A stretch of DNA of 63,975 nt, filler included. It is 9 parts of 9 records of this genome, joined end to end, with 100 filler letters (N's around TTAATTAATTAA, not from the genome) between each part and the next. Parts side by side here need not be neighbours in the genome. Positions count along the whole stretch, not along the records: positions 9,737 to 21,842 come from SRR7504441_2705; 8 more parts are not named here. One strand, 5' to 3'. This document shows positions 1 through 63,975 of this stretch, piece by piece; positions within the stretch are counted from its first letter, which is position 1, and each line of letters opens with the position of its first letter. The notes beneath the pieces are model-generated. The model made no database searches. It worked only from the letters and a program-made list of their open reading frames with translations, and had not been told where the DNA came from. The position numbers and the translations under genes are program-made.

Positions 1-568
1 CATGATCTTCTGTGGTACGAACTCAGTCTCTTCCCGGCCTCGCTTCCCGTCCAACCAGCCCAGCTTGGCCAGCCTGGGCTTAAGCCGTTGCTCGAACAGC
101 CCGGCGTCCATCCCGAGCCGGCTGCAGAGCTGCTTGTGGCTGGTCAGATCGCCCACTGACCGATACTCAAGCATCGCCTGCCAGACCCACTCAGCCCCCC
201 CAGCCCCGGCCTTGGCGAACCGCCGCGATGCCGTCCAGCAGCTCAGGCTCGTTGGCCGCTCGGATCAGCTTCGCGCACTCTGCGCCATCAAACGGCTGGT
301 CCCGGGGGCTCGGGTCGGGCCGGGCCGGGGGCGTTACCAGGATTTGCTTCGGGCTGAGCTCCATCCCGCCCCACTGGGCCGCGGCTGGGAAAGCGAACGA
401 CACCTCGTGCTTGAGCGGCTTGCCGGGCGGCCCCACGTCCGTCTGATCCAGCACGGCCGGCCACCAGCCTGTACCCAGGCTGAGCCGGCGGGCGGGCGGG
501 CGATCACCGAATCCGCGCATCCGGGCCCAGATCAGCGCGCCCGGGGCAAGTGCCAGAGCATCAGACAT
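1..568 (-). CDS. PWWP-domain chromatin protein, 3' end cut off by the window edge
   Basis: ATG at 568. Removing GT-AG introns 469-507 and 296-337 and a third intron of about 43 nt gives MSDALALAPGALIWARMRGFGWWPAVL...KQILPFDG, a PWWP signature. It ends EETEFVPQKIM, possibly the start of a chromodomain. Confidence 0.75.
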
Positions 569-670
569 GTCGGGAGATCGGTTCGGGCTCGGCTCGGGCG
601 CGCCAAAAGCTGTGGCAGTTGGGTAACGGACTTTGGTAACGGACGCCTGCTCCGTGTACAGCCTCTGAGC

Positions 671-1594
671 ATGGACAAGCGGGCGCGGGCGCGCCGGCTG
701 GTGGCGCACTTGGCGCCAATCGGCGCTGGGGGGCACTCCTTCGAGGCGCGGCCGCTGGGGGACCCGGGTCGTCCGCTCCCAGGGGTGAGCGACGAGGAGT
801 GGGCGGCGAGGTGCCAGTTGGCGGCTGGATATAGAATCAGCCACAGCCTGGGGTGGGACCTGGTGGTGTACAACCACATCACACTCAAAGTGCCCGGGTC
901 GGACGCCGAGCCGGGCGGCCCGCACTTTCTGATCAATCCGTTCGGTCTGGGCTTCGACGAGGTGACCGCCTCGAGCCTGCTAAAGGTGGACCTCGACGGG
1001 AACATGATCCACCCCGGTGACGGGAGCGGCCAGCTGTTCCAGAACGGGTTCGTGGTGCACTCGGCCGTGCACGCAGCCCGGCCTGAATTGCACGCTGCAG
1101 TGCACAGCCACCACGAGGACACCACTGCGGTCAGCATGACCAGGCATGGACTGCTGCCACTCAGTCAGGAGGCGCTCAGGCTGTGGGGCCGGATCGCGTA
1201 TCACAAGTTTGAGGGAGCGGCCAGCGACGAGGCTGAGCGGCCGAGGATGGCGGCTAGTATGCAGCGGTACGACCACGCGATCCTGGAGAACCATGGTCCT
1301 CTCTGCTGTGGGAGGAGCTTGCCAGAGGCATTTGAGGCTATGCTCAACCTGACGCGGGCGTGCACCTATCAAGTCAAGGCGCTGGCCATGGTGGGGGGCG
1401 ATCTGAGCAAGTTGCACATGCCCAGCCGGGAAGAGGCGGAGCGGATGCAAGGTCGGGACCCGAGGGTGGATCCGACTAGTGCGAGCACTGTGGACCCGAA
1501 CAGTGCGAGCACAGCGGATGGGGTGCAGCTGATGTGGGACCGGTGGGTGCGATCAGTCGAGGCCAAATACGGCGCCCACAGCATTTACATCTAA
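671..1594 (+). CDS. Class II aldolase/adducin-family protein (intronless)
   Basis: Motifs EWAARCQLAAGYR, YNHITLKVP, FLINPFGLGFDEVTASSLLKVD, HSAVH, VHSH and ILENHG. The ORF extension upstream of 671 is antisense to the PWWP gene. Confidence 0.9.
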   Translation: MDKRARARRLVAHLAPIGAGGHSFEARPLGDPGRPLPGVSDEEWAARCQLAAGYRISHSLGWDLVVYNHITLKVPGSDAEPGGPHFLINPFGLGFDEVTASSLLKVDLDGNMIHPGDGSGQLFQNGFVVHSAVHAARPELHAAVHSHHEDTTAVSMTRHGLLPLSQEALRLWGRIAYHKFEGAASDEAERPRMAASMQRYDHAILENHGPLCCGRSLPEAFEAMLNLTRACTYQVKALAMVGGDLSKLHMPSREEAERMQGRDPRVDPTSASTVDPNSASTADGVQLMWDRWVRSVEAKYGAHSIYI

Positions 1595-1820
1595 TCCCTA
1601 TGGCTATGTGCGCACCACTGGATATCTATAGATTACGTACGTCTAATTGAAAGTTTATTGTTGCTATTTCGTATTGTCTATAAACATTTTAAAACCACGT
1701 GCTATGATTGTGTACTTAGAGCTCCACTCACCGTCCGCAGTAGAGAGCCATTAATTGCGAAGCAAGAACCGTTCGCCAAAGGGTATCAGTACCCCTGTAC
1801 AGCATGTTGAGCAGCCATCC

Positions 1821-2544
1821 TCATAGATCGCCCATCTGCAGCTCGTCCGTGCTCCTCACAGAGTCGCCGCGTGGCGTCGGCATGTACCGCGCCGGGTTCC
1901 CTCGAGGTGTTGGCACCTCAGGGTGATCCATATTTCTAGGTGAATCCTCCGGCGGTTGGGCCGAGAAACCATACGCCGGCCGCCTCTCGCGCTGCTCCCG
2001 CCGGCGCCGAACGGCCGCCTCGAGCAGCAACTGGAACTCTCGCTCCTTCCGCACGGCTTGACCTGCCGGCGGCTCTCGGGCGGGAGAGGGCCAGGGGAGA
2101 GGCACCGTAGCTTACTAGAAGGATGCAGCTGGCGACGAGCATGGGCGCGAGCAGGACTACTCCTACGACGATCATGGCCATCGCGCCGTCGTAGAACAAA
2201 CAAAACGTGTCGCTGTGGCACAGCTGCCGCCCAGAATTAATTGCCCCGCGGCCCTGGCCGGTACCGAGCCGAAGACGATGAGCGCGATCGAAATAAGAAA
2301 CAGGAATACGAGCGCCAGGATGGTTAGACCGTTCAGGCCGGATAGCAGCTCTGAGCCCCCAGCGGCTCGCCCTGGCCCGGAGCAGGGCGCACCGTGGTCG
2401 GTCTCCGAGACTACCGGCGTGTTCTTCAGCGCACTGGCCTCCCCTCAGCGCAGCGGCTAGCGGCACGCACCGCAGCCAGACGTTTGTATCGCCCGCAGGA
2501 GCCGGCCGATCGGCTGCCAGCGAAGGCGTCCGCCCTGGCATCAT
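1821..2544 (-). CDS. Small protein with two predicted transmembrane segments, unknown function
   Basis: Splicing four short GT-AG introns gives LTILALVFLFLISIALIVFGS and AMIVVGVVLLAPMLVASCILLV followed by a charged tail. Confidence 0.55.
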
Positions 2545-2659
2545 GCCTGGATGCAGCGATGAGCGCTGGCTGCGCATTGATGTGAGAAGAGCCGTTGGAC
2601 GTCCTCATCAACAAAGGCGCGGGCACTACCTGGTACTTGTTGGAGCTCCGCGCGACGGA

Positions 2660-3359
2660 ATGGCGCCGCCCACCGATCTGGAGCAAAAGTGCGCTAGCCT
2701 GGAGGTGCGCCGGCCGCAGGACCAGCTCACCGCCGGTAGGCCGAAAACGCCGAGCTCCAGCGTCTGGTGGAAGAGGCGCTCGGCCGGTCGCCCCAGGGCT
2801 GACTGCGGAGGCCAGGCCGACGAGGACCGACAGCAGCTGCGGCTCAAGGTCAAGGCGCTCGAGACCCGGCTCAACTCGCTCTCGGCCTGCACGGTGCCCG
2901 GCCCGCCTGCCTCCACTCACCGGACCTGCAGTCGCTCGGGAGCGGAGGCCTGCCTCCGGCGCTCTCCGTGGTGGCTGCCCCGGGGGGCGGGGGGGCGAGC
3001 CGGAGCAGGTGACTTCGGAGGACTTCTCGGACGAGGGCACCCTCCGGCCAAAGACCTCCCGGGTGCCTCCCGGCCCTCGGCGCGATTAGCCGGCCGGCAG
3101 GGTCGAGCCCGCCCGTCCCCCGAGGACTTCTCCGACTATGTGGTGCCGTCGCCCGGTGGGACCGGTGGGTTCCGCTCGCTGGCGGGCGGCAGGCTGGGCA
3201 GGCGACACCGCCGAGGGGGTGCTGCAGCTGGAGGAGGAGGAGGCGCTGGGAGGAGAGGAGACTGGTGTCGTGAGTAAGCAGGATCGAGCTTGGGACGTAA
3301 AGGAGATTTTTAAGATGGAGGCACTCTTCTTCTGCACGCAGCCGTACTACGCGGATTGA
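2660..3359 (+). CDS. Short coiled-coil protein, unknown function (multi-exon)
   Basis: Spliced heptad-like N-terminus LEQKCASLE|AENAELQRLVEE|ADEDRQQLRLKVKALETRL. Downstream exon boundaries are uncertain. Confidence 0.45.
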
Positions 3360-3659
3360 CAGAAACCGCGCAGCTGTGCCAGTCCACGCGAAATTACTCA
3401 TGAAACTACTCTCAAAGCGCCGGATTGGCGACACACAAGTAATGATTAATCTGAATTCATGCCTGAAGGGTGTTAATTCAGCACCGTAAGCATACTCTCA
3501 ACTGAGGAGAAGTAGCCGTAATCACCGTTAAACTAATTTAAACGCTATAATTGCAATCAAGTCGCATCACACTACCACCGATCCACGACCTTCCTTGGCT
3601 CTAACGGAAGTGCTAGGGACCTACATACAGCACATGACTCTGTAGCAGCCAGGGAGCCG

Positions 3660-5182
3660 ATGGGCTGTACGGGCAGCAGAACCGCCAAGGAAGACGCCCT
3701 GGGCGAAGGTCTCCGGGCGGGCCCGAGGCCAACCGGCACGCTCCACGGCCCAGCCGCCGGCCACCCGCTGGAAGCTGTTGGATTCGAGCACCGGAGCCAG
3801 TCCGGGCTGTGGCTGTTCGCCGCGCTCGACGACGGCCGTATCCAGATGGCTGCCGCCCGGATGAGCGGGGTGGGCTGGTCCGCGCAGCATGAAACCCGCG
3901 AGTGCGCGCCGGCCCCGCTCGCACTTACCCCACGGGGAGTTAGCGAGGCCTGGGACCGGGGGCAGACCTCGGACGGCTGGCAGCTCCTTTTGGAGACGAC
4001 CGACAAGCCTCGGGAGGGCGGGATGTACGCGGAGCCGGAGGAGCCACCCGGGGAGGAGGAGGAGCTCCGGCCGGCCTCCCGACGGGGGTCGCAGCTGGGC
4101 CCGGACAAGCCTGACCGGTACTACTTGGCGCCGGAGCCACCGCCGCTGCAGACCGGCGAGGTGATGAGCACGCCTGCGCTGCACCCGCCCGGATACCAGC
4201 TGCCGGCGGGCAAGACGCCCAGTAGTACCGGTCAAGCTTGCTCGGGCACGGCTGCGGCCCCCGGCGCGGAGCCGGAAATGCCTGGGTTAGGCGAGCTGTT
4301 GATGAATTGGCAGGGAGCCCCGCCGCGGAAGGTGGCCAGCTGGAGCCCTGTGGACGCGAGCTGCTTCAACGTCCGGCACGGGCCGGATTACAATACCAAC
4401 GGCACCAAGATGCCCTCGGGGCCAGCCATGTACGAATGCACGATGGTGCACGCTCTACGATCACGCCGGCCTGTATATCATATCGGGTCTCAAATGCGGC
4501 TGCCGGCGACGGCCGAGCTGCCGCCGGTGACTGGCGTCCCTCGGCATATCATCCTGAACGTGATGGTCCCTCGGAGCTCGCCCTCGATCTTCTCTCAGAA
4601 GACAGACGCCAGTTCAATCAACGTCGTGTTCCACTTCACAATGAACCGATGGACAGCTGAGGCACTTGCTGCCGGCCAGCCCGGGCCGGCCTGCATACAG
4701 CTGCTCCGGCGGTACTTCGGGGAGGCGCCGACCGGCGGGATCAATTCAGATAGATTCAAGCTGATCGGGCAGGTCGTGCTGGCTGGCTGGGCACTGCTGA
4801 CAGGTGGGAGCAGGTTTGTAACTGGGAGGAGTCGCGGCTCCCTGGGATACTGTCAGGCTGGAACGGCAAGCCAACGCTGGTGACCAAGTCCGGGGTCTGG
4901 TTCATGCGAGGAGGATACGCGGAGCTTGATCTGAACACGGCTCGGTGGTGCTACCTAGCGAGGCAGGGGCTTTACTCTTCCTGGAAGAACATTGCGCGAG
5001 CCGTGTTCGATTTTGGAGTGCTGATTGAGGCCAGGGAAGAGGAGAGCATGCCGGAGCGGGTGCTGGGGGCAGTCAAGTGCAACCATATCGACTTGGATGG
5101 GCCGATCGCGGCCTGGGATGGCACCGATGGGATGCCGGCTGCAGACCCGAGTGTGATTAGTTGGAGGTGCCGACCAGGCTGA
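3660..5182 (+). CDS. EDR2 C-terminal (DUF1336) domain protein with an N-terminal MGC acylation motif
   Basis: Motifs FNVRHGPDY..K.PS, RFKLIGQ|VCNW..GKPTLV, YAELDLN and DFGVLIEAREEESMPERVLG. One clear intron lies near 4773-4813. Starts MGCTGS. Confidence 0.8.
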
Positions 5183-5343
5183 GTCAAGGCTGAGTCAAGG
5201 CTGAGTACTGATTGGCTGACCAGTATGCTCTAGAGATGCACACGCTTAATATACTCTGGTATTCATGGACATAGTGCATTCAATATATAGTGCAAAGCAG
5301 TATAATTTGAAACCAAGTTTTCTAAAGTAAAGTCGGGAAAGTT

Positions 5344-7225
5344 TCATACGGTATAATTATAATCATTTCGATGTACGTCGTTGCAATAACAATCACTGCC
5401 ATCTTTGTAGTGGCATCTGCTGTGGAATAAGTTGGGTTGGAGACACCCTGGGCAGCACGGCTGCCGATCAGGGCTTGGAAAGCCCGCCGTGCAAACGCCA
5501 GCACCAAATAGATCTGGTTTGGGGTTGAACGAGGAAAGCATAGCATCCCTGGCTGCCTTGGCAGTGGCAATTATTTGGTCATAGCCAGCTAGAGAGCTCC
5601 TGTTCAGAGGGTTTGACTCAAATGGATCTTGCACAATGTTGTAGACCAATGGGTTGTCGGACGGCATAACCTCAAAGTCGCGGCTGCCACATCCACAAAG
5701 CTCACTAGCTCGAATAGGAGTGAGTCTGCTCAGCGGGTTGATCCCGTTGCAGCACTCGACGCACACCGAGGCATTCAGCCGGTCGTTAGTATACCACTTT
5801 TGAACTTTAAAGAACACTTTGTAGGTGCCGTCCACGCGGACTGCGGGTATCTCAAACCCACAGTAGTGCAAAAGTGTAGCATGCGCCGATTTGTTTGCAC
5901 CCTTCAGCACCGGGAGCATGTTCTGGCCATCCACTGTGTAGTTTGCAGCTAAATCGACCCCTGCTGCCTGGAGAGCCGTTGGGAAGATATCCATGGAAGA
6001 CACCAGAACCTCAGAGCTGCTGCCGGGCGGCACAACGCCAGGCCAGACCACAGCTCCAGGCATTCGAATCCCGCCTTCCCACAGCTGGCCTTTGCCGCCC
6101 TTGAGCCTGCCGAGCCTCTTGCCTGCAGCAGAGTAGACGTTTGTCCGGCCGCTCCGGTCCCACCCTTCTTCTTGATAAGGGCCGCTGCAACAGAGGATCA
6201 GGCCAGCACGAGCCAGCCGATTCCTCACTTGTCAGATGTCAGGAAGATCAACGTATTATTGGTCACGTCGGCTGCGTCGAGCGCAGACAGAACAGCCCCA
6301 ACAGAGTCATCGAGCTCCTCTACGTTGTCGCCAAACTCGCCCCCAATGCTTCGGCCGCGGTTTGCGCGGTTGGTGAACAGCGGCGTGTGAACGTGGAAGT
6401 AGGCCATCATGAAGAAGAATGGCTGGTCGGGCCTGGAGCGCTGGATGAAGCTGATGGCATGATCGGTGATCGCTTGTGTGAAGTTCTCCAGGTGCAGCGG
6501 CTGCTGGACCACAGTGGTGTTTGCCTGCATGAAGCACACGGTTGGGCCGTTGCCAGTCAGATTGGACACGCCCTGCGCGTCCATCTGGCATGCAGGCGTG
6601 TTCGTGAATGGCGATCCGAGGTAGCTGTCGTACCCGTGTGCTGTCGGGTGGAACTTGTGATCCAGCCCACTCGCGCCGCCGCCGCTCCCACTGTCCCCGA
6701 GGTGCCTGGACAACAGACTGAGTGCGGCAACGGGCACCGCCCCTCACCATTTACCCGACATGCCCGTACGGTAGCCGGCAATTTTGAGTGCGGCGGCCAG
6801 GCTGAGCTGGGTCTCCGGGTCTAGTCCACCAGGGTTGGTGGGTGTGGGGATCACCCGCCGGCTCTCGCTCACACCGACGCACCCACTCCTGATGGGGTAG
6901 CGCCCGGTTTGGATAGCCGCACGACTCGGTGTGCAGATGGGTGCTGCCGATATCCAATGGGTGAGCTTGACCCCGCGCTCGATCAGCCGGTCGATGTGCG
7001 GCGTGGACACGTTCGGGCTGCCGAAGGCTGCCAGGTCTGAATAGCCCATGTCTGGCCCCGCACGCTCAGCCCGGCGCGGCCACAGCGGGCACCGTCGATC
7101 AGAAACACCAGGATGTTGGGGCGCGAGGCAAGTGGCCGCACTGAGGCGCCCGGCGAGGTGACAGCAGCCGCGGCAGTGAAGAGCAGCAGCGCCGTGTGGC
7201 CAGTGAGCAGCCGCGGCCAGCGCAT
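5344..7225 (-). CDS. Formylglycine-dependent arylsulfatase (S1 family) with signal peptide
   Basis: Spliced RPNILVFLIDDMGYSDL, CTPSRAAIQTGRYP (CxPxR), GKWHLG, HVHTPL, SDNGP and GGKGQLWEGGIRMP. Three GT-AG introns. Confidence 0.95.
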
Positions 7226-7380
7226 TGGCCCACCTTCCTTTTTGGGACAAGTCCGGTCACTTGTAACTTTGCCCATCCATTGCGGGGATCTCTTCAACTT
7301 TTTTCCGGGGGTTGTGTCCGTTGTAAAGTGTTATCGGCGCCACCACGCCGCTGCGGTGAGTGGTGTGCCTCGCACACATC

Positions 7381-8707
7381 ATGTCGCAGGGGGGGACGCA
7401 CGTGTTGCAACAGCGGCAGTCCGCGCTGGACGCCCGGGCGCGCAAGGAGCAGGGCAACAAGCTGTTCAAGGCCGGCAAAATCGAGGAGGCCATACCGTGC
7501 TACAAGGCGGCGATCGAGCTCGAGCCCTGGGACGAGGTGCACGCGCCGGGCTCGACAGCCGCCAGCCCGGGGGACAGGCGTTTCACCTGAACCTGGCGCT
7601 GTGCTACACCAAGCTGGAGAAGTGGGAGACGGTGATCGCGCACGCGGACAAGGCAATAGAGCTCCGCTGGTCGTGTATCAAGGCGTACTACCGCAAAGCG
7701 TACGCCGAGCTCCAGCTGGGCAAAGTGTCCCCGCTGCCACCAGCCGGGCCGAGTTACGTGGAGAAGGCCTGGGAGACCATCAAGGTTTTGCCCGGCGGCG
7801 CGGGCGGATGACCAGACGGTGGTTCAGTACGGGATGAAGCAGACGCCGAACGACAAGGAGGCACTCAAGCTGCTGGAGGAGGTGCGGCCGGGCCTGTGGC
7901 ACGGGCTAATGGGTGTCGGGCCAGATCCGGGTGCACTGGGAGCAGGAGAAGAAGGATAAGGCGCAGCTTGCGCTGGCAGCCAAGCAGGAACTCAAGGTGC
8001 CGATCACTGGGTTACCCCCGACCGGGCGCAGGCGCTCGAGTACAAGCAGCGGCTGGAGGCCGAGGAGGACGCCCAGGCGCTGGCGCTGCTCCCCACCTGG
8101 AGCCAAAAGAAAGAGCTGGCCGGCCGTTGCTTTAAGGCGTCTAATTTCGAGCCTGCCTGCGAGCTGTATACTGAGGCGATCGAACTGCTCGAGGGCCACG
8201 AGGGCTCGGATGGGTGGGCGCTGCTTCACGGCTGGTGTGACTGCCGGTGGCAGGCTGCGGGGTGAGCTGGCTGCGGTTTACAACAATCGCGGGGCGTGTC
8301 ACAGGGCGATGGACAGGCACCAAGAGGTGAGGGCCTCAGCGCCAGGCTGTAAGCCCGGCCCGACAGACAATCGACGACTGCTCCCAGACGCTGCGGTACG
8401 AGCCCGACAATTTCAAGGCGCTCGTGCGGTGGCGAGGCTGCGAGGGCCAAGCTCACCGCTTGGCAGGCGAGGCCTGTCATACGAGGCAATAGAGCAAATG
8501 CAGTTGGCGTTGCTCGATCTGAAGAGGGCCCGGGCGCTGGAGCCGGGGTCGGCTATAGTGATGCGCGCGGTGAACAGGGTCAAGGTGTGGGCTGGGGCCG
8601 GGTGGGGGTGCTGATGCCGGTTGCAGGAATTCTGCAAGATTCGGCCTGACGAGATCGATTACAATATCCCGCCTTCTGACTTGGATGATATTGCATTCTT
8701 CCTATGA
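7381..8707 (+). CDS. Protein with two TPR carboxylate-clamp-type domains (Hsp70/90 co-chaperone-like)
   Basis: Motifs KEQGNKLFKAG, NLALCY, KAYYRKA, VYNNRGAC and FKALVRRGLSYE. At least eight short GT-AG introns; stop at 8705-8707. Confidence 0.85.
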
Positions 8708-8842
8708 TAGAGTGGGATTCATTTTAAAATAAGTCTTGTTGCTTGCAAGCATCTAAAATACGAGTACATAGAGAGATAGATCTCGAGATCTCGCGAGCCA
8801 GCTGATGCTAGGCTGATGCACGGTCACCACTGATGCCGAACA

Positions 8843-9636
8843 TCAGAACAATTCTCCCCCAGAGGCTCTTATGCCATGGAGCAGGCCGAAGGCCACCAAA
8901 ATAGCGAGCCAGCCGAAGATCAGCGGCCCAGCGAACACTCTGCCGACTTGCTTCAATCTGATCTGATTGCTTGCGAGTGTGCTCGGCACCTCCACTGCGC
9001 CCTCGACCACCTCCATCAGCTTGCCGGCTCTCTCGGCGCCCTCGACCACCTCCACCAGCTCCGGCAGCCCCTCCGGCAGCCCCGCCCGCTCGTCCTTCAC
9101 CCGGCTGCGCAACTCCACCTCCTCGTCCTCCTCCTCCGGCTTGGCCAGGCTCGATACGATCTCGGCGGTCCAATCCACCCGGGGCTCCTCACTCAGCGCC
9201 CGGGCCGTGACAGCGCAGGCCTGCACAGCCGCGGCCGCCACCACGCGGTAGGCCTCTCTGGCGGCAACCAGCTGGTCCTGCAGCCCCTGGCCGTGGGCCG
9301 AGACCTCGATGGCCATCGTCTCGGCCGCGCTCACCTGCCCACGGAGCTCGCCCATTTCGACAGCCAGCTGCTCGATGGCGGTCTTCTTGGCCTGCTTGCA
9401 CCCGGCAAGCTTCTTCTCCAGCCGCTTCAACTCCTTCTCGCCCTCCTCCATCGCCTGCTGCTGCAGCCCGCACACCTCGCTGTGCACCTTGAGCGCCTCC
9501 TGCGCCTCACGCAGACCGTCGCAGTTGGCTTCAACCAGCAGGTGCACCGCCTGCTGCACCTCGGGCTCGCACCATCCATCCATCAGCCCAACGACGTCCT
9601 CCTCCTCCAGCTGCTCCCTCAAGAACCCCTCGAGGT
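8843..9636 (-). CDS. Coiled-coil protein with a C-terminal membrane anchor, 5' partial
   Basis: E/Q/K-rich heptads followed by hydrophobic VFAGPLIFGWLAILVAFGLL. The ORF is open to the contig edge. Confidence 0.55.
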
Positions 9637-9736
9637 NNNNNNNNNNNNNNNNNNNNNNNNNNNNNNNNNNNNNNNNNNNNTTAATTAATTAANNNNNNNN
9701 NNNNNNNNNNNNNNNNNNNNNNNNNNNNNNNNNNNN
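9637..9736. other. Artificial contig linker
   Basis: 44 N + TTAATTAATTAA (stops in all six frames) + 44 N. Confidence 0.98.
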
Positions 9737-9737
9737 C

Positions 9738-12538
9738 ATGCCCGCCGTGCTGGCCATGGCGGCGCTGGAGGAACACCGGCGGCTGCGGCCAGAGGGGGCC
9801 GCTGGCGGGGGGGTGTTTGAGTGCCCAGCCTGTGGCGAGCGGTCCCCGGAGGATCTGGACAGCCGTGGGCTCCTGGAGTGGATCGTGAATCACTACCACG
9901 CGCACATGCTCGAGCCATTCCTGGCCGATGGGGAGCTGCACGAGGAGGAGGCAAATAGCAGTTACATGATCTTCCAGACCGGCAAAGGAGCGTGCTACAG
10001 CATCTCGCCCTCGGTGGGTGCTCGGATTAGGGGGCTAGGGGCTGATGGCTGCCCGCTGTCAGATGCTGGGAGCTTACTATCACCAGTCCTGCGACCGGTT
10101 CCTGCATTTGCGCTCGATGCGGAACCGGTCAGGGGACGCAAAACACCAGTGGCAATACTTCCAGCAGCTGGCTAGTGCGTGGCTGATGATTGTGTACAAG
10201 ACTGACCGGGCAGCTTGCAGGCATTGCCACGCTGAAGAGCACTATCCTCGAGAAGGGTTTTGTGTGGGAGGACCAGATTGTTGCCTCGCTGGAGGGGACA
10301 GGGCTGCCTCGCCAGTGGTGGCTGCGGACCACAGACACCACGCTGGTCCAGCGCCGAGTGCGAGACATGGAGAAGAGATCTCGGGAGATTGCTGACTGCA
10401 AGTGCGAGGAAAGCACTAAGGCAGCCCGAGGAGTGCACATGAAGCATAAAGATGTGACAATAGCTCACAGCCAATGATCTGACCTGTGTTGCAGACCTGC
10501 ACCGCCCGGCAGCAGCTCATGCACCAATCTAAGCTTATCCTCACGAGTGCAGCAGCAGGAGTTGACGTCATTTACCAGCCCACGTTCAAGGTCAAGCACG
10601 CTCGTCTCTCTATTGGTGACACGGAGCTGGCAGGTACCCTCGAGCTTTTTAGAAGGACAGCTCGATCGCACGGTGATCAGCCTCAGTAATTTTTCACCCG
10701 ACTTCCTATTTGTCGAGACCGCTCCAGATGGGATGCGCGAGGCACGCCTCGCACTTGCGGACCATGACTCTGGTGTCAGATCATCATCATTGATGCAAAG
10801 GCGTCTCCCAAAGTAAAGCTGTCACATAGAGTGCAGGTTGCGTACTACGCAATGGTCCTGGACGAGATCATTCAGAGGGATGTCAGACTCCGTGGCAAAC
10901 TGAGGGTCCACCGGAATGGTGGGATATGGTGCCCAGGGATGGAGGTCCCTCAGATGATCCCGTTGGAATTCACTACGATCACAAGCGTCGGCAAGTATAC
11001 GCCTGGGGCCTGCAAGTTGTGGGTGAGCAGCCAGCAACGTACACAGGTTGTGTCCAGCACGAGGATATTGCAGATTGCCCTAATTCAGACTGCAACGCTT
11101 GCTTTACCTGCATGCACATTAGCTTCGTGGAGCGTTTGTATGACGAGCTCCAGGCTGCGCATGAACATCCACAGGACCGTAGATTGGTCATTTATGCTTA
11201 TGATAGAAATGAGCTGAACAAAGCAATCATGATGCTGGTAGACCTCATCGCAGGTCCTCTGCCCTTTGGGTTACTCGCCAACATTTCTCTTGCCCAGGTG
11301 AAGATACAGATCCTCGTCACCAACGCGCACAGGACAAAGCAAAGAAGTGTCTATCAACTTTATTTCTCGACCCAAAGGAGCTGGATTCTGTGGTAACTTT
11401 GCCACAAGTTGGAACAGAGTCTCACTGGTTGTTGCATGGCAGGAGCAGCCCGGCATGGAGCTGAGTGACACCAGTGAGCAGTATATGCCGAGGCTTGTTT
11501 GTGTGAGCCAGGCCATTCAGCATCTGTGTGCTCTCCCTGTGGAATTCTTTGTGACGCTGGAGACAAGTCTGAGGCACCTTTGTCCGGACAGCCAACCAGC
11601 AGAATTAGCCTCTCAGGTGACAGAGGATATCATCTTCATGAGCTGGAAATACTGCTTGGTTGCTGGCCCTGCTCGAGTCAAAACTTTGCTCGGGACAAGG
11701 TTGCAGTTGGTGAGCTCAGTGTTGACCTCGGTCAGACAACTGACCACACCTCAACAGCTTCCTAACAAAGCTCCTAAACTAGAAATCCGCAAGCCAGCCT
11801 TTATTGGATGTGGACATCTGAACAAGCTCAATTTTCTGACCGAATTTGAGACAGTCACCGCCTATTGTCAGCAACGACTGATGAGAGCCAGCCCCTCAAA
11901 CCTTCGTGTGGATGGTGGAAAATTGCATGTGCTTCGGGCTTCAGAACAGCCCCAGCCAATTATGCAGGACCTAGACACCGAGAGCATTTCGATGACACCA
12001 GCACAGAATGGTGCTTTTGATCAGATAGCACAGCGACGACTGCAAATTGTGTGGGGGCCTCCAGGGTCAGGAAAGACATACTTTTCGGCAGCTACGATCC
12101 TCAGATTCATGCAAGCAGCAGCAGCACGGGAAACGCAATTTAGAGTTGCTGTCACAGCCACAACGCACACTGCTGTGGACAATTTGCTTCGTCAGCTTGG
12201 GCGGCTGATAGCAGCTGATGGTCCAGCCTGCTTTGTGGCAAAGGTTGGCCGGAAGCCCAGGCCGGAAGTAGGTCAGCATGTGCACGTGCCAAGAGACTAT
12301 TGGCCCGGCCGGCATGATGCATGCACTTGGCAGTCTCGGTATCAACCACATTGACGACAGTGCAGATAGCCAGGCGACGACGCTTGGGCCAGCAGCTGAT
12401 ATGCAGAACTCGTCGGCGGCTGCACCTCCAGAAGAGGGGCGTGAGTCATCGCCCGCTTCCAAACCAAAGCGAAAGTTACCTGCATGTTTAGCCAGAAATG
12501 GCAACAACTCCAACTCGCCCAAAAGCCGCCGTATGTAA
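9738..12538 (+). CDS. RecB-family (PD-(D/E)xK) nuclease fused to a truncated UPF1/DNA2-like SF1 helicase; intron-containing, possibly decaying
   Basis: Spliced ISPS|MLGAYYHQSCDRFL, EKGFVWED, IYQPTF, FSPDFL...IIIIDAKASPKVKLSHRVQVAYY (PD..DxK..QxxxY), Walker A WGPPGSGKT and motif Ia TATTHTAVDNL. No Walker B or later helicase motifs are visible. Confidence 0.75.
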
Positions 12539-12637
12539 AGCCAGCTGTTGCTGCACTACTACGTATGCTGCAATGAACATTATCTATTAATTATTTATGG
12601 CCACGAATGGTGGTAAGCTCTAGCCTAAAATTCGTCA

Positions 12638-13146
12638 TCACGCCCTTAGTTGTTCGCCCCAAAGCCGCCAGGGATCCATCTGCCCATCAAGGTGCCTATC
12701 GGCGCTGTTCATGGTTCCAATGATCTTGAAGTTGGGCAGTAGACTGAAGGGCTCATTGGGCTGGTGCCTGAGATACACACTCAATGGTTTGTCCCCGCCT
12801 CTGCCCTCCAGCAGATAGAAGAGCTCTCCAAATACCAGAGGGGCACTTGCTCGATTCATCTCGTCCATGATGAGCACGTACTGCTTTCGGGAATCTTCTT
12901 CTGCTTCCTTGGCCAGTGCCACTACCGGGCCGTCTATGGGTTGCAGCAGTTGCCCTTGGGCTGCAAACTGTGCACATGCTGTGGCAACAGCCCGCATGAG
13001 ATCTGATTTTAGACTGTTTTCACCCATGGGTTTTGGTAGCTTTGAGACTGCATCATTTATTTCCGTGTCAGAATCCTGGATAGTTTTGATCAGAGTGTGA
13101 ACCCCCGGAGCTGATCTGCACTTGGGCGATCCGATGCTTTGGGGCG
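12638..13146 (-). pseudogene. mcrB: McrB-like AAA+ GTPase fragment
   Basis: DGPVVALAKEA...YVLIMDEMNRA...FGELFYLLE...PNFKIIGTMNSADR (Walker B plus the McrB NxxD signature). Walker A and LRRRF are absent. Confidence 0.8.
12655..13146. repeat. Perfect 11-bp inverted repeat pair bounding the McrB fragment
   Basis: CGCCCCAAAGC at 12655-12665 and GCTTTGGGGCG at 13136-13146. Confidence 0.9.
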
Positions 13147-14120
13147 CCTGCGGGGGGGACAAGAAGTATATTGTACGCGGTGGCACCGAGCTCCGCGACT
13201 CTCGCTCCGGAGAGTTCTCGTGGCTCAAGCGCCAACTCTTGGCAGACATTAACGGCTCATCTCAGCTGGGGAGGATGCAACTTGAGCGAAATGCTGATGA
13301 TGGTACGTGTACCATAAATCCCCGAAGCTATGTGGTGAACAAGACCTTGGGAGACCGAGGCAACATCCTGGTGGTCAAACCTAAAAAACAAAGAAAAAGG
13401 CCCAGAGAAGGCGATGATGAGCCCATCTTATCTCTTGGGATTGTGCAGCTGATGGCGATCTGCAAGCAGCTCTCTGAGACCGGCAGCTCACCAGCTGATA
13501 GGCTGAAGCTTAGCAAACTCGGATTGGGAGACCCGCTACCCGTTGAAGCTATTGCCGGTTGGTTCCTGAGAGAAGTGAAGCTCTTAACTAGGAGAGGCTT
13601 GCTGAAGCAATGGCGCTGTAGCAAAGCAAAAGGACAGTTCATGAGAGGAAACTTTAACTTGACGCGTCAATTCAATTCAAACCCCGAGGGGATCTTGACT
13701 GGCTACCTGAACCCAATTCACTATGACAGCATTGAGTACACCGTGGAGACGGAGGTCAACTGTCGACTGCTGGCAGCACTCAATGTGCAAATCCTCACAT
13801 ATTGCAATTTTGCGGGGGTGAAAAATGGATTGCTTGTCTATGCTGCAGGTGTGGAGAAGGTAGAACAGCCAGCTGTATATTACTCGCAGGGTTCTGAGAA
13901 GTCCCTTGTTGTCTTCACTTTCTGTGACAATCCTGCTGGATTCAACAAAGATGATTTTGTTGATTTTGAGAAGCGTATTCAAAAGCTGGCTGAACTGATC
14001 CAGACAATGGCAACATACAATCTGCAGGAAAGGTGTATCAGAAAGACTGATTTCATTAGAGATGGTCTTGATTTGAAACTCGTTGCGCCAGTTGGCATCA
14101 ATGAAAAGCAGACGAAGTAG
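13122..14120 (+). pseudogene. mcrC: McrC-like protein apparently lacking its PD-(D/E)xK core
   Basis: SYVV...ILVVKPK, RRGLLKQW, MRGNFNLTRQ and EYTVETEVNCRLLAAL, followed directly by the C-terminal QILTY...GLLVY motif. Confidence 0.7.
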
Positions 14121-14644
14121 CTTCAGGTTTTTGTCCCATGCGCACATCCGGTGACATCCCATGCTGTGGCACGGAATACTGCTTCAGTATTTCTAGACAG
14201 TCGCTGTGCCCATTGGCCTCTGCGAAATCCGCTGGTGTCTTATTAAACTTATTTTTATCTCTGAGGTTGGCTTTAAAATGCTTGACTGTTTTGTTCTGAT
14301 GCTCCTGCCTCGAGATCTCGCCAAGCTGCACAGGGCATCAAGGTTGTCTCTGACCAGCTGTTGTTAGGCCATATGCTTTCGATGAAATCTTTGACATGGT
14401 CTGTGTTTCCACCATCACCACTCGCAGCCCACCTGTTGCTATCTACCGCTTGCAAGCCTTGCAGCACGCTTGCGTATAAGCAGTGCCCTTCCCCGCAGTT
14501 GGCAAGTGTGTTGGCACCCACCTTCTCAAACAACTCCTTGTTAATGATGCCATCCTCTCCCTTCAAAGCTTCATCGAGCTCTCTGATTTGACCTCTATCG
14601 AGCTCATTGATATCTACAAGCTGCCAGCGGAATTTGCCATCTGG
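14088..14644. repeat. Imperfect 10-bp inverted repeat pair (9/10) bounding the OTU/ankyrin segment
   Basis: CCAGTTGGCA at 14088-14097 and TGCCATCTGG at 14635-14644. Confidence 0.7.
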
Positions 14645-14656
14645 ATTGAAAATCAT
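14098..14656 (-). pseudogene. Fragments: OTU-like Cys motif followed, in another frame, by a single ankyrin repeat
   Basis: NCGEGHCLYASVLQGL resembles the OTU DGxCL box. KNKFNKTPADFAEANGHSDCLEILK is an ankyrin repeat. Confidence 0.5.
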
Positions 14657-15237
14657 TATTATCGTCAGAAAAAACTAAATGGAATTGGACGGACCATCGG
14701 ATAAGAGACGTAATCGTTGAGAACTGGAAGGAAATACTACACGTTACAAAAGCAACGCACTTAGTAACGCTCCATGATGCAATCACAAAAAAACTGGATA
14801 AGGAGAACACTTATTACAATCTGATTGACATACAATCTGTTTCACTCAAGGCAAGTGACATTAGCAACTTCTTGAAGAAGAGTAAAGGCATTGACTTCGC
14901 GAGTAACCATGTCCAACGGTATTTAATTGCCGAAAATTACACAGAATCTGGTTCATTCATAAGTAGAGATCAGGCTATGAAAAACAATATGAAAAAGAAA
15001 CAGAAAAAGAGATATGAGAATCCGATCATCCCCATCCCCATAGAAAAGAACAAAAAGTACGACCCCAGCAAGCAACTTTCTTTGAAGTTCAAGATAGAAT
15101 GGTGCATGTTTGGCGACAAGGTGACACAGGATGTTGCTGACAAGATGACAAGTGACCTTCAAAAGCAATGTTTACAATTGCAAAAAGAAAGCGGCGCCTG
15201 CGACGGCGATGACAATCATAACGTCCAATACTTATGA
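14650..15237 (+). pseudogene. AT-rich ORF fragment with no plausible start, unknown family
   Basis: The frame is open from about 14650 (KSLLSSEKTKWNW...) to the stop at 15237 and contains KKKQKKR. Confidence 0.4.
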
Positions 15238-15342
15238 TGGTATTAAAACCGTTGCATAATCCATCGATCCTTTCTTTATCGCGACGCTCGACTAGTTGCG
15301 AAACAAAAGAACCAAGGTAAAAGAAACCCACGCGACAAGCAC

Positions 15343-16529
15343 TCACACTCGGCCGTCGGCAGCACCGCCATCGCCTTCGAGCTCGATTTGCAACAATGCG
15401 GCCACCTCTGCACTATACCGTCAGGCCCGGCCACCCACCCTGAACTTACTCTGCCGGCACACTGGACAGTTGGTGGTCCGGAGCCTAAAAGTGCCAGCGC
15501 ATAGCGCACACCTGCGACGTTTGTTCAGTAACCGAGCCAGCCACGCCGCACATGCACAAGTGTCGACACGGGAGCACAACTACGTCCCTCGGTTCCTGTC
15601 CGACCCTCACGCCGGGCCGAGAGTCAACGTACCTCCATGCAGATGAGGCAGTCCAGCCCGGTGTCCCGGGCGGCCTCGCCCCTGCAGCAGGATGAATCGC
15701 AATCCCTGTCTGGCAGCGGGCACCAGGGGTGTGGGCCTTCCGGCTGCAGCCCATACAACTCCTGCAGCTCGAACACGCTCTTGCCCACCTGCGATGCACC
15801 TCTTACCCCGGCTCTCCGACCCTGCACTGACCAGCAGCAGCTGTTTCACCACTCGAGCTGACCACCTCCCGTCTTTCTCTAACTCCGCCTCAGCAAACGT
15901 GAGCTGTGCCCGCGCCACACCCTGTCCAACAGACATCATCCAACGGACACTGCCCTGCCGGACCTGGGCTCGCTCGGCCTCCTCCTGCGCCTGGACCAGG
16001 ACCACCAGCGGCCACTCCCGCGCCCCCTTGGCCTCCTCGGCCGCAAGCTCGTTCACTTCAAAGCTCAGCGTCGGCTCTAACTCCACGCTGCCCACCCGCC
16101 CCTCAGCTGACCACTGCTTACAGGCCGCACCGCTGCGCGATCCCGGGGGGCATGTCCCGCGGGCTGCCCACCACCTCCCCGTCAACCCGCGGGGTCACCT
16201 GTGCACCGCCGTCGGCCCGGGCGCGGGGGGCGAGCCCCGACCTGGTCTGGGCAGCGGGCTCGGTGCCATACAGTCACGCTCGCGGCCTCGTCCAGGTCCA
16301 CATCAAACTGCAGCCGCCCCGCCCTGCCCCCCCCTTGCGGTCAGCTCAGCGGCCAGCGGCGGGGGCGGCACTCGAGCCGCAGCGTGCTCCGGCGGAGGTT
16401 GAAAGGGTTGGAGATCCGGAAACTCTGGTTGTTCCCAGCCGGCTGCTCCGCCGCCGCCCCCGCGCCCGGGGCCTCCCCGGGTGGTGCCTCCCCAGGCGGC
16501 TGGCCTCCCTGGTTCTGGGAGTTCCCCAT
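15343..16529 (-). CDS. MGRN1: MGRN1/LOG2-family RING-HC E3 ubiquitin ligase
   Basis: MGNSQ myristoylation start, ISNPFNLRRSTLRL, VVKQLLL|VG..FELQELYG, and spliced RING CLICME|EPRDVVVLPCRHLCMCALCA...CPVCRQ. Confidence 0.85.
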
Positions 16530-16608
16530 AGATCTAGATGTTGGCGCCACGGCCAAACTGAAAGACCTGAAAATTGATATAGGCACAACGGTAGTGTAGA
16601 CCCGAGCG

Positions 16609-18909
16609 ATGTCGTACGAGCACCCGGCGCTGATGGCCATCATCCAGGCCCCGACGCCGGACCTGGCGGCGGCTGCTGCCGAGATCGAGCAGCTTCGGGC
16701 CCGTCTGGCCGAGCTGGAGGCCTCACATGCCGCCATGGCCGCCGCGGCGGGCACCCGGGTCGAGGAGCTGGCCGAGCTGCAGCGCCGGCAGCGGGCCGGC
16801 TGGCGAGAGCTGACCGATGAGCTCTGGCTGGACATTCTCGGCCGGTGCGGCATGGCCGCCTTGGTGCGCGCACACGGGGCCTCCCGCGGCCTGGCCCGGC
16901 ACGTCGCGGCCGGGCGGGCGGCCCGGGTGCTGGCGCACTGCGCCGTGCCGGAGGACTTCACGTCGTTGAGGAAGGCGATCGCAGCGGCTCCGGACGGAGG
17001 GCTGGTGGCGCTGGGACCGGGCAAATGGGACCAGCCGCTGCGGCTCTGCCGGGGCGTTACGGTCAAGGGCCGAGCTGGCGCGACGGTGGCGGGGCTGTGC
17101 GAGGGGCGCGACGGGCAGCGCGGGGAGGTCAAGGGGGTGACGCTGGAGGGCGGGGTGCGGGTGCCACCCGGAGCGACGGTGCGGCTGACCGAGTGCACGG
17201 TCCGAGGCGAAGTGCTGGTGCTCGGTGTGTGCTATTATCAGTGTTAGAGCAGTAGTGTTCGGCTGCTAGCTACTCCACGATTACTGATTGCTCCGGCCAG
17301 GTGAGCGAGCGCATCTCGAAATGACCGAGTGCCGGCTCTCTGGATCCAGCGGCTACGGGCTCTGGGTGCGCGACCAGGCCACCGCGGATGTCCGCCGATG
17401 CTCGATCTGCAACCACACTAGCTCAGGCGTGGCAGTGTCCAACGGTGACCATTACCATTCAGATGTGAATCTTATTGGCTGTTAATGCTAGGAGGGGCGC
17501 CGCGGCTGGAAGGTTGTGAGATCGCTTCCAATGGTCAGAGCGGAGTTTTTGTTTACGATGGCGGAAAGGTAACAGCATGCCGGTCCAATCAGTACAATGA
17601 TGGTGGCCAGGGCGAGTTTGTGGACTGTCGAGTGCTCAGGAACACCACGGCTGGAGTGGCGATCAGCACCGAAGGCGACCCTCTGTTCACTCGCTGTGCG
17701 GTATCCGACTCGGAATCATACGGTGTGCACGCCCTTGACAAGGTCTGTTCATCTATACCTGAACCCTTGATTAACCAATGATCAGGGGCGCGGGCGGCTG
17801 GTGGAGTGCACAATCAGCCGGAATGCACTGGCCGGGCTCGGGGTCACGCAACAGGCCGATCCGCTGCTGGAAGACTGCAAGCTGCTCGACGGCAAAGAGA
17901 ACGGTGCCTTGCCTGCTAGCATCCTTCTCAATCAGTGTTTCAGGCGTGTTTGCGTTCGAGCAAGGGGCCGGCCGGCTGGTTGGATGCGAGGTGAGGTCTC
18001 TTCTCTATGCATTCTGAAGGCTGTTGGGACCAGGTGTCGGGAAGCGCTCATGCGGGCTGCGTGCTCAGCGAGGGCTCGACAACCAAGCTCGACCGGTGCA
18101 GGTGAATGCCTTATTTGGAGATTGCTTAGTTGACTGGGCGGTGCAGCATCAGCCGCAACAAGCAGTCAGGGCTGCTGGCTTACGAGGCTGGTGGTGGCAC
18201 GCTAACTGACTGCACACTGGACAGCAACGGACAAGCGGGAGTGCAGGTGATTCCCTTTGCTCGGCCCTTGTTTGATTAGGAAGTGCAGCTACTGGAAGAG
18301 AGCGCTCCGGTCCTGCAGGCTTGCACCATCAGCGACAATCAGCAGCACGGCGTGAGTGCAGAGAGCGGAGCGCTTGGGAAGTTTGGCGATTGCACCATCC
18401 AACGGAATCCGACAGCAGTGCAGCTCAAGGACAGAGCATCCCCGGAGTTTACAGATTGTCGAGTCCTGGACAGCAAAGAGTTTGGCATCCACGTCAGCGA
18501 GCAAGCCTGCGGCAAGTTTATCCGTTGCAAGATCGAGCGTTCAGGCATGGTAGGCATTGGGGTAGCCAGCAACGCAGACCCAGAGCTCACAGCCTGCGAG
18601 GTACGCGATGGGTCGGCTGTGGGTGTGTTTGTCCACAAGCAAGGCGCCGGCCTGTTTGTTCAGTGTGAAATAAGTGGGAATGCGCTGGCTGGGGTGGAGG
18701 TGCGTGAAGGCGGAGCACCACGGATGGAGCGGTGCCAAATGACTGGGACGAGGGCGGTGTTGTCCAAGGCGCTGGGCGAGGAGCTAGGAGTGGGTGTGTT
18801 GGTATGGAAGGAGGGGGGTGGGGTGTACGAGGCGTGCAAGTGTGAGGGAAATGCGAGTGCGGAGTGGGAGATCCGCGACGAGTGCACCCCGAGCATTCTT
18901 AGTGCATAA
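16609..18909 (+). CDS. F-box plus right-handed beta-helix (PbH1) protein, FBXO10/11-like architecture
   Basis: F-box WRELTDELWLDILGR...LVRAHGASR, beta-helix entry VPEDFTSLRKAI, and many C.I..N...GV repeats across multiple introns. Confidence 0.8.
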
Positions 18910-19239
18910 ATGCTTTCTCGGAAAAAGTGTCACTGGAGTAATAATTCTTGGTATTACAGCCCCTTCACCGCCTAAATAAATAGATAATTGATTGGCTAAC
19001 ATCAGAGGATTCAAAGCTCTTGACCATTTATAAGACGTTGAATTGTTGCATAACTAACTTGTCGGTAGCATGAAGAGAATTGACGAAGCTATAAAACATT
19101 TATTCGACAACTATCAGTTGATAATCAGTTGATTAGAGTTGATGTTTTGTGGAGACGCTTGAGCAACGATGTTGCCCTACCCGGTCTACGCAGTACTCTA
19201 AGAGTACTCGAAGACCTCTGTAAATTGTTGCTCCTAGGC

Positions 19240-19900
19240 CTAGGGTGATGTCACTTCCTTCCTACGCCTCTTCCTCGTGGTCCTTGTTTGCACTGGACTC
19301 GACGATGGCCGCTCATCTGGACCTGGGGCATTGAAGAATTGTCCTAGGTAGTGCTTGATAGCATCGCCCCGGCTATCTAGAAACTCACTATTCATTGCCA
19401 TATATTCCTTCTTACAGATCGCAAGAGAACACATCCTTTCGTCTTTGGTTGACGTTATCTGTGCAAATATGGTTGCCGAGCGCTCTCCAACTTTTTTTTT
19501 GTTATAGTTTGGTTTTTGTAAATATTTCTCGAATTTGTCTTGCCAACCACTATTGCTAGCCTCCCGGTTGATCTCACCTTCGAGCAAACACAAATTGTTG
19601 ATTTTGTGTTTATTCCTGTAATCCTCTGCCTGCTGCATCTCGTAGAAGTCTGTTTTCTCTCGAGGATTTCTGGGCCAGATGTGTTCGAGCTGGAATCCAT
19701 GGTGGCCTGAACTTGTCAGGCCAGATGACTTTGCAGGGTCGATCCGCAAGGCTTTCAACACGGATTCAGCTTCATGGCCCTCCTCAGCATAGTGGGCGTC
19801 TTCCCATATCTTCAGCATATAACCAAGAGGTGCATTTGAATCCCGTGTACCTCCAGTGTTTTTATACTCGACTTCTTTGCAGTTGCAGTAACCAACAGCT
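19240..19900 (-). CDS. GmrSD/SspE-type C-terminal HNH domain (DUF1524-like); 5' structure unresolved, possibly a pseudogene
   Basis: LEHIWPRNP...KINNLCLLEGEINREASNSGWQDKFEKY matches EHIxP..NLxLL..N..sN..K..Y. No DUF262 domain is visible upstream. Confidence 0.75.
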
Positions 19901-20880
19901 GAAGTACCGAACATTCTCTTGCAGCTATGTTTGCGTGGCCTGCAGGGTCTCCCTGTGGGGTGGGGTTGAGGGGCGGGACCATTTGTTCCCGTTGAGGGCT
20001 CGAATCCTCCTGCCACCCTGATCCCGGGCAGGTACAAGTGCGAGTTGACACACCCCTGGTTCGCCGGCGCTTTGGAGGGCTGAGGACATCTCCGGTGTGG
20101 CCGCAGTCTGATTGGATCGGTCGAGTGCCTCCGCCACGGCAATCTGGCTTACTGCCCTGGCGTCATCCATGCCCTGCCACCAATTTAACGTGAGATGGCG
20201 AAGCATGAGGGCCATCGGGTTACCGGCGCAGCTGAGGAGCGGGTCTGCCGGGCCTGCTTGCCAGCCCACTAGTAATGGAAGGAGCTTAGTATCTTCAGGT
20301 CAGCTTCTTCGTATCTCAATCCCTGCCACCCGAGCACGCATATCAGCGCGGCAGGCAGAGCTGGACAAGCAGCAGGATGGGCGGCCCGGGTGAGTAGAAG
20401 CAGGATTGGAGCCCCGCTGCAGGGATACAGGCACAGACTCCTGAGCCAGTTCTGCCCGAGTCCGAGGTCCCCTTTAGGCCGGCCACCAATGCCGCCCGGC
20501 CAGGGCGGAAGACTTCCACCTGGAGTGGACGGGGAGTGGAACTGTCTCGGTGTACACCGAGACCAGGACGGCGAGGGTGGGTGGGTCGGGCGGCAGATGG
20601 GGGAGGGGGGGGTAGTGGGTTTGGTTTGAAGTCACCGGGGAGCTTGGTGTCGCCCGCGATGGCGAGATGCGGCGTGATGACAGCTGGCCGTTTCCAACAG
20701 TTGGCGAGTCACTGTTGACGCACTAGATTCGATAGATCTATAATATCAATATTGATATGCTAGTCGATTACGTAGAACGGATTGGTGAATGCATGTCAAA
20801 TACATTATGTTCTACTTGCTCATGCAATGTCAATCACGCATCGACAATTGTTAATTGACACAATTCAAGTGAATTCAACA

Positions 20881-21842
20881 TCACGGCCCGGTGCAATTCT
20901 TCTTGCTAAACGCCAGGTCCCACAAGATCCTCACCGCATCTGCCGCCAGCACAGTCGGGTCTGTCAGCCCCCGGTGGATCGCGTCCCTCGCCTGCCTCCC
21001 TTCAGCCCCCCTCCCCCACACCCCACACCTGGGCCCTGGCCTTTTGAGAGCACATCGACTTCTCCCACAGCCCCAGGAACCGGCCTCCGCTCAGCTTGTT
21101 GCTCTTCTGCAACAGCTCCACCAGCAAAACCTGGCCCCTCCTCTTACCCGATATCGCCGCCTGCTGCCGGCACCCCGCGGTTGGTGGCCTTGTCCATGTC
21201 TGGGATGAGCCCGGGTCGATCCTTGTCTGTGAGCATACGATACGGGAGCAGATTCTGCAGCTGCGTGGTCATCGAGTAGTTCACGTTGAACCGAGTCGGC
21301 CCCAAGAACTGGACCAGGTTAGACCAGGCCCCGCCGAACTCGGCCTCCTGCTTGGACAGCCCAGCCAGCCCCGCCGCACACCGCTCGGTCGCCTCGAGTG
21401 TCGCAGTGTGCCCGGCCCAGTACCGGCGCATCGTCTCAGACATCAACGGACTAGCAGGGTCGGGCAGGTCGCCGGCCGTGCAGCTGTGCCCGGTCTGCTG
21501 GCCGTAACGGAAGAACTCGTGCCAGTGCTGGACCGCAGTCCAATTGGCGCAGGCCGACCCGTCGGCGCAGAACCGCTCGTCCTTTTGGCGTTGCTGGAGC
21601 TCCACCCGAGGCACCGCCCCGGCCGCGGCGGCCCCGAGGTAGGGCAGCACGGTGAAGAAGTAGTTGGCGCAAGCCCACCAGCAGCCCGGGACCATGCTTG
21701 TGTTGGCCGGGGCGGCGGTGGCATTGATGCACAGCCGGCCGGTGTACTCTTGCCAGCCGTGCTGGAGCGGCAGGCCCCAGACCGGGTTGCCGTAGTGGCC
21801 CGTGCTGTTCCAGAGGCAGTGCGGGCTCCCGTCCAGCAGCCG
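20881..21842 (-). CDS. LEG1: LEG1-family protein, 5' partial
   Basis: Motifs NPVWGLPLQHGWQEYTGRL, WWACANYFFTVLPYLGAA, YWAGH, EFGGAW, QNLLPYRML and LWEKSMC. Two introns near the 3' end. Confidence 0.85.
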
Positions 21843-21942
21843 NNNNNNNNNNNNNNNNNNNNNNNNNNNNNNNNNNNNNNNNNNNNTTAATTAATTAANN
21901 NNNNNNNNNNNNNNNNNNNNNNNNNNNNNNNNNNNNNNNNNN
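21843..21942. other. Artificial contig linker
   Basis: N44-TTAATTAATTAA-N44. Confidence 0.98.
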
Positions 21943-22243
21943 GATCCCGCCGCCCCCGATCCCGCCCCCCGCTGCTATGATCAGTCCCGCCGCACCGCAG
22001 AAGAAGCCGGCGTAGTCGGAGCCGTCCAGCGGCAGCAAGTCTTTGTGCACCTCCATGCCCCCAGAGCAGTGAGGTCAGAGCACAGTCGCACACGAGCCAC
22101 GTTCGCGGTCAGCGCAACGGCAGCGGCTGAGCGCTGCCCTCAGGCACTCAGACTGCGACAGAAGTCGAGGTCTCTCATCATCAGTGCAGCCGCCAATGCT
22201 GGGCCGAGTGCTGCCCTGAGCAGCCCAGGAGCGTGCTGCGAGC

Positions 22244-25200
22244 ATGGAGTTGGGCGCCTCTATCGCAGCTCTGTACTCGCAGAATGAACCGGCCCAGCGG
22301 ACGGCGGCGCTCCGGATGCTGGCCGAGGGTCTCCAAGCCCAGGCCGACCAGCCGGATGATCAAACCATGCGGTGGCGCCTCTGGTCTGGGTGTGGGGCTG
22401 AGACGCGTGCTGGGCTGGCAGGTCCCTGATCGGCGGTTTGAGCCAGGCGGGGGCGGCCGGAGTGGCCGGCTGTTTGCTCGAGCTGCCCGCCGACCGGCTC
22501 CAGCCGATCTCGCGCGAGGCGACCGACTGGCTGCGCGTCAGCCAGGTGGATGCCTACTTCTCCGCCCCCTCGGACAGCGCGGCTGGAGTGGAGCTCGGGT
22601 CCGTTGCGGACGGGCTGGCCGCGGCTCTGCGGCTGGTCCAGGCGCCGCTGATCTTGGCGCAAGTGGCGCCGCGGTTGGTTCCGCAGATGGTGCAGGTTTA
22701 TGTGGGCCGGAGGGGGCTCAGCTCGTGGGAGGCGACCGCTGAGCAGTGGGAGCGCGAGGGTAGGCGGGAGGAGCTGACCAGTCGGCTGGAGAGCATACTC
22801 AGCCAGATGGTCCAACTGACCCTGGCGGCAGTCCAGCACATCAGCGAGGGCAGCGGCCCGACCGGGGAGCAGGTTTGGTGGGGGCTGAATGCTCTTCATG
22901 CGCTGCTGGATGCCAGTCAGCCTGATACGCTCTACAAGACGACACTGCTCAAGCGGGGCGACGTCAAGACAATGGGCTGCGGGTTCCAGGTGCAGGTCGA
23001 GGGCGGCGCAAAGGTGAGCAGCCCAGGCCGGGCTGTGGGCTGAGCTCGACCTGTGCTGCAGGCACTCCATCGATTTGTGTGCGAATGTTTTCAGAGCGAG
23101 GCCGGGCCCGAGACGCTAGGAGCTCTATTGACCAGCTCCGAATGGATGGGCTGCGCCGCCTCCACGCTGGTGCTCAAGATCCTGGGCTTGCGTGTCACTG
23201 GGCCGGGTGAGCCTGATGATCCGGCGTCGGTTGGCGGCATCCTGTGCGCGAGCAACCCCGAACTGGTTCACAAGATTGGGGCAGCGCTGCTCACAAAGGT
23301 GAGCCGCTACTCGCTGGCATGGCTCATGCTGGCTGTGCAGCACTGCAACCAAATCGCTGCCGAGACCGCTCTGGCAGGCAGCCAGGCGCTGCTTGACGAG
23401 CTCGGGTCACTCGAGTGTGGGATGGGTGTGAACATTCAAGACATGCTGCTCGATCTGTGGAAGGCGGCTGTGTTAGAAGGCCTGCGTGCCGATTCGGTCC
23501 TAACACGGACCGATGCTCTGCATCTGATAGGAAGTCGGCTGGTAGAACTTGGGATGGGTGCGCAAGAGCTGGCTGATTGGATGATGGTTAACAGAGGTTT
23601 CGAGCTGATCTTAGGCGACCGAATGCCCCTCATAAACGAACGCTATCAGCAAGGCGTAGCGCACATGCTGCAGTTTGTGGCCCAGACAATACAGAAAGAA
23701 TGCTTTGCAGAGCTACTCAGGGAGTTTCTGCTGCCCAAGGTGGAGTACACCCTGATTTCTGAGCTCATTGTAGCCGTCTGCCTTGAGAGCAGCCTCAGAC
23801 CAGAACTGTTTGCTGCACTGCTCTGCTGTCTTGAAAATCTTCTCGTGGACGGGGGCGACGAGACCGCGACCGCTGCTGTGATCAGATTTACGCAAACTCT
23901 GGCGTCTCACCCCAAGTGGCGGTGGTGCCTTTCAAATGCGACACCAGAGAACAATATTGTCACGCCAGCTGCACTGAGCTTGCTTAGATGCTGCCTAGAG
24001 CAACTCTCAGCCAAACCTTTACTCTTTGAGGCTCCAGATGCTGCCATCAGATTGCAGCTTCTTGATTGCTTCCTGGAAACTTGGAGCATCCCTTCAACTG
24101 AAAGTCACCGACTTGAGTTTGCGCTGGATGCTGTTAATGCGATCTGTAGCATGGTAGCCAAAGCAGATTGCCAGCAATACAAAGCTATGCCAGAACCTTT
24201 GGAATTCGAGCTGCTTCAAGTTGTAATGGAGTCATTTCTGCTAGACAATCAGCCCGAGGAAGAGCGCAGCAATTTCATTCACAAAGTGTGCACACATGAG
24301 CACAATCTGATTGATGTTCTTCTGACTGAGCTTGAGCGATACATCTCTGAGTGTGGAGATACAGCAGCCGCAGGGATGAAAAAGCGCTTGTCATTGCTGA
24401 CATTCATTCACCGGCATTGCACTCAGCTGCCGAGAATCAACACTGAGCAGCTGAAGCTATTGTATGGCGTGTGCCTTGGCAATCCTTTGGCTGAAAATAT
24501 TTACTATACATGGCTGCGCACATCCTTAGCATGGACACCTGTCACAATTCTCGAAAAACCACATGAAAAAGGAGCCAAAATGATTGCAGATGAGGCCAAG
24601 CCGTGGGTGCTCAGAATGCTTACTGACAAAGCACAAGCGAATGGTCTCTCTCCTCCAGCGTATCACTGTTTCTACAATGCATTTCTAGACACAAACGGCC
24701 ATCCTTGCACTGGTGAGCTCAAGCTAGAGATGAATAACTTTGCCCAGAAGTGTGTTGATGTCCGTATCATCACTGCCTCTTCCTCCGCTCCTGTAGACAA
24801 AGATATGTATGGCCACCAGCACTCTGTGCCAGGTGGCAAGGCGGGCTATCAGTTGGTGGGTACATGGATTCAAGTCCTGCAAGACCACCAAAGTAGCACT
24901 TACAAGGATGGCGAGATCCACCACTTCCACAGATCCAAAGCTAAGTTCACCATTAGCTATGTCGATGGATCGTTTCATTCGCGGGCCTTAACCAACATTT
25001 TGTGGTGCATACTCCCGCCGCCAGAGGAGGCCATGCCACGGCGGTTCAGCCCCCATAGAATATTAGACCCAGCTTTAGATGGATTAGACGGACTCTGGGC
25101 GGCTGCTTTGAAGTCGAGTGATCAAAGTGTGGTGGAACATGCATCCGATTTTCTTCTATTGCTTTACACCTGTGAAGACAGCTGTGAAGAATCAACTGCT

Positions 25201-28200
25201 GTCAAGTCTACGAATACCTCTCATTGCTCACGCTTTGAGCTACTGGATCATCTTTTTCGCCACTTCGAGAATGCTGTTACAAATGTCACTGTCGCAGACC
25301 GAGAAAGGGTCACACAGGAGGCAGAACGCTGTCTTAATATTCTGCAGAGATTCGTCTCTCGGTACAGACACCAATCGAAATACCGCACACACCAAGGAAG
25401 TAGCTACGGAACTTTGATGGCTCTCGAGTTCCGGGCTGAGGCGGGAAACACGCGGCTTCCCATGCAGCAGGTGGCCGATATAGAGCAAATACCAGATCAG
25501 CTCAAAGAACCTACGAAACTAGATGGGATGCACACGCATACGTGCGAGCATGAGTTAATTGATGCTGTTACGAACAAACTCAGTGAAAAGATGCTATCCT
25601 GTGATAAATATCAAGTGGTTGTCGATGGCAAGCTACTGCGACGATCTTACTGTACACTTGAGGAGATTGGCATCACGGATGGGGCCATTGTTGTTTTGAC
25701 CCATTCATCGAATCAGACTCCGATCGAAGAAACATTCTGGGAAGCCTCTGGTTACCAGGCAAAGTCCCAAAAGCACCAATTAGAACAGGGAACATTCTGC
25801 CCTGGAGATGACTTAGTAGCAGATCCTGTCAAATGGCACACCATGATGGAGCTGCTGGAGATTTCTTGTAAGCAAAGAAACGCCTCCAACACCGAGGCAG
25901 TATGGCAGCTGCTGCTAAGTTGTCCAACCTGTCAGGTGGTGAGAGATCAGGTTAAGCGTCTACAAATTCAATGGGATGCCTCGTTCCTATACCTCGTTTA
26001 CTCCTTACAAGTTGCGCACAGTATTGTTGCACCAGCTGATCCGAGTCGTTCGGAAGTCGATGTGCAGTGGTGTGAGTCATTTGTTGCCACTGGCCAATTT
26101 GCCAAGCTTTGTGATTTTGTGATACACAATCTCGAGTCAACTCTAGCTGTTCATGACCCAATGATTGCAGTGTTTGCCTTGCCTACCATAATGCACCTCT
26201 TGAAGTTCTTTGTCTGTGCAATAGACGAGAACATTCCACAGCCTTTATCGCAGGCCTGGAGTCGAAGCACAATCGAAAGCATACAAATTACGGTACTAGA
26301 CGGCCCAGAGGCATTGATAGCCACAATATCAAACTTGTGCTCTACTGCGATGTTTGAGAATGTGGGCAAAGAGCGTTCTGAACAGTGCCAGAGCAAAGAG
26401 ACACAACAATTGGAATCAGAGCCCAAAGACACGTCTCTGCAGCTGATGCCCCAGACAATAGTAGCTGCCATTGAAACTGTCCTCAGCATCATCAGGGCAC
26501 ACCCCCATTTACAGGATGAGTTTCTGGCAAATCAGATCAGCTTTCTGCCTCAACTCATGTTTGGTCATTCCAGTCAGCAGGTGCGCACCACGGCTATGCA
26601 GACATTGGTTGCTGTTTCAGAGTGCTCAGTGCACGCTTGGAAGAAGGTGGTCAAGACTGTTGTTACGATGCTCTTTGGAATACCTCGACAAAGGTATGCA
26701 GTCTGCGATGAAGGCTTCGAGCTCATCGAAAGACTCCATCTCACACCAGTTACAATCGAAGGTGATTAGAATCTAAGCAAAATATGCAGACGCATAAGAT
26801 CCACGGTGTACAGGTGATGAGCTGGACGCTGCTCGAGGCGCGCTGCTTGAACAAGGATTGAACACACTTGGTATACTGATGGAATCAAAGGAGCAGGAAA
26901 GTGTCACAACAGAGCTACTCGGGACGATGTTGCTTCTTGGAAAGATGATAAAAAATAATCCCTGCTGCTTGGACCTGTTGCCTGATCTTCAAACAAGTGC
27001 CCAAGTGATTCGAACTGTCTTCTCAAAATACATCTTGCCGATTGACACTGTTTGCTCGAGTAGTATGCGAGTCTGTGCACCAGAAGCAGGCTGCAATCTT
27101 AGATCCGCGGCTGTGCAACTGGTTTATGCTCTGGTTCGGCATTCCAAAAATCAGGCTGAAAGAGACTTTATCATGCAGGCATTGGAGAGCTTTACTTTGG
27201 GCACACCCTTACCTTGTCACGAGGATGGTAGCCTTTCAGGAGCCATTGATTGGAGTTACAGCCCAGATACAGATGGGACAAGCTCCTTTAAGCGGCGCAA
27301 CAGCACCTTGAAAGTTGGGTTAGCTAACAGAGGTTCTACATGCTACATGAATGCCGTCATTCAGCAGTTATTCAATTCGACTACTTGGAGGGACAAGCTG
27401 TTATCAGCAAGATCTTCAGACGTATCAGAATCCTCAACTACAAGTAGTAAAGCCAATCCAGCTGAGGTCATGTACCAACTGCAGAGGTGTTTCCATTATC
27501 TCCGTGACGGCGAGGCTGGCTGCTTTGACACGGAACCGTTAGTTGCTGCCTGCGAAGAGCATCTCCCAATGACATACGGGGTCCGAGCCCACAACGATGC
27601 CAGCGAATTTATTTCGCAGCTCACAGGTCAACATAGATGCCCCTTTTGTAAACATCTGTCTTTTACTGTGTGATGAATCTCATCGTTTTTGTATAGATCT
27701 GCTGGACGAGCAATTGAAAGGGACCGCTATTGCCAAGGCACTCTCAGATAGCATCACTGTGGAGGCTGCAAAGCGTAAAGTGTGTTGCGTCTGTGGAGCG
27801 GTATCTTTGGGAAGGGTGGAGAAGGAAAGATGTCTTCAAGTGGACTGTGAAAGTGGCACCACCCTCTTCCATTCATTGAAACAGGCTCTTGACTTCTACA
27901 CCGCCTCATTTTCAATGGACGGAGAGAACCGTGTGTTTTGTGAGGTGCTTTCCTTGGCATTCATTTCCCTCTATTCCCTCCCAGTTGAGTCCTATCTATC
28001 TATCTATCTATCTATCGTTAGATTAGCATAATCTGATCATATCTAATTTGGAGCCAGGGGTGCAACGAGTTGACGGATACAACGCTCACGCCAACCATGC
28101 AAAAGCTTCCAGACTTGCTCTGTATCAATTTGAAGAGATTCAAAGTTGACTTTCAGACCATGCAGCCAGTCAAATTGAATCATCGTATCGAGTTTCCTGA

Positions 28201-30410
28201 AACTCTTGACATGTGGAGATATACTGAGGCGGGGGCTACGGCCAAGGAACTGGGTTCCGAGTGTTTATCAGACAATAGCATGCTCTTTAAGCTTCAAGGC
28301 GCTGTAGTACACTCCGGAAATTCAAATTATGGCCATTACACATCTCTGGCTAAGGATGCAGACGGAAGATGGCACTCATTCGATGACAGACATGTTGAAC
28401 CCTTTTCTACCAAAGAGGGATTTGAGCAGAGTTGTTTCGGTGGCACTCCTGTTGGCCAGTTCGAAAGTGCAGAGGAGAGGAGCAAGAATGCGTTCATTCT
28501 CTTCTACACTCGGTCCGAAAGCCCAAAATATGATGCCTGCGAAAGGCTCTCTGACTGTCACACAAGCGAGGAAGTTCAGATGAAGAATACAGCCTTAAAA
28601 AAGCAGCAGATGCTCTACCAACCAGCAATAGCACAATTAGCCTTGGAGCTGAGCTTGGGCAGTGGAAATGAAGCCGTAACAGGAGAGGATCCAAGCACTT
28701 CAATCACCCTAGAGCAAGTACGTCTTCTCGTCACGGTCTTTTTGAAAGTAGTACTACTCTCCCTTCCGCCTGCGGACATCAAGCACTGGACTCAAGTTAT
28801 TGGCACCCATATGAAGGCCAGTCCTGAAGGAGCCGCTTGGTTTGTAGAATATTTGAGCACTACGGTCGAGGACCGTGCCGACTGGCTGAGCTTGTTGCTT
28901 CTTGATCCAGGCGTTCTGAGCTTCCAGTCGCAAGCATTCATAGAAATCGTCTCTGTGGCACTAGAATGCCTCACTGCTTCAAGCACTGAAGGTGAGAACA
29001 CAGTTTTACTGTTCATTGCTGTACTGAAGGACATGCTGGCGAGCGTGGCAAAGAAATCAGCTGCAATCGAAAATTATTCGAGACTGTGGGATGCAATGTG
29101 CAATCTGCCCAAGCTTCGAGCGCTTTTGGCTCACTCAGATGTTGGGCTTCTGTTGCTTCATTTATATACAGGAGGCATGGCACCTGATATGGCTGAGCTT
29201 CCTGCTCCAGACGGCCGGCCCGATTTTACATGCCTCATTATGGCACTGCATGCAATGGTGCTGGAACACGACCAGCGCAGTGAAGAGCCACTCTGGCCGA
29301 ACGAAGCGGTCAAGAAGACATTGCGACGGAAGCTTAGCGCTGCAAGGAGCAACGAGCGAGTCGAACAGCGCGACAGTCTACTTGAAATGGTCGGTGGAGC
29401 GCTTCCGAAACTGGATTTATTTCAGTACGCTCTCCAGGTGCTCCCTCCAAATGTTTTGGTTGCTTGTAGCCGAGCTTAATGAGGGCTCATAGTGCTATGT
29501 GCTCATCCTGAGGGATAATTTTCAGGTCCGTGGTGTGGGGATCTACACGAATGGGAACTACTCCGAGAATTCAAATGGCCAGAGAATTTTTGTTGAAAGG
29601 TATGGCGGGATCATTGACGGCACATACAAGTGTATCTCTGATTCGCCCAACCTCACAATGTATTTGATCTTCCGCCCCGTTCCCAACCGGAATGGTCAGC
29701 TTTGGTTTGCTGTGGTCCGGGCCAAGCCCGCCAGTACATCGACTGTCTTGGCGTCCAATAGGTGGTATATTGTATCATTTGGATTGGGCTGGAGCTACAA
29801 CTCACACCAAAGCATTGTGAGTACGCTGCAGCAAGTTCTCAAGAAGGACTGCTCACAGGCAAATTGTGAGAAGAAGCTGGATCAGGTGTTTGAGTACGAG
29901 TTCTCTGCTGACGGATACCACCTACCTGAGGTATTGTACCAAAGCCAAGAGCTGCCCGAGGACGAGTGTGAACTACCACCGGAGGATGGGTGGGAGATGT
30001 GGCCTTTTCTTCAGGACATGCAGAGGTTCAGGCACTGCGAGCTTGGAGACTCGCCATCCGTAAGAGCAGTGCCAGCACATCAAGTCATTCCTACTCCTGA
30101 AGAAGATCATGCCAAGACTTATTCCAGCCCGCCAGTGCCATGCTGTGTGCATGAGAAAAATCAGAGCTACATCGCACGTAATGGAGTGCTGGATTGTTGT
30201 TTTTGTCGTGCATTAGGCAAGCGCTACACTGAGGCTTGGGCACGAGAGGCCAAGTTTGATCAGTATGGGGGAGGGATGCAAGTCTGGCTGAATTGTTCAG
30301 CCTGCGGGATGGACTCATATGGAGACGCTGGAATCCCAGAACGCTTATCTGATCAAGAGAGGGCGGCACTCAAGGATGTCAATTGGATTTTCTTTGATCA
30401 ATCTGAGTAG
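22244..30410 (+). CDS. Large ubiquitin-specific protease (USP9/24/34-like)
   Basis: Cys box GLANRGSTCYMNAVIQQL, HNDASEF, INLKRF, His box VVHSGNSNYGHYTS and WHSFDD, plus an internal UBL-like segment (VVDGKLL...TLEEIGITDG). Six GT-AG introns join the listed ORFs. Confidence 0.9.
27992..28016 (+). repeat. (CTAT)6 microsatellite inside USP intron 27945-28057
   Basis: Directly visible in the sequence. Confidence 0.9.
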
Positions 30411-30708
30411 CTACAATTATAGTAGAAATGATAGAACTCAATCAATCAATCAAGTATCTGAATTGCACCCTAGCAACTGCGTATGTTACTGGTAGAGGGC
30501 TTACAACAACAATTACATAGAACGACAATCTCATAACACTCTCACAAAGTCTCCTATTATCACCATGATCGTTTACCGCCGCTGCCTGGTACGAAGTCTC
30601 AGTGCATAGCAGAGACAAGACACATTGCCCAAGAAAAAAATCAGTGAGCGCGGGAAGCCACGATCGCAAGCAGGTAGTCGCTGCTGATTGCCGTCCACTG
30701 AACGCGCC

Positions 30709-31729
30709 ATGGACGAGGATGAACTGAAAGCGTCGAGGTGACAGCCCGACCGCCCGCCGCTGGCCAGCTCATCGCAACTGCCAGGGTGGCCGAGACAGTG
30801 CTCAAGAAGCGGAAGAGCGTCGAGCGCGCGCAGGCCGCCGCCCGAGCCGAGCAACTGCTCGCGAAGCAGGTCCCCGCCCCATAGCCTGGCCGTGCCCCTG
30901 GCCTTACGCGTCGATTGCGGCTGCAGAAAGCCTACAAGCGCCCGCGAGGCGAAGTGCAGTACAAGTCGGCAGAGTCGTTCGTCAAGCGAAACCGGAGCGT
31001 TCGCAAGGCCGTGAAGCGGGCGCGACGGAACGCCAAAATCCCAGCGGACCAGTACCTCAAGGTGCGGGAGGATCTTTCGGTCTATAACCTGGGGGCAGGA
31101 CGCGTACGAGGACCAGCTGATGTTCGTGGTCCGGGTGCGCGGGATGAACGCTCTCGAGGTGCGCCGCGCGTGGTGCTGTGTTGGCCGACTAGCGGGGCAG
31201 CCCAAGGCTAAGAAGGCGCTGGCTAAGCTCCGGCTGCTCCAGATGAACAGCGGCGTGTTCATGAAAGCCGACAGCGCGTCCGGCGAGGTGCTGCGCACTG
31301 TGGACCCCTACGTGTCGTTCGGCTATCCGTCGTCGGAGCTGGTGGAGGTGCCCGCGTGCCTGATAGAAGCTGACAGCTGGCGCAGGAGCTGATCTATAAG
31401 CGAGGATTTGGCTGTGTCGACAAGCGCAGGGTGGCGCTCACAGACAACGCGCTGATAGAGCAAGCGCTGGGCGAGGCGACTGGAATGATCTGCGTGGAGG
31501 ACATTGTGCACGAGATCAACACAGTCGGGCCAAATTTCGAGCAGGTGGGCGGCGGCTTGACTGAGGCTGAGCCAGTGCGCTGCAGGCTGCCACTTTCCTC
31601 TGGCCGTTTAAGCTCAACAGTATCAAAGAAAAGCAAACTGACAAGCAGAAGCCAGGAGCCAAGGCTAAAACTAGAATCTATGGGAATCAGAAAGACCGCA
31701 TCAATGATCTGATTCAAAAGATGCTCTAG
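30709..31729 (+). CDS. RLP7: uL30-family protein, RLP7/RPL7L1-like ribosome biogenesis factor
   Basis: Spliced [63 protein letters not shown] and FLWPFKL; six introns. Assignment to RLP7 rather than RPL7 is inferred from divergence. Confidence 0.8.
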
Positions 31730-32013
31730 TCGGCACAACTGGATGCTCGTTAAGTTTGTTGAAAACTCGCGAATTTACACCACGGATCTTTGATTGTTCG
31801 ATGTTTCAAAAAGAATAAAATAGGCTTGCACTGTCGCACGCGCGTCGCACGGTATGCCGACGCTACATGCTTGGTTTGAGAAGGACTCACGGACTCATGT
31901 AAGCTTACAGTAGAACAGGCCTACTCCTACGCCGAAAAATAATCATACACAAGTGTACATGCGGTCACTGACAAGTTTAATAATGTTAGCTGCCGGTTTC
32001 CGGTAGCCCGCGT

Positions 32014-32113
32014 NNNNNNNNNNNNNNNNNNNNNNNNNNNNNNNNNNNNNNNNNNNNTTAATTAATTAANNNNNNNNNNNNNNNNNNNNNNNNNNNNNNN
32101 NNNNNNNNNNNNN
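32014..32113. other. Artificial contig linker
   Basis: N44-TTAATTAATTAA-N44. Confidence 0.98.
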
Positions 32114-33538
32114 CCCACTCGGCTCTCCCGGATGTGAGTCTCCAGAATCTTTTTGGACCGGCCCCGCTCCGTGCTCTGTCGGTCGCCCAGCACGAGCACC
32201 GCCGACTTCCTCCGGGAGGCCGCTTGCTTGTTGTTCTGCGCGTTGAGCGCCTCCTGCCGCCTGCGCGCCTCCAGATGCTTCCGTTCGTTCACTGTGACGG
32301 TCGCACCAGTGGCGGGGTCGATGGTGATCTCCTGATTGCCCCGGTGGAACTTGGACTGCGCCTGAGCCGGCTTCTTCTGGCCCGCAGTCGGCGGCTTGGG
32401 CGGCTTGGCCGCGGGCTTGGCTGAACCAGTCACCACTGTCCGCTTCTTGGCTGTCGCAGGCAACCGCGCCGCGCGCTCTATCAGTGACGCCGTGAACCGA
32501 GCCCTCTTGGCGATCAGCACGTCGCTTAGCGGATCGGGCGGGTCGTCCTGGCTGCCCGGCTGCTCCAACTCGCTGTCAGACAACAGACTGGCCCGACGGT
32601 CCTCCATCCGCCTCCGGCTCTCAGCCCCAGGCCCCGTGCCCCGGCCTAGAGCCTCTGGCAGCTTTCGCTTGGAGCCAGTCCGGAGCTCCGGCGAGGCCGG
32701 CTTGGGGGTGGAGACAGAAGCGGCTGACGCCAAGTTTTGTGGCTTGACTGAAATGCTCTCCCCGGACGGAAGACTGACCTTGTAGCGCTTGGTTTCTTGG
32801 ATGTATTGGACTATTTTGATCTCACATCCGTTCAGTTCGGGCCGTGATTTGAGCCCCTGCAGCGTGATCCGATTCCCGGCCGGCTGCTTCGCTGCTTGCC
32901 GGCTGCTCGCCGGTGCGTCTGTATTGCTGGGCCTCGGAGCGGACCTCGCAGGCGGCGCACTGGCGTGAGAGCTCGGCTGCGCAGCAGCTGGCGGCTCCTC
33001 GCGCGGCGCGCTCTCGTCCACACCAATCGGCTCGGCAGGCGATGTGGCGGGCGAGCTGGCAGTTTCCTGCTTGGCACCCATGAGCCCGGCCGCTCGGCCC
33101 GCGGACGCACCCACGACGCCTTGGCCTGATTGAAGACCACGTTGACTCGGCGGCGCTGCTCGGCGGTGAGCACGGACACGCCGAGCGAGGCCATGAGGTG
33201 CTCCTTAATGATCCGCTTCTGCAGCAAGCTAAGCCCGCATGCCGAGGACCGGCACTCACGCTGCACGTGATCCCCGTGCTGTTGATCACGGCCCAACACC
33301 TGTCTTCGATCGACCCACCTGCGCCACCGCGGCCGTCGGGGCCAGCCCCAGGCGGCGAGCACACACCAGCGGTGCCGCAGACCTCCCGGGCGTCCCAACC
33401 GGCCTGCTCGATCGGCTCGGCTGCCGGCTGGGCGGGCTCAGCAGCGGGAGGGCCGGCCCGGGGAGTATCGCAGATCTCGCACTGGAGGAAGTGTGCGTTC
33501 TCGTTCAAGTAGGTGCAGGCCGGGCACTCCCAGGCCAT
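32114..33538 (-). CDS. RanBP2/NZF zinc-finger protein with an SH3-like GLxSxPELNG module, 3' partial
   Basis: WECPACTYLN...CEICDTPR and ITLQGLKSRPELNG...RYKVSL...SVKPQNL. Confidence 0.7.
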
Positions 33539-33674
33539 CGCTCAAGCTGGTTGGCGCAGTCGTGCCAGATCGCCAGCGGGAGCCCAGCCGTGATGACCTG
33601 TTTGAACCTCCGACTCTCACAACGGCAGCAGTTAGACGAATCGGTGCTCCGGGAATCCGACCGAGCGGGACAAC

Positions 33675-35753
33675 ATGGTGCCAACTGATCCGGAGGATCC
33701 GCAAGCACCGCAGCCCAATTACCCACCCAGTCAGCCGGATGCGCAGCCGGGCGGCTCCAACGTGATCGCTTATGAACCCGGCACGCTGCCCTCGGTCTAC
33801 GGCCAGGCCCAGAACGTCTCCGAAAGCCTCCGCCGTGTCCGCACCAACGCCACGTCGGACGCCTTCGCCGCCGGCCCGGCCGCAGCTCCCACGGTAACGA
33901 GTTCCAGTGACCCTCAACCAGGGGCCCAAACGATCCAGTTGAACGTGGTGCCGCCCGACGGGGTACCCCGACTGGTCGAGTTGCCCTTGGACGTTCCGGT
34001 CCCCAGGCTGAGGCTGGAGGTAGGATCCCGGATGAATCAAGCCGGCTCGCCCGACGAGGACGCCTTCGATGACTGCGACGACGACGACGAGAAACTGGAG
34101 CAGCAGAACGCGGCGGCGGGCGCCCGATGGGAGCTCCGGCTGGCCGGGGCGAGGCTGGAGGACTGGTACTCACTCCGTGCAGCCGGGCTCGCCGACGGAG
34201 CCACTGTGGCCTGCTGTCCTGAGAGCTACCACACCAAAGATGGCAGCTCCGACGGCATAGAGCCAAACCCGTTGCTCTTGGGCTTTTTCGTGGATAGCCT
34301 TCCTGCTGGGCAGCCTGCTCGACAATTCTTTGACGATGATCTGCTCTCGCAGCCGGTTCAGCACAACTGTCCACAGCCGGCCGAGCACTCCGTTGTATGG
34401 GGCACCCTATGCATTCCAGGGACGGGCGCTGCTGCGGCCGATCTCGGCGGCTACGAGCTGAGTGAGCTCGTGCTGCGCACTCGACGAGGATATTTAAGCA
34501 CCGCCGGGCTGATCAGTCAAAAGGAATGGACCGCTCGGTACGGGTTTGGCAGCCCGACCAAACTGGACGGGCAGAGAGGGTGGGAGAACTGGTGCCGGGC
34601 GCATAAGAATCGCCAGACCGTGAGGGTGAGGTCGGGTCAGTCTCGGACTGTCTGGGGCCTGGCCACCCACGTATCGATCGTTGACTGCAGGCACAGTGGC
34701 GACCGTGCCCGGCCCACTATTTGTACCGTTGACCGGTCTGGCAACAATTGGTCGCCGATGGTTGACCTCGAGTGGGTGAGATCGGTCAAGAAGGTCAAGG
34801 CCTCGTTTGAGACAGCACTCAGCAACACGTGCGTTGCGATCAAGTTTGAGTCGGCATCGGCCAAGCCTATGATCGTGCACAACATCACCGACGGCATGCG
34901 GCAGTGGTGGACTGTTCCGGGTGACCCAGCCCACTACGAGGTCATTATGAATGCCCAAGACCTTGAACAAGCGGACCAGCTGGCCCTCTCCATCAGAACC
35001 GCATACTTTCACCGTTTTGGGAGGAACGGGCCTGTGGCAGCTGCGCTATTGGCCGAGCAAGTGCAGGAAGAGGAGGATTATTCTGCGGCCGATTGCTGCG
35101 CTGACACCTGCGGCAACTATGATTCAGTGCGAGATCCAGAGTTTGGGCGAGACTGCAAAGGACACTGTTGGCGTACCATCTGCTCATGCACAATCGGCCT
35201 TATTTTCATAGTCACGGGTCCGATACTGCTCAGCTTGGGGTGCGTGCTCCTGTGGATCTGGGCGAGTCCTTACACCTGCGGCAAAGAAGACCCAGTGTGC
35301 GCCGGTGCAATCATAATGGTAATGCCTGCACTGGGCTAGCATGACTTTCCTGGCTGGCAGATTGGCGTCGGTGGACTCCTTACACTGGTCGCGATCCCCT
35401 TTCTCTTGTACTTCATATTCGCGATGACTGTAGGATGCGGCAACATGTTCATGCGGATGTGTGGTATTCGCATCCTGCACAGGGCTAGCATGACTTCCTG
35501 GCAGGTTGGTACTGCTGTTGCTGTTGCTTCTGTAAGAACTTCTTTGAATGCTGCTGTCCGGTGGGTCTGAGAGCTCTCTGGCCGCTTAAGCCTGCGGCAG
35601 GTGCCGTTCAAACAGGCGGAGGGCTGCCGTGGTGCAATCATGCGTGCCGGTGATGCATTCTTATACAAAGTAATCAACATACAAGAGCTGGCACCATACC
35701 ACCGACCGCAAGACGAGGAACATCATGAGGATACAGAGCTGGAGCAGATTTGA
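33675..35753 (+). CDS. Ubiquitin-like-domain membrane protein with a Cys-string tail
   Basis: UBL-like IQLNVV...LRLAGARLEDWYSLRAAGLADGATV, TM helices, and spliced GWYCCCCCFCKNFFECCCP. Introns at 35319-35360, 35464-35504 and about 35561-35600. Confidence 0.6.
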
Positions 35754-36062
35754 ACAAGGCCAGTCTCTGTCAATGCACGAGTTGCGTGAATAAGAGTACG
35801 AGTTCGCCCGGGGCTCGTATTATTTCAATGATCATCGGACTCGCACGAGCGTAGCCTGTGGTTTGCGACAAAGTTCGACGGATTAGATATGAACTACGTC
35901 TACACTGATAATAATTAAAACTTTAATAAGAGTGTGCAACCATGCCGATGCCACGCCGAATTCATCCATAGAGGAACATGCAGGCTAAAGACTGCGGAGA
36001 TCGTACTAGTAGTCGCATTGTAATATTGATTATAGAGTTGAAATCGTTTATTGATATCTAAA

Positions 36063-36162
36063 NNNNNNNNNNNNNNNNNNNNNNNNNNNNNNNNNNNNNN
36101 NNNNNNTTAATTAATTAANNNNNNNNNNNNNNNNNNNNNNNNNNNNNNNNNNNNNNNNNNNN
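36063..36162. other. Artificial contig linker
   Basis: N44-TTAATTAATTAA-N44. Confidence 0.98.
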
Positions 36163-36543
36163 CCTGTTTTAGAGCTGATTATGAGTTCCGGGAAGTATAC
36201 GGGCACGTAATGCTAACGTGATGGCAACAATGCATGTACATGTAACATTATTGGCAGAGGTGGCGAATTGGCAAGCACAAAGCAGCTAGCTGTACTGTAC
36301 ATAGCTGCAAGAGAATTCAAGTTTGAAACTATAATCAGTATCATTCTATACCAGCCGAATAAACGGTGGGACCTTAGTCAATATAAGCAAGGTTGGCTCC
36401 ATTCGAGCGAAGCAGCGCCGGGCCGCGCGGGCCGTCGAGGCTCATACAACTGTACCTACGTGCCGGAGTCGCAGAAAATAAAATAGACTAGGAAATCTGG
36501 TACAAATCGTGTCTACAGAGAGCGCGGGTCAACCGGCTGGGGC

Positions 36544-37335
36544 ATGTCCTCGCCAAAGCTGCTGGTGGTGGGCGGCACCGGTATGCTAGGGCTGCGCTGT
36601 GCGCGGGCGGCGCTAGGCCGGGGGCTCAACCAGGTGGTGTCGGCCTCGCGCTCAGGCCAGCCGCACGCGCCCCAGAAGTGGCACCAATCAGTCCAGTGGC
36701 TGCCTTATGGCGCGCGCGACATTCCCGACGAGGTGCTCAGTGGCTGCTCGGGCGTCATCTCCACCCCGGGCGTGATGGTGGACAGCAGCTTCCCGGCCGG
36801 GCTCCGCCAGCTCTACCTGGACGCCAAACCCTGGATGAATCCGGCCGGCCAGCTGTACAAAGAGGTCAACTGCGACCTGCACCTCGACCTCGCCGACCGG
36901 CTCAGCCAGCTCAGCCCCGGATGCGGGTTCGTATATATATCGGCGCACCCGGCCAGCCCGCTCAACCGGAAACTGCCGTTGGTGAGCGAGTATTTTGCCT
37001 CCAAGAGCCAGGCGGAGCAGCGACTGGGCGAGTGCACCGGGCTCAGGATATCAATACTGCGCCCGACGGTCATGTACTCCGACGAGGACAAGCACACGCT
37101 CCCGGCGGCCTCGGTGAGCCGGATCGGTGGTTTGATGGATCAGGCGCTGGCTGCGGCTGGGGTCCCTCAAGGCACGGTGCCACACTTTGTGCCAGGACCA
37201 CCGGTATATGTGGACAAGGTGGCGCAGTGCGCGGTGGAGGCGGCGATCAACCCGGAGGTGAGTGGGGTGCTCGGGCTGGAACAGATAAAACAGCTCGCGG
37301 AGGAGGCGGGGGCGCGGCACACTAATGACGTTTAG
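36544..37335 (+). CDS. Atypical SDR / NAD(P)-binding protein (COQ11/NDUFA9-like), intronless
   Basis: Motifs LLVVGGTGMLG, SRSG, FVYISA, YFASKSQAE and ILRP. Confidence 0.8.
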   Translation: MSSPKLLVVGGTGMLGLRCARAALGRGLNQVVSASRSGQPHAPQKWHQSVQWLPYGARDIPDEVLSGCSGVISTPGVMVDSSFPAGLRQLYLDAKPWMNPAGQLYKEVNCDLHLDLADRLSQLSPGCGFVYISAHPASPLNRKLPLVSEYFASKSQAEQRLGECTGLRISILRPTVMYSDEDKHTLPAASVSRIGGLMDQALAAAGVPQGTVPHFVPGPPVYVDKVAQCAVEAAINPEVSGVLGLEQIKQLAEEAGARHTNDV

Positions 37336-37516
37336 AGCACCTAGATTCACTAGAGCCTATACAACGCCGGATGTTCGAGTAACAATACATTACAATAGTA
37401 ACATGACATTGTACATAGGCTCTAGGTGCTCGGGACGCCGTTAAAACGTCGTAAGTGAGTCAGTATACAGAACCCCTAGTGCGTACAATAAACGCCTTTA
37501 CCATAATTAAAATCAG

Positions 37517-39148
37517 TTAGGCTTGCTTGTCTGAGTCGGGCTGGATCAGTGGCTCCAGTCCGTCCTCGTTGGGCGCATCACCCACCACTCCATGCGCCAC
37601 AACAGTATACACCAAATGCTCCGGCGCCACCGCCTTGTCGCTCCCTTGCTTCATGATATTATCCTCGGCCTCAGACCGCAGGTACCTCTCCTTGGACAGC
37701 CCGACCAGCACCGCGCACAGCACCAGCGTGCACGCGAAGATCGTGCTCGGCACGTCGGTGCTCAGATGCGGACTCACCGCCAGCACGAGCAGCGTAGACA
37801 TGTTCCAAATAAACGTGAGCGCGCCGGCTGAGGTGCCCTCGTTGGCTGGGTAAGTCAACTCCGCCGAGAACTCGTACAAGAACGGCACAAGCGCGCCTTG
37901 GGTCACGCCCTGAAGCAACATGGCCGCTGCCAGCATGGCGGTCGACCTGTCTACGGCTCGGCTGGCAGAGGCAGCGGGGCGACCTTGGCAGGATTCCGTT
38001 AGAAGAGAACGGCGACGGGAGCATCAGCGTGAACCACCACATGGCGCACGCGCAGAGAGCCATTGCAATCTGCCGGCCAGTGAGTCAGGCGGGGAGAGGG
38101 CCCACCAGTATAAACAGCTTGAACCGGCGCCGGAATAGCGCGTCAGAGAGCAGCCCACATCCCACTCCGAAGAACGTGGTAGCCAGGCCTGAGGAGAAAC
38201 CAAGCCAGCCGACAGTATTGTCCGATAGCCCCTGCGGGTGCAGGATGTCCTGCAGCTGCGGGCTCCAGGCCGACTGCACACCGAACATAATCCCGGCGCA
38301 AGCCGCCACAAGCCAAAACGAGACGTTGGACCGAACCAGCCAGAGCCCATCCGTAAAGCCAAGTCCGAGGTTTCCGGACGTGCCCGTCGCACGGTACTCG
38401 GCCGCAGCTGCACTAGGCGGCTGGTCCGGCTGGTCCGGGAAATGGACCAGCGCGCAGGCCAGCGGGACGGCTGCGAAACCGATCTCTACTAGCAGCAGGA
38501 GCGGCATCTGGCTGGCATGTGAGACATTGGGTACGATCCCGGGCCCGAGCAGGAAGCCTATGCAGCTGCCCAGGCCGTTTGCCGTCTGGGCAATGGCGGT
38601 GGCGGTGGTGCGTTGGCTGTCAGGGAACCAGACCACCGACAGCCTGCTGACCGGCCCCATCACGAGCGGGCCCGAGGCCGCGTTGAGGATCTGCCCGACG
38701 TGGAGCAGCCCGATGGCGGCCCAGTGCTGGCGGGCGGCGTGGCTGAGCAGGCAGGGGACGGTCCGGATGCAGCAGCCGGTGAAGGTCAGCCCGGAGGCCA
38801 GCAGCATGGTCCAGCGCAGCCCGCCCGGCTTGGTGAGCAGCCACTGCACCGGCCTCAGCCCGTGCGGCCGGCCGGGGGCACCGAGGCGACGGGCTGGACA
38901 GGCAGGTAGATGATCGGGCCCCAGTTGAGCAGCAAGTCGTGCGTGCCCCGGTCAATTCCGTAGTACTGCGCAGTGATGTCCTGGTCGACGCTCGAAAAGG
39001 TAAACCAAACCAGGCACTGGACGCACGCAATCCAGCTGAACGCGAACAGGATGTACCACCGACGCGGCTCCGGTACGAAGAGTAGCTTCGGGCACTCCTC
39101 GGGAAGCGGCTCATCGTCGTCCACTTTGCCCTCGTCCTCAGCCCGCAT
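37517..39148 (-). CDS. MFS transporter, SLC49 (FLVCR/DIRC2)-like
   Basis: Motifs RRWYIL, WFTFSSV, LLLNWGPI, GQILNA, SVVWFP..RTTATAI and YEFSAELTYP..EG. An N-terminal ExxxLL dileucine motif is present. Confidence 0.85.
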
Positions 39149-39214
39149 TGGCACGTGGCCGCACGTCCGGAACAGGCCGAACCCAACGGAAAGCTGGCGA
39201 GACGTCCAGTCATC

Positions 39215-40766
39215 ATGGTGAGTGCAGCCGGTGTGGCCGGCTGGGCGAGGACGGTGACCGTTGGGAACCTGTCGCTGTTCCGGTTCTGGCTCGCGCACCT
39301 GCTCAGCCCGTTCACCCACCTCCCGAGCGAGCTCTTCGACGAGACTGCCATGGCCGCTCGGCTGTCCAAGCACCGGCCGTTCGAGCTCCAGGCACCCAGA
39401 AGCCAGGTGGACGAATACGAGGCCGGACTGGGACGGCTGTCGGACGAGATCGGACGGTTGTCTACCCGCCCGCAGATCCCGGCGCACACCAAGCAGTGGA
39501 TCTTCTGGGCGATCCGGCTGGCCACTGTGGCCGCCGCCTTTGCGGGCAGCCCCGGGCTGTGCTTTGGGACGAGTTTGGTCCAGTTTGTGTTCCTGCCGCT
39601 CAGCCTGTTCGTGGCGCTGTCGTACGGGGCCGAGACTATCATGGTGCTGTACACCGGGCACATGGTCGTCTTCCCGCTGCTGAGCTGGCTGCTGGCCAGA
39701 TGCCTGCCCGGCTATCTGAATCCAACCATTACGATCTCCCCCGCGTTCCTGGCCGTGTTCCTGCTGGCCGACCAGCTGCTTTGCTGTAAATGCCTCTACA
39801 CCACCCCCAAAGGCGCCACCGTTCAAGTCTCGCCTGCACGGGTTCGTGAATCGGTCTGGTGAGTTGTACTGATACTGCATCGTACTGACCCTCTTGTAGG
39901 TACGGCTTTTTGAATTGCAAGACGTACTACCTTGTGCTGCTACCTCTTGCGTTCGGGCTGGAGGTCCCAGTGCTGGTCTGGCTGCTCGATGCGGGGCTCG
40001 GGCTGTCCAATATGATCAGCAGCCGGGTGTCGGTGCTGGCTCCAGACAGCGGGTACTGATCTCCATTGGACAGGCCTACTGGCAAGTACTGTTCTATCAC
40101 GCGCATCGGATGGGCCACATACCGCGAGTGTACCAGGATGCGCACAAGTTTCACCACCACCTTCATGATACAACCGCATTCGACGCACACATATTCGGAT
40201 CTGGCGCACCCGAGGTCTGGCCCTGCATATGCACACATTGAATCGTGGGGTAGGAATGGCTGATCTTGGTAGCGGATGTCGGCTTGGCATTGAACGGAAT
40301 CATGCCAGCGTCACTGAGTTACCACGGTGAGTGAATGCCTCGTGTAATCTAGTGATCTACTACTTGTATATTATATTAATCTCACGGTGAGCGCGCGGAG
40401 TGCGCGCCTGACTTGTCTGTGCCAGTGCTCGGGGTGAGCTGGTACAATAAATGGGGCTTCCACTCACGGAGCAAGCAGCCTGATTTCCATCCCGACAACT
40501 TCCACGCCGACCACCACTCGCTCCATCAAGTCAACTTTGGCTTCTCCTACCCTTACGAGCTCCTGATGCGCACTGTGCAGCGCAAGTTGCTGGATGGCAC
40601 CGGCACTGCATTTGTTTGGAACGGCTACAGAATCTGCCGCTTACAAGATGAACAGACCGTTACCTTGCAATTCGAGCCGGCTCAGTCCGACAAGCCAGTG
40701 AAGCTCGAGCCGTCTTTAAGAGACTCCTTGAAAGCAAAAGCGTGGTTCACCCATAGTGATGCTTAG
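39215..40766 (+). CDS. Fatty-acid hydroxylase / sterol desaturase superfamily membrane enzyme
   Basis: His boxes HAHRMGH, HKFHH and HADHH...NFG, TM segments, and four introns. Confidence 0.8.
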
Positions 40767-41180
40767 TGCACTCTAGTGCCCTCGCCAGCCGCCAGCAAGC
40801 TACCTTCCTAACCTTCCCACTACCTTCTTCTCTACCAAGCTTCGTACTTCTGGAGCAAGCGACACAGCAGTACACTGCAACTATTGGTACACTACATAGC
40901 TATAATTATGGTCACTAATGACGCTAATGACAATCACCGTGACGGTCGCCATGTTCGAGCCTAACTCGAGTCTTCGATTTAATAGGAAGTAATAGATTAG
41001 TGATAGATACTTTAATTAGAAAGTAATATTAATTACTAGATAGATCAGTTCTAGACTACGAGCACCTTGTATACTACCTCGCTACCTGGTACGTATTATA
41101 GTCTACGTACCTGCACGCCTGCACCCGGTTAGGCTTGGTTAGGTTACGTTACCGGTAGGTCGGATCTCAGAGCGCGGCGC

Positions 41181-41457
41181 ATGGCTGAGGCTGAGGCCAG
41201 GCGAGCTTTTCTGGCCGATGATATCAGCGGAGTCCGGAAGGCCTATAGTGTGGTGTCCTTGCAGAAGCGCGTGCAGGCGTTGTTCGTCGAGGCAGACGAA
41301 TGCGCGGCCCTGTCCACGGGCAATATAGCCCTGTGCTCGGAGGGAGCCTCGGGCATCACCAGCAATGACAACGACCCCTGGCCTAGGGGCAACTGTGCCG
41401 ACCGGCTGCTCGATGGCGCGGATGGCTGGGGGCCGTCACATGGATTGCACGTGGAGG
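41181..41457 (+). CDS. 5' fragment of an unknown gene
   Basis: ATG after an AT-rich intergenic tract; the frame is open to the contig end. Confidence 0.35.
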
Positions 41458-41557
41458 NNNNNNNNNNNNNNNNNNNNNNNNNNNNNNNNNNNNNNNNNNN
41501 NTTAATTAATTAANNNNNNNNNNNNNNNNNNNNNNNNNNNNNNNNNNNNNNNNNNNN
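41458..41557. other. Artificial contig linker
   Basis: N44-TTAATTAATTAA-N44. Confidence 0.98.
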
Positions 41558-43251
41558 GACCTGAACAGCCCGACGCTGGCGGCGCTGCAGGAGGCAATGG
41601 GGGATCAGGACATCTATGGGGTACCACAGGACCTGGAGGCCGACATTCAGGAGGCGCGTGAGCACACGCAGGACCTGCGCGACCAGCTGGCCGCCTGCCT
41701 GGAGCAGCGCGATCAGCTGCTGGCGGAACGGGATGCGATCTTCCCACGGACAGACGAGCAGTTTGAGCAGGCCGTAAGGGACACAGTGGCGCTCACAGTG
41801 CAGGCGAGGCGGTCGGCGGACGGGCGTGATCTGGCGGGGCAGGAGGGTGAGCTGTGCTCGAGCACAAAGGAGAAGATCGAGAAGGAACGGCGGAAGCTGG
41901 CCAAGGTGCTTACTGAGCGTGTGTGTGGGTGAGCGGCGGATAGTTTGCTCCGGATTTGGAGGAGGCGAGCGGTCTGCTGCTGATGGAGAAGGAGATGAAG
42001 AAGTCGGCGGACGAGGTGGCTAAGCGGCTGCGCGAGGAGCAGGCCACAGAGCAGCGCAAGGGCGGCGAGCTGCGTGTGCAGCTCGCGACCATCCGGAGCG
42101 ATAAACAACAGGAGGAGGCCAAACTGCAGCGGTGCGTGGATTCGAGCAGGCTGAGCAAGAAGCAGCTCGTGGCGGCAACTAACGAGTACCACGAGGTGGC
42201 CACCCAGATCAAGGAGCAGGAGAAGACGCTGCTCGAGGTCGAGCGAGTGACCAAGATCACCACAGAGCAGCAAATGCAGATACTGCAGCAAAAGGCGGCC
42301 TGGCAGCCCCAAATTCTGATTGAGCGGTACCGACGGCTGCAGGTGCAAGCGTTGGCCGGCTGGTGGCTGAATGTGTGGCAGGGAAAAAGCGATAGGCAGG
42401 ATGAGGCAATCAGACAGCAGGAGCTCCAAGTCGAAGACCAGCAGATCGCTGGCCGGAGGGTCAAGGCCTGTAACACTGTGCTCTCGGAGGCCTGCCAGGA
42501 AATACACGATAACAGCCAGGAGGTAGCCAAGATGAACATATCGCACCCGGAAGCGCTCGAGCATCTAAGTCGGCTCAACAAGAGGCTCACGAGCGAGCTC
42601 CAGACCAAGCTGCTGGCGATCAAGAAAGAGCACAAGGCGCTCAAGCTGCCCAGTGTCGAACAGAGCCAGGCAGGCGGATCGTGGTTTCAGGGCGACTCAG
42701 GCATGCCGGTAACTGAGTTTATCGATTTGCTGATTGGCGACATCCAGTCGCCGCGCTCGCCTCGGAAACGCGCCAAGGCTGACCTAAACAAGTGGCAAGA
42801 GAAATTTACCGATGACCAGGACGGCCGGATCAACCGGCTGAAGCACGTGTTCAATGTGATGGACTTTGACAACTCTCAGAAGCTCGAACCTGATGAGCTG
42901 CTCATGCTGGGCCAAGCTCGTGGGGTGCCTGGGCGCAAGCAAAACGAGTGGAACGAAAAGAAAAATTCGCGGCTGATCAAGGCCCTCGCCCCTGATGGCG
43001 AGGCTGACGTTGGGCCGGACCAATTCTCGAGATTGTTTGAGCTGCGCAGCTATGCCCGGCTAGCCCGCTAAAGGCCGTTAGGGATATCCTGCGCGTGCTG
43101 CACACCAAGATGCCAACTCAGCTCGCGCGGCTGGCGCAACGATGTGAGTCGTTTAGTAGCCAAAACTGATCACGGATTCGTTTCAGGTGACCCGAAGAAC
43201 GGCATACAGCTAGTCCAAACTGCAAACTTGAATTATTCAAACTTGAACTGA
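41558..43251 (+). CDS. Coiled-coil protein with a C-terminal EF-hand pair; both ends uncertain
   Basis: Long heptad region, then VFNVMDFDNSQKLEPDEL and a degenerate second hand. Confidence 0.6.
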
Positions 43252-43526
43252 TCGACGACTTGACGTGACTGTTTCGATACGCGTTGGTTTCAAAATTATG
43301 AATATACTTAAATGTATGACGAATGAATGCTTGCAACACTACTTCAATTGATTGTTGTCTGTCAGTGTTTGAACAATCTCAGTTAGCCGCAGTCAGCAGC
43401 AGTCTGTCAGCAGGGGATCATGAGCCTGACTGTTCGTTCACCCGTGCGCTTCGGCTCGGTGAGGCGAAAAGCACACGCATGCGGGCAGGGGGGAGCAACG
43501 GCGGCGAGTTCGCGGAGCACAGCGAG

Positions 43527-45085
43527 ATGGCCCAGCTGCACATAGAGACCGAGGTACCCGCCGGCGACCAGCTGCGGGAGTCGTACCTCGACCAGCGGGC
43601 GCGCTCCACCGGCGACACGCTCCGCGAGTCGTTCACAGTCGCCAGCCCGTCGTGCACTGCTGCTGAGAGGAAGCTGCCCGGGTGGACCGCCATCGCGCGC
43701 AGCCACGGGATGGACACGCGGTGCGCTGACATTGACCGGTACTACTTTAGATCACGTGGGCACATGCGGGGCAAAGTGCCGGCCCATCTGCTCAACCTGG
43801 GTGCGAGCATCCTGATCGCCGCCCAGTGCGTGCTGACCCCGGACGCGGTGCTGGGCTGCGTGGCCACCTTCTGCTACACGATGGCGTACTGGCACTTCGG
43901 GCAGCACCTGGCTGTAAATATGAATTGGACGGTCGTATCTCTGGCGGTGATCTTCCCGATCTCCCAGGGGATAGGGATGGGGTTCAAGCGGCGCGAGCAG
44001 GCCCTGGCCGAATTCGGTTTCTTGTTTGGTCAGCTCGGGCGTGGGCTTGGGGCTCACTGGGCGTGCAGGCAACATGCGAGCCGTCTGGGGAGCGGCGCAC
44101 ACATGGACCGTGAAAAATGACGACGGCAGGCACCCCGGGCCGGCCGGGCAGTCGGCTCAGGCGGGCCCAGCTACAGCCGGGTGATCACCAAGCTGAGCGA
44201 TGACGTGAACTTCTCAACGGACCGGATGTCCGAGCTGTTTGAGGAATTCCTTGCTGCGATCATAGCGTACCTCGACCCAGTTAGGGTCAGTTTTAGGCCT
44301 AGGGTCAGGTACCTCGACGTTCCGAGAGGCGGCCGGGCGCATCACGCCTTCGCGTGCGGGCGGGACGAGGCGCGGGACGTTGAGTCGGTCTCGGTGCAGC
44401 AACGACTCAACGTGGACCGGTCTGTGGCCGACGTTGTCTGCGAGTGAGAGCCTGTGCCAGATGCATCGGTCGGATGCGTCGGATGGTCCAAGAAATGAAG
44501 AACTACAACCTGACCGGCGGCGAGGCGCACCGGCTCGACCAGTACCTGTCCAAGATGGGCATCGCGTTCGAGAAGCTCACCTACCTCAAGGAGTACGTCT
44601 CAGGGTGCAGCCGATTCCTGATGAGGACAGTGCAGGTATCGCACCCCGCAGGCGTTCCGAGCGTTTGCACGGATCTACATTCTAATGATTGGTGAGCTGG
44701 CGGCTGCTGGTGGGGCGCACCGGCGGGCAGGCGCGCTGTATGGGCCGTACTATGTGTACTTGGGCAATCTGTGGCTGGCTGTGATCTTTGCGTGCGTGAT
44801 CCAGCTCGTGATGTCGGGGCTGTTCAACGTTATGCTCGGGCTGGAGGATCCGTCCGTTGGCCAGCCGGTGGCGGCTGACCGGATGCGGGCAGGTTTAGCT
44901 GCCGGGACTACCACATCGAGCTTGATTGCATCCGGGTGCCACAGATGGTGGAGATAGCCAGGCAGCAGATGATCTCGATACAGCAAGACGCGACCGAAGA
45001 CTGGTCCGGCTCGGCTGGAGCCAGGGGCGAGCGGCCGGGCAGGGGGGTGAGCAATGGGATGACTATTTGTGACCAGATTGGCTGA
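43527..45085 (+). CDS. Bestrophin-like (UPF0187-type) membrane channel
   Basis: AVIFPISQGIGMGFKRREQAL, spliced LKEYRTPQAFRAF, GPYY and GLFNVMLGLEDPF. An alternative ATG lies at 43479. Confidence 0.7.
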
Positions 45086-45375
45086 TTTGCAACTCGCCGC
45101 ATCCTGCGCGGAGTGCCGAGAGCGTGGTACTGCCGTACGTGTTAATGACACAAGTAATTGATTTAATTGAGTTCCAGTGGGTTAACGAATTCGAAAATAA
45201 ACAGATTAAGTCAGCATCGAAACATAGCGGTGCGAATACTTCTACGCACAAAGCGCGTAGAAACAACCTTGGAAGCGTACGTGTATCCGTACTCGTACGA
45301 AACAACTCAAACAAGGAAGCGAAGACTCCTACACGCACAAGGCGTCCGTTGGTATTTCCCCTCGCCGCTCGACAA

Positions 45376-46097
45376 ATGGATAGGCTGATGGATAGCCGCC
45401 GCGCGCCTGCACCGGAGGCGGCATCGCCAACGCCTGCGGTCTATCAGCCGCAAGTAGGCGCGGGGCCAGTTCGAGCTCGAGGAGCCGGGACGCGAGTATC
45501 GGACGGTCAATCCGGGCGGGGACGCGAGGCTGATGTAGCCCGGACTACCCCGGGCACATCGCACCCGGCGGCGCCTGGCGTAGGCGGCAGATCCTTTGGC
45601 TCGGCGCGGTCTCGGGATATCGGGCGGTGGAGCGCTGGCTTGCTTGCGCTGGCGGCGCTGCTCAGCCTTGGGCTGGCCGCGTCGGCCGAAGCCATCTGCC
45701 CGTGTGCTGGATCGGCCGGAGACTGTACGGCGCTGGCCGATCTGTACGCGGCCACCCGCGGCGCGGGCTGGGCCGACAACACGGGCTGGTGCAACGGCGG
45801 ATCGCCATGCTCGTGGCACGGGGTCACCTCCTGCGGCAGCAGGTCGGCTTGCGCGGATCGCAGCCGGCACACCTGCCCTGGCTACGCCGCTCGGGGGTAC
45901 TGCAGGTGGGCCTGGGTAAAGGCGAGATGCCCGGCGAGCTGTAACTTGTGCTATGTTGCCTCGACACTGTAAGCAACCATTGCACTCGCGTATGAATGAT
46001 GGCCTGGCTGGCAGGGATCTACGGAGAAATGGCCTGAAGGGCAGTCTGCCGAGTAGCATCGCCAGCATGGCTGGGCTGGAGCGGTTGTATTTGTACC
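45376..46097 (+). CDS. Secreted or receptor LRR protein with a ShKT domain inside the N-cap, 3' partial
   Basis: Hydrophobic signal, LRR N-cap DCTALADLYAAT.G..W...GW...PCSWHGVT, ShKT CADR..C..A..GYC...CPASCNLC, then LDLRRNGLKGSLP. Confidence 0.8.
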
Positions 46098-46197
46098 NNN
46101 NNNNNNNNNNNNNNNNNNNNNNNNNNNNNNNNNNNNNNNNNTTAATTAATTAANNNNNNNNNNNNNNNNNNNNNNNNNNNNNNNNNNNNNNNNNNNN
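46098..46197. other. Artificial contig linker
   Basis: N44-TTAATTAATTAA-N44. Confidence 0.98.
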
Positions 46198-46331
46198 AGA
46201 ACTCGATTCTCGGCTCGATTCTCAACTCTTCGCTACAGTCGCGATCGGTGGATCCAGGATCCACTGGCAGGTCGATTCGGATTGCAGGTGTGATGCCGTT
46301 ACATCCCGTCCGGCCACACTCGGGAGCTGAG

Positions 46332-48533
46332 ATGCTGCGTGCTCTGATATTGACACTCGCGCTAGTTGCGGGGAGCCGGGCGGCACGGCTCGGGCTGGAA
46401 GTTCAGCCGGACGGGTCCTTCACGCTGAGTCACGACGGCACCCCGTGGCTGGCTGGCGACGAAGTGCAAGCCATGGGGCTCTCTCGCCAGGCGGGCTCTC
46501 TCGCGCTCACCGAGCCGGTGAGCCGTGGGACCGGCACCGACGCGCTGGGCGCGTACCAGTCTGTGCACATGCTCTGGGGCCGGAACGGCACCGACGGCGC
46601 TCTGATGGCAACGGCCATCCGATCTTACCCTGCCGATCCCTCAGTGCTGGTCTTCGAACAAAGCTTTCCCACCAGCCTCGGGCCGGATCCTGGGGCCGCG
46701 CAGAGAGGTTCCCGGACGGTCTTCCCCGGATTTGCCCGACGGCGCCTGATGGATGATGCGGCGCCGCTCGACTGCTTCAGCTACCATGGCGTGTTCCCGC
46801 AGATGGAGAAGTGCACGCTGGAGGACTACAAGGATTCGCATCAAGGCGGAGCCCCACTGGCGATCTACGACTCGCGCAACGGCTCGCTGCCGATGATGGT
46901 GTTCTCGCCGCTGAATTTCCCCAAGGCGCACCACATGACCAGTTCTAGCTCTTTCTTTGGGGCGGGAATAAAGGGGAGTGTCACTGCCATCCCCGCAGGC
47001 TGGAGCCAGCTGTTTGTGCTCTCGGCCGGTGTGGGGATCAACGACGGGTTCATGGCCTGGGGCGACCATATGCTCAAGTTCACGGGCAAACCGCGGGCCG
47101 ACATGTACAGAGACCAGACGCACTCGACAATTGGGTTCTGGACTGACAATGGCGGCTACTACCACTACGCGACCGGAGACCCCAAGCTGGGGAAGAACTA
47201 CGAAGAGGTGCTGCCCAAAGTCAAGGCGTACCACGACTCAATCCAAGTGCCGTTCGGACACTGGCAGTTTGACTCTTGGTTTTACCCTAAAGATGGTGGT
47301 GTCAACCCTGGAGGAGGAGGCGGTGCTGTGACGAACTGGACAGCGATGCCGTCCGTGTTCCCGGCTGGGATGGCCGCGATCCAGGACAAGCTCAAGCTGC
47401 CGATCGTGATGCACAACAGGCAGTGGAGCGTCACGTCGGATTATATTAAGAACGAGCCTTTCGGATGGTACAAGTCAGCCAAGGCGGCTGTGCCACAAGA
47501 CCCTGTGGCCTTCTTCACCTGGTTCTTCACCCAGCAGCAAGGGTGGGGCTTGAGCATGTACGAGCAGGACTGGATGTGCACCGAGTATGACGAGGTCGAG
47601 GAGCTCCAGACCAACATCAGTCTCGCCGATCTGTGGCTGCAAGGCATGGCAGTCGGAGCTGCCAGCTCCAACAGGACGGTGCAATACTGCATGCCGTATC
47701 CCAATGACGTGCTCGCGGCCTCCAGCCATCACGCGGTGACCAACGCGCGAGCCACAGGCGACTATTTCCACGCGAATGACCAGTGGGCGGTGGGAGGCAC
47801 TTCGTTATTCTACTGGGCAATTGGCGTGCTCCCGTTCAAGGATGGATTCTACTCGAGCACGAACAAGCAAGTAGGTGGCCAGACAGTTGGGCCCGAGACC
47901 GACCCAGACCGGGAGGCGCTGATGGCCACCCTGTCCTGCGCGATGGTTGGACCAATGGATGGGATCTACCTCCTGAACAAGACCAGGGTGATGCAGTCGT
48001 GCAGGCTCGACGGCCGAGTGCTCAAGCCAGACAAGCCGGTCTCGACCACAGACTCGTGCTTCCGGTCTGCCGACCCAACCTGCAAGCGGTACCACACCTA
48101 CAGCGACGTTGCCGGGTTTGGCAGAGTCCACTACTTTTTCAACAACGATGCCGAGCCGATGAGTGCAGCTGATGTCTACCTTGGCGGCGCAGCTGACCAT
48201 CTGGTATACAACTGGTACAGCGGCCAGGTTTCCAAGCTTGAAGCCACTAACTCGGTGGCGGCTGGCTACGAGGGCCACATTTACGCCGTGGCCGCCCCTG
48301 TGGTGAATGGCTGGGCACTGTTTGGTGAGCCTGATAAATACGTCACTGCGTCCTCAACTCGGTTCAGCTCAGTTTCAGCTGCGGCCTCTGATGGCTCGTC
48401 GCTGGCTGCAACGCTGGTTGGGGTTGCTGGAGAAGAGGTGAATGTGTGTGCTGCCCGTGCTGCAGACCTCAAGCTTTTGTGCCATGGTGTCAAATTTGGG
48501 TCCGCAGGCAAGATGACAGTGACGTTCCAATGA
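46332..48533 (+). CDS. Secreted putative glycoside hydrolase (TIM barrel, clan GH-D-like), intronless
   Basis: Signal peptide MLRALILTLALVAGSRA; motifs WTDNGGYY, QFDSWFY, HNRQW, YEQDW, QYCM and ARATGDY. Confidence 0.6.
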   Translation: MLRALILTLALVAGSRAARLGLEVQPDGSFTLSHDGTPWLAGDEVQAMGLSRQAGSLALTEPVSRGTGTDALGAYQSVHMLWGRNGTDGALMATAIRSYPADPSVLVFEQSFPTSLGPDPGAAQRGSRTVFPGFARRRLMDDAAPLDCFSYHGVFPQMEKCTLEDYKDSHQGGAPLAIYDSRNGSLPMMVFSPLNFPKAHHMTSSSSFFGAGIKGSVTAIPAGWSQLFVLSAGVGINDGFMAWGDHMLKFTGKPRADMYRDQTHSTIGFWTDNGGYYHYATGDPKLGKNYEEVLPKVKAYHDSIQVPFGHWQFDSWFYPKDGGVNPGGGGGAVTNWTAMPSVFPAGMAAIQDKLKLPIVMHNRQWSVTSDYIKNEPFGWYKSAKAAVPQDPVAFFTWFFTQQQGWGLSMYEQDWMCTEYDEVEELQTNISLADLWLQGMAVGAASSNRTVQYCMPYPNDVLAASSHHAVTNARATGDYFHANDQWAVGGTSLFYWAIGVLPFKDGFYSSTNKQVGGQTVGPETDPDREALMATLSCAMVGPMDGIYLLNKTRVMQSCRLDGRVLKPDKPVSTTDSCFRSADPTCKRYHTYSDVAGFGRVHYFFNNDAEPMSAADVYLGGAADHLVYNWYSGQVSKLEATNSVAAGYEGHIYAVAAPVVNGWALFGEPDKYVTASSTRFSSVSAAASDGSSLAATLVGVAGEEVNVCAARAADLKLLCHGVKFGSAGKMTVTFQ

Positions 48534-48891
48534 TCTTCACGAGTTCAAACAAGATGAAAGTTCATGTAAACATGATTGCTATACATTGTTGGTGCGAGTG
48601 AGCCACTCTGTTCCCGTACTCAAACCAGAGGTCTGATGCGCTCAGTAACTGTTAGCGCAATTTAGTAGCAATTTAGGGCGTTCATGATCATAATAATTAC
48701 AAGTATTATGCTCGACCAGACTCGTGCTTACTCAGACAAGTTTACTAATCGGTGTTCGAATTTAAGTAAACTTAGGCTTGCCTTGGGTTTAGACATCAAA
48801 TCAGCTCATAAAGCTCGCTTGCTCTTAGCTTGCTCTGACAGCCGCTATGAATTTCAGACGCGTTTATTGATACGTTTTTAATACGTTTTAT

Positions 48892-51220
48892 TTATATTAT
48901 TGAGCCAGAGAAGTCAGAAGATCCCATTGACGGAGGCGGGAGATCACTGGTCGTCACTTCCATGCTTTGAACATCGCTCGTGTGAACATCTGGCTTGCGT
49001 GCCGCATTCTCTCCATCTGGCAAGTCCCGATCCTCTCGTTCGCTGATGGCCAGTTCAATCGCCAGCCCCCAAGCCTCTTGCTCACTCTCACGAAGTGATT
49101 CCGTGTATGACCAGCTGCCTTTCATCTCCTGGACCCCGCTCGAGTTCTCCGACTTTCCACCAAACTGGGATGTTCTGCGCAACTCCATCTCTTGCAGGAA
49201 GATCTCACCAAACTCGTGCACCTCGGCTGTTTGACTCGGAACCACTGCGAGTTTGGCCCGCAGCGCTGGTTTGACACAATTCTCAGATAGAGCGCAGTGG
49301 AAGTGCCCATTGCACGGCCGCTGGATCCTCTCGGTCCGTCTCTCATGGTCACACGCTAAGTGAAAAGCGCTGTGGAACGGCTCCTTGGCCGCTTCCTTGA
49401 GCCCAATCTCGTCAAGGTATCCATCCAACTCGCCTAGACTAATCCTACCATCATGATTCTGATCCATATCCTCAAAGAATCTGTCTGCACCGCCCTCATG
49501 CAGCCTAGTAACCAGTCGTATCCGGTGCATGAGCCGCCAACGCTGGTTCAGGCAATAGAACACCATCGAGCAGGCGAGCAAATAGAAGATCAGCATGCCC
49601 AAGTATTCAAATACATCAGCAACACTGGCAGATTCACAGGTCCAAGTGAGCTGGTGCTGGCACTCAGCAAGGGCCACATCAGTCCAGCTCCAGCCGACAA
49701 TGATCCCCAGCACTGTTACGTAAAGCGCATGCTCCTTTCGCAATGTCGCTACCTGTTTCATCTCACTTATAAGCTCATGACACCACCACTCATCGAGCCT
49801 GCGAATCTCAAAATTCAGCCAGTTGCGCCAAACTGTAATTGCAATAGATCCAGCAGTCACTAGCACGCCGTAATAAACCTCTGGCCAGATGCTGCAAGGA
49901 CTGCCAGCTATGGCCGCCACTGAAGGATCGAGCAGACTCGGCACAGAGCAGTTGCACATCACGAAATAAAACTGAAACTTGATGAAGTCCGCAACGAGCC
50001 ATGCCAGCAGAAACTGGAACGAACCAACTACCAACAAGAGCGCATTCTCTTTGAAATTCCGCGCGTGCAACCGCATTTCCATATGGCGGCCACGAGCCTC
50101 CCTAAAGAGCTGCCAGGAGGTCAGCTTGCGGACAAGCACCCCGACGACGACCATCTGGAGCACTTGATAGATAGAAGAACGAAATTGCAGCCCCTCCTTG
50201 CCTGGACTGTGAAAGAATGGATAGTAGCCCAGATACCATGGCAACCAACTGAGAGTGACATCTGCCAACACAGATTTCAGTCAAACAAATCAGAATCTAA
50301 TAGAACTTACACCAACCATAGCCGACAGCGAGCCGAATTGGAGAGACGGCAACAATCCCCTGGTACCCTCGGTGGAACTTGGCAGGGACCAGCCGAGTGG
50401 CCACCACAAAGGCGAGCAGCCGGAGCAGCAACCCATACACGAAGGTGCCGACTGAGACAGCGAGGTTGAAGAGCAGATACACCATTCGCTCGGACAAGTC
50501 CGACTGGGATTGCTGGCCCGGTTGGCTAGCTGCATGGTAGGTGTTGATAGGGGCATCAACAAGCTGGTGCAGAGCGGAGACCACATCCTTCAACGACCAG
50601 GCAATCATCATCGGGAGCGACTTTCTGGTTAGGCCCAGCACATCGTCGATGAAACTACGACTGCGGATCCCGTCGATCCGAGTGAAGGCCATCAGGTACA
50701 TGAGCCAAGGTATCAGCGTGCAGGTCCCCAGGTGCCAGATTAACCGGATGTAAAGCCGGTGCCACTTGTCGCACTGGTCTGGGCCACCGCACCATCCCAC
50801 TGCCACCAGGTGATCAAAGAATTGCCCGACCTGGAACGCGTACACGATGGTGAAGGCCTGGGTCAGAAATCCCTCCACCAGCGCTGACGTGCTCTGTTCG
50901 AAGGCGTCCTGGCGGGCCCTGGCGGCGCTGTCTCTTTTCTCGAGAGCGACCAGCCGATGGGTCCGGCAAGCCGCCTCGTTACGGGCGCTATCCAGCGCAT
51001 CCGGCCCTCCAGCCAGCCGGCCTATTGCCGCCGAGAGCGCGACTGCGGGGCCCCACGCGATCCGGAGCGCCTGCTGCGCGGCCAGCGGGCTGTCGAGCTC
51101 GAGCAGCGCCCGGCCGTCCACCAGCTCGCGCTCGAGCGCCGGGAGCACCGTCTGCAACGACTCCGGGGGCACCTCGGCGGCTGCCCACTCGATCACCGCC
51201 CGGCGGTCCCAGCCCTGCAT
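48892..51220 (-). CDS. Protein with SAM domain, multi-pass membrane region and EF-hand
   Basis: SAM W...VIEW...VDGRALLEL...GPAVAL, many TM segments, EF-hand DQNHDGRISLGE, and one GTAAGT...GCAG intron near 50260-50310. Confidence 0.7.
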
Positions 51221-51359
51221 CGGCCTGCTCCGCCGGGCTAGGACGTGGAGTACCGGTAGATCTACTGGTGCCGCGGCGCGGCCGCAAAAATAACGGAACT
51301 GATGAACTCGCCAGTTTCGCGGGACTCGCCGAACGTCGGATACGTATCCGAGAGAAGAG

Positions 51360-52282
51360 ATGGGTGCCTGCATCCCGAAGAAGGCGGAGCAGCAGCAGCA
51401 GTCGGCTCAGCCTGAGTACCGGATCGAGGAGTGGGACTACGGGAAGGCCCAAGACGAGGCGGCGGCCGACGCGGTCCCCATACAGCTGAGGATCCGGCAC
51501 AGGGACGGCCAGGAAGTGCTCGTGAGCACTACTTGCGGCCAGACCATTGGAGGGCTCAAGGTTGCCGCTGCCGAGCAGTGCGGGATGTCGGCCCTCGAGC
51601 TCGAGCAGATCGCGCACCTGGACCTATACCCAGCCGGGGGACAGTACATGCTCGAGCCGGAGGAAATGAAGATCCGGCACTTCGAGGCGATCGGCCCGGT
51701 GAGCCGGCGGCTTGACGGGCTAGCGACCGGGCGGGACAGAATGCGGTGATTGAGTTTCGGAATTTTGACGCAGTCGACCGCATACTGGCCGAGAACGCAG
51801 CCAGGGCAGAGCAGCGAAGGCTGAAGGCGGAGGCGGCCAGGAGAAACAAAAAAGCGGTGCACCTGCGGGTGAACGGCCCGGACGGACTTATGACGGTCGA
51901 GGCCACCTGTGGGACCCGGGTCGGTCTGCTCAAGGACAAGCTGGCGCGTCAGTTCGGAACGCCCAGGGTAAAGCATTTCTTGGAGCTGATTTCTCTCGAA
52001 CTCGCCGGAAAGCGGTTGGAGCCTGAAAGCGATACGATCGTCCAGTTCGAGGCGCTATGCTCGGTGCGCCCCCGTAGGCAGACCAGGCCGATTTTCGTTG
52101 TGGCAGAGCGCTAACGTGCGCATCGAGCACGATTGGACGGAGCGGAAGGATGACAGCAGCGGTAAAGTCTTTTACTACAACACTATCACGGAGGAGAGTC
52201 AGTGGGAGGTACCGGAGGCAGATTTCGAGCCGTTTGTAGCACCGGCTACGTGTTCCTCCTGTGTTGCGATCCAGATTGCGGC
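51360..52282 (+). CDS. N-acylated protein with two UBL-like domains and a WW domain, 3' partial
   Basis: MGAC start; IQLRIRH...TIGGLK and VHLRVNG...VGLLKDKL...LAGKRLE; WW domain WTERKDDSSGKVFYYNTITEESQWEVP. Confidence 0.7.
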
Positions 52283-52382
52283 NNNNNNNNNNNNNNNNNN
52301 NNNNNNNNNNNNNNNNNNNNNNNNNNTTAATTAATTAANNNNNNNNNNNNNNNNNNNNNNNNNNNNNNNNNNNNNNNNNNNN
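52283..52382. other. Artificial contig linker
   Basis: N44-TTAATTAATTAA-N44. Confidence 0.98.
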
Positions 52383-52492
52383 CTAGTACACGTAGCTGTA
52401 TGTTGTGTGGATTGTGAGCTCGCCTCACGGCGGACAGTACTTACATGTACGAATTGAGTCACGCCGTGACATGAAATACACAACACGTCGCA

Positions 52493-55400
52493 TCAGTCTA
52501 AGGCCTCAACCGACGCTCGGATCAGCTTTTTGAGTGTGCCGATATCGTGATTCAACCCATGACTGGATATCCGATTCTTCTGGGTCAACCTGCCCAGAAG
52601 CTCAAAGAGGCCAGCAACAGGCAGCAGGCACCGGTGTATGTTCTCGACCAGGGCCATGATCTTGACATCTAAGATTGTTTTGATGGCCTTCCGCTCCTTC
52701 GCATCATTCTCTGCCTGCTTCTTGAACTTTTGGAGATCCTCAGCGTGCGCTTGCTTCTCCACCATCATGCGTTCCTCCTCTACTGCAATTTGTTTGCTCA
52801 TTTCTTCCATCTGCTTATCATAGGACAATTTAAGCATCTGCGTCTCGTCCTCGATCACCGCGATGTTTTGCTGGATGTTCCGCAGCGGTGCGGATGTGGG
52901 CCCTGTCCGCCTTGTCACACCTAGCCTGCACTCACAGGCACCGTTCATCAACCGTCGTGACTCCTGCAGCGCTTTCTTGAGTTCTACATCTACGTTCTGC
53001 AGTTGTTGGCTCATGTCGCTCCGCCACTCGTCGTGCCGTTTTACAAGCTCAGCCTTGTACCGCTGCGTTTGCTTCCCGTTTCGAACACTGCTGCTTTGCT
53101 GTTCAGCCTCCGCGACTTGGAGCAACAACTGTTGGTGAGCACGTTGACCCGACCCGACCAGCTGCATGATACCACCCTGCTTGGACAGTGCTGACTTGAG
53201 GTCTTCCGCTGCAACTCCTCCGGCAGCCTCGCCGTCTGCACCTGCATTGTCGGCGACAATCGAGGCCAGCCTCTGTTGGAACTCGGGGGCGCTGGAACAG
53301 CGCATCTTGGAGAGCTCTTGCAGGGCTTGATTCGTGTCCCCATCAGCGCTGTTCAACTTCCGAGCCCGGCAGACCTGTCACACAGTCATGCCATCCAGAG
53401 GGAGCCAGCAGGCCACCTTGCTTATCCTCTCTTCGAGCTCTGTGTGCACCATCTGCTCTAGCCGTTCCTTGAGCGTCGCCTCTACTGCAGCCTTCTGTCG
53501 CTTCTTCTGATCCAGTCTGCCTCGGAGTTCCTGGAGATTATCAAGCTCCTCCTGGCTTGCAGGCGGTTCCTGGCTGGATCTAGCAGGCCGTCGCTGCTCA
53601 ATCGCTTCGAGCGTAACGTCGACTCCATTTAAATGATCAGGGATAGTGACCCCTGCTTCTACCAGCTGCTTCTTTAGGCTAATAGCTGAGTTGGTCTTTG
53701 CATCGATTGTGTCCTCCATCTGCTTCTGGTGCTGGTCGAAAGCATCCACCTCATCCTGCAGCATCATGATAGTCTCATCCCTCCTGTTGAGCGACGCTGT
53801 CAGCGCGATCATCACGTCGCGCTGCTTGAGCAGCAAGTGCTTGTATTTGTCAGCCTGACACACCGTCAACACAACCCTTGGCAACCCGCACGCAATACCT
53901 GCGACTTATCCTCTACGGTCGCAGCCCGCTGATTCTGTATCTCAGCCATCCGCTCCTGGCCCAGATGCCCTCAGGGGAGGTGGGCAAGGACGAACAACTG
54001 ACCTTATACTCCTGGCTCATCCGGACCTGCTCTGCTCCATCAACTGTGTGCCCAGAGCTCATCAGCCTCATCTCCTCTTCCAGCCTCTCCAGCTGCTTCC
54101 TCAGCAGGGTCGCCTCCTGCTTTTCCATCGTGTACTCCCTCGAGCGCTCCTCTAGCACGTTCTGCGCCTCTATCTTGTCTCTCTCTGCCCGCTTGCGCTG
54201 CTCATCTAGTGCGACCAGCTCGTCCTGCGATGAATTGCTCTTCAGCGCCTCTTTGAGCCGAGCGATCTCCTGCTCGTACTTCCGAAGCATCGCCTTCTCG
54301 TCCACCTCCACATTCACGGTGGCGAAATTCTTCACGTGCTTGGCTCGAGATGCAAACTTGAGAGTGGACAGCGCTTCGGAGGCCGCGTCCTCAGCCGGGC
54401 CTATGGTGGCCACAAGAGTGGTGCGACAGTTTCCACCCAGCGAATCCTCGAGCAGTCGCGTCAATTTAGAGTTTCGATACGGGATGTGGCTGGAATTTGG
54501 GTCTGTCAGCGCAGCAATCACGTTCCCCAATGCTGAGAGTGATCCGTTGATGTGCTTGACTTCCTCCAACCTGTCGCCTGTGGCACCGGACACACGGACC
54601 CTCTCGGATCCGGCGAGGTCCACCAGGTTCAACTTGCCCAGTCTGGTCTTTTTCTTGCATTCTAAGAGGGCCATCTCACTCTCAGGGTACCCTGTCACAT
54701 CCACCTGTTGCATGTCTGGTCAGAGCCTGGCCACTTTGTCTGCAGCGCACCTCAGTCCCGTCGGCGGTCTGGTAGTAGGGCTCGGACTGCTCCACCATCA
54801 CAATGAACACGGCGTGCGACCGGCTGGACACGTCATTCATCCTGCGCCCAGAGCTCAGTGCTGTCAGCGCGCTGTCCTGACTTGGTCGAAGCAGTCGCGC
54901 GAAGCGCCGAGCCCCGGTGCAGCAAGTCAGACACTTCGTCGACAGACCTGCCCCCGACTAAACACCTGCCACACTAGCAACCGCGAACCGGACGACCCAC
55001 TCTGACAGCGACTCGACGTAGATTCCCTTTTTCTTGTCTTCGCGGATCGCCAAGTTGCTCAGCTCTGGCCTGAGCAGGTCTGAAATGATTTCCTTGTAGA
55101 TCTGCAGGTAGGACACTCGGACTAACCAGTGCTTCTGCGGGTCGGCTGCGATCGCCCCAAACACTTGCTGGACTACCCTCGGGATAATCCCACGTCGCTG
55201 CTCCTCCTGCTCCACAGCTTGCCGGCAGCCACAGTCGCGGGCCGCACCGTGGCGAAACCCTCCATGGTGTAGGTCTTACCGGTGCCTGTCTGTCCATACG
55301 CGATGATCGAGGCGTTGTACCCCTGCCGCGGCCTCGCACGATGGCCAGCCGCAGCGCACCTTTAGCATCGAAAGCACCGCCGGCTGTGCGGTGGTCCTGT

Positions 55401-55810
55401 ACACCTGCGCGGCCCGGCTGGCACACCGCCCCGCTCGCCGCTCGCACCGTCTCCTGCTCAGTACGGCTGTCGTAGACCTGGTCGAAAATGTACGTGTGGT
55501 CATGGCCCTGCCGCGCGCTGAGCCGCCCTCCGGCCGCAGCGGGGCACCTCCTCGCCTTCCCCCTGACCCGAGGAGCCCAAGGTGACCGAGTTCTGCGACC
55601 TGTCGATCTGGCCGGCACAGCTCAGCGACGGGGCTGCCAGCCAGGGGCCACTCACCGCCACCACATTCCTGAACTCGCGCTTCTCGAGCTCCCGTGGGAG
55701 GGGTGGTCTCACGCGCACCACAACCTGCGCACCAGCCGGCTGGCGCTCCTGCAGCAGCTGAAGGATGCCTTGAGGTTGTCGTCGACGGCTGCCAGGGCGC
55801 TGGAATTCAT
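52493..55810 (-). CDS. N-type kinesin motor with coiled-coil tail (subfamily not resolved)
   Basis: Spliced [67 protein letters not shown] and [10 protein letters not shown]; about 14 introns. Confidence 0.95.
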
Positions 55811-55887
55811 TGCACCACCCTCGGAACGACGCCGGCGGCCTGCAGTGCGCGCAGTGGAACTCAAAAACGAACGTCAACGAAAGTTGA

Positions 55888-55898
55888 TCTAACGGCTA
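55888..55898 (+). promoter_or_regulatory. Exact match to the MSA/Myb consensus YCYAACGGYYA, 78 bp upstream of the kinesin start
   Basis: TCTAACGGCTA is present; function is inferred only. Confidence 0.4.
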
Positions 55899-55940
55899 CC
55901 TCAGGCTACCTGGTACTGGGGGGGAGTATGGAGGAGATGA

Positions 55941-56040
55941 NNNNNNNNNNNNNNNNNNNNNNNNNNNNNNNNNNNNNNNNNNNNTTAATTAATTAANNNN
56001 NNNNNNNNNNNNNNNNNNNNNNNNNNNNNNNNNNNNNNNN
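55941..56040. other. Artificial contig linker
   Basis: N44-TTAATTAATTAA-N44. Confidence 0.98.
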
Positions 56041-59000
56041 TCCAAAAACAGCAGCGCACTTGCACGATCTGCGAGCAAAAGTAATCTGGAGCTTACTCTC
56101 TCCAGGTCTGGTACTGCATTGTCTCGGTCTGCATCAACTTCTGCTGGGCTTGATGGGAAGGGTTGGACCGTTGAGCAGCTGACAGATGCCGCCCTGGCTT
56201 ATATCTCTGAGACTCCAGGTAAGCTCGAGAATGCGGAGTTAGTGGTTGAAGAGAATTTCTCATCTCATTTGGAGGCTACTAAGTTGCTGAATCTGGCTCG
56301 GCAGTGGGTGACCAACTTTATGCCACACTGCATTGCCAAGATCAACCGGGTGAGCATTGCCCCTAATAGTATACTGACTGGATGGTGTGCTCTTAGGTTA
56401 GCTATGGGCTTTTGCAGCCGCATGATCTTGGCAGCGATGAGATGAACGACCTTGGCATTCCTCAAGGCCTACTCTCCTCGCGGTGGCTGCTTGCTGTTCC
56501 TTTTGTAGGCAAGGATCGTCCTAGTGCTGCATCAGAATTTGCTCATCCAGAAGTTCAAATTGGGCTCACAATTCTTGCGTACCGGTACGAAGGGCTTCGT
56601 ACTAATGATGCATACAGATTAGTCAAACAGTTGAAAGTCGAGCTGAAGAATGAGGCGGGTCCAATGAAGGAGCGCCCAAAGCGTGTGCTGTTTGACAAGT
56701 GGATCAGCCTAGCAATTGAGCAAGAGCGCAGGAGCCTCACTGCAACCAAGCTGAAGCGTACGGCTACAGCAACAATGGCTTCAGTAGACGTGTTACCGCT
56801 GGATCTGCTCACTGAGACCGATAAGAATCAAATGGAAAAAGTGTGGGGAGCCATGCGGCTGGTTCCTGAGGTGGCCTTGTATTTCCTGTCGTTGGATGTG
56901 TTCCCTTCGACTACAAAGCACCAGAAAGAGAAGCTTTCTGCTTCAGGCGTTGATCTTGGCAGTGATTTACTCTTTGGAACTCGCTTTGGCTTCTCTGGTC
57001 AGTCTTGAAAGCCTTGCTAGTCACTGAATCTGAGTGCAGGCACACCGTCGAATTTGCTTCCCAAGGAGCTTTCCCCATGCCATTATGAGGTTGGAAGCGA
57101 GGCTGAGATCGTTCGTGTGCTCACTTCAAAGGCAGCCCCCAGTCTAAACGACTTTGTAAATGACTGATCCTTTGGCAGGAGTATGTATCGACAGAAGTGC
57201 TTGAAGCCTGGGATGTCCGCTCACTGCTAGAAAATGTGGCAAAGGGACACTACCATGCCTTGATTGATACTGGTGCTCTTGTGACGGGTATGACAAATGA
57301 GGAAGTTGCACGGCATTTGCTTGCCCATGGGCTAGACCATGTCGAGGCATGCGTGTTCCTCGACACGTCTGACTGCAAAATGGTGGTGGATCGACTCGGA
57401 GGAGCTGCTGTGCCCCTTGATCGCTGTGGGATCGCCGTGGATCGTCGCTTCACTTTCTTTGATCAGATTCATACAACCGGAACTGATATCCCTCAGCCAC
57501 TGGATGCTTGCGCTGTTGTTACTTTAGGTAAAGATATGGACCTGAGAGACTATGCACAAGGAGTCTGGCGAATGCGTGGTATTGCCAAAGGCCAGTCCAT
57601 TCACCTCATCATTGTAAATCAGATCGTTCAACTGATGGAAGACGCAGTGGGCTCTAAGCTTCGGACCTCTGTCGACAAGCCATCAGACTTGCAGGACGAA
57701 ACCTCCCAAATTCTGTGCGACGTGGTTGCTTGGTTGGTGACCAATAGTATGCGCCTCGAGGAGCTCTGTCAACTTGCGCTTTGGCAACAGTGCTTGTCTA
57801 ACATCTGGCGTAAGCGTGCATTCAACGAGCTGATGACGTCGCAGTCTCCTGCCAAGCCAGATGGCGCTGCTCTTTCTAAACCCGCATTGGTATCTAGATT
57901 CCACAAAAGTTTATCTGATGAGGAGATCGCCAAGATTTTGGAACAGAATCCCGATGAAACCCTCGAAATGTCCAGGGAGAATTCTGCTGCCCCCTCAGCA
58001 GATCCTGGGGTGAGGAAGAGGGCGGTAGACAAGGTAATGCGGGAGATGCGGGCTTTGATGACACAGCTGGCGACCGATCCGCAGATGCAAAACGATCCTC
58101 AGCAGTTTATGGGAATGATGATTGGTTGTCTGCAGCACCTCCCCGGTTTCAGGCCAGATCCACAATTCATTCAGGCCTATGCCCAGGCCTTCATACCAGC
58201 CTTCCAGGCGTGTGTCACAGGACAGGGAGAGGCGGCACTTCGCAAGGGCGTTGAGGATGTTCAGAAAGTCATTGATCAGATTCAAGCACAGATTGCAGCA
58301 CAGGAGGAGAACCAAAGAGAAGGTCCTGTGGAACCTGATCCTGAAAAGCTACCCAATGTTGTTGCGATTGTTGGGGAGGAGAGGATAGCACAGGCACGCT
58401 GGGCCTTGAGCAAGACACGGAATGACATGCAGCAAGCTTGTAATCTGCTTCTGAATGCACCACAAGAAGAGATCGAAAAGGCCATGGCCGCAGAGCCTCA
58501 GTTTGGTAAGATGCTTTGTGTAATACTTCATACTTTGTTCTGAGCTGGGGGCAGGTGGGGATGAACAAGCCAATCAGGAAGGCGAGACTGTAGCCGATCC
58601 TGAAAAGGTAGCCTCACCCGGCTACAGCTTGCTTACTCTTCTTGTGCAGGTTACTCAGTTAGTTGGTATGACTGGGCGATCTGTAGAGGAGGCTGAGTTC
58701 GCGCTCAAGCACTTTGACAACGACCTCAACAAAGCCGCCAATTTCATGATAGAGACTCCTTCTGACAAAATTATCGAAATGATGAAAGCGAAAGAGGCAG
58801 AGGATACAGCGGCAGCTTCTGGTCAAGAGGAAGCTCCAGAGGATGCAGCAGAAAGCGCAGAGTTACCAGCAGATGAAGTGCCGCAGAGTGAATCTCCTGG
58901 CAAGGCCCTTCTGACTCGCACCAAGTCCTCTTTTGCCCGCCAGGTGAAGGTTGAATTCGACTATCTCACGACGCAAGAAGGAATGGATCCCAATGCAGCC

Positions 59001-62000
59001 GGGATTCATTCAGTGGAGAGGGCCAAGTATGAGGCCAAGAGAACTCCAGCATCCAAGTTGAGGCATGCACTTGCAGAGAAGGAGTATCTCATTACCACAG
59101 AGGGCTTGTCGCCTGAAGATGCTTCTGAGGTGGCCTTCCGGCGGGCTGGTTTGCAGCTGCCGGACAAAGAGGAGCAGCCAGTCTGGCTATCGCGATGCAT
59201 CCAGGTTTTCAAAGAGAAGATCGATCACGATATCCCAGAGGTGGTACCCAGACACATGTCGCTTGTCGCTAGCCTGGCTGCAACTGCTGGAGAGTTCCAG
59301 TTCCTTGTGGCACGGGATCCTGAAGCCATGATGCTCAAGGACGAAATTCTTGATCAGGTGCCTTTTTTCTAATGCCTTGCGCGTCGGTAAAGCTTTGATT
59401 GCTGTAGGTGAGGCTTTCTTATGATAACTCAGCAGGCGTAGATACAAGCCAAGACCAGGAAATGGAGCAGGAGCAACAGGAGGAGAAACAGAAGCAGAAG
59501 CTTGAGGAGAAGAACCCGATTTCTGGCAGCTATGCTGCCAGAGCTGATGTCAGCCCTTGGCTAGTTGCAGACCTAGCAGACCCCAGCTGCATGATGGGCG
59601 ACACATTTTATCGGCTGAATCAATTCAAACCAAAGAAGGACTCGTTGCCCATCCCTTTCCAGGACTCGCTGCTCATGTCAAGAAACATGACCGAGCTAGA
59701 CATCACAGAGGACTTGCCACGCCGTCTGAAGAACTGCATCGTACTCCTGCACTGGACGGTCACCCCAGAGGATGGCCCTCCTCAAGGATATACCGTCTGT
59801 GTGTCGCTTGCTGAAGCTGAGTCGCTGCGTCGGGCAATCCAAAATGGTCTGCCTGGCAGTAACTTCAAGATCTCTCTGTGTTGCACCGATGCCCTGTGGC
59901 TAACAGACAAGCCCGACTTTGAGCCTGCTGCTGCCACCGCTCTGCTGGCTGAGGATGCAGCGGCAACCGAGGTCGAGGCCCCAGCTGCACCTTCAGTGGT
60001 GGTTTCTGATCAGCAGGCTTCTGAGCTGATCGAGATTGCACAAGGCATGCTAGGCATCGAGCTGTCGATGGAGCACGCTGAAGTTGTGCTGCGGACTAAT
60101 CAGTGCAACATGCAGCAGGCCCTCGACTATGTGCAGATCCACAATCAACCACATGAGCTCGCCCAGCTGCTCCAAACCTACCCCAAAATTGAGCCAGGCC
60201 CAAGTGCCCCTCCGGTGGCGGAACCTGCAGCTGAGCCCGAGGCTGAAACTCCTGCAGAGCCTGCAAAGCCGACTCTCTCCAGGACCAAGACTTACATGCA
60301 GCGGATGGTCAAGCGCGAGCATCAACACCTTGTGAGCAACGAAAAGATGGGCAACAACGAAGCTGCAGTGCTTGCAATCGAGCGGGTACAGGGCAAGCGG
60401 AAGTCGGAACCAATTTCTGCAGATGAGCTGCAAGCCTTTCGCGAGAGGCACCTGGAGAGCGAGATTAAGCACCTAATAGAGCAAGGTAAAAGCTCCGAGG
60501 AGGCGGAGGAAGTGGCTCGGCTATGTGCTGGACTGCCATTGCCTGAGCTCAAGACAAACGAGCAGAAGGATGACACACCAGAAGAGAAGACCGATGATGC
60601 AGACTTCAGTGTCAAAGAGATCAGGACAAGGCCTGCAATTAGGCGACAGGTCGACCACGAGTTCAAGTATCTCACAGAAACCGAAAAGATGGATGCAACC
60701 AGTGCTGCTCTACTCGCAATGACCCGTGCAGGTGTTGGCAAACCTGATTATTCGAGCTCACATCCATTCAAGAGGACTCACGCTTCAGTGAAGCGCCACA
60801 TTCACCATGAAATGGCCCATCTGGTCAACCAAGCCAAGATGAATCCAACTCAAGCAGCACAGCTGGTAATGCTAAGAGCATCTTACCTGCCAGAAGGAAC
60901 CAAGTTCCCGTACGCAGCAGGAAATCTTCCAGCAGCAGGTGCAGCAGCATCTCAGGAGGACTTTGCTACCGCAGTGCAGTGTGCTCGTTTCTGGAACAAT
61001 GAGCTGTGGTTTGACGATTCAGAGGCAATTTCTGTGCTCCATGTGCTCTCTTCATCTCGTGAATCAGACCGGCGGATCTATTTTGACGACACGATGCTGT
61101 GCAGGCGAAGGGATCGCACTTCATGGGAAGGCACCGGGGTAGCAAAGATCTTCAGCTACGCGAATGAGCAGCAACTGCTCGAACTGCGCGAAATGTGCAC
61201 TCAAGTATACGAGGCATTGTCGACATATCTTGATGTGACCCGCATCAGAGAGATCTTCTCTGCAATCGACACGAATGGAGATGGGGTCATCTCTCAGGAG
61301 GACTTGCAGGCTGTGCTTGAACAAGCAGGCTGCACCCTCAGCTCTGAAAAGCTGGCGGCTCTCTGGCGCAATGCAGATAGCAATGGAGATGGCTTCCTTG
61401 ATCTGCCAGAGTTCACTTCTGCCTTTGCTTTTGCCAGCACGCACGAAGATTCAAGGTCAGCGCAAGCACCACCACAGTCTCAGCCGGATGCCGATGCTGA
61501 GGTGAGCACTGCTCTGATTGATAGCCTCAAACCAATCGTCGAAGGAGAACTACCACGCGAGGGGTCTGTCGACAAGAGTGTTCCACCCCACTTGGCACCC
61601 TGTGCTGCGTCGGTTGTTGGTACCATGTTCCTTACGACAGGCAGCAATGCTGTTTCCCGAGGCGACGGCTTTGTGTCAACTACAGCTGCAGGCTCACTGC
61701 CATCCATTTGTCCGCGCGGCGTTCTGCTTGTGAGCGGCTCTTGGTATTACGAGGTGGTGATTGCTGCAGATGGGTTTGGGGCTTTTGGTTGGGGTCTTCC
61801 AAAGTATGTAGGCGACTCATCCAAAGGACAGGGTGTGGGTGATGACAAGAACAGCTGGGCTGTCCGCATTGATGGTAGCCGAAGCCACAGCGGAGAGTCG
61901 AACGAGTTCATGCCAGCATTCCAGGCAGGTGATGTGATTGGGTGTGCTGTATCGATCTCTAATGGCCTGGCCACCATCTCTTACGCACACAATGGAGGGG

Positions 62001-63790
62001 AACCCAAAGTTGCGTTCGAAGAGCAGTCCGTGCCAGGAGGACTGGTGCCTTTGATATCGTTTGACAGCTCGTTCTCAGCACAGCTCAATTGGGGCGAGAG
62101 AGGCTTCCTGAGACTCATGTCTCCTGGCTACCACTCGGTGCATCATTGGATCAGGAAACGGATTGAGTTCCTGGTTGCCAAGAGTGCTCATGTTTATGGC
62201 CGGCTTGGTCAGCTTGTCCCAACGACAGGCGATTCAATGGCAAAGATAGACCATCTCAAGGATGGCCAGTGGCTGATGTACTCTGAAGGGATTGCCGCAC
62301 ACGTGTTCCCGAGTGTAAAGCTCGACGGGGTGGTGTTGACTGCTGGCAAGTGGTACTACGAGTGCACAGTGGTGTCGACAGAGCACCGTGCAACGCAGCT
62401 TGGCTGGGCTGATCTTGAGTTCATTGGATCCAATCGCGAAGGTGTGGGCGTTGGTGACGACAAATGGAGCTGGGCATATGATGGCGACAGGACATGCCTT
62501 TGGCAAGGGCAATTTAGGGCCACTGGCGAAGGGCACATGGGATGGGGAAAGCAGTGGTCCAATGGGGATGTTGTTGGTGTGCTGGTAGACTTTAACCGGC
62601 GGTCGATGCACTTTACTCTGGATGGTACCTTCTACGATCTGAACTCAAGGCCAGCATTTGAGAACATAACCTTCACAGGTGGGGTGATGCCAGCGTTGAC
62701 TTCTAATCCTGGGTTCACCGGCAAACTCAACTTTGGTGCAGCTCCTTTCAAGCATAGCATCCCCGATGGAGCCCTTGCAGTGCAAGAGGCAGTCAAGGAG
62801 CGAGAGTGGGCTCTATCGCAGCCACAGAGTGACGACGAGCTCAAGTGGTCCCCGGCACAGACGGCTGGAGCGTCACTTGTTCGGGTCACGAGCAGATCCA
62901 CATTTGGTGCAGATACGAGGAGCCAGGCTTGGCTCACACCATCGTCGGGCGATCGATACCTCAACGTGGACGGTGACTTTGCATTTGCTGTCACACCACT
63001 AGGCAGCGACCTGTTGCCTTCGGTCAAACTAGCAAATGTGGCTCTGCCGCCTGGCCGATGGGTGTATGAAGTGAGAGTAGTCCAGCAGAGCGCCGGTGCA
63101 GACGCGTACGGTGTCTTTGGGTGGGGCACAGCTCGCTTCTTTGGGGATTGTGCTCGAGGCTTGGGTGTGGGAGACGACAACCAGAGTGTGGGGCTGGCTG
63201 GCTCGTACAAAACTGGATTCACGATCAAGCACGCCCATGATGTTGGCCAGCACTTGCCGCGAGGCCACACGCAGTCATTCGGGGTGGGCATCAACGATGC
63301 AGCCTGCTTTGCTGAGGGCGACGTCATCACCTGTGCGATCGACAGTGAGCTCGGTCTAGTTCGCTTTGCTAAGAACGGAGAATGGAAAGCTGAAGCTCAG
63401 TTTGAGGGCATAGCCAACGCGCCTGCGCTGACTCCAGCCATATCGCTGAAGAAGGGTCTGCAGATTCAGGTAAACTTTGGACAAGTGGAGGGAGTAGAAG
63501 GCACGTTTGGCATGTTGGGACTGCCAGAGAGCGGATACCGGCCAGTCTATCAATTCATTACTGGTGATGTCAGTGAGCCACTAGTTCTCAAGCGAAAGAA
63601 AACGCTGGTCGTGGACCCCGAGCCGGCGCCTGCCGCTACAACCGCAGATGCTCAGTTGGCTTTAGAGGTGTGTGAGGAGCTTGAGGCGCTACTAGCGAGT
63701 GAGTCGACAGTGATTACCAATCAGGCAAAGAAGGATGCTGTTGTGAAGAGAATTGCCGAGCTCCGGGCTGTCGCCAAGAGAAGCACATAG
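56041..63790 (+). CDS. Giant multidomain protein, 5' partial: DUF3645/DUF3638-type helicase-like region, UBA-like units, EF-hands and three SPRY domains
   Basis: LAVPFVGKDRPSAASEFAHPEV (DUF3645-like), GFSG|T, LIDTGALVTG, DQIHTTGTD, QGVWRMR; UBA-like ALSKTRNDMQQA and ALKHFDNDLNKA; EF-hands DTNGDGVIS and DSNGDGFLD; three WYYE...GW...GVGDD SPRY repeats. Confidence 0.8.
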
Positions 63791-63975
63791 CTAGTACTTG
63801 GTGCACGTATTCGTGCGGATGTCGACAACCGATCCCTTAGTATCAATTAGTAGTTATTCTTATTATTGATCGACGTCGTTCCGCACCACGAAATCTTGTG
63901 TGCGCATTTATTTTGATTAAAAGTAGTTCTAAGTTAGAGGTAGAGGCCGGGCCCGGGGCGCTGCGGAATGGAGGG

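Follow-up and report, generated by a model that had tools for sequence, protein, structure and literature searches.

Probable wreck of a McrBC operon beside a truncated nuclease-helicase gene, and a separate intact HNH gene, in eukaryotic nuclear DNA

The locus described here, from the nuclear genome of a eukaryote, is best read as mostly a gene graveyard and not as a working defence island. With a probability that we put at roughly 60%, it comprises the wreck of a decayed McrBC operon, a truncated resident nuclease-helicase gene and, set apart from both, an intact HNH gene, reflecting an old horizontal acquisition. The window, i.e. the whole stretch of DNA that was analysed (63,975 nucleotides), consists of nine pieces of 3.5–12 kb with N44-TTAATTAATTAA-N44 spacers between them, and the entire finding lies in one of these (Table 1). 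All of the bacterial-type modules reported in a first-pass annotation of this DNA were recovered where it had placed them, and the basic clusters that it quoted are present in the translations.

Results

We take the sequence to be true nuclear DNA from a GC-rich eukaryote, an alga or protist, with very short introns. The beta-helix gene carries eight introns, all GT-AG and 33–76 nt in length, and encodes a Beta_helix domain (98 bits, Pfam). Regarding the eukaryotic neighbours named in the first-pass annotation, the Leg1 match stands, the RING match is sub-threshold (21.2 bits against a cutoff of 27, Pfam) and Pfam returned no F-box match in the neighbouring eukaryotic genes.

Table 1. Positions of the features of the locus, counted along the window
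Feature	Position	Strand	Remarks
Assembly piece with the entire finding	9737..21842		12.1 kb, bounded by spacers
RecB/Cas4-like nuclease fused to SF1 helicase N-part	9738..12354	+	9 exons, 8 tiny introns
Nuclease-helicase introns 1–4	10014-10062, 10175-10220, 10454-10494, 10616-10652	+
Nuclease-helicase introns 5–8	10742-10779 (GC-AG), 11023-11057, 11298-11332, 11393-11442	+
PD-(D/E)xK nuclease core motifs	10697..10848	+	PD 10697-10702, D-A-K 10792-10800, QxxxY 10834-10848
Helicase Walker A (GPPGSGKT)	12055..12078	+
88-codon ORF after helicase break	12272..12538	+	carries KPKRK cluster; without family match
McrB GTPase relic	~12689..13114	-	without lid, arginine finger, N-terminal DNA-binding domain
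McrB relic, NxxD motif (NSAD)	12698-12709	-	canonical
McrB relic, Walker B (DEMNRA)	12848-12865	-
McrB relic, disrupted P-loop	13082-13111	-
McrC-like ORF	13134..14120	+	328 codons + stop; head-to-head with McrB relic
133-codon ORF in low-GC block	14273..14674	-	length compatible with chance
195-codon lysine-rich ORF	14650..15237	+	without family match; first ~100 codons without Met
RING-type host gene pieces	15485..16194	-	weak Pfam zf-C3HC4_3 match
Beta-helix host gene, F-box-like N-part	16600..18909	+	open spliced frame, 646 codons
Stand-alone GmrSD C-terminal (DUF1524, His-Me/HNH) nuclease gene	19240..19914	-	intact, intronless, 224 codons from first Met
HNH catalytic E-H...N...N block	19567-19686	-
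LEG1-family host exon	21144..21842	-	Leg1 119 bits (Pfam); continues past piece end

The McrB ORF (12638-13261, minus strand) matches AAA_5 at 22.1 bits (Pfam PF07728), two McrB chains of known structure, 6ut3 and 6hz4, at E ~1e-9, with DEMNRA and NSAD aligned, and NCBIfam McrB (family label PRK11331) at E 1.7e-10; its Walker B-to-NxxD block is 40% identical to residues 256–339 of the 459 of E. coli McrB. The relic is reduced to ~140 codons, its frame stopping 16 codons past NSADRHL. Three of three full-length McrB queries match positions 12674-13066 of the minus strand only, the flanking parts that hold the lid, the arginine finger and the N-terminal DNA-reading domain being unmatched across the window, nor did these queries reveal a second McrB-type P-loop anywhere in it. 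The P-loop is situated where it is expected, 80 residues before Walker B as against 78 in E. coli McrB, and departs from the Walker A pattern GxxxxGK[ST] in that a G is replaced by H and three residues are inserted. The arrangement resembles that of the canonical NxxD type IV system of E. coli K-12 (EcoKMcrBC) in that the McrB block adjoins a McrC-type ORF, and differs from it in the head-to-head rather than co-directional genes, in the disrupted P-loop and missing domains of the relic, and in the nuclear, eukaryotic setting.

The adjoining McrC-like ORF (13101-14120, plus strand) scores 17.8 bits with PF10117, for which the cutoff is 23.9, and covers profile positions 36–138 of 318 only; nothing past position 138 was matched and no PD-(D/E)xK motif could be recognised in it. 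Among 1.84 billion representatives its only single-stretch relative is P0026 (E 4.9e-4), which itself passes PF10117 at 31.6 bits. Both P0026 and P0028, the latter a distant protein ~25% identical to the ORF, can be aligned to its N-terminal half only, up to ~13832. With hhalign no similarity to E. coli McrC was detected; a PDB profile search returned no match, and in the Atlas a McrBC cluster appeared only at rank 15 (0.83). The McrC identity of the ORF, for which its N-terminal half and P0026 speak, is therefore weak. Stop to stop the frame measures 339 codons, and since only ~3e-4 such ORFs are expected in the piece, its length is far above chance.

This length would suit a partial domestication, in which the McrC-like ORF, perhaps together with the truncated nuclease, was retained as a selected eukaryotic gene that lost its nuclease and McrB partner and acquired a new role. 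P0028, the sole relative, points the same way, as it likewise contains no nuclease motif recognisable by eye and derives from a pair of 1.4 kb contigs with a 28-nt difference in the ORF, which may represent a retained tiny intron. However, a single relative at such a distance argues against it, as does the AF2 model of the ORF, which is unusable (pLDDT 30), and we regard this possibility as unlikely.

The gene for the nuclease-helicase is resident and spliced, and its family occurs also in fungi and other protists. Removal of its eight host-like introns of 35–50 nt yields an open frame of 761 codons, which aligns to the 1808-aa relative P0007 in one HSP (residues 87–363, E 7e-27) and also to P0002 and P0030; a MkoA-like match was found as well. 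The PD-(D/E)xK and QxxxY motifs and the Cys cluster, which lies in the following exon (from 11058), are intact and conserved in the three alignments, while the Cas4 profile matches all remain below the curated cutoffs (20.1 bits against 22.7 for the nuclease ORF 10768-11217, plus strand). In the helicase ORF (11302-12354, plus strand) AAA_11 is matched at 34.8 bits (cutoff 27) over profile positions 6–74 of 257, corresponding to Walker A to motif Ia only, and AAA_12 is absent (Pfam). The motif I-Ia region (11.9–12.3 kb) was matched by all 23 family queries; with their C-terminal remainders, no HSP reached an E below 0.4 in the whole window. The frame terminates right past motif Ia, so that motifs II–VI of the SF1 core (motifs I–VI) are missing; given this end and the complete nuclease domain, the predicted product would be a nuclease at most.

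The bifunctional RecB-family nuclease/DEAD-box helicases (e.g. P0001 of Methanoculleus) and the DNA2-type nuclease-helicases have the same order of Cas4/RecB-like nuclease with Cys cluster, spacer and SF1 motifs I-Ia, and the conserved blocks of such relatives are 44–56% identical to those of the present gene. Unlike P0001-type and DNA2-type proteins, however, the gene lacks ~400–500 residues past motif Ia and contains eight spliceosomal introns, and its spacer is much shorter than that of P0002 or P0007. A partnership of this helicase with McrBC, as implied by the first-pass annotation, is not supported, as the gene is resident and spliced and none of the 43 prokaryotic loci of the family has McrB or McrC within 8 kb.

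The HNH ORF (19240-20148, minus strand, 302 codons) matches GmrSD_C at 51.2 bits (E 1.6e-13) over profile positions 15–132 of 138. It keeps the E-H, N and N residues, with the 9-residue N-N spacing of GmrD D113/H114/N169/N178, the roles of which were described by Machnicka et al. 2015 (PMC4619093), and thus shares the His-Me/HNH core of stand-alone GmrD/DUF1524 proteins. Differing from the GmrSD family, it has a basic C-terminal tail and is not joined to a GmrS domain; no DUF262/GmrS was detected by Pfam in the ORF or in the other ORFs of the piece that were scanned. In the Atlas, the clusters closest to it consist of bacterial GmrSD_C proteins that likewise stand alone (150–200 aa); no BLAST-level relative was found in plasmids, and none at similar length among 5.8 billion proteins. 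Prokaryotes are known to encode GmrD-only proteins of a single domain, and GmrSD homologues have been reported in three eukaryotic genomes (PMC4619093). With its predicted metal-binding and general-base residues intact, this module, unlike all the others, appears fully functional, and the predicted nuclease probably still cuts DNA. We found no tie between this gene and the McrBC relics; a single island is not supported, the HNH gene being 5 kb off with two host genes between. As regards the domain calls of the first-pass annotation, AAA_11 stands above its cutoff and GmrSD_C and AAA_5 are matched, while Cas4 and PF10117 fall short of their cutoffs.

Low-GC, CpG-poor blocks at 10–15.3 kb and 19–20 kb contain the modules and two orphan ORFs, with CpG depletion in the gene-body blocks (observed/expected ~0.6). 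Such blocks could be taken for the remains of a giant virus or other large mobile element that had integrated and brought restriction-type genes, but the same low-GC, low-CpG composition is found in ordinary eukaryotic genes on other pieces, and the helicase gene inside the block has host-type introns. Moreover, scans of IMG/VR found no relative of the McrC-like ORF, the HNH ORF, P0007 or P0003, PHROGs gave one weak match only and no terminal repeats were found, which makes a viral or mobile source improbable. Nor does composition mark the modules as foreign, since their GC3 of 0.50–0.55 equals that of the plainly eukaryotic USP and SPRY genes on other pieces.

The abrupt ends at 12.3–13.3 kb could be an assembly error. 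That the piece is chimeric, with the helicase and McrB ends marking misjoins or contaminant DNA, would accord with an assembly in fragments of a few kilobases, with a cleanly spliced gene that breaks off mid-domain at ~12.3 kb and with the strand switch between the McrB and McrC parts. Yet the junctions carry neither a repeat nor an inverted duplication, the decay of the P-loop is internal to the relic, and on either side of the McrBC region the piece carries genes with host-type introns; we hold this explanation to be unlikely. Bacterial contamination, which the first-pass annotation had named as what might overturn its reading, is likewise unlikely because host-type introns occur in a neighbouring gene less than 350 bp away, the McrB piece is a relic and there are no close bacterial relatives: none were found for the McrC-like and HNH proteins in 5.8 billion and 1.84 billion proteins or in plasmids, and McrB and the McrC-like sequence have no close bacterial source.

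Discussion

The view that bacterial-type restriction modules reside, in decayed form, in eukaryotic nuclear DNA is supported. On our preferred reading, a canonical NxxD-type McrBC operon would have been gained once, presumably by horizontal transfer, as the distribution of the families rather than a tree suggests, and then wrecked, its remains now lying beside the resident spliced RecB-like nuclease/SF1 helicase gene. That McrB points away from McrC would fit an inversion of the GTPase cassette in situ, and the McrC-type ORF would retain its N-terminal, McrB-binding half only. With the P-loop, the lid, the DNA reader and the C-terminal half of McrC gone, the pair could hardly work as a GTP-driven translocase-nuclease, and both McrBC and the helicase appear to have lost their function.

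The first-pass annotation had proposed a possible, partly decayed defence island; the rival reading that follows from it is a working island, in which helicase-nuclease, McrB, McrC and HNH protein act jointly as nuclear proteins on modified DNA of foreign origin, giant-virus genomes for example. The clustering of the modules within 10 kb, the open McrC-like and HNH ORFs, the intact nuclease motifs of the helicase gene and the basic clusters, which may be nuclear localisation signals, would all be in keeping with this. It is nevertheless highly improbable, since McrB has neither a lid nor a reader domain and its P-loop is broken, helicase motifs II–VI are missing, no nuclease motif is evident in the McrC-like ORF, two host genes set the HNH gene apart and the helicase family is not accompanied by McrBC in prokaryotes.

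The analogy with CoCoNuT systems that accompanied that proposal does not hold either. As described by Bell et al. (eLife 2024, PMC11090510), these systems likewise have a McrB/McrC pair adjoining an SF1 (UPF1/DNA2-like) helicase and include a McrC homologue that, as the McrC-like ORF here, lacks the catalytic motif. However, all CoCoNuT GTPases carry NxD according to that paper, whereas the motif of the relic, NSAD, is NxxD, and the link was rejected on this ground and on the 0 of 43 prokaryotic loci of the helicase family with McrBC nearby. Compared with the CoCoNuTs, neither a coiled coil nor a HEPN partner was observed here, the N-terminal part of McrB is absent from the locus and the helicase is a spliced eukaryotic gene whose family has no McrBC neighbour in the prokaryotic loci.

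The arrival of bacterial defence genes in eukaryotes is a topic of current interest, and in most reported cases a single domain has been retained. Here we would see the opposite outcome: a canonical two-gene McrBC system would have reached a nuclear genome and fallen apart there, whereas the HNH gene in its neighbourhood is still intact. McrBC cuts methylated DNA and would therefore be toxic in a cytosine-methylating host; toxicity to a host that methylates its own DNA would be a plausible reason for the decay. Full-text literature searches turned up no published account of McrBC homologues from eukaryotic genomes, while eukaryotic GmrSD homologues are already on record (PMC4619093). As one locus is concerned, the value of the finding is modest. 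A further, quite unlikely possibility is that the protist kept parts of the restriction kit as nuclear proteins, namely a nuclease-less McrC N-domain protein, common to the organism of P0028, and a GmrD-type HNH nuclease, as sensor and effector against modified foreign DNA, McrB being the discarded partner; if true, a domesticated McrC N-domain with a GmrD nuclease would be an undescribed eukaryotic sensor/effector system.

Two observations run against simple decay, namely that the McrC-like ORF is longer than chance allows and that the nuclease-helicase frame is clean through all of its introns. With both frames open, either the decay is recent or both still encode something that is selected.

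Organisation of the window and its host genes

Eight six-frame stop spacers, each consisting of N44, TTAATTAATTAA and N44, divide the window into nine assembly pieces, and since these are separate pieces placed end to end, adjacency across the gaps carries no meaning. The first-pass annotation had suggested a possible protist defence island, in which helicase, McrB, McrC and HNH modules lie among eukaryotic genes on one contig; though the window as a whole is not one contig, this holds for the modules themselves, all of which are located on the 12.1 kb piece 9737-21842 (hereafter the piece).

Coordinates of features in the window (positions along the whole stretch)
Feature	Position	Strand	Remark
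Spacers	9637-9736, 21843-21942, 32014-32113, 36063-36162, 41458-41557, 46098-46197, 52283-52382, 55941-56040		
EDR2_C domain	3537-4883	+	54 bits; first piece
Arylsulfatase C-terminal region	5344-6231	-	64.6 bits; first piece
Nuclease-helicase gene	9738-12354	+	
Apparent GC-AG intron of this gene	10742-10779		
ORF carrying the McrB relic	12638-13261	-	
McrB relic	~12689-13114	-	
McrC-like ORF	13134-14120	+	
Orphan ORF	14273-14674	-	length consistent with chance
Orphan ORF	14650-15237	+	longer than chance (about 0.03 expected); no early Met or family match
Beta-helix ORF	18280-18909	+	Pfam Beta_helix, 98 bits
HNH gene	19240-19914	-	
LEG1-type ORF	21144-21842	-	Pfam Leg1, 119 bits
Long open frame	23044-26769	+	1241 codons
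USP-type ubiquitin hydrolase	26798-29479		
Long open frame	46146-48533	+	795 codons
Long open frame	48892-50280	-	462 codons
Long open frame	57164-58543	+	459 codons
SPRY/EF-hand frame	59408-63790	+	1460 codons without break
Low-GC blocks (0.47-0.54)	10001-14000, 24001-30000, 56001-62000		CpG observed/expected 0.52-0.68 vs 0.8-1.0 elsewhere

Judged by its sequence, the piece is eukaryotic nuclear DNA. Of the eukaryotic neighbours named in the first-pass annotation, LEG1 is matched by Pfam at 119 bits, RING reaches a weak 21.2 bits against a cutoff of 27, and the proposed F-box has no Pfam match; Pfam scanning of the region was done on ORF pieces. The beta-helix gene contains eight GT-AG introns of 33-76 nt, the joining of which gives an open frame of 646 codons; its junctions were placed by hand and frame-checked, the automatic minimum-intron search having been dropped as it skipped coding sequence. 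The 16 introns modelled (9738-12354 and 16600-18909) are very short, at 33-76 nt, with mostly GTG or GTA donors. USP, SPRY/EF-hand, EDR2_C and sulfatase domains are encoded on other pieces of the window.

The McrB relic and the McrC-like ORF

The ORF carrying the McrB relic matches solved McrB chains (E about 1e-9) and the NCBIfam McrB model (E 1.7e-10), the relic being 40% identical to residues 256-339 of the 459 residues of E. coli McrB in a block that contains Walker B (DEMNRA) and the signature motif NSAD. A disrupted P-loop, with one glycine substituted and a three-residue insertion, lies 80 residues ahead of Walker B (the E. coli distance is 78), as placed post hoc by forced alignment to E. 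coli McrB. The frame stops 16 codons past the NSAD motif, the lid, arginine finger and DNA-reading domain are absent from the relic, and three full-length McrB relatives used as queries found no further match in the window. About ten ORFs of the relic's length are expected by chance in the piece.

The McrC-like ORF is positioned head-to-head with the McrB relic, the two ORFs overlapping at their 5′ ends, and its length is far above chance (about 3e-4 expected). It matches the McrC family PF10117 over profile positions 36-138 of 318 at 17.8 bits (cutoff 23.9). An exhaustive search of 1.84 billion representatives returned three matches; P0026 matched in a single stretch (E 4.9e-4) and itself exceeds the PF10117 cutoff at 31.6 bits, and P0028, its longer cluster mate, aligns with approximately 200 residues of the ORF at 25% identity (pairwise E 6e-14). 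P0024 and P0025 were regarded as spurious, as these are repeat proteins (PAN, PKD-like) in which one short stretch was matched 7 and 11 times. The PF10117 and P0026 matches, together with the adjoining McrB relic, make a McrC origin of this ORF likely, with a probability of roughly 80%.

No support was obtained from hhalign against E. coli McrC, PADLOC or NCBIfam. A PDB search with the ORF gave E 1.4 or worse and one with the profile of the McrC alignment A1 gave no match; in the Atlas the top score (0.86) came without a family, an McrBC cluster ranking no higher than 15. Neither plasmids (tblastn) nor a metagenome scan with A1 yielded relatives. The AlphaFold2 model, based on a 3-row alignment, was unusable (pLDDT 30.2). 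No PD-(D/E)xK catalytic motif is recognisable in either the ORF or P0028.

The sole relative of the McrC-like ORF (P0026, P0027 and P0028) derives from two 1.4 kb contigs with a 28-nt difference inside the reading frame, owing to which one reads as 319 + 95 aa and the other as 413 aa. This difference resembles a tiny intron retained in a transcript, and the source may thus also be a eukaryote.

The nuclease-helicase gene

The nuclease-helicase region becomes an open 761-codon frame once eight tiny introns (35-50 nt; seven GT-AG, one GC-AG) are removed, and these resemble the introns of the host gene in size and donor type. Frameshifts in the nuclease domain were considered and rejected, since these introns restore a frame that can be aligned to relatives. 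The spliced product aligns with P0007, an 1808-aa relative, in one HSP (residues 87-363 against 92-372, E 7e-27), and an arginine just before the D-A-K strand that is conserved in this alignment is obtained solely with the GC-AG intron model. The PD, D-A-K and QxxxY motifs and the Cys cluster are all intact.

Pfam AAA_11 matches at 34.8 bits, restricted to profile positions 6-74 of 257, a Cas4 match is sub-threshold, and the best PADLOC match is MkoA. A word-indexed search yielded 23 relatives, all longer, including fungal (Apophysomyces, Rhizopus) and EukProt entries; those with a name are the "bifunctional RecB family nuclease/DEAD/DEAH box helicase" of Methanoculleus. Used as queries, all 23 match at 11.9-12.3 kb; the helicase breaks off after motif Ia, and none of the queries locates the remaining 400-500 helicase residues anywhere in the window. 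A metagenome scan with the relative P0002 gave no matches.

The HNH gene

The HNH gene is intronless, with 224 codons from the first Met, and matches GmrSD_C over profile positions 15-132 of 138 (51.2 bits, E 1.6e-13), while no DUF262 domain is found in its ORF. Machnicka et al. (PMC4619093) describe residues D113/H114/N169/N178 of GmrD, with a 9-residue N-N spacing; the HNH protein keeps E-H, N and N, its two N residues being spaced as in GmrD. That article also records GmrD-only proteins, and three eukaryotic genomes with GmrSD homologues.

PADLOC aligned the protein with the C-terminal ends of the HEC-06, Orf5 and SspE models, and in the Atlas it falls nearest to clusters of stand-alone GmrSD_C proteins from bacteria, 150-200 aa in length. 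Homologous proteins near the ORF's length were not found, nor were matches in plasmids (tblastn) or the PDB. The single-sequence AlphaFold2 model was unusable (pLDDT 32.6).

Origin and history of the modules

Bacterial contamination is unlikely, given that host-type introns occur within 350 bp of the McrB relic, that the relic is decayed, and that the McrC-like and HNH proteins have no close bacterial relative in the databases searched. Composition speaks neither way: the modules have a GC3 of 0.50-0.55, far lower than the F-box and LEG1 exons (0.87-0.88), but USP and SPRY genes on other pieces show the same value, which is therefore not diagnostic of foreign origin. As regards a mobile element, no terminal repeats were found and self-comparison revealed no repeats between pieces; as regards a virus, scans of IMG/VR found no relatives of the McrC-like ORF, the HNH ORF, P0007 or P0003, and PHROGs gave one weak match, to the HNH protein.

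The analogy with CoCoNuT systems was not borne out, as the relic has NxxD where all CoCoNuT GTPases have NxD (PMC11090510). Nor was the suggested operon partnership of helicase and McrBC recovered: when the nuclease-helicase family was surveyed in prokaryotes by tblastn, using three queries for McrB and two of McrC type, 0 of 43 loci had a match within 8 kb, these loci being distant relatives, exclusive of those of the closest ones, P0002 and P0007. Full-text literature searching turned up no account of McrBC homologues in a eukaryotic genome, and the main text of preprint 10.1101/2022.12.12.520048 mentions neither McrBC nor GmrSD.

Most simply, a canonical McrBC operon would have been acquired once, long ago, beside a resident nuclease-helicase gene, and would then have decayed. 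Inversion of the GTPase cassette would first have brought the P-loop end beside the McrC start, matching the observed layout, and the P-loop, lid, reader domain and McrC nuclease would subsequently have been lost and the helicase truncated. The HNH gene, still intact, would represent a separate acquisition. The main facts that this account accommodates incompletely are the clean reading frames of the nuclease-helicase gene and of the McrC-like ORF, which leave room for recent decay, for misassembly at 12.3-13.3 kb, or for partial domestication.

Other features of the window

The two orphan ORFs overlap in the part of the piece where GC is lowest (0.39-0.48); a PDB search with the ORF starting at 14650 returned nothing. 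Rfam and tRNA scans gave no matches. The EDR2_C and arylsulfatase regions belong to ordinary eukaryotic genes, and ordinary eukaryotic genes (USP, SPRY) also lie inside some of the low-GC, low-CpG blocks, where the low CpG may reflect gene-body cytosine methylation or composition alone. None of the four long open frames has a Pfam match at an E value of 0.001 or better, and the USP-type hydrolase lies directly downstream of the longest of them. The SPRY/EF-hand frame contains three SPRY stretches and EF-hand/EH motifs, and its intronless length is unusual, other genes of this organism being split every 100-250 nt.

What the first reader, a model, noticed from the sequence alone, without database searches (positions are those of the whole stretch)
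12638..15237. Scrambled McrB-McrC-OTU locus: two inverted-repeat-bounded flips restore in-frame fusions
Seen: four fragments alternate (-,+,-,+) and begin or end mid-domain. A perfect 11-bp inverted repeat (12655-12665 / 13136-13146) reads L-W-G in both the McrB and McrC frames, so flipping the segment gives ...MNSADRHLDGQMDPWR-LWG-ACGGDKK...McrC. A second 9/10 inverted repeat (14088-14097 / 14635-14644) reads P-x-G in both the McrC and OTU-like frames, so flipping gives McrC...VAP(V/D)GKFRWQL...GHCLY. Inference: the ancestor was one McrB-McrC-OTU/ankyrin polyprotein, a eukaryote-style fusion, rearranged by microhomology-mediated inversion. The two repeat pairs differ in sequence, which argues against a single site-specific invertase. 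A pointer-like programmed unscrambling or an amplification chimera remains possible. The outer junctions still contain stops, so the reconstruction is incomplete.
Basis: partly seen in the sequence, partly recalled or inferred. Interest (0 to 1): 0.8.

Follow-up and report, generated by a model that had tools for sequence, protein, structure and literature searches.

The report
Truncated McrB/McrC remnants, not scrambled polyprotein
A eukaryote-like contig carries shortened leftovers of bacterial-type restriction genes (McrB, McrC) lying head to head, and flipping segments on paper joins reading frames but restores no missing protein part, so the proposed scrambled fusion gene is not supported.

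Summary
The ORFs, both inverted repeats and the in-frame joins exist. McrB and McrC are confirmed. The '-' ORF 12638-13261 holds one internal McrB block, positions 285-369 of my 503-position McrB profile (E 4e-22). The '+' ORF 13101-14120 is McrC-like. OTU is not supported and ankyrin is sub-threshold.

The McrC-like ORF has a full-length N-terminal lead and its own C-terminal block. It lacks the central nuclease core through an in-frame internal deletion. It therefore does not end mid-domain, and the second flip adds no homology.

The second repeat is at chance level. The first, a perfect 11-mer at both ORF ends, is nominally unusual (5 of 5000 shuffles, post hoc). It could mark a real inversion of the McrB block relative to the usual mcrB->mcrC order. 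Even so, the un-flipped state would still be a truncated block.

The missing parts are nowhere in the window, and no collinear fused homologue was found.

Best reading: deleted remnants of prokaryote-type defence genes, with a GmrSD fragment nearby. An assembly or amplification chimera cannot be excluded, because no reads were obtainable.

The parts
10223..12276 (+). N-terminal two thirds of a RecB-family nuclease / SF1 helicase gene. It runs as far as helicase motifs Q, I and Ia; motifs II-VI are absent.
   Evidence: Pfam AAA_11 E 2e-8 and weak Cas4. It is collinear with residues 134-1300 of the 1808-aa relative P0015, and nothing matches residues beyond 1300. No motif II, V or VI pattern occurs in the six frames of the window.
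12638..13261 (-). McrB-like ORF (207 aa, stop to stop). Only 12689-12955 (residues 103-191: Walker B through the TMNxADR stretch) is McrB. There is no Walker A and no arginine-finger or C-terminal part. The first Met codon is at 13027-13025.
   Evidence: profile positions 285-369 of 503, E 4.2e-22. Of 284 plasmid records with a match, 0 cover 80% of the ORF, and the 12 listed cover 39-42%. The coding signal runs 12680-13129.
12655..12665 (.). Left arm of IR1 (perfect 11-mer), 17 nt before the stop of the McrB-like ORF.
   Evidence: (I15).
13136..13146 (.). Right arm of IR1. It overlaps the last base of the first ATG (13134-13136) of the McrC-like ORF.
12515..12530 (.). Direct near-copy (15 of 16) of the sequence around the left arm of IR1, 139 nt away, in a stretch with no coding signal. 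Unexplained.
   Evidence: (family D6). No similarity extends beyond the core.
13101..14120 (+). McrC-like ORF (339 aa). It has a 65-residue lead, an N-domain (13296-13781), then directly the C-terminal block (13788-14009). The central roughly 150 profile positions, which hold the PD...(D/E)xK nuclease core, are missing through an in-frame deletion.
   Evidence: The coding signal is positive along the whole ORF. Chance of 339 open codons: 8e-8.
14088..14097 (.). Left arm of IR2 (9 of 10), 7 codons before the McrC-like stop and 80 nt after the end of McrC homology.
14635..14644 (.). Right arm of IR2, 4 codons after the Met (14656-14654) of the '-' ORF.
14273..14674 (-). Its length is within chance.
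   Evidence: No family or solved relative. No McrC similarity. About 0.8 ORFs of this length are expected by chance. The codon signal is positive, but so is that of the antisense frame. The fold model is unusable, pLDDT 40.
14098..14337 (-). 79-aa ORF with one sub-threshold ankyrin-like repeat.
   Evidence: Ank_2 E 0.031, below cut-off. Its length is within chance.
14650..15237 (+). 195-aa ORF of unknown family with no early Met.
   Evidence: The codon signal is positive.
19240..20148 (-). Context, same contig: ORF carrying only the C-terminal (HNH-type) domain of a GmrSD type IV restriction enzyme.
   Evidence: Pfam GmrSD_C E 1.6e-13.

Best explanation
The locus is a cluster of shortened derivatives of prokaryote-type, modification-dependent restriction and defence genes. 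It sits in a eukaryote-like contig (window 9737-21842) of uneven G+C. The cluster holds a RecB-nuclease/SF1-helicase gene cut off after motif Ia, one internal block of McrB, and a McrC-like ORF that keeps both ends but has lost its nuclease core by an in-frame deletion. Two or three ORFs of unknown family follow, and a GmrSD C-domain fragment lies 5 kb further on. The pieces are separate ORFs that were truncated or internally deleted. They are not permuted parts of one polyprotein.

Shown: the identities of the pieces, the extent of each homology block, the absence of the missing parts from the window, and the lack of any gain in homology from the flips.

Inferred: the pieces descend from a co-directional mcrB->mcrC pair, and the McrB block was later inverted. 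I put about 35-40% on this having happened by recombination or template switching between the 11-nt repeat. Even then, the pre-inversion state would have been a truncated McrB block abutting McrC, not an intact fusion protein.

Neither ORF can work as a canonical GTPase-nuclease, because Walker A is absent from one and the PD-(D/E)xK core from the other. The long intact ORFs mean either recent inactivation or retention as non-catalytic proteins. I cannot tell which.
For: McrB block only: profile positions 285-369 of 503, E 4.2e-22. The next best of 1182 window ORFs is a generic P-loop at E 0.16. The same extent is seen with NCBIfam, solved structures and plasmids.

McrC-like ORF: it aligns with the stand-alone relative P0008 from residue 66 (P0008 residue 67), so the lead is full length. 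My profile matches two blocks, positions 101-173 at residues 149-226 and positions 325-389 at residues 230-303.

No McrC nuclease core, McrB Walker A or tail, or helicase second half was found anywhere in the window. The flips add no score. IR2 is at chance level and the regional count of inverted repeats is at chance level. The codon signal supports each ORF in its own frame and stops near the ORF ends. The helicase, McrB-like, McrC-like and 14650-15237 ORFs are far longer than chance. A GmrSD_C fragment lies in the same contig. The eukaryote-like context rests on UCH, SPRY/EF-hand and beta-helix genes.
Against: IR1 sits within 60 nt of both ORF ends (5 of 5000 shuffles). Its 11-mer also has a third, direct near-copy 139 nt away. 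Six matches with <=1 mismatch occur in the window against 2.1 expected, and three of them lie within 630 nt. This local pattern is not explained by simple decay and fits a rearrangement junction, real or artefactual.

Long uninterrupted ORFs that stop just at the junctions are also what an assembly or amplification chimera would give.

No close relative, no second copy and no reads were available to confirm that the arrangement exists in a genome.

My profiles are narrow: mostly actinobacterial rows, effective number about 1.4-1.5. Very divergent parts could therefore be missed.
Confidence: 0.55

Rival explanations
1. Assembly or whole-genome-amplification chimera. The true genome holds ordinary, longer genes. 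The contig strings together inverted pieces with intervening deletions, joined at short complementary stretches.
For: The pattern here (inverted pieces, missing intervening sequence, an 11-nt complementarity at a junction) is what is described for multiple-displacement amplification. [quoted passage not shown] The window is a string of short contigs joined by linkers, so the assembly is fragmented. ORFs are intact right up to the junctions.
Against: Four or more junctions within 3 kb would all have to win the consensus. The sequence upstream of the McrB block within the same ORF is not McrB-like: it has no Walker A and no conserved segment before profile position 285. The McrC deletion is in frame. 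Both facts point to real divergence in the genome. No large hairpin-type inverted duplication exists in the contig. Other multi-part genes in the window are collinear on one strand: UCH and the helicase.
Confidence: 0.2
2. A retained, non-catalytic McrB-like/McrC-like gene pair. After transfer of an operon into a eukaryote, an inversion placed the two genes head to head around a shared promoter. Both then lost their enzymatic cores but were kept as separate proteins.
For: There are Met codons 107 nt apart on opposite strands (13027-13025 and 13134-13136). Both ORFs are far longer than chance and have a codon signal like the window's other long ORFs. The McrC deletion is in frame. A stand-alone McrC-like protein exists elsewhere in two forms that differ only at the C-terminus (P0003 and P0008).
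Against: There is no expression data and no orthologue with which to test for selection. The Walker A loss and the absence of the McrB C-terminal third leave less than half of an AAA+ module. The neighbouring helicase and GmrSD genes are also fragments, which fits decay better.
Confidence: 0.15
3. One reading: one ancestral McrB-McrC-OTU/ankyrin polyprotein, scrambled by two inversions between short inverted repeats.
For: Both flips are in frame and give a 611-aa ORF. IR1's placement is nominally unusual. Flipping the McrB block restores the usual mcrB-before-mcrC order.
Against: No fused homologue was found. OTU is unsupported. IR2 is at chance level. The McrC-like ORF already ends with its own C-terminal block, and the '-' ORF has its own Met. 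The flips restore no domain. The arms were chosen to share a codon register, so the in-frame result follows from the choice.
Confidence: 0.05
4. Programmed, pointer-guided DNA unscrambling or a reversible inversion switch.
For: IR1 has the formal geometry of a pointer pair around an inverted segment.
Against: Only one credible repeat pair exists. Unscrambling completes no domain. The missing segments are not in the locus. The outer junction has a stop and no Met until residue 51 of the joined ORF. No recombinase was seen in the contig. There are no reads to show two configurations.
Confidence: 0.03

Closest known systems
McrBC type IV (modification-dependent) restriction system of bacteria and archaea. 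Solved McrB chains are 6hz4, 6ut3 and 6ut6. Example operons here are L002 (Priestia plasmid) and L003 (Nocardioides plasmid).
   Same: The '-' ORF carries the McrB Walker B to TMNxADR block at 44-53% identity to bacterial McrB. The '+' ORF carries the McrC N-domain and C-terminal block. The two lie next to each other, with McrB on the upstream side.
   Different: The two are on opposite strands instead of a co-directional, overlapping pair. There is no McrB N-terminal DNA-reading domain, Walker A, arginine-finger block or C-terminal third. There is no McrC PD-(D/E)xK core. The context is eukaryote-like.
Stand-alone McrC-like protein P0003/P0008 (319/413 aa, unnamed, from assembled public runs).
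   Same: It is the only credible relative of the '+' ORF among 1.84 billion representatives: 25% identity over 203 aa, with the same length of N-terminal lead.
   Different: P0008 keeps the central region that the window ORF has lost (Pfam McrBC profile positions 1-233). Its genomic context could not be seen.
GmrSD-family type IV restriction homologues reported in a few eukaryotes.
   Same: Prokaryote-type, modification-dependent restriction domains occur in eukaryotic genomes. PMC4619093 (passages read) counts 3 eukaryotes among 613 sequenced organisms with homologues and lists Thalassiosira oceanica. A GmrSD_C ORF lies in this contig.
   Different: Only the C-terminal domain is present here. 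It is a neighbour of the finding, not part of it.
Chimeras of multiple-displacement amplification (PMC1855051).
   Same: Inverted segments, intervening deletions and short complementarity at junctions (abstract).
   Different: Such chimeras normally show one junction per read and rarely reach a consensus. Here there are at least four strand changes, and the ORFs show real divergence. This could not be tested without reads.
Scrambled micronuclear genes of spirotrich ciliates, with pointer repeats (recalled, not searched).
   Same: A short repeat in inverted orientation flanks an inverted coding segment.
   Different: Here unscrambling completes nothing, the other segments are missing, and the G+C of 44-72% is unlike those genomes as I recall them.

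Membership tests
McrB (AAA+ GTPase of McrBC) | Walker A P-loop | tested here: not met
   The profile match starts at position 285; the P-loop lies at about positions 225-250. The only matches to that part are generic P-loops of the helicase ORF (E 0.16) and of a '-' strand ORF at 55176-55361 (E 0.81).
McrB (AAA+ GTPase of McrBC) | Walker B with the DE-x-NR...FGE stretch, and the TMN-x-ADR stretch | tested here: met
   Residues 103-191 align to profile positions 285-369, E 4.2e-22. Also.
McrB (AAA+ GTPase of McrBC) | Arginine-rich block after TMN-x-ADR, plus the C-terminal helical part | tested here: not met
   No ORF in the window matches profile positions 370-503. Short by-eye candidates downstream on the '-' strand reach only 5 of 300 and 10 of 300 shuffles among 9 comparisons.
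McrB (AAA+ GTPase of McrBC) | Gene directly upstream of mcrC on the same strand | tested here: not met
   Upstream, but on the opposite strand. Bacterial loci: both annotated plasmid loci and 15 of 17 genome loci have the co-directional ORF.
McrC (Pfam PF10117) | N-terminal domain that contacts the McrB ring | tested here: met
   Pfam E 0.0017, below the cut-off. P0008 E 6e-14. My profile positions 101-173 match. The role of this domain is taken from PMC7641849 (passage read).
McrC (Pfam PF10117) | PD-(D/E)xK nuclease core | tested here: not met
   Profile positions 174-324 are skipped between residues 226 and 230. There is no match to this part anywhere in the window. The '-' ORF 14273-14674 does not supply it.
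McrC (Pfam PF10117) | C-terminal block of the nuclease domain | tested here: met
   Profile positions 325-389 of 401 align at residues 230-303.
OTU cysteine protease (Pfam PF02338) | Family profile match, or papain-like fold with a Cys/His pair | tested here: not met
   No Pfam match at E<=10. No solved relative. In the atlas, OTU appears only at rank 23, score 0.86. The fold model was too poor to search, pLDDT 40.
Ankyrin repeat | Pfam Ank match above the cut-off | tested here: inconclusive
   Ank_2 E 0.031, 15.3 bits against a 27.3-bit cut-off.
Pointer-guided scrambled gene | Joining at the repeats completes a split domain, and all segments are present in the locus | tested here: not met
   The flips add no homology. 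The missing parts are absent from the window.
Pointer-guided scrambled gene | Both configurations exist in DNA or RNA | not testable with these tools
   No sequencing run was listed.
Amplification or assembly chimera | Junctions supported only by chimeric reads | not testable with these tools
   No run was listed and no whole genome is held.

The most novel reading that the evidence does not exclude
The 11-nt repeat pair is a working pointer. In some cells or life stages the 492-bp segment 12655-13146 is inverted, which joins the McrB block in frame to the McrC-like ORF as a 498-aa product. That would make this a eukaryotic, DNA-level switch built from a domesticated restriction system.
Probability: 0.03. 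Interest if true: 0.85.

Novelty: new member of a known kind. Interest (0 to 1): 0.3.

Why it matters
If the arrangement is real, the contig shows several prokaryote-type, modification-dependent restriction genes (McrB, McrC, GmrSD, a nuclease-helicase) sitting together in a eukaryote-like genome, in shortened forms. That bears on how transferred defence operons are taken apart, or reused, after transfer.

The claim that would have been striking is a scrambled polyprotein restored by repeat-bounded flips. It does not hold: the flips are in frame by the way the repeats were chosen, and they restore nothing.

The practical lesson is that joining ORFs at short shared repeats must be checked against profile coordinates of the families, not against reading frames alone.

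Tried and rejected
1. Read mapping: no sequencing run was listed for window:10000-17500. No RNA holder was listed.
2. Whole genome: none is held.
3. Close relatives of the locus: none in viral contigs for the McrC-like, helicase, McrB-like and 14650-15237 ORFs. None in metagenome contigs for the McrC-like ORF. A helicase alignment gave one distant locus, L001, at 32% identity, which I did not examine further.
4. Second copies inside the window: none by blastn. The tblastx rows are short, low-scoring matches that I judged to be noise.
5. Structure prediction: both models were unusable, with mean pLDDT 31.9 for the McrC-like ORF on a 3-row alignment and 40.0 for the 14273-14674 ORF. No fold search was run.
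6. A profile of the McrC-like alignment against solved structures gave 0 matches at E<=10.
7. My by-eye idea that the '-' ORF 14273-14674 is the missing McrC nuclease core was rejected. There was no profile hit at any threshold. Local alignment scores were reached by 107, 78, 151, 97 and 15 of 200 shuffles against five McrC proteins.
8. My by-eye idea that the McrB ORF continues downstream through a GT..AG intron or between the direct repeats: only weak matches (5 of 300 and 10 of 300 shuffles among 9 comparisons), no profile support and no coding signal there.
9. Hits P0001 and P0002 of the exhaustive search are repeat proteins that match one short stretch of the query 7 and 11 times. I treated both as score inflation by repeats. 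The PAN-like resemblance at 13149-13226 is a lead only.
10. The helicase P-loop as the missing McrB Walker A was rejected. The ORF has SF1 motifs Q, I and Ia and aligns collinearly with nuclease-helicase relatives.
11. The direct repeat at 13143-13170 / 15193-15220 (71% over 28 nt) is of a kind I estimate to occur about twice by chance in the region (own arithmetic, no call).
12. Earlier findings of this scan: three look-ups returned nothing.
13. Literature: two searches for McrBC or GmrSD in eukaryotes listed no paper on a eukaryotic McrB-McrC fusion or scrambled McrBC. Only listings were seen, apart from the passages cited elsewhere. Supplementary files were not consulted.
Full report
CONTEXT

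The 63,975-base window is not one molecule. Eight spacers of 44 N, then TTAATTAATTAA, then 44 N join separate contigs. The finding lies in the contig at window 9737-21842.

The window looks eukaryotic. It has long ORFs with ubiquitin hydrolase, SPRY/EF-hand and class II aldolase domains, and a multi-exon right-handed beta-helix gene in the same contig. G+C swings between 0.44 and 0.72 per kilobase. No Rfam family was found, no whole genome is held and no sequencing run was listed.

WHAT IS IN THE SEQUENCE

The stop-to-stop ORFs are as described:
- 12638-13261 on the '-' strand, 207 aa.
- 13101-14120 on the '+' strand, 339 aa.
- 14273-14674 (133 aa) and 14098-14337 (79 aa) on the '-' strand.
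- 14650-15237 on the '+' strand, 195 aa.
- Upstream, 11302-12354 on the '+' strand, 350 aa.

IR1 is a perfect 11-mer at 12655-12665 / 13136-13146 (pair I15). IR2 matches 9 of 10 at 14088-14097 / 14635-14644 (read). Done in a script, flipping 12655-13146 gives a 498-aa ORF (12624-14117), flipping 14088-14644 gives 452 aa, and both flips together give 611 aa.

IDENTITIES OF THE PIECES

The '-' ORF is McrB-like, but only in residues 103-191 (window 12689-12955). The supporting matches are:
- Pfam AAA_5, E 1.7e-4.
- The NCBIfam McrB equivalog model, positions 253-339 of 459, E 1.7e-10.
- Solved McrB chains 6ut3, 6hz4 and 6ut6, E about 1e-9, over the same residues.
- 284 plasmid records, none covering 80% of the ORF, with the 12 listed covering 39-42%.
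- My own McrB profile: positions 285-369 of 503, E 4.2e-22.

That profile was built from 20 rows: L002, L003, 15 genome loci and P0004-P0006. L015, L019 and L020 were left out because the upstream ORF was short or absent, and L001 because it is unrelated.

The block runs from just before Walker B to the TMN-x-ADR stretch. No ORF among the 1182 of at least 30 aa in the window matches the Walker A region (other than generic P-loops at E 0.16 and 0.81), the arginine-rich block or the C-terminal third.

The '+' ORF is McrC-like. Pfam McrBC scores only E 0.0017, below its cut-off, and a word-based search found nothing. The exhaustive search of 1.84 billion representatives gave 3 hits. Two of them are repeat proteins hit 7 and 11 times by one short stretch of the query, which I discount. 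The third is P0003, 319 aa. Its 413-aa cluster mate P0008 matches Pfam McrBC at E 1.3e-11 and aligns with the window ORF at 25% identity over 203 aa, E 6e-14. Query residue 66 aligns with P0008 residue 67. The window ORF therefore has a lead of the same length as a stand-alone relative.

My McrC profile used 19 rows: L002, L003 and 17 genome loci. L020 was left out, and the rows for L018 and L019 are cut short at in-frame stops. It finds the '+' ORF as the only significant ORF of the 1182 (E 1.1e-7; the next best is E 7.9). The match comes in two blocks: profile positions 101-173 at residues 149-226, and positions 325-389 of 401 at residues 230-303.

The ORF thus jumps over about 150 profile positions, which hold the PD...(D/E)xK catalytic core, and then carries the family's own C-terminal block. 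McrC homology ends at window 14009, which is 36 codons before the stop and 80 nt before the left arm of IR2. The McrC-like ORF has natural ends and an in-frame internal deletion. It does not end mid-domain.

'OTU' is not supported:
- No Pfam match even at E<=10.
- No solved relative.
- An OTU cluster appears in the atlas only at rank 23, score 0.86, with the family on 13% of members.
- The fold model is unusable, pLDDT 40.

The ankyrin match is below the cut-off. At 133 and 79 aa these two ORFs are not longer than chance allows, whereas the helicase, McrB-like, McrC-like and 14650-15237 ORFs are.

I tested whether the 14273-14674 ORF might instead be the missing McrC core, which it resembled by eye. 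It has no profile hit at any threshold, and its local alignment scores are reached by 15 to 151 of 200 shuffles. The idea is rejected.

The upstream '+' gene is a RecB-family nuclease / SF1 helicase. It shows Pfam AAA_11 and a weak Cas4 match, and its relatives are named 'bifunctional RecB family nuclease/DEAD/DEAH box helicase'. It is collinear with residues 134-1300 of the 1808-aa relative P0015 over window 10223-12207. Nothing matches the last 500 residues, and no helicase motif II, V or VI pattern occurs in any frame of the window. It too is cut short.

ARE THE REPEATS MORE THAN CHANCE?

Regionally, no. The 2600-base region has 2 perfect 11-nt inverted pairs against 0.92 +/- 1.25 in 100 dinucleotide shuffles (24 of 100 reach 2). 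It has 117 ten-mers with at most one mismatch against 132 +/- 19 in 20 shuffles. The repeat finder lists 29 inverted pairs in 3.8 kb, including other perfect 10-12-mers.

IR2 is nothing. Its longest perfect core is 6 nt, reached in 1376 of 3000 shuffles of the two 60-nt ORF-end windows.

IR1 is different. An 11-mer shared between the last 60 nt of the '-' ORF and the first 60 nt of the '+' ORF is reached in 5 of 5000 shuffles, and in 5 of 2000 for 100-nt windows. The same word has a third, direct near-copy at 12515-12530 (15 of 16). In the whole window the 11-mer with at most one mismatch occurs 6 times against 2.1 expected, and three of the six lie within 630 nt. Similarity does not extend beyond the core.

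The test was chosen after the fact, and the scan looked at many ORF pairs. I therefore treat IR1 as suggestive of a rearrangement junction, not as proof.

DO THE FLIPS RESTORE ANYTHING?

No. The arms were picked because they read the same tripeptide in both frames, so the in-frame joins follow from the choice. After the flips the homology blocks are the same and the scores are slightly lower: McrB 72.0 against 74.7 bits, McrC 24.9 or 26.1 against 27.4 bits.

No domain is split across a junction and then completed. The joined ORF has a stop just upstream and no Met until residue 51. The '-' ORF 14273-14674 has its own Met 4 codons before the right arm of IR2. The '+' ORF has an ATG at 13134-13136, touching the right arm of IR1.

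No fused relative was seen. The three longer McrB relatives carry DNA-reading domains plus AAA, but not the McrBC domain. The only McrC-like relative stands alone.

WHAT REMAINS OF THE INVERSION IDEA

In both annotated plasmid loci, mcrB is directly followed by mcrC on the same strand and overlaps it by a few bases. In 15 of 17 genome loci, an ORF of more than 300 aa ends within about 100 nt of the McrC start on the same strand. These ORFs built the profile that hits the window's McrB block at E 4e-22.

Here the McrB block is on the upstream side of McrC but on the opposite strand. If both descend from one operon, one inversion occurred, and IR1 is where its arms would be. I put 35-40% on that. 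Even so, the state before the inversion would have been an 85-residue McrB block running into McrC, which is a deletion product and not an ancestral polyprotein.

ARTEFACT?

Inverted pieces with intervening deletions, joined at 2-21 complementary nucleotides, are the signature of multiple-displacement amplification chimeras (PMC1855051, abstract). The assembly is fragmented, and the ORFs are intact up to the junctions.

Four points argue against an artefact:
- At least four strand changes in 3 kb would all have to win the consensus.
- The 100 residues upstream of the McrB block in the same ORF are not McrB-like.
- The McrC deletion is in frame.
- Other multi-part genes in the window are collinear.

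I leave 20% on an artefact. Only reads can settle it.

BROADER PICTURE

A codon table made from the window's long ORFs scores each of the five ORFs positive in its own frame. The stretch 12500-12770 has no coding signal.

The same contig carries a further fragment of a type IV restriction enzyme, a GmrSD C-terminal domain at 19240-20148 (E 1.6e-13). GmrSD homologues have been reported in a few eukaryotes, 3 of 613 sequenced organisms, with Thalassiosira oceanica listed (PMC4619093, passages).

The contig therefore reads as a eukaryote-like stretch that holds several shortened prokaryote-type defence genes. Whether they are recent wrecks or retained non-catalytic proteins is open.

VERDICT

The scrambled McrB-McrC-OTU polyprotein is not supported. 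Interest is modest.

Noticed in passing
window 9637-9736, 21843-21942, 32014-32113, 36063-36162, 41458-41557, 46098-46197, 52283-52382, 55941-56040: Eight spacers of 44 N + TTAATTAATTAA + 44 N. The window is a chain of separate contigs, so nothing may be inferred across these points.
   Followed up: yes
window 19240-20148 (-): A 302-aa ORF with only the C-terminal (HNH-type) domain of a GmrSD type IV restriction enzyme (Pfam GmrSD_C E 1.6e-13). It lies in a lower-G+C patch of the same contig and ends in a basic tail. No N-terminal DUF262 part was looked for beyond the ORF list.
   Followed up: partly
window 12515-12530 and 12654-12669: A 16-nt direct repeat (15 of 16), 139 nt apart, overlaps the left arm of IR1. 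Both copies sit in the same codon register on either strand. The stretch between them has no coding signal. Unexplained.
   Followed up: partly
window 16600-18909 (+): A G+C-rich gene in several ORF pieces with right-handed beta-helix repeats (Pfam Beta_helix E 4.6e-28 and 1.3e-7). It is probably a host gene with introns next to the lower-G+C island.
   Followed up: partly
window 26798-27673 and 28037-29479 (+): A ubiquitin C-terminal hydrolase domain is split over two ORFs on the same strand (profile positions 1-99 and 141-254). This fits an intron or a gap.
   Followed up: no
window 59408-63790 (+): An uninterrupted 1460-aa ORF with three SPRY domains and an EF-hand pair.
   Followed up: no
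window 13149-13226 (+): The first 45 residues of the McrC-like ORF resemble the second half of a repeat unit of P0001, a 697-aa protein with PAN-domain matches (about 45% identity over 23-32 aa, seen in 8 repeats). This is probably score inflation by repeats, but the resemblance starts 3 nt after the right arm of IR1.
   Followed up: partly
window 55176-55361 (-): A P-loop stretch that generic AAA/McrB queries hit weakly (E 0.012-0.8). It is unrelated to the finding and its family was not tested.
   Followed up: no
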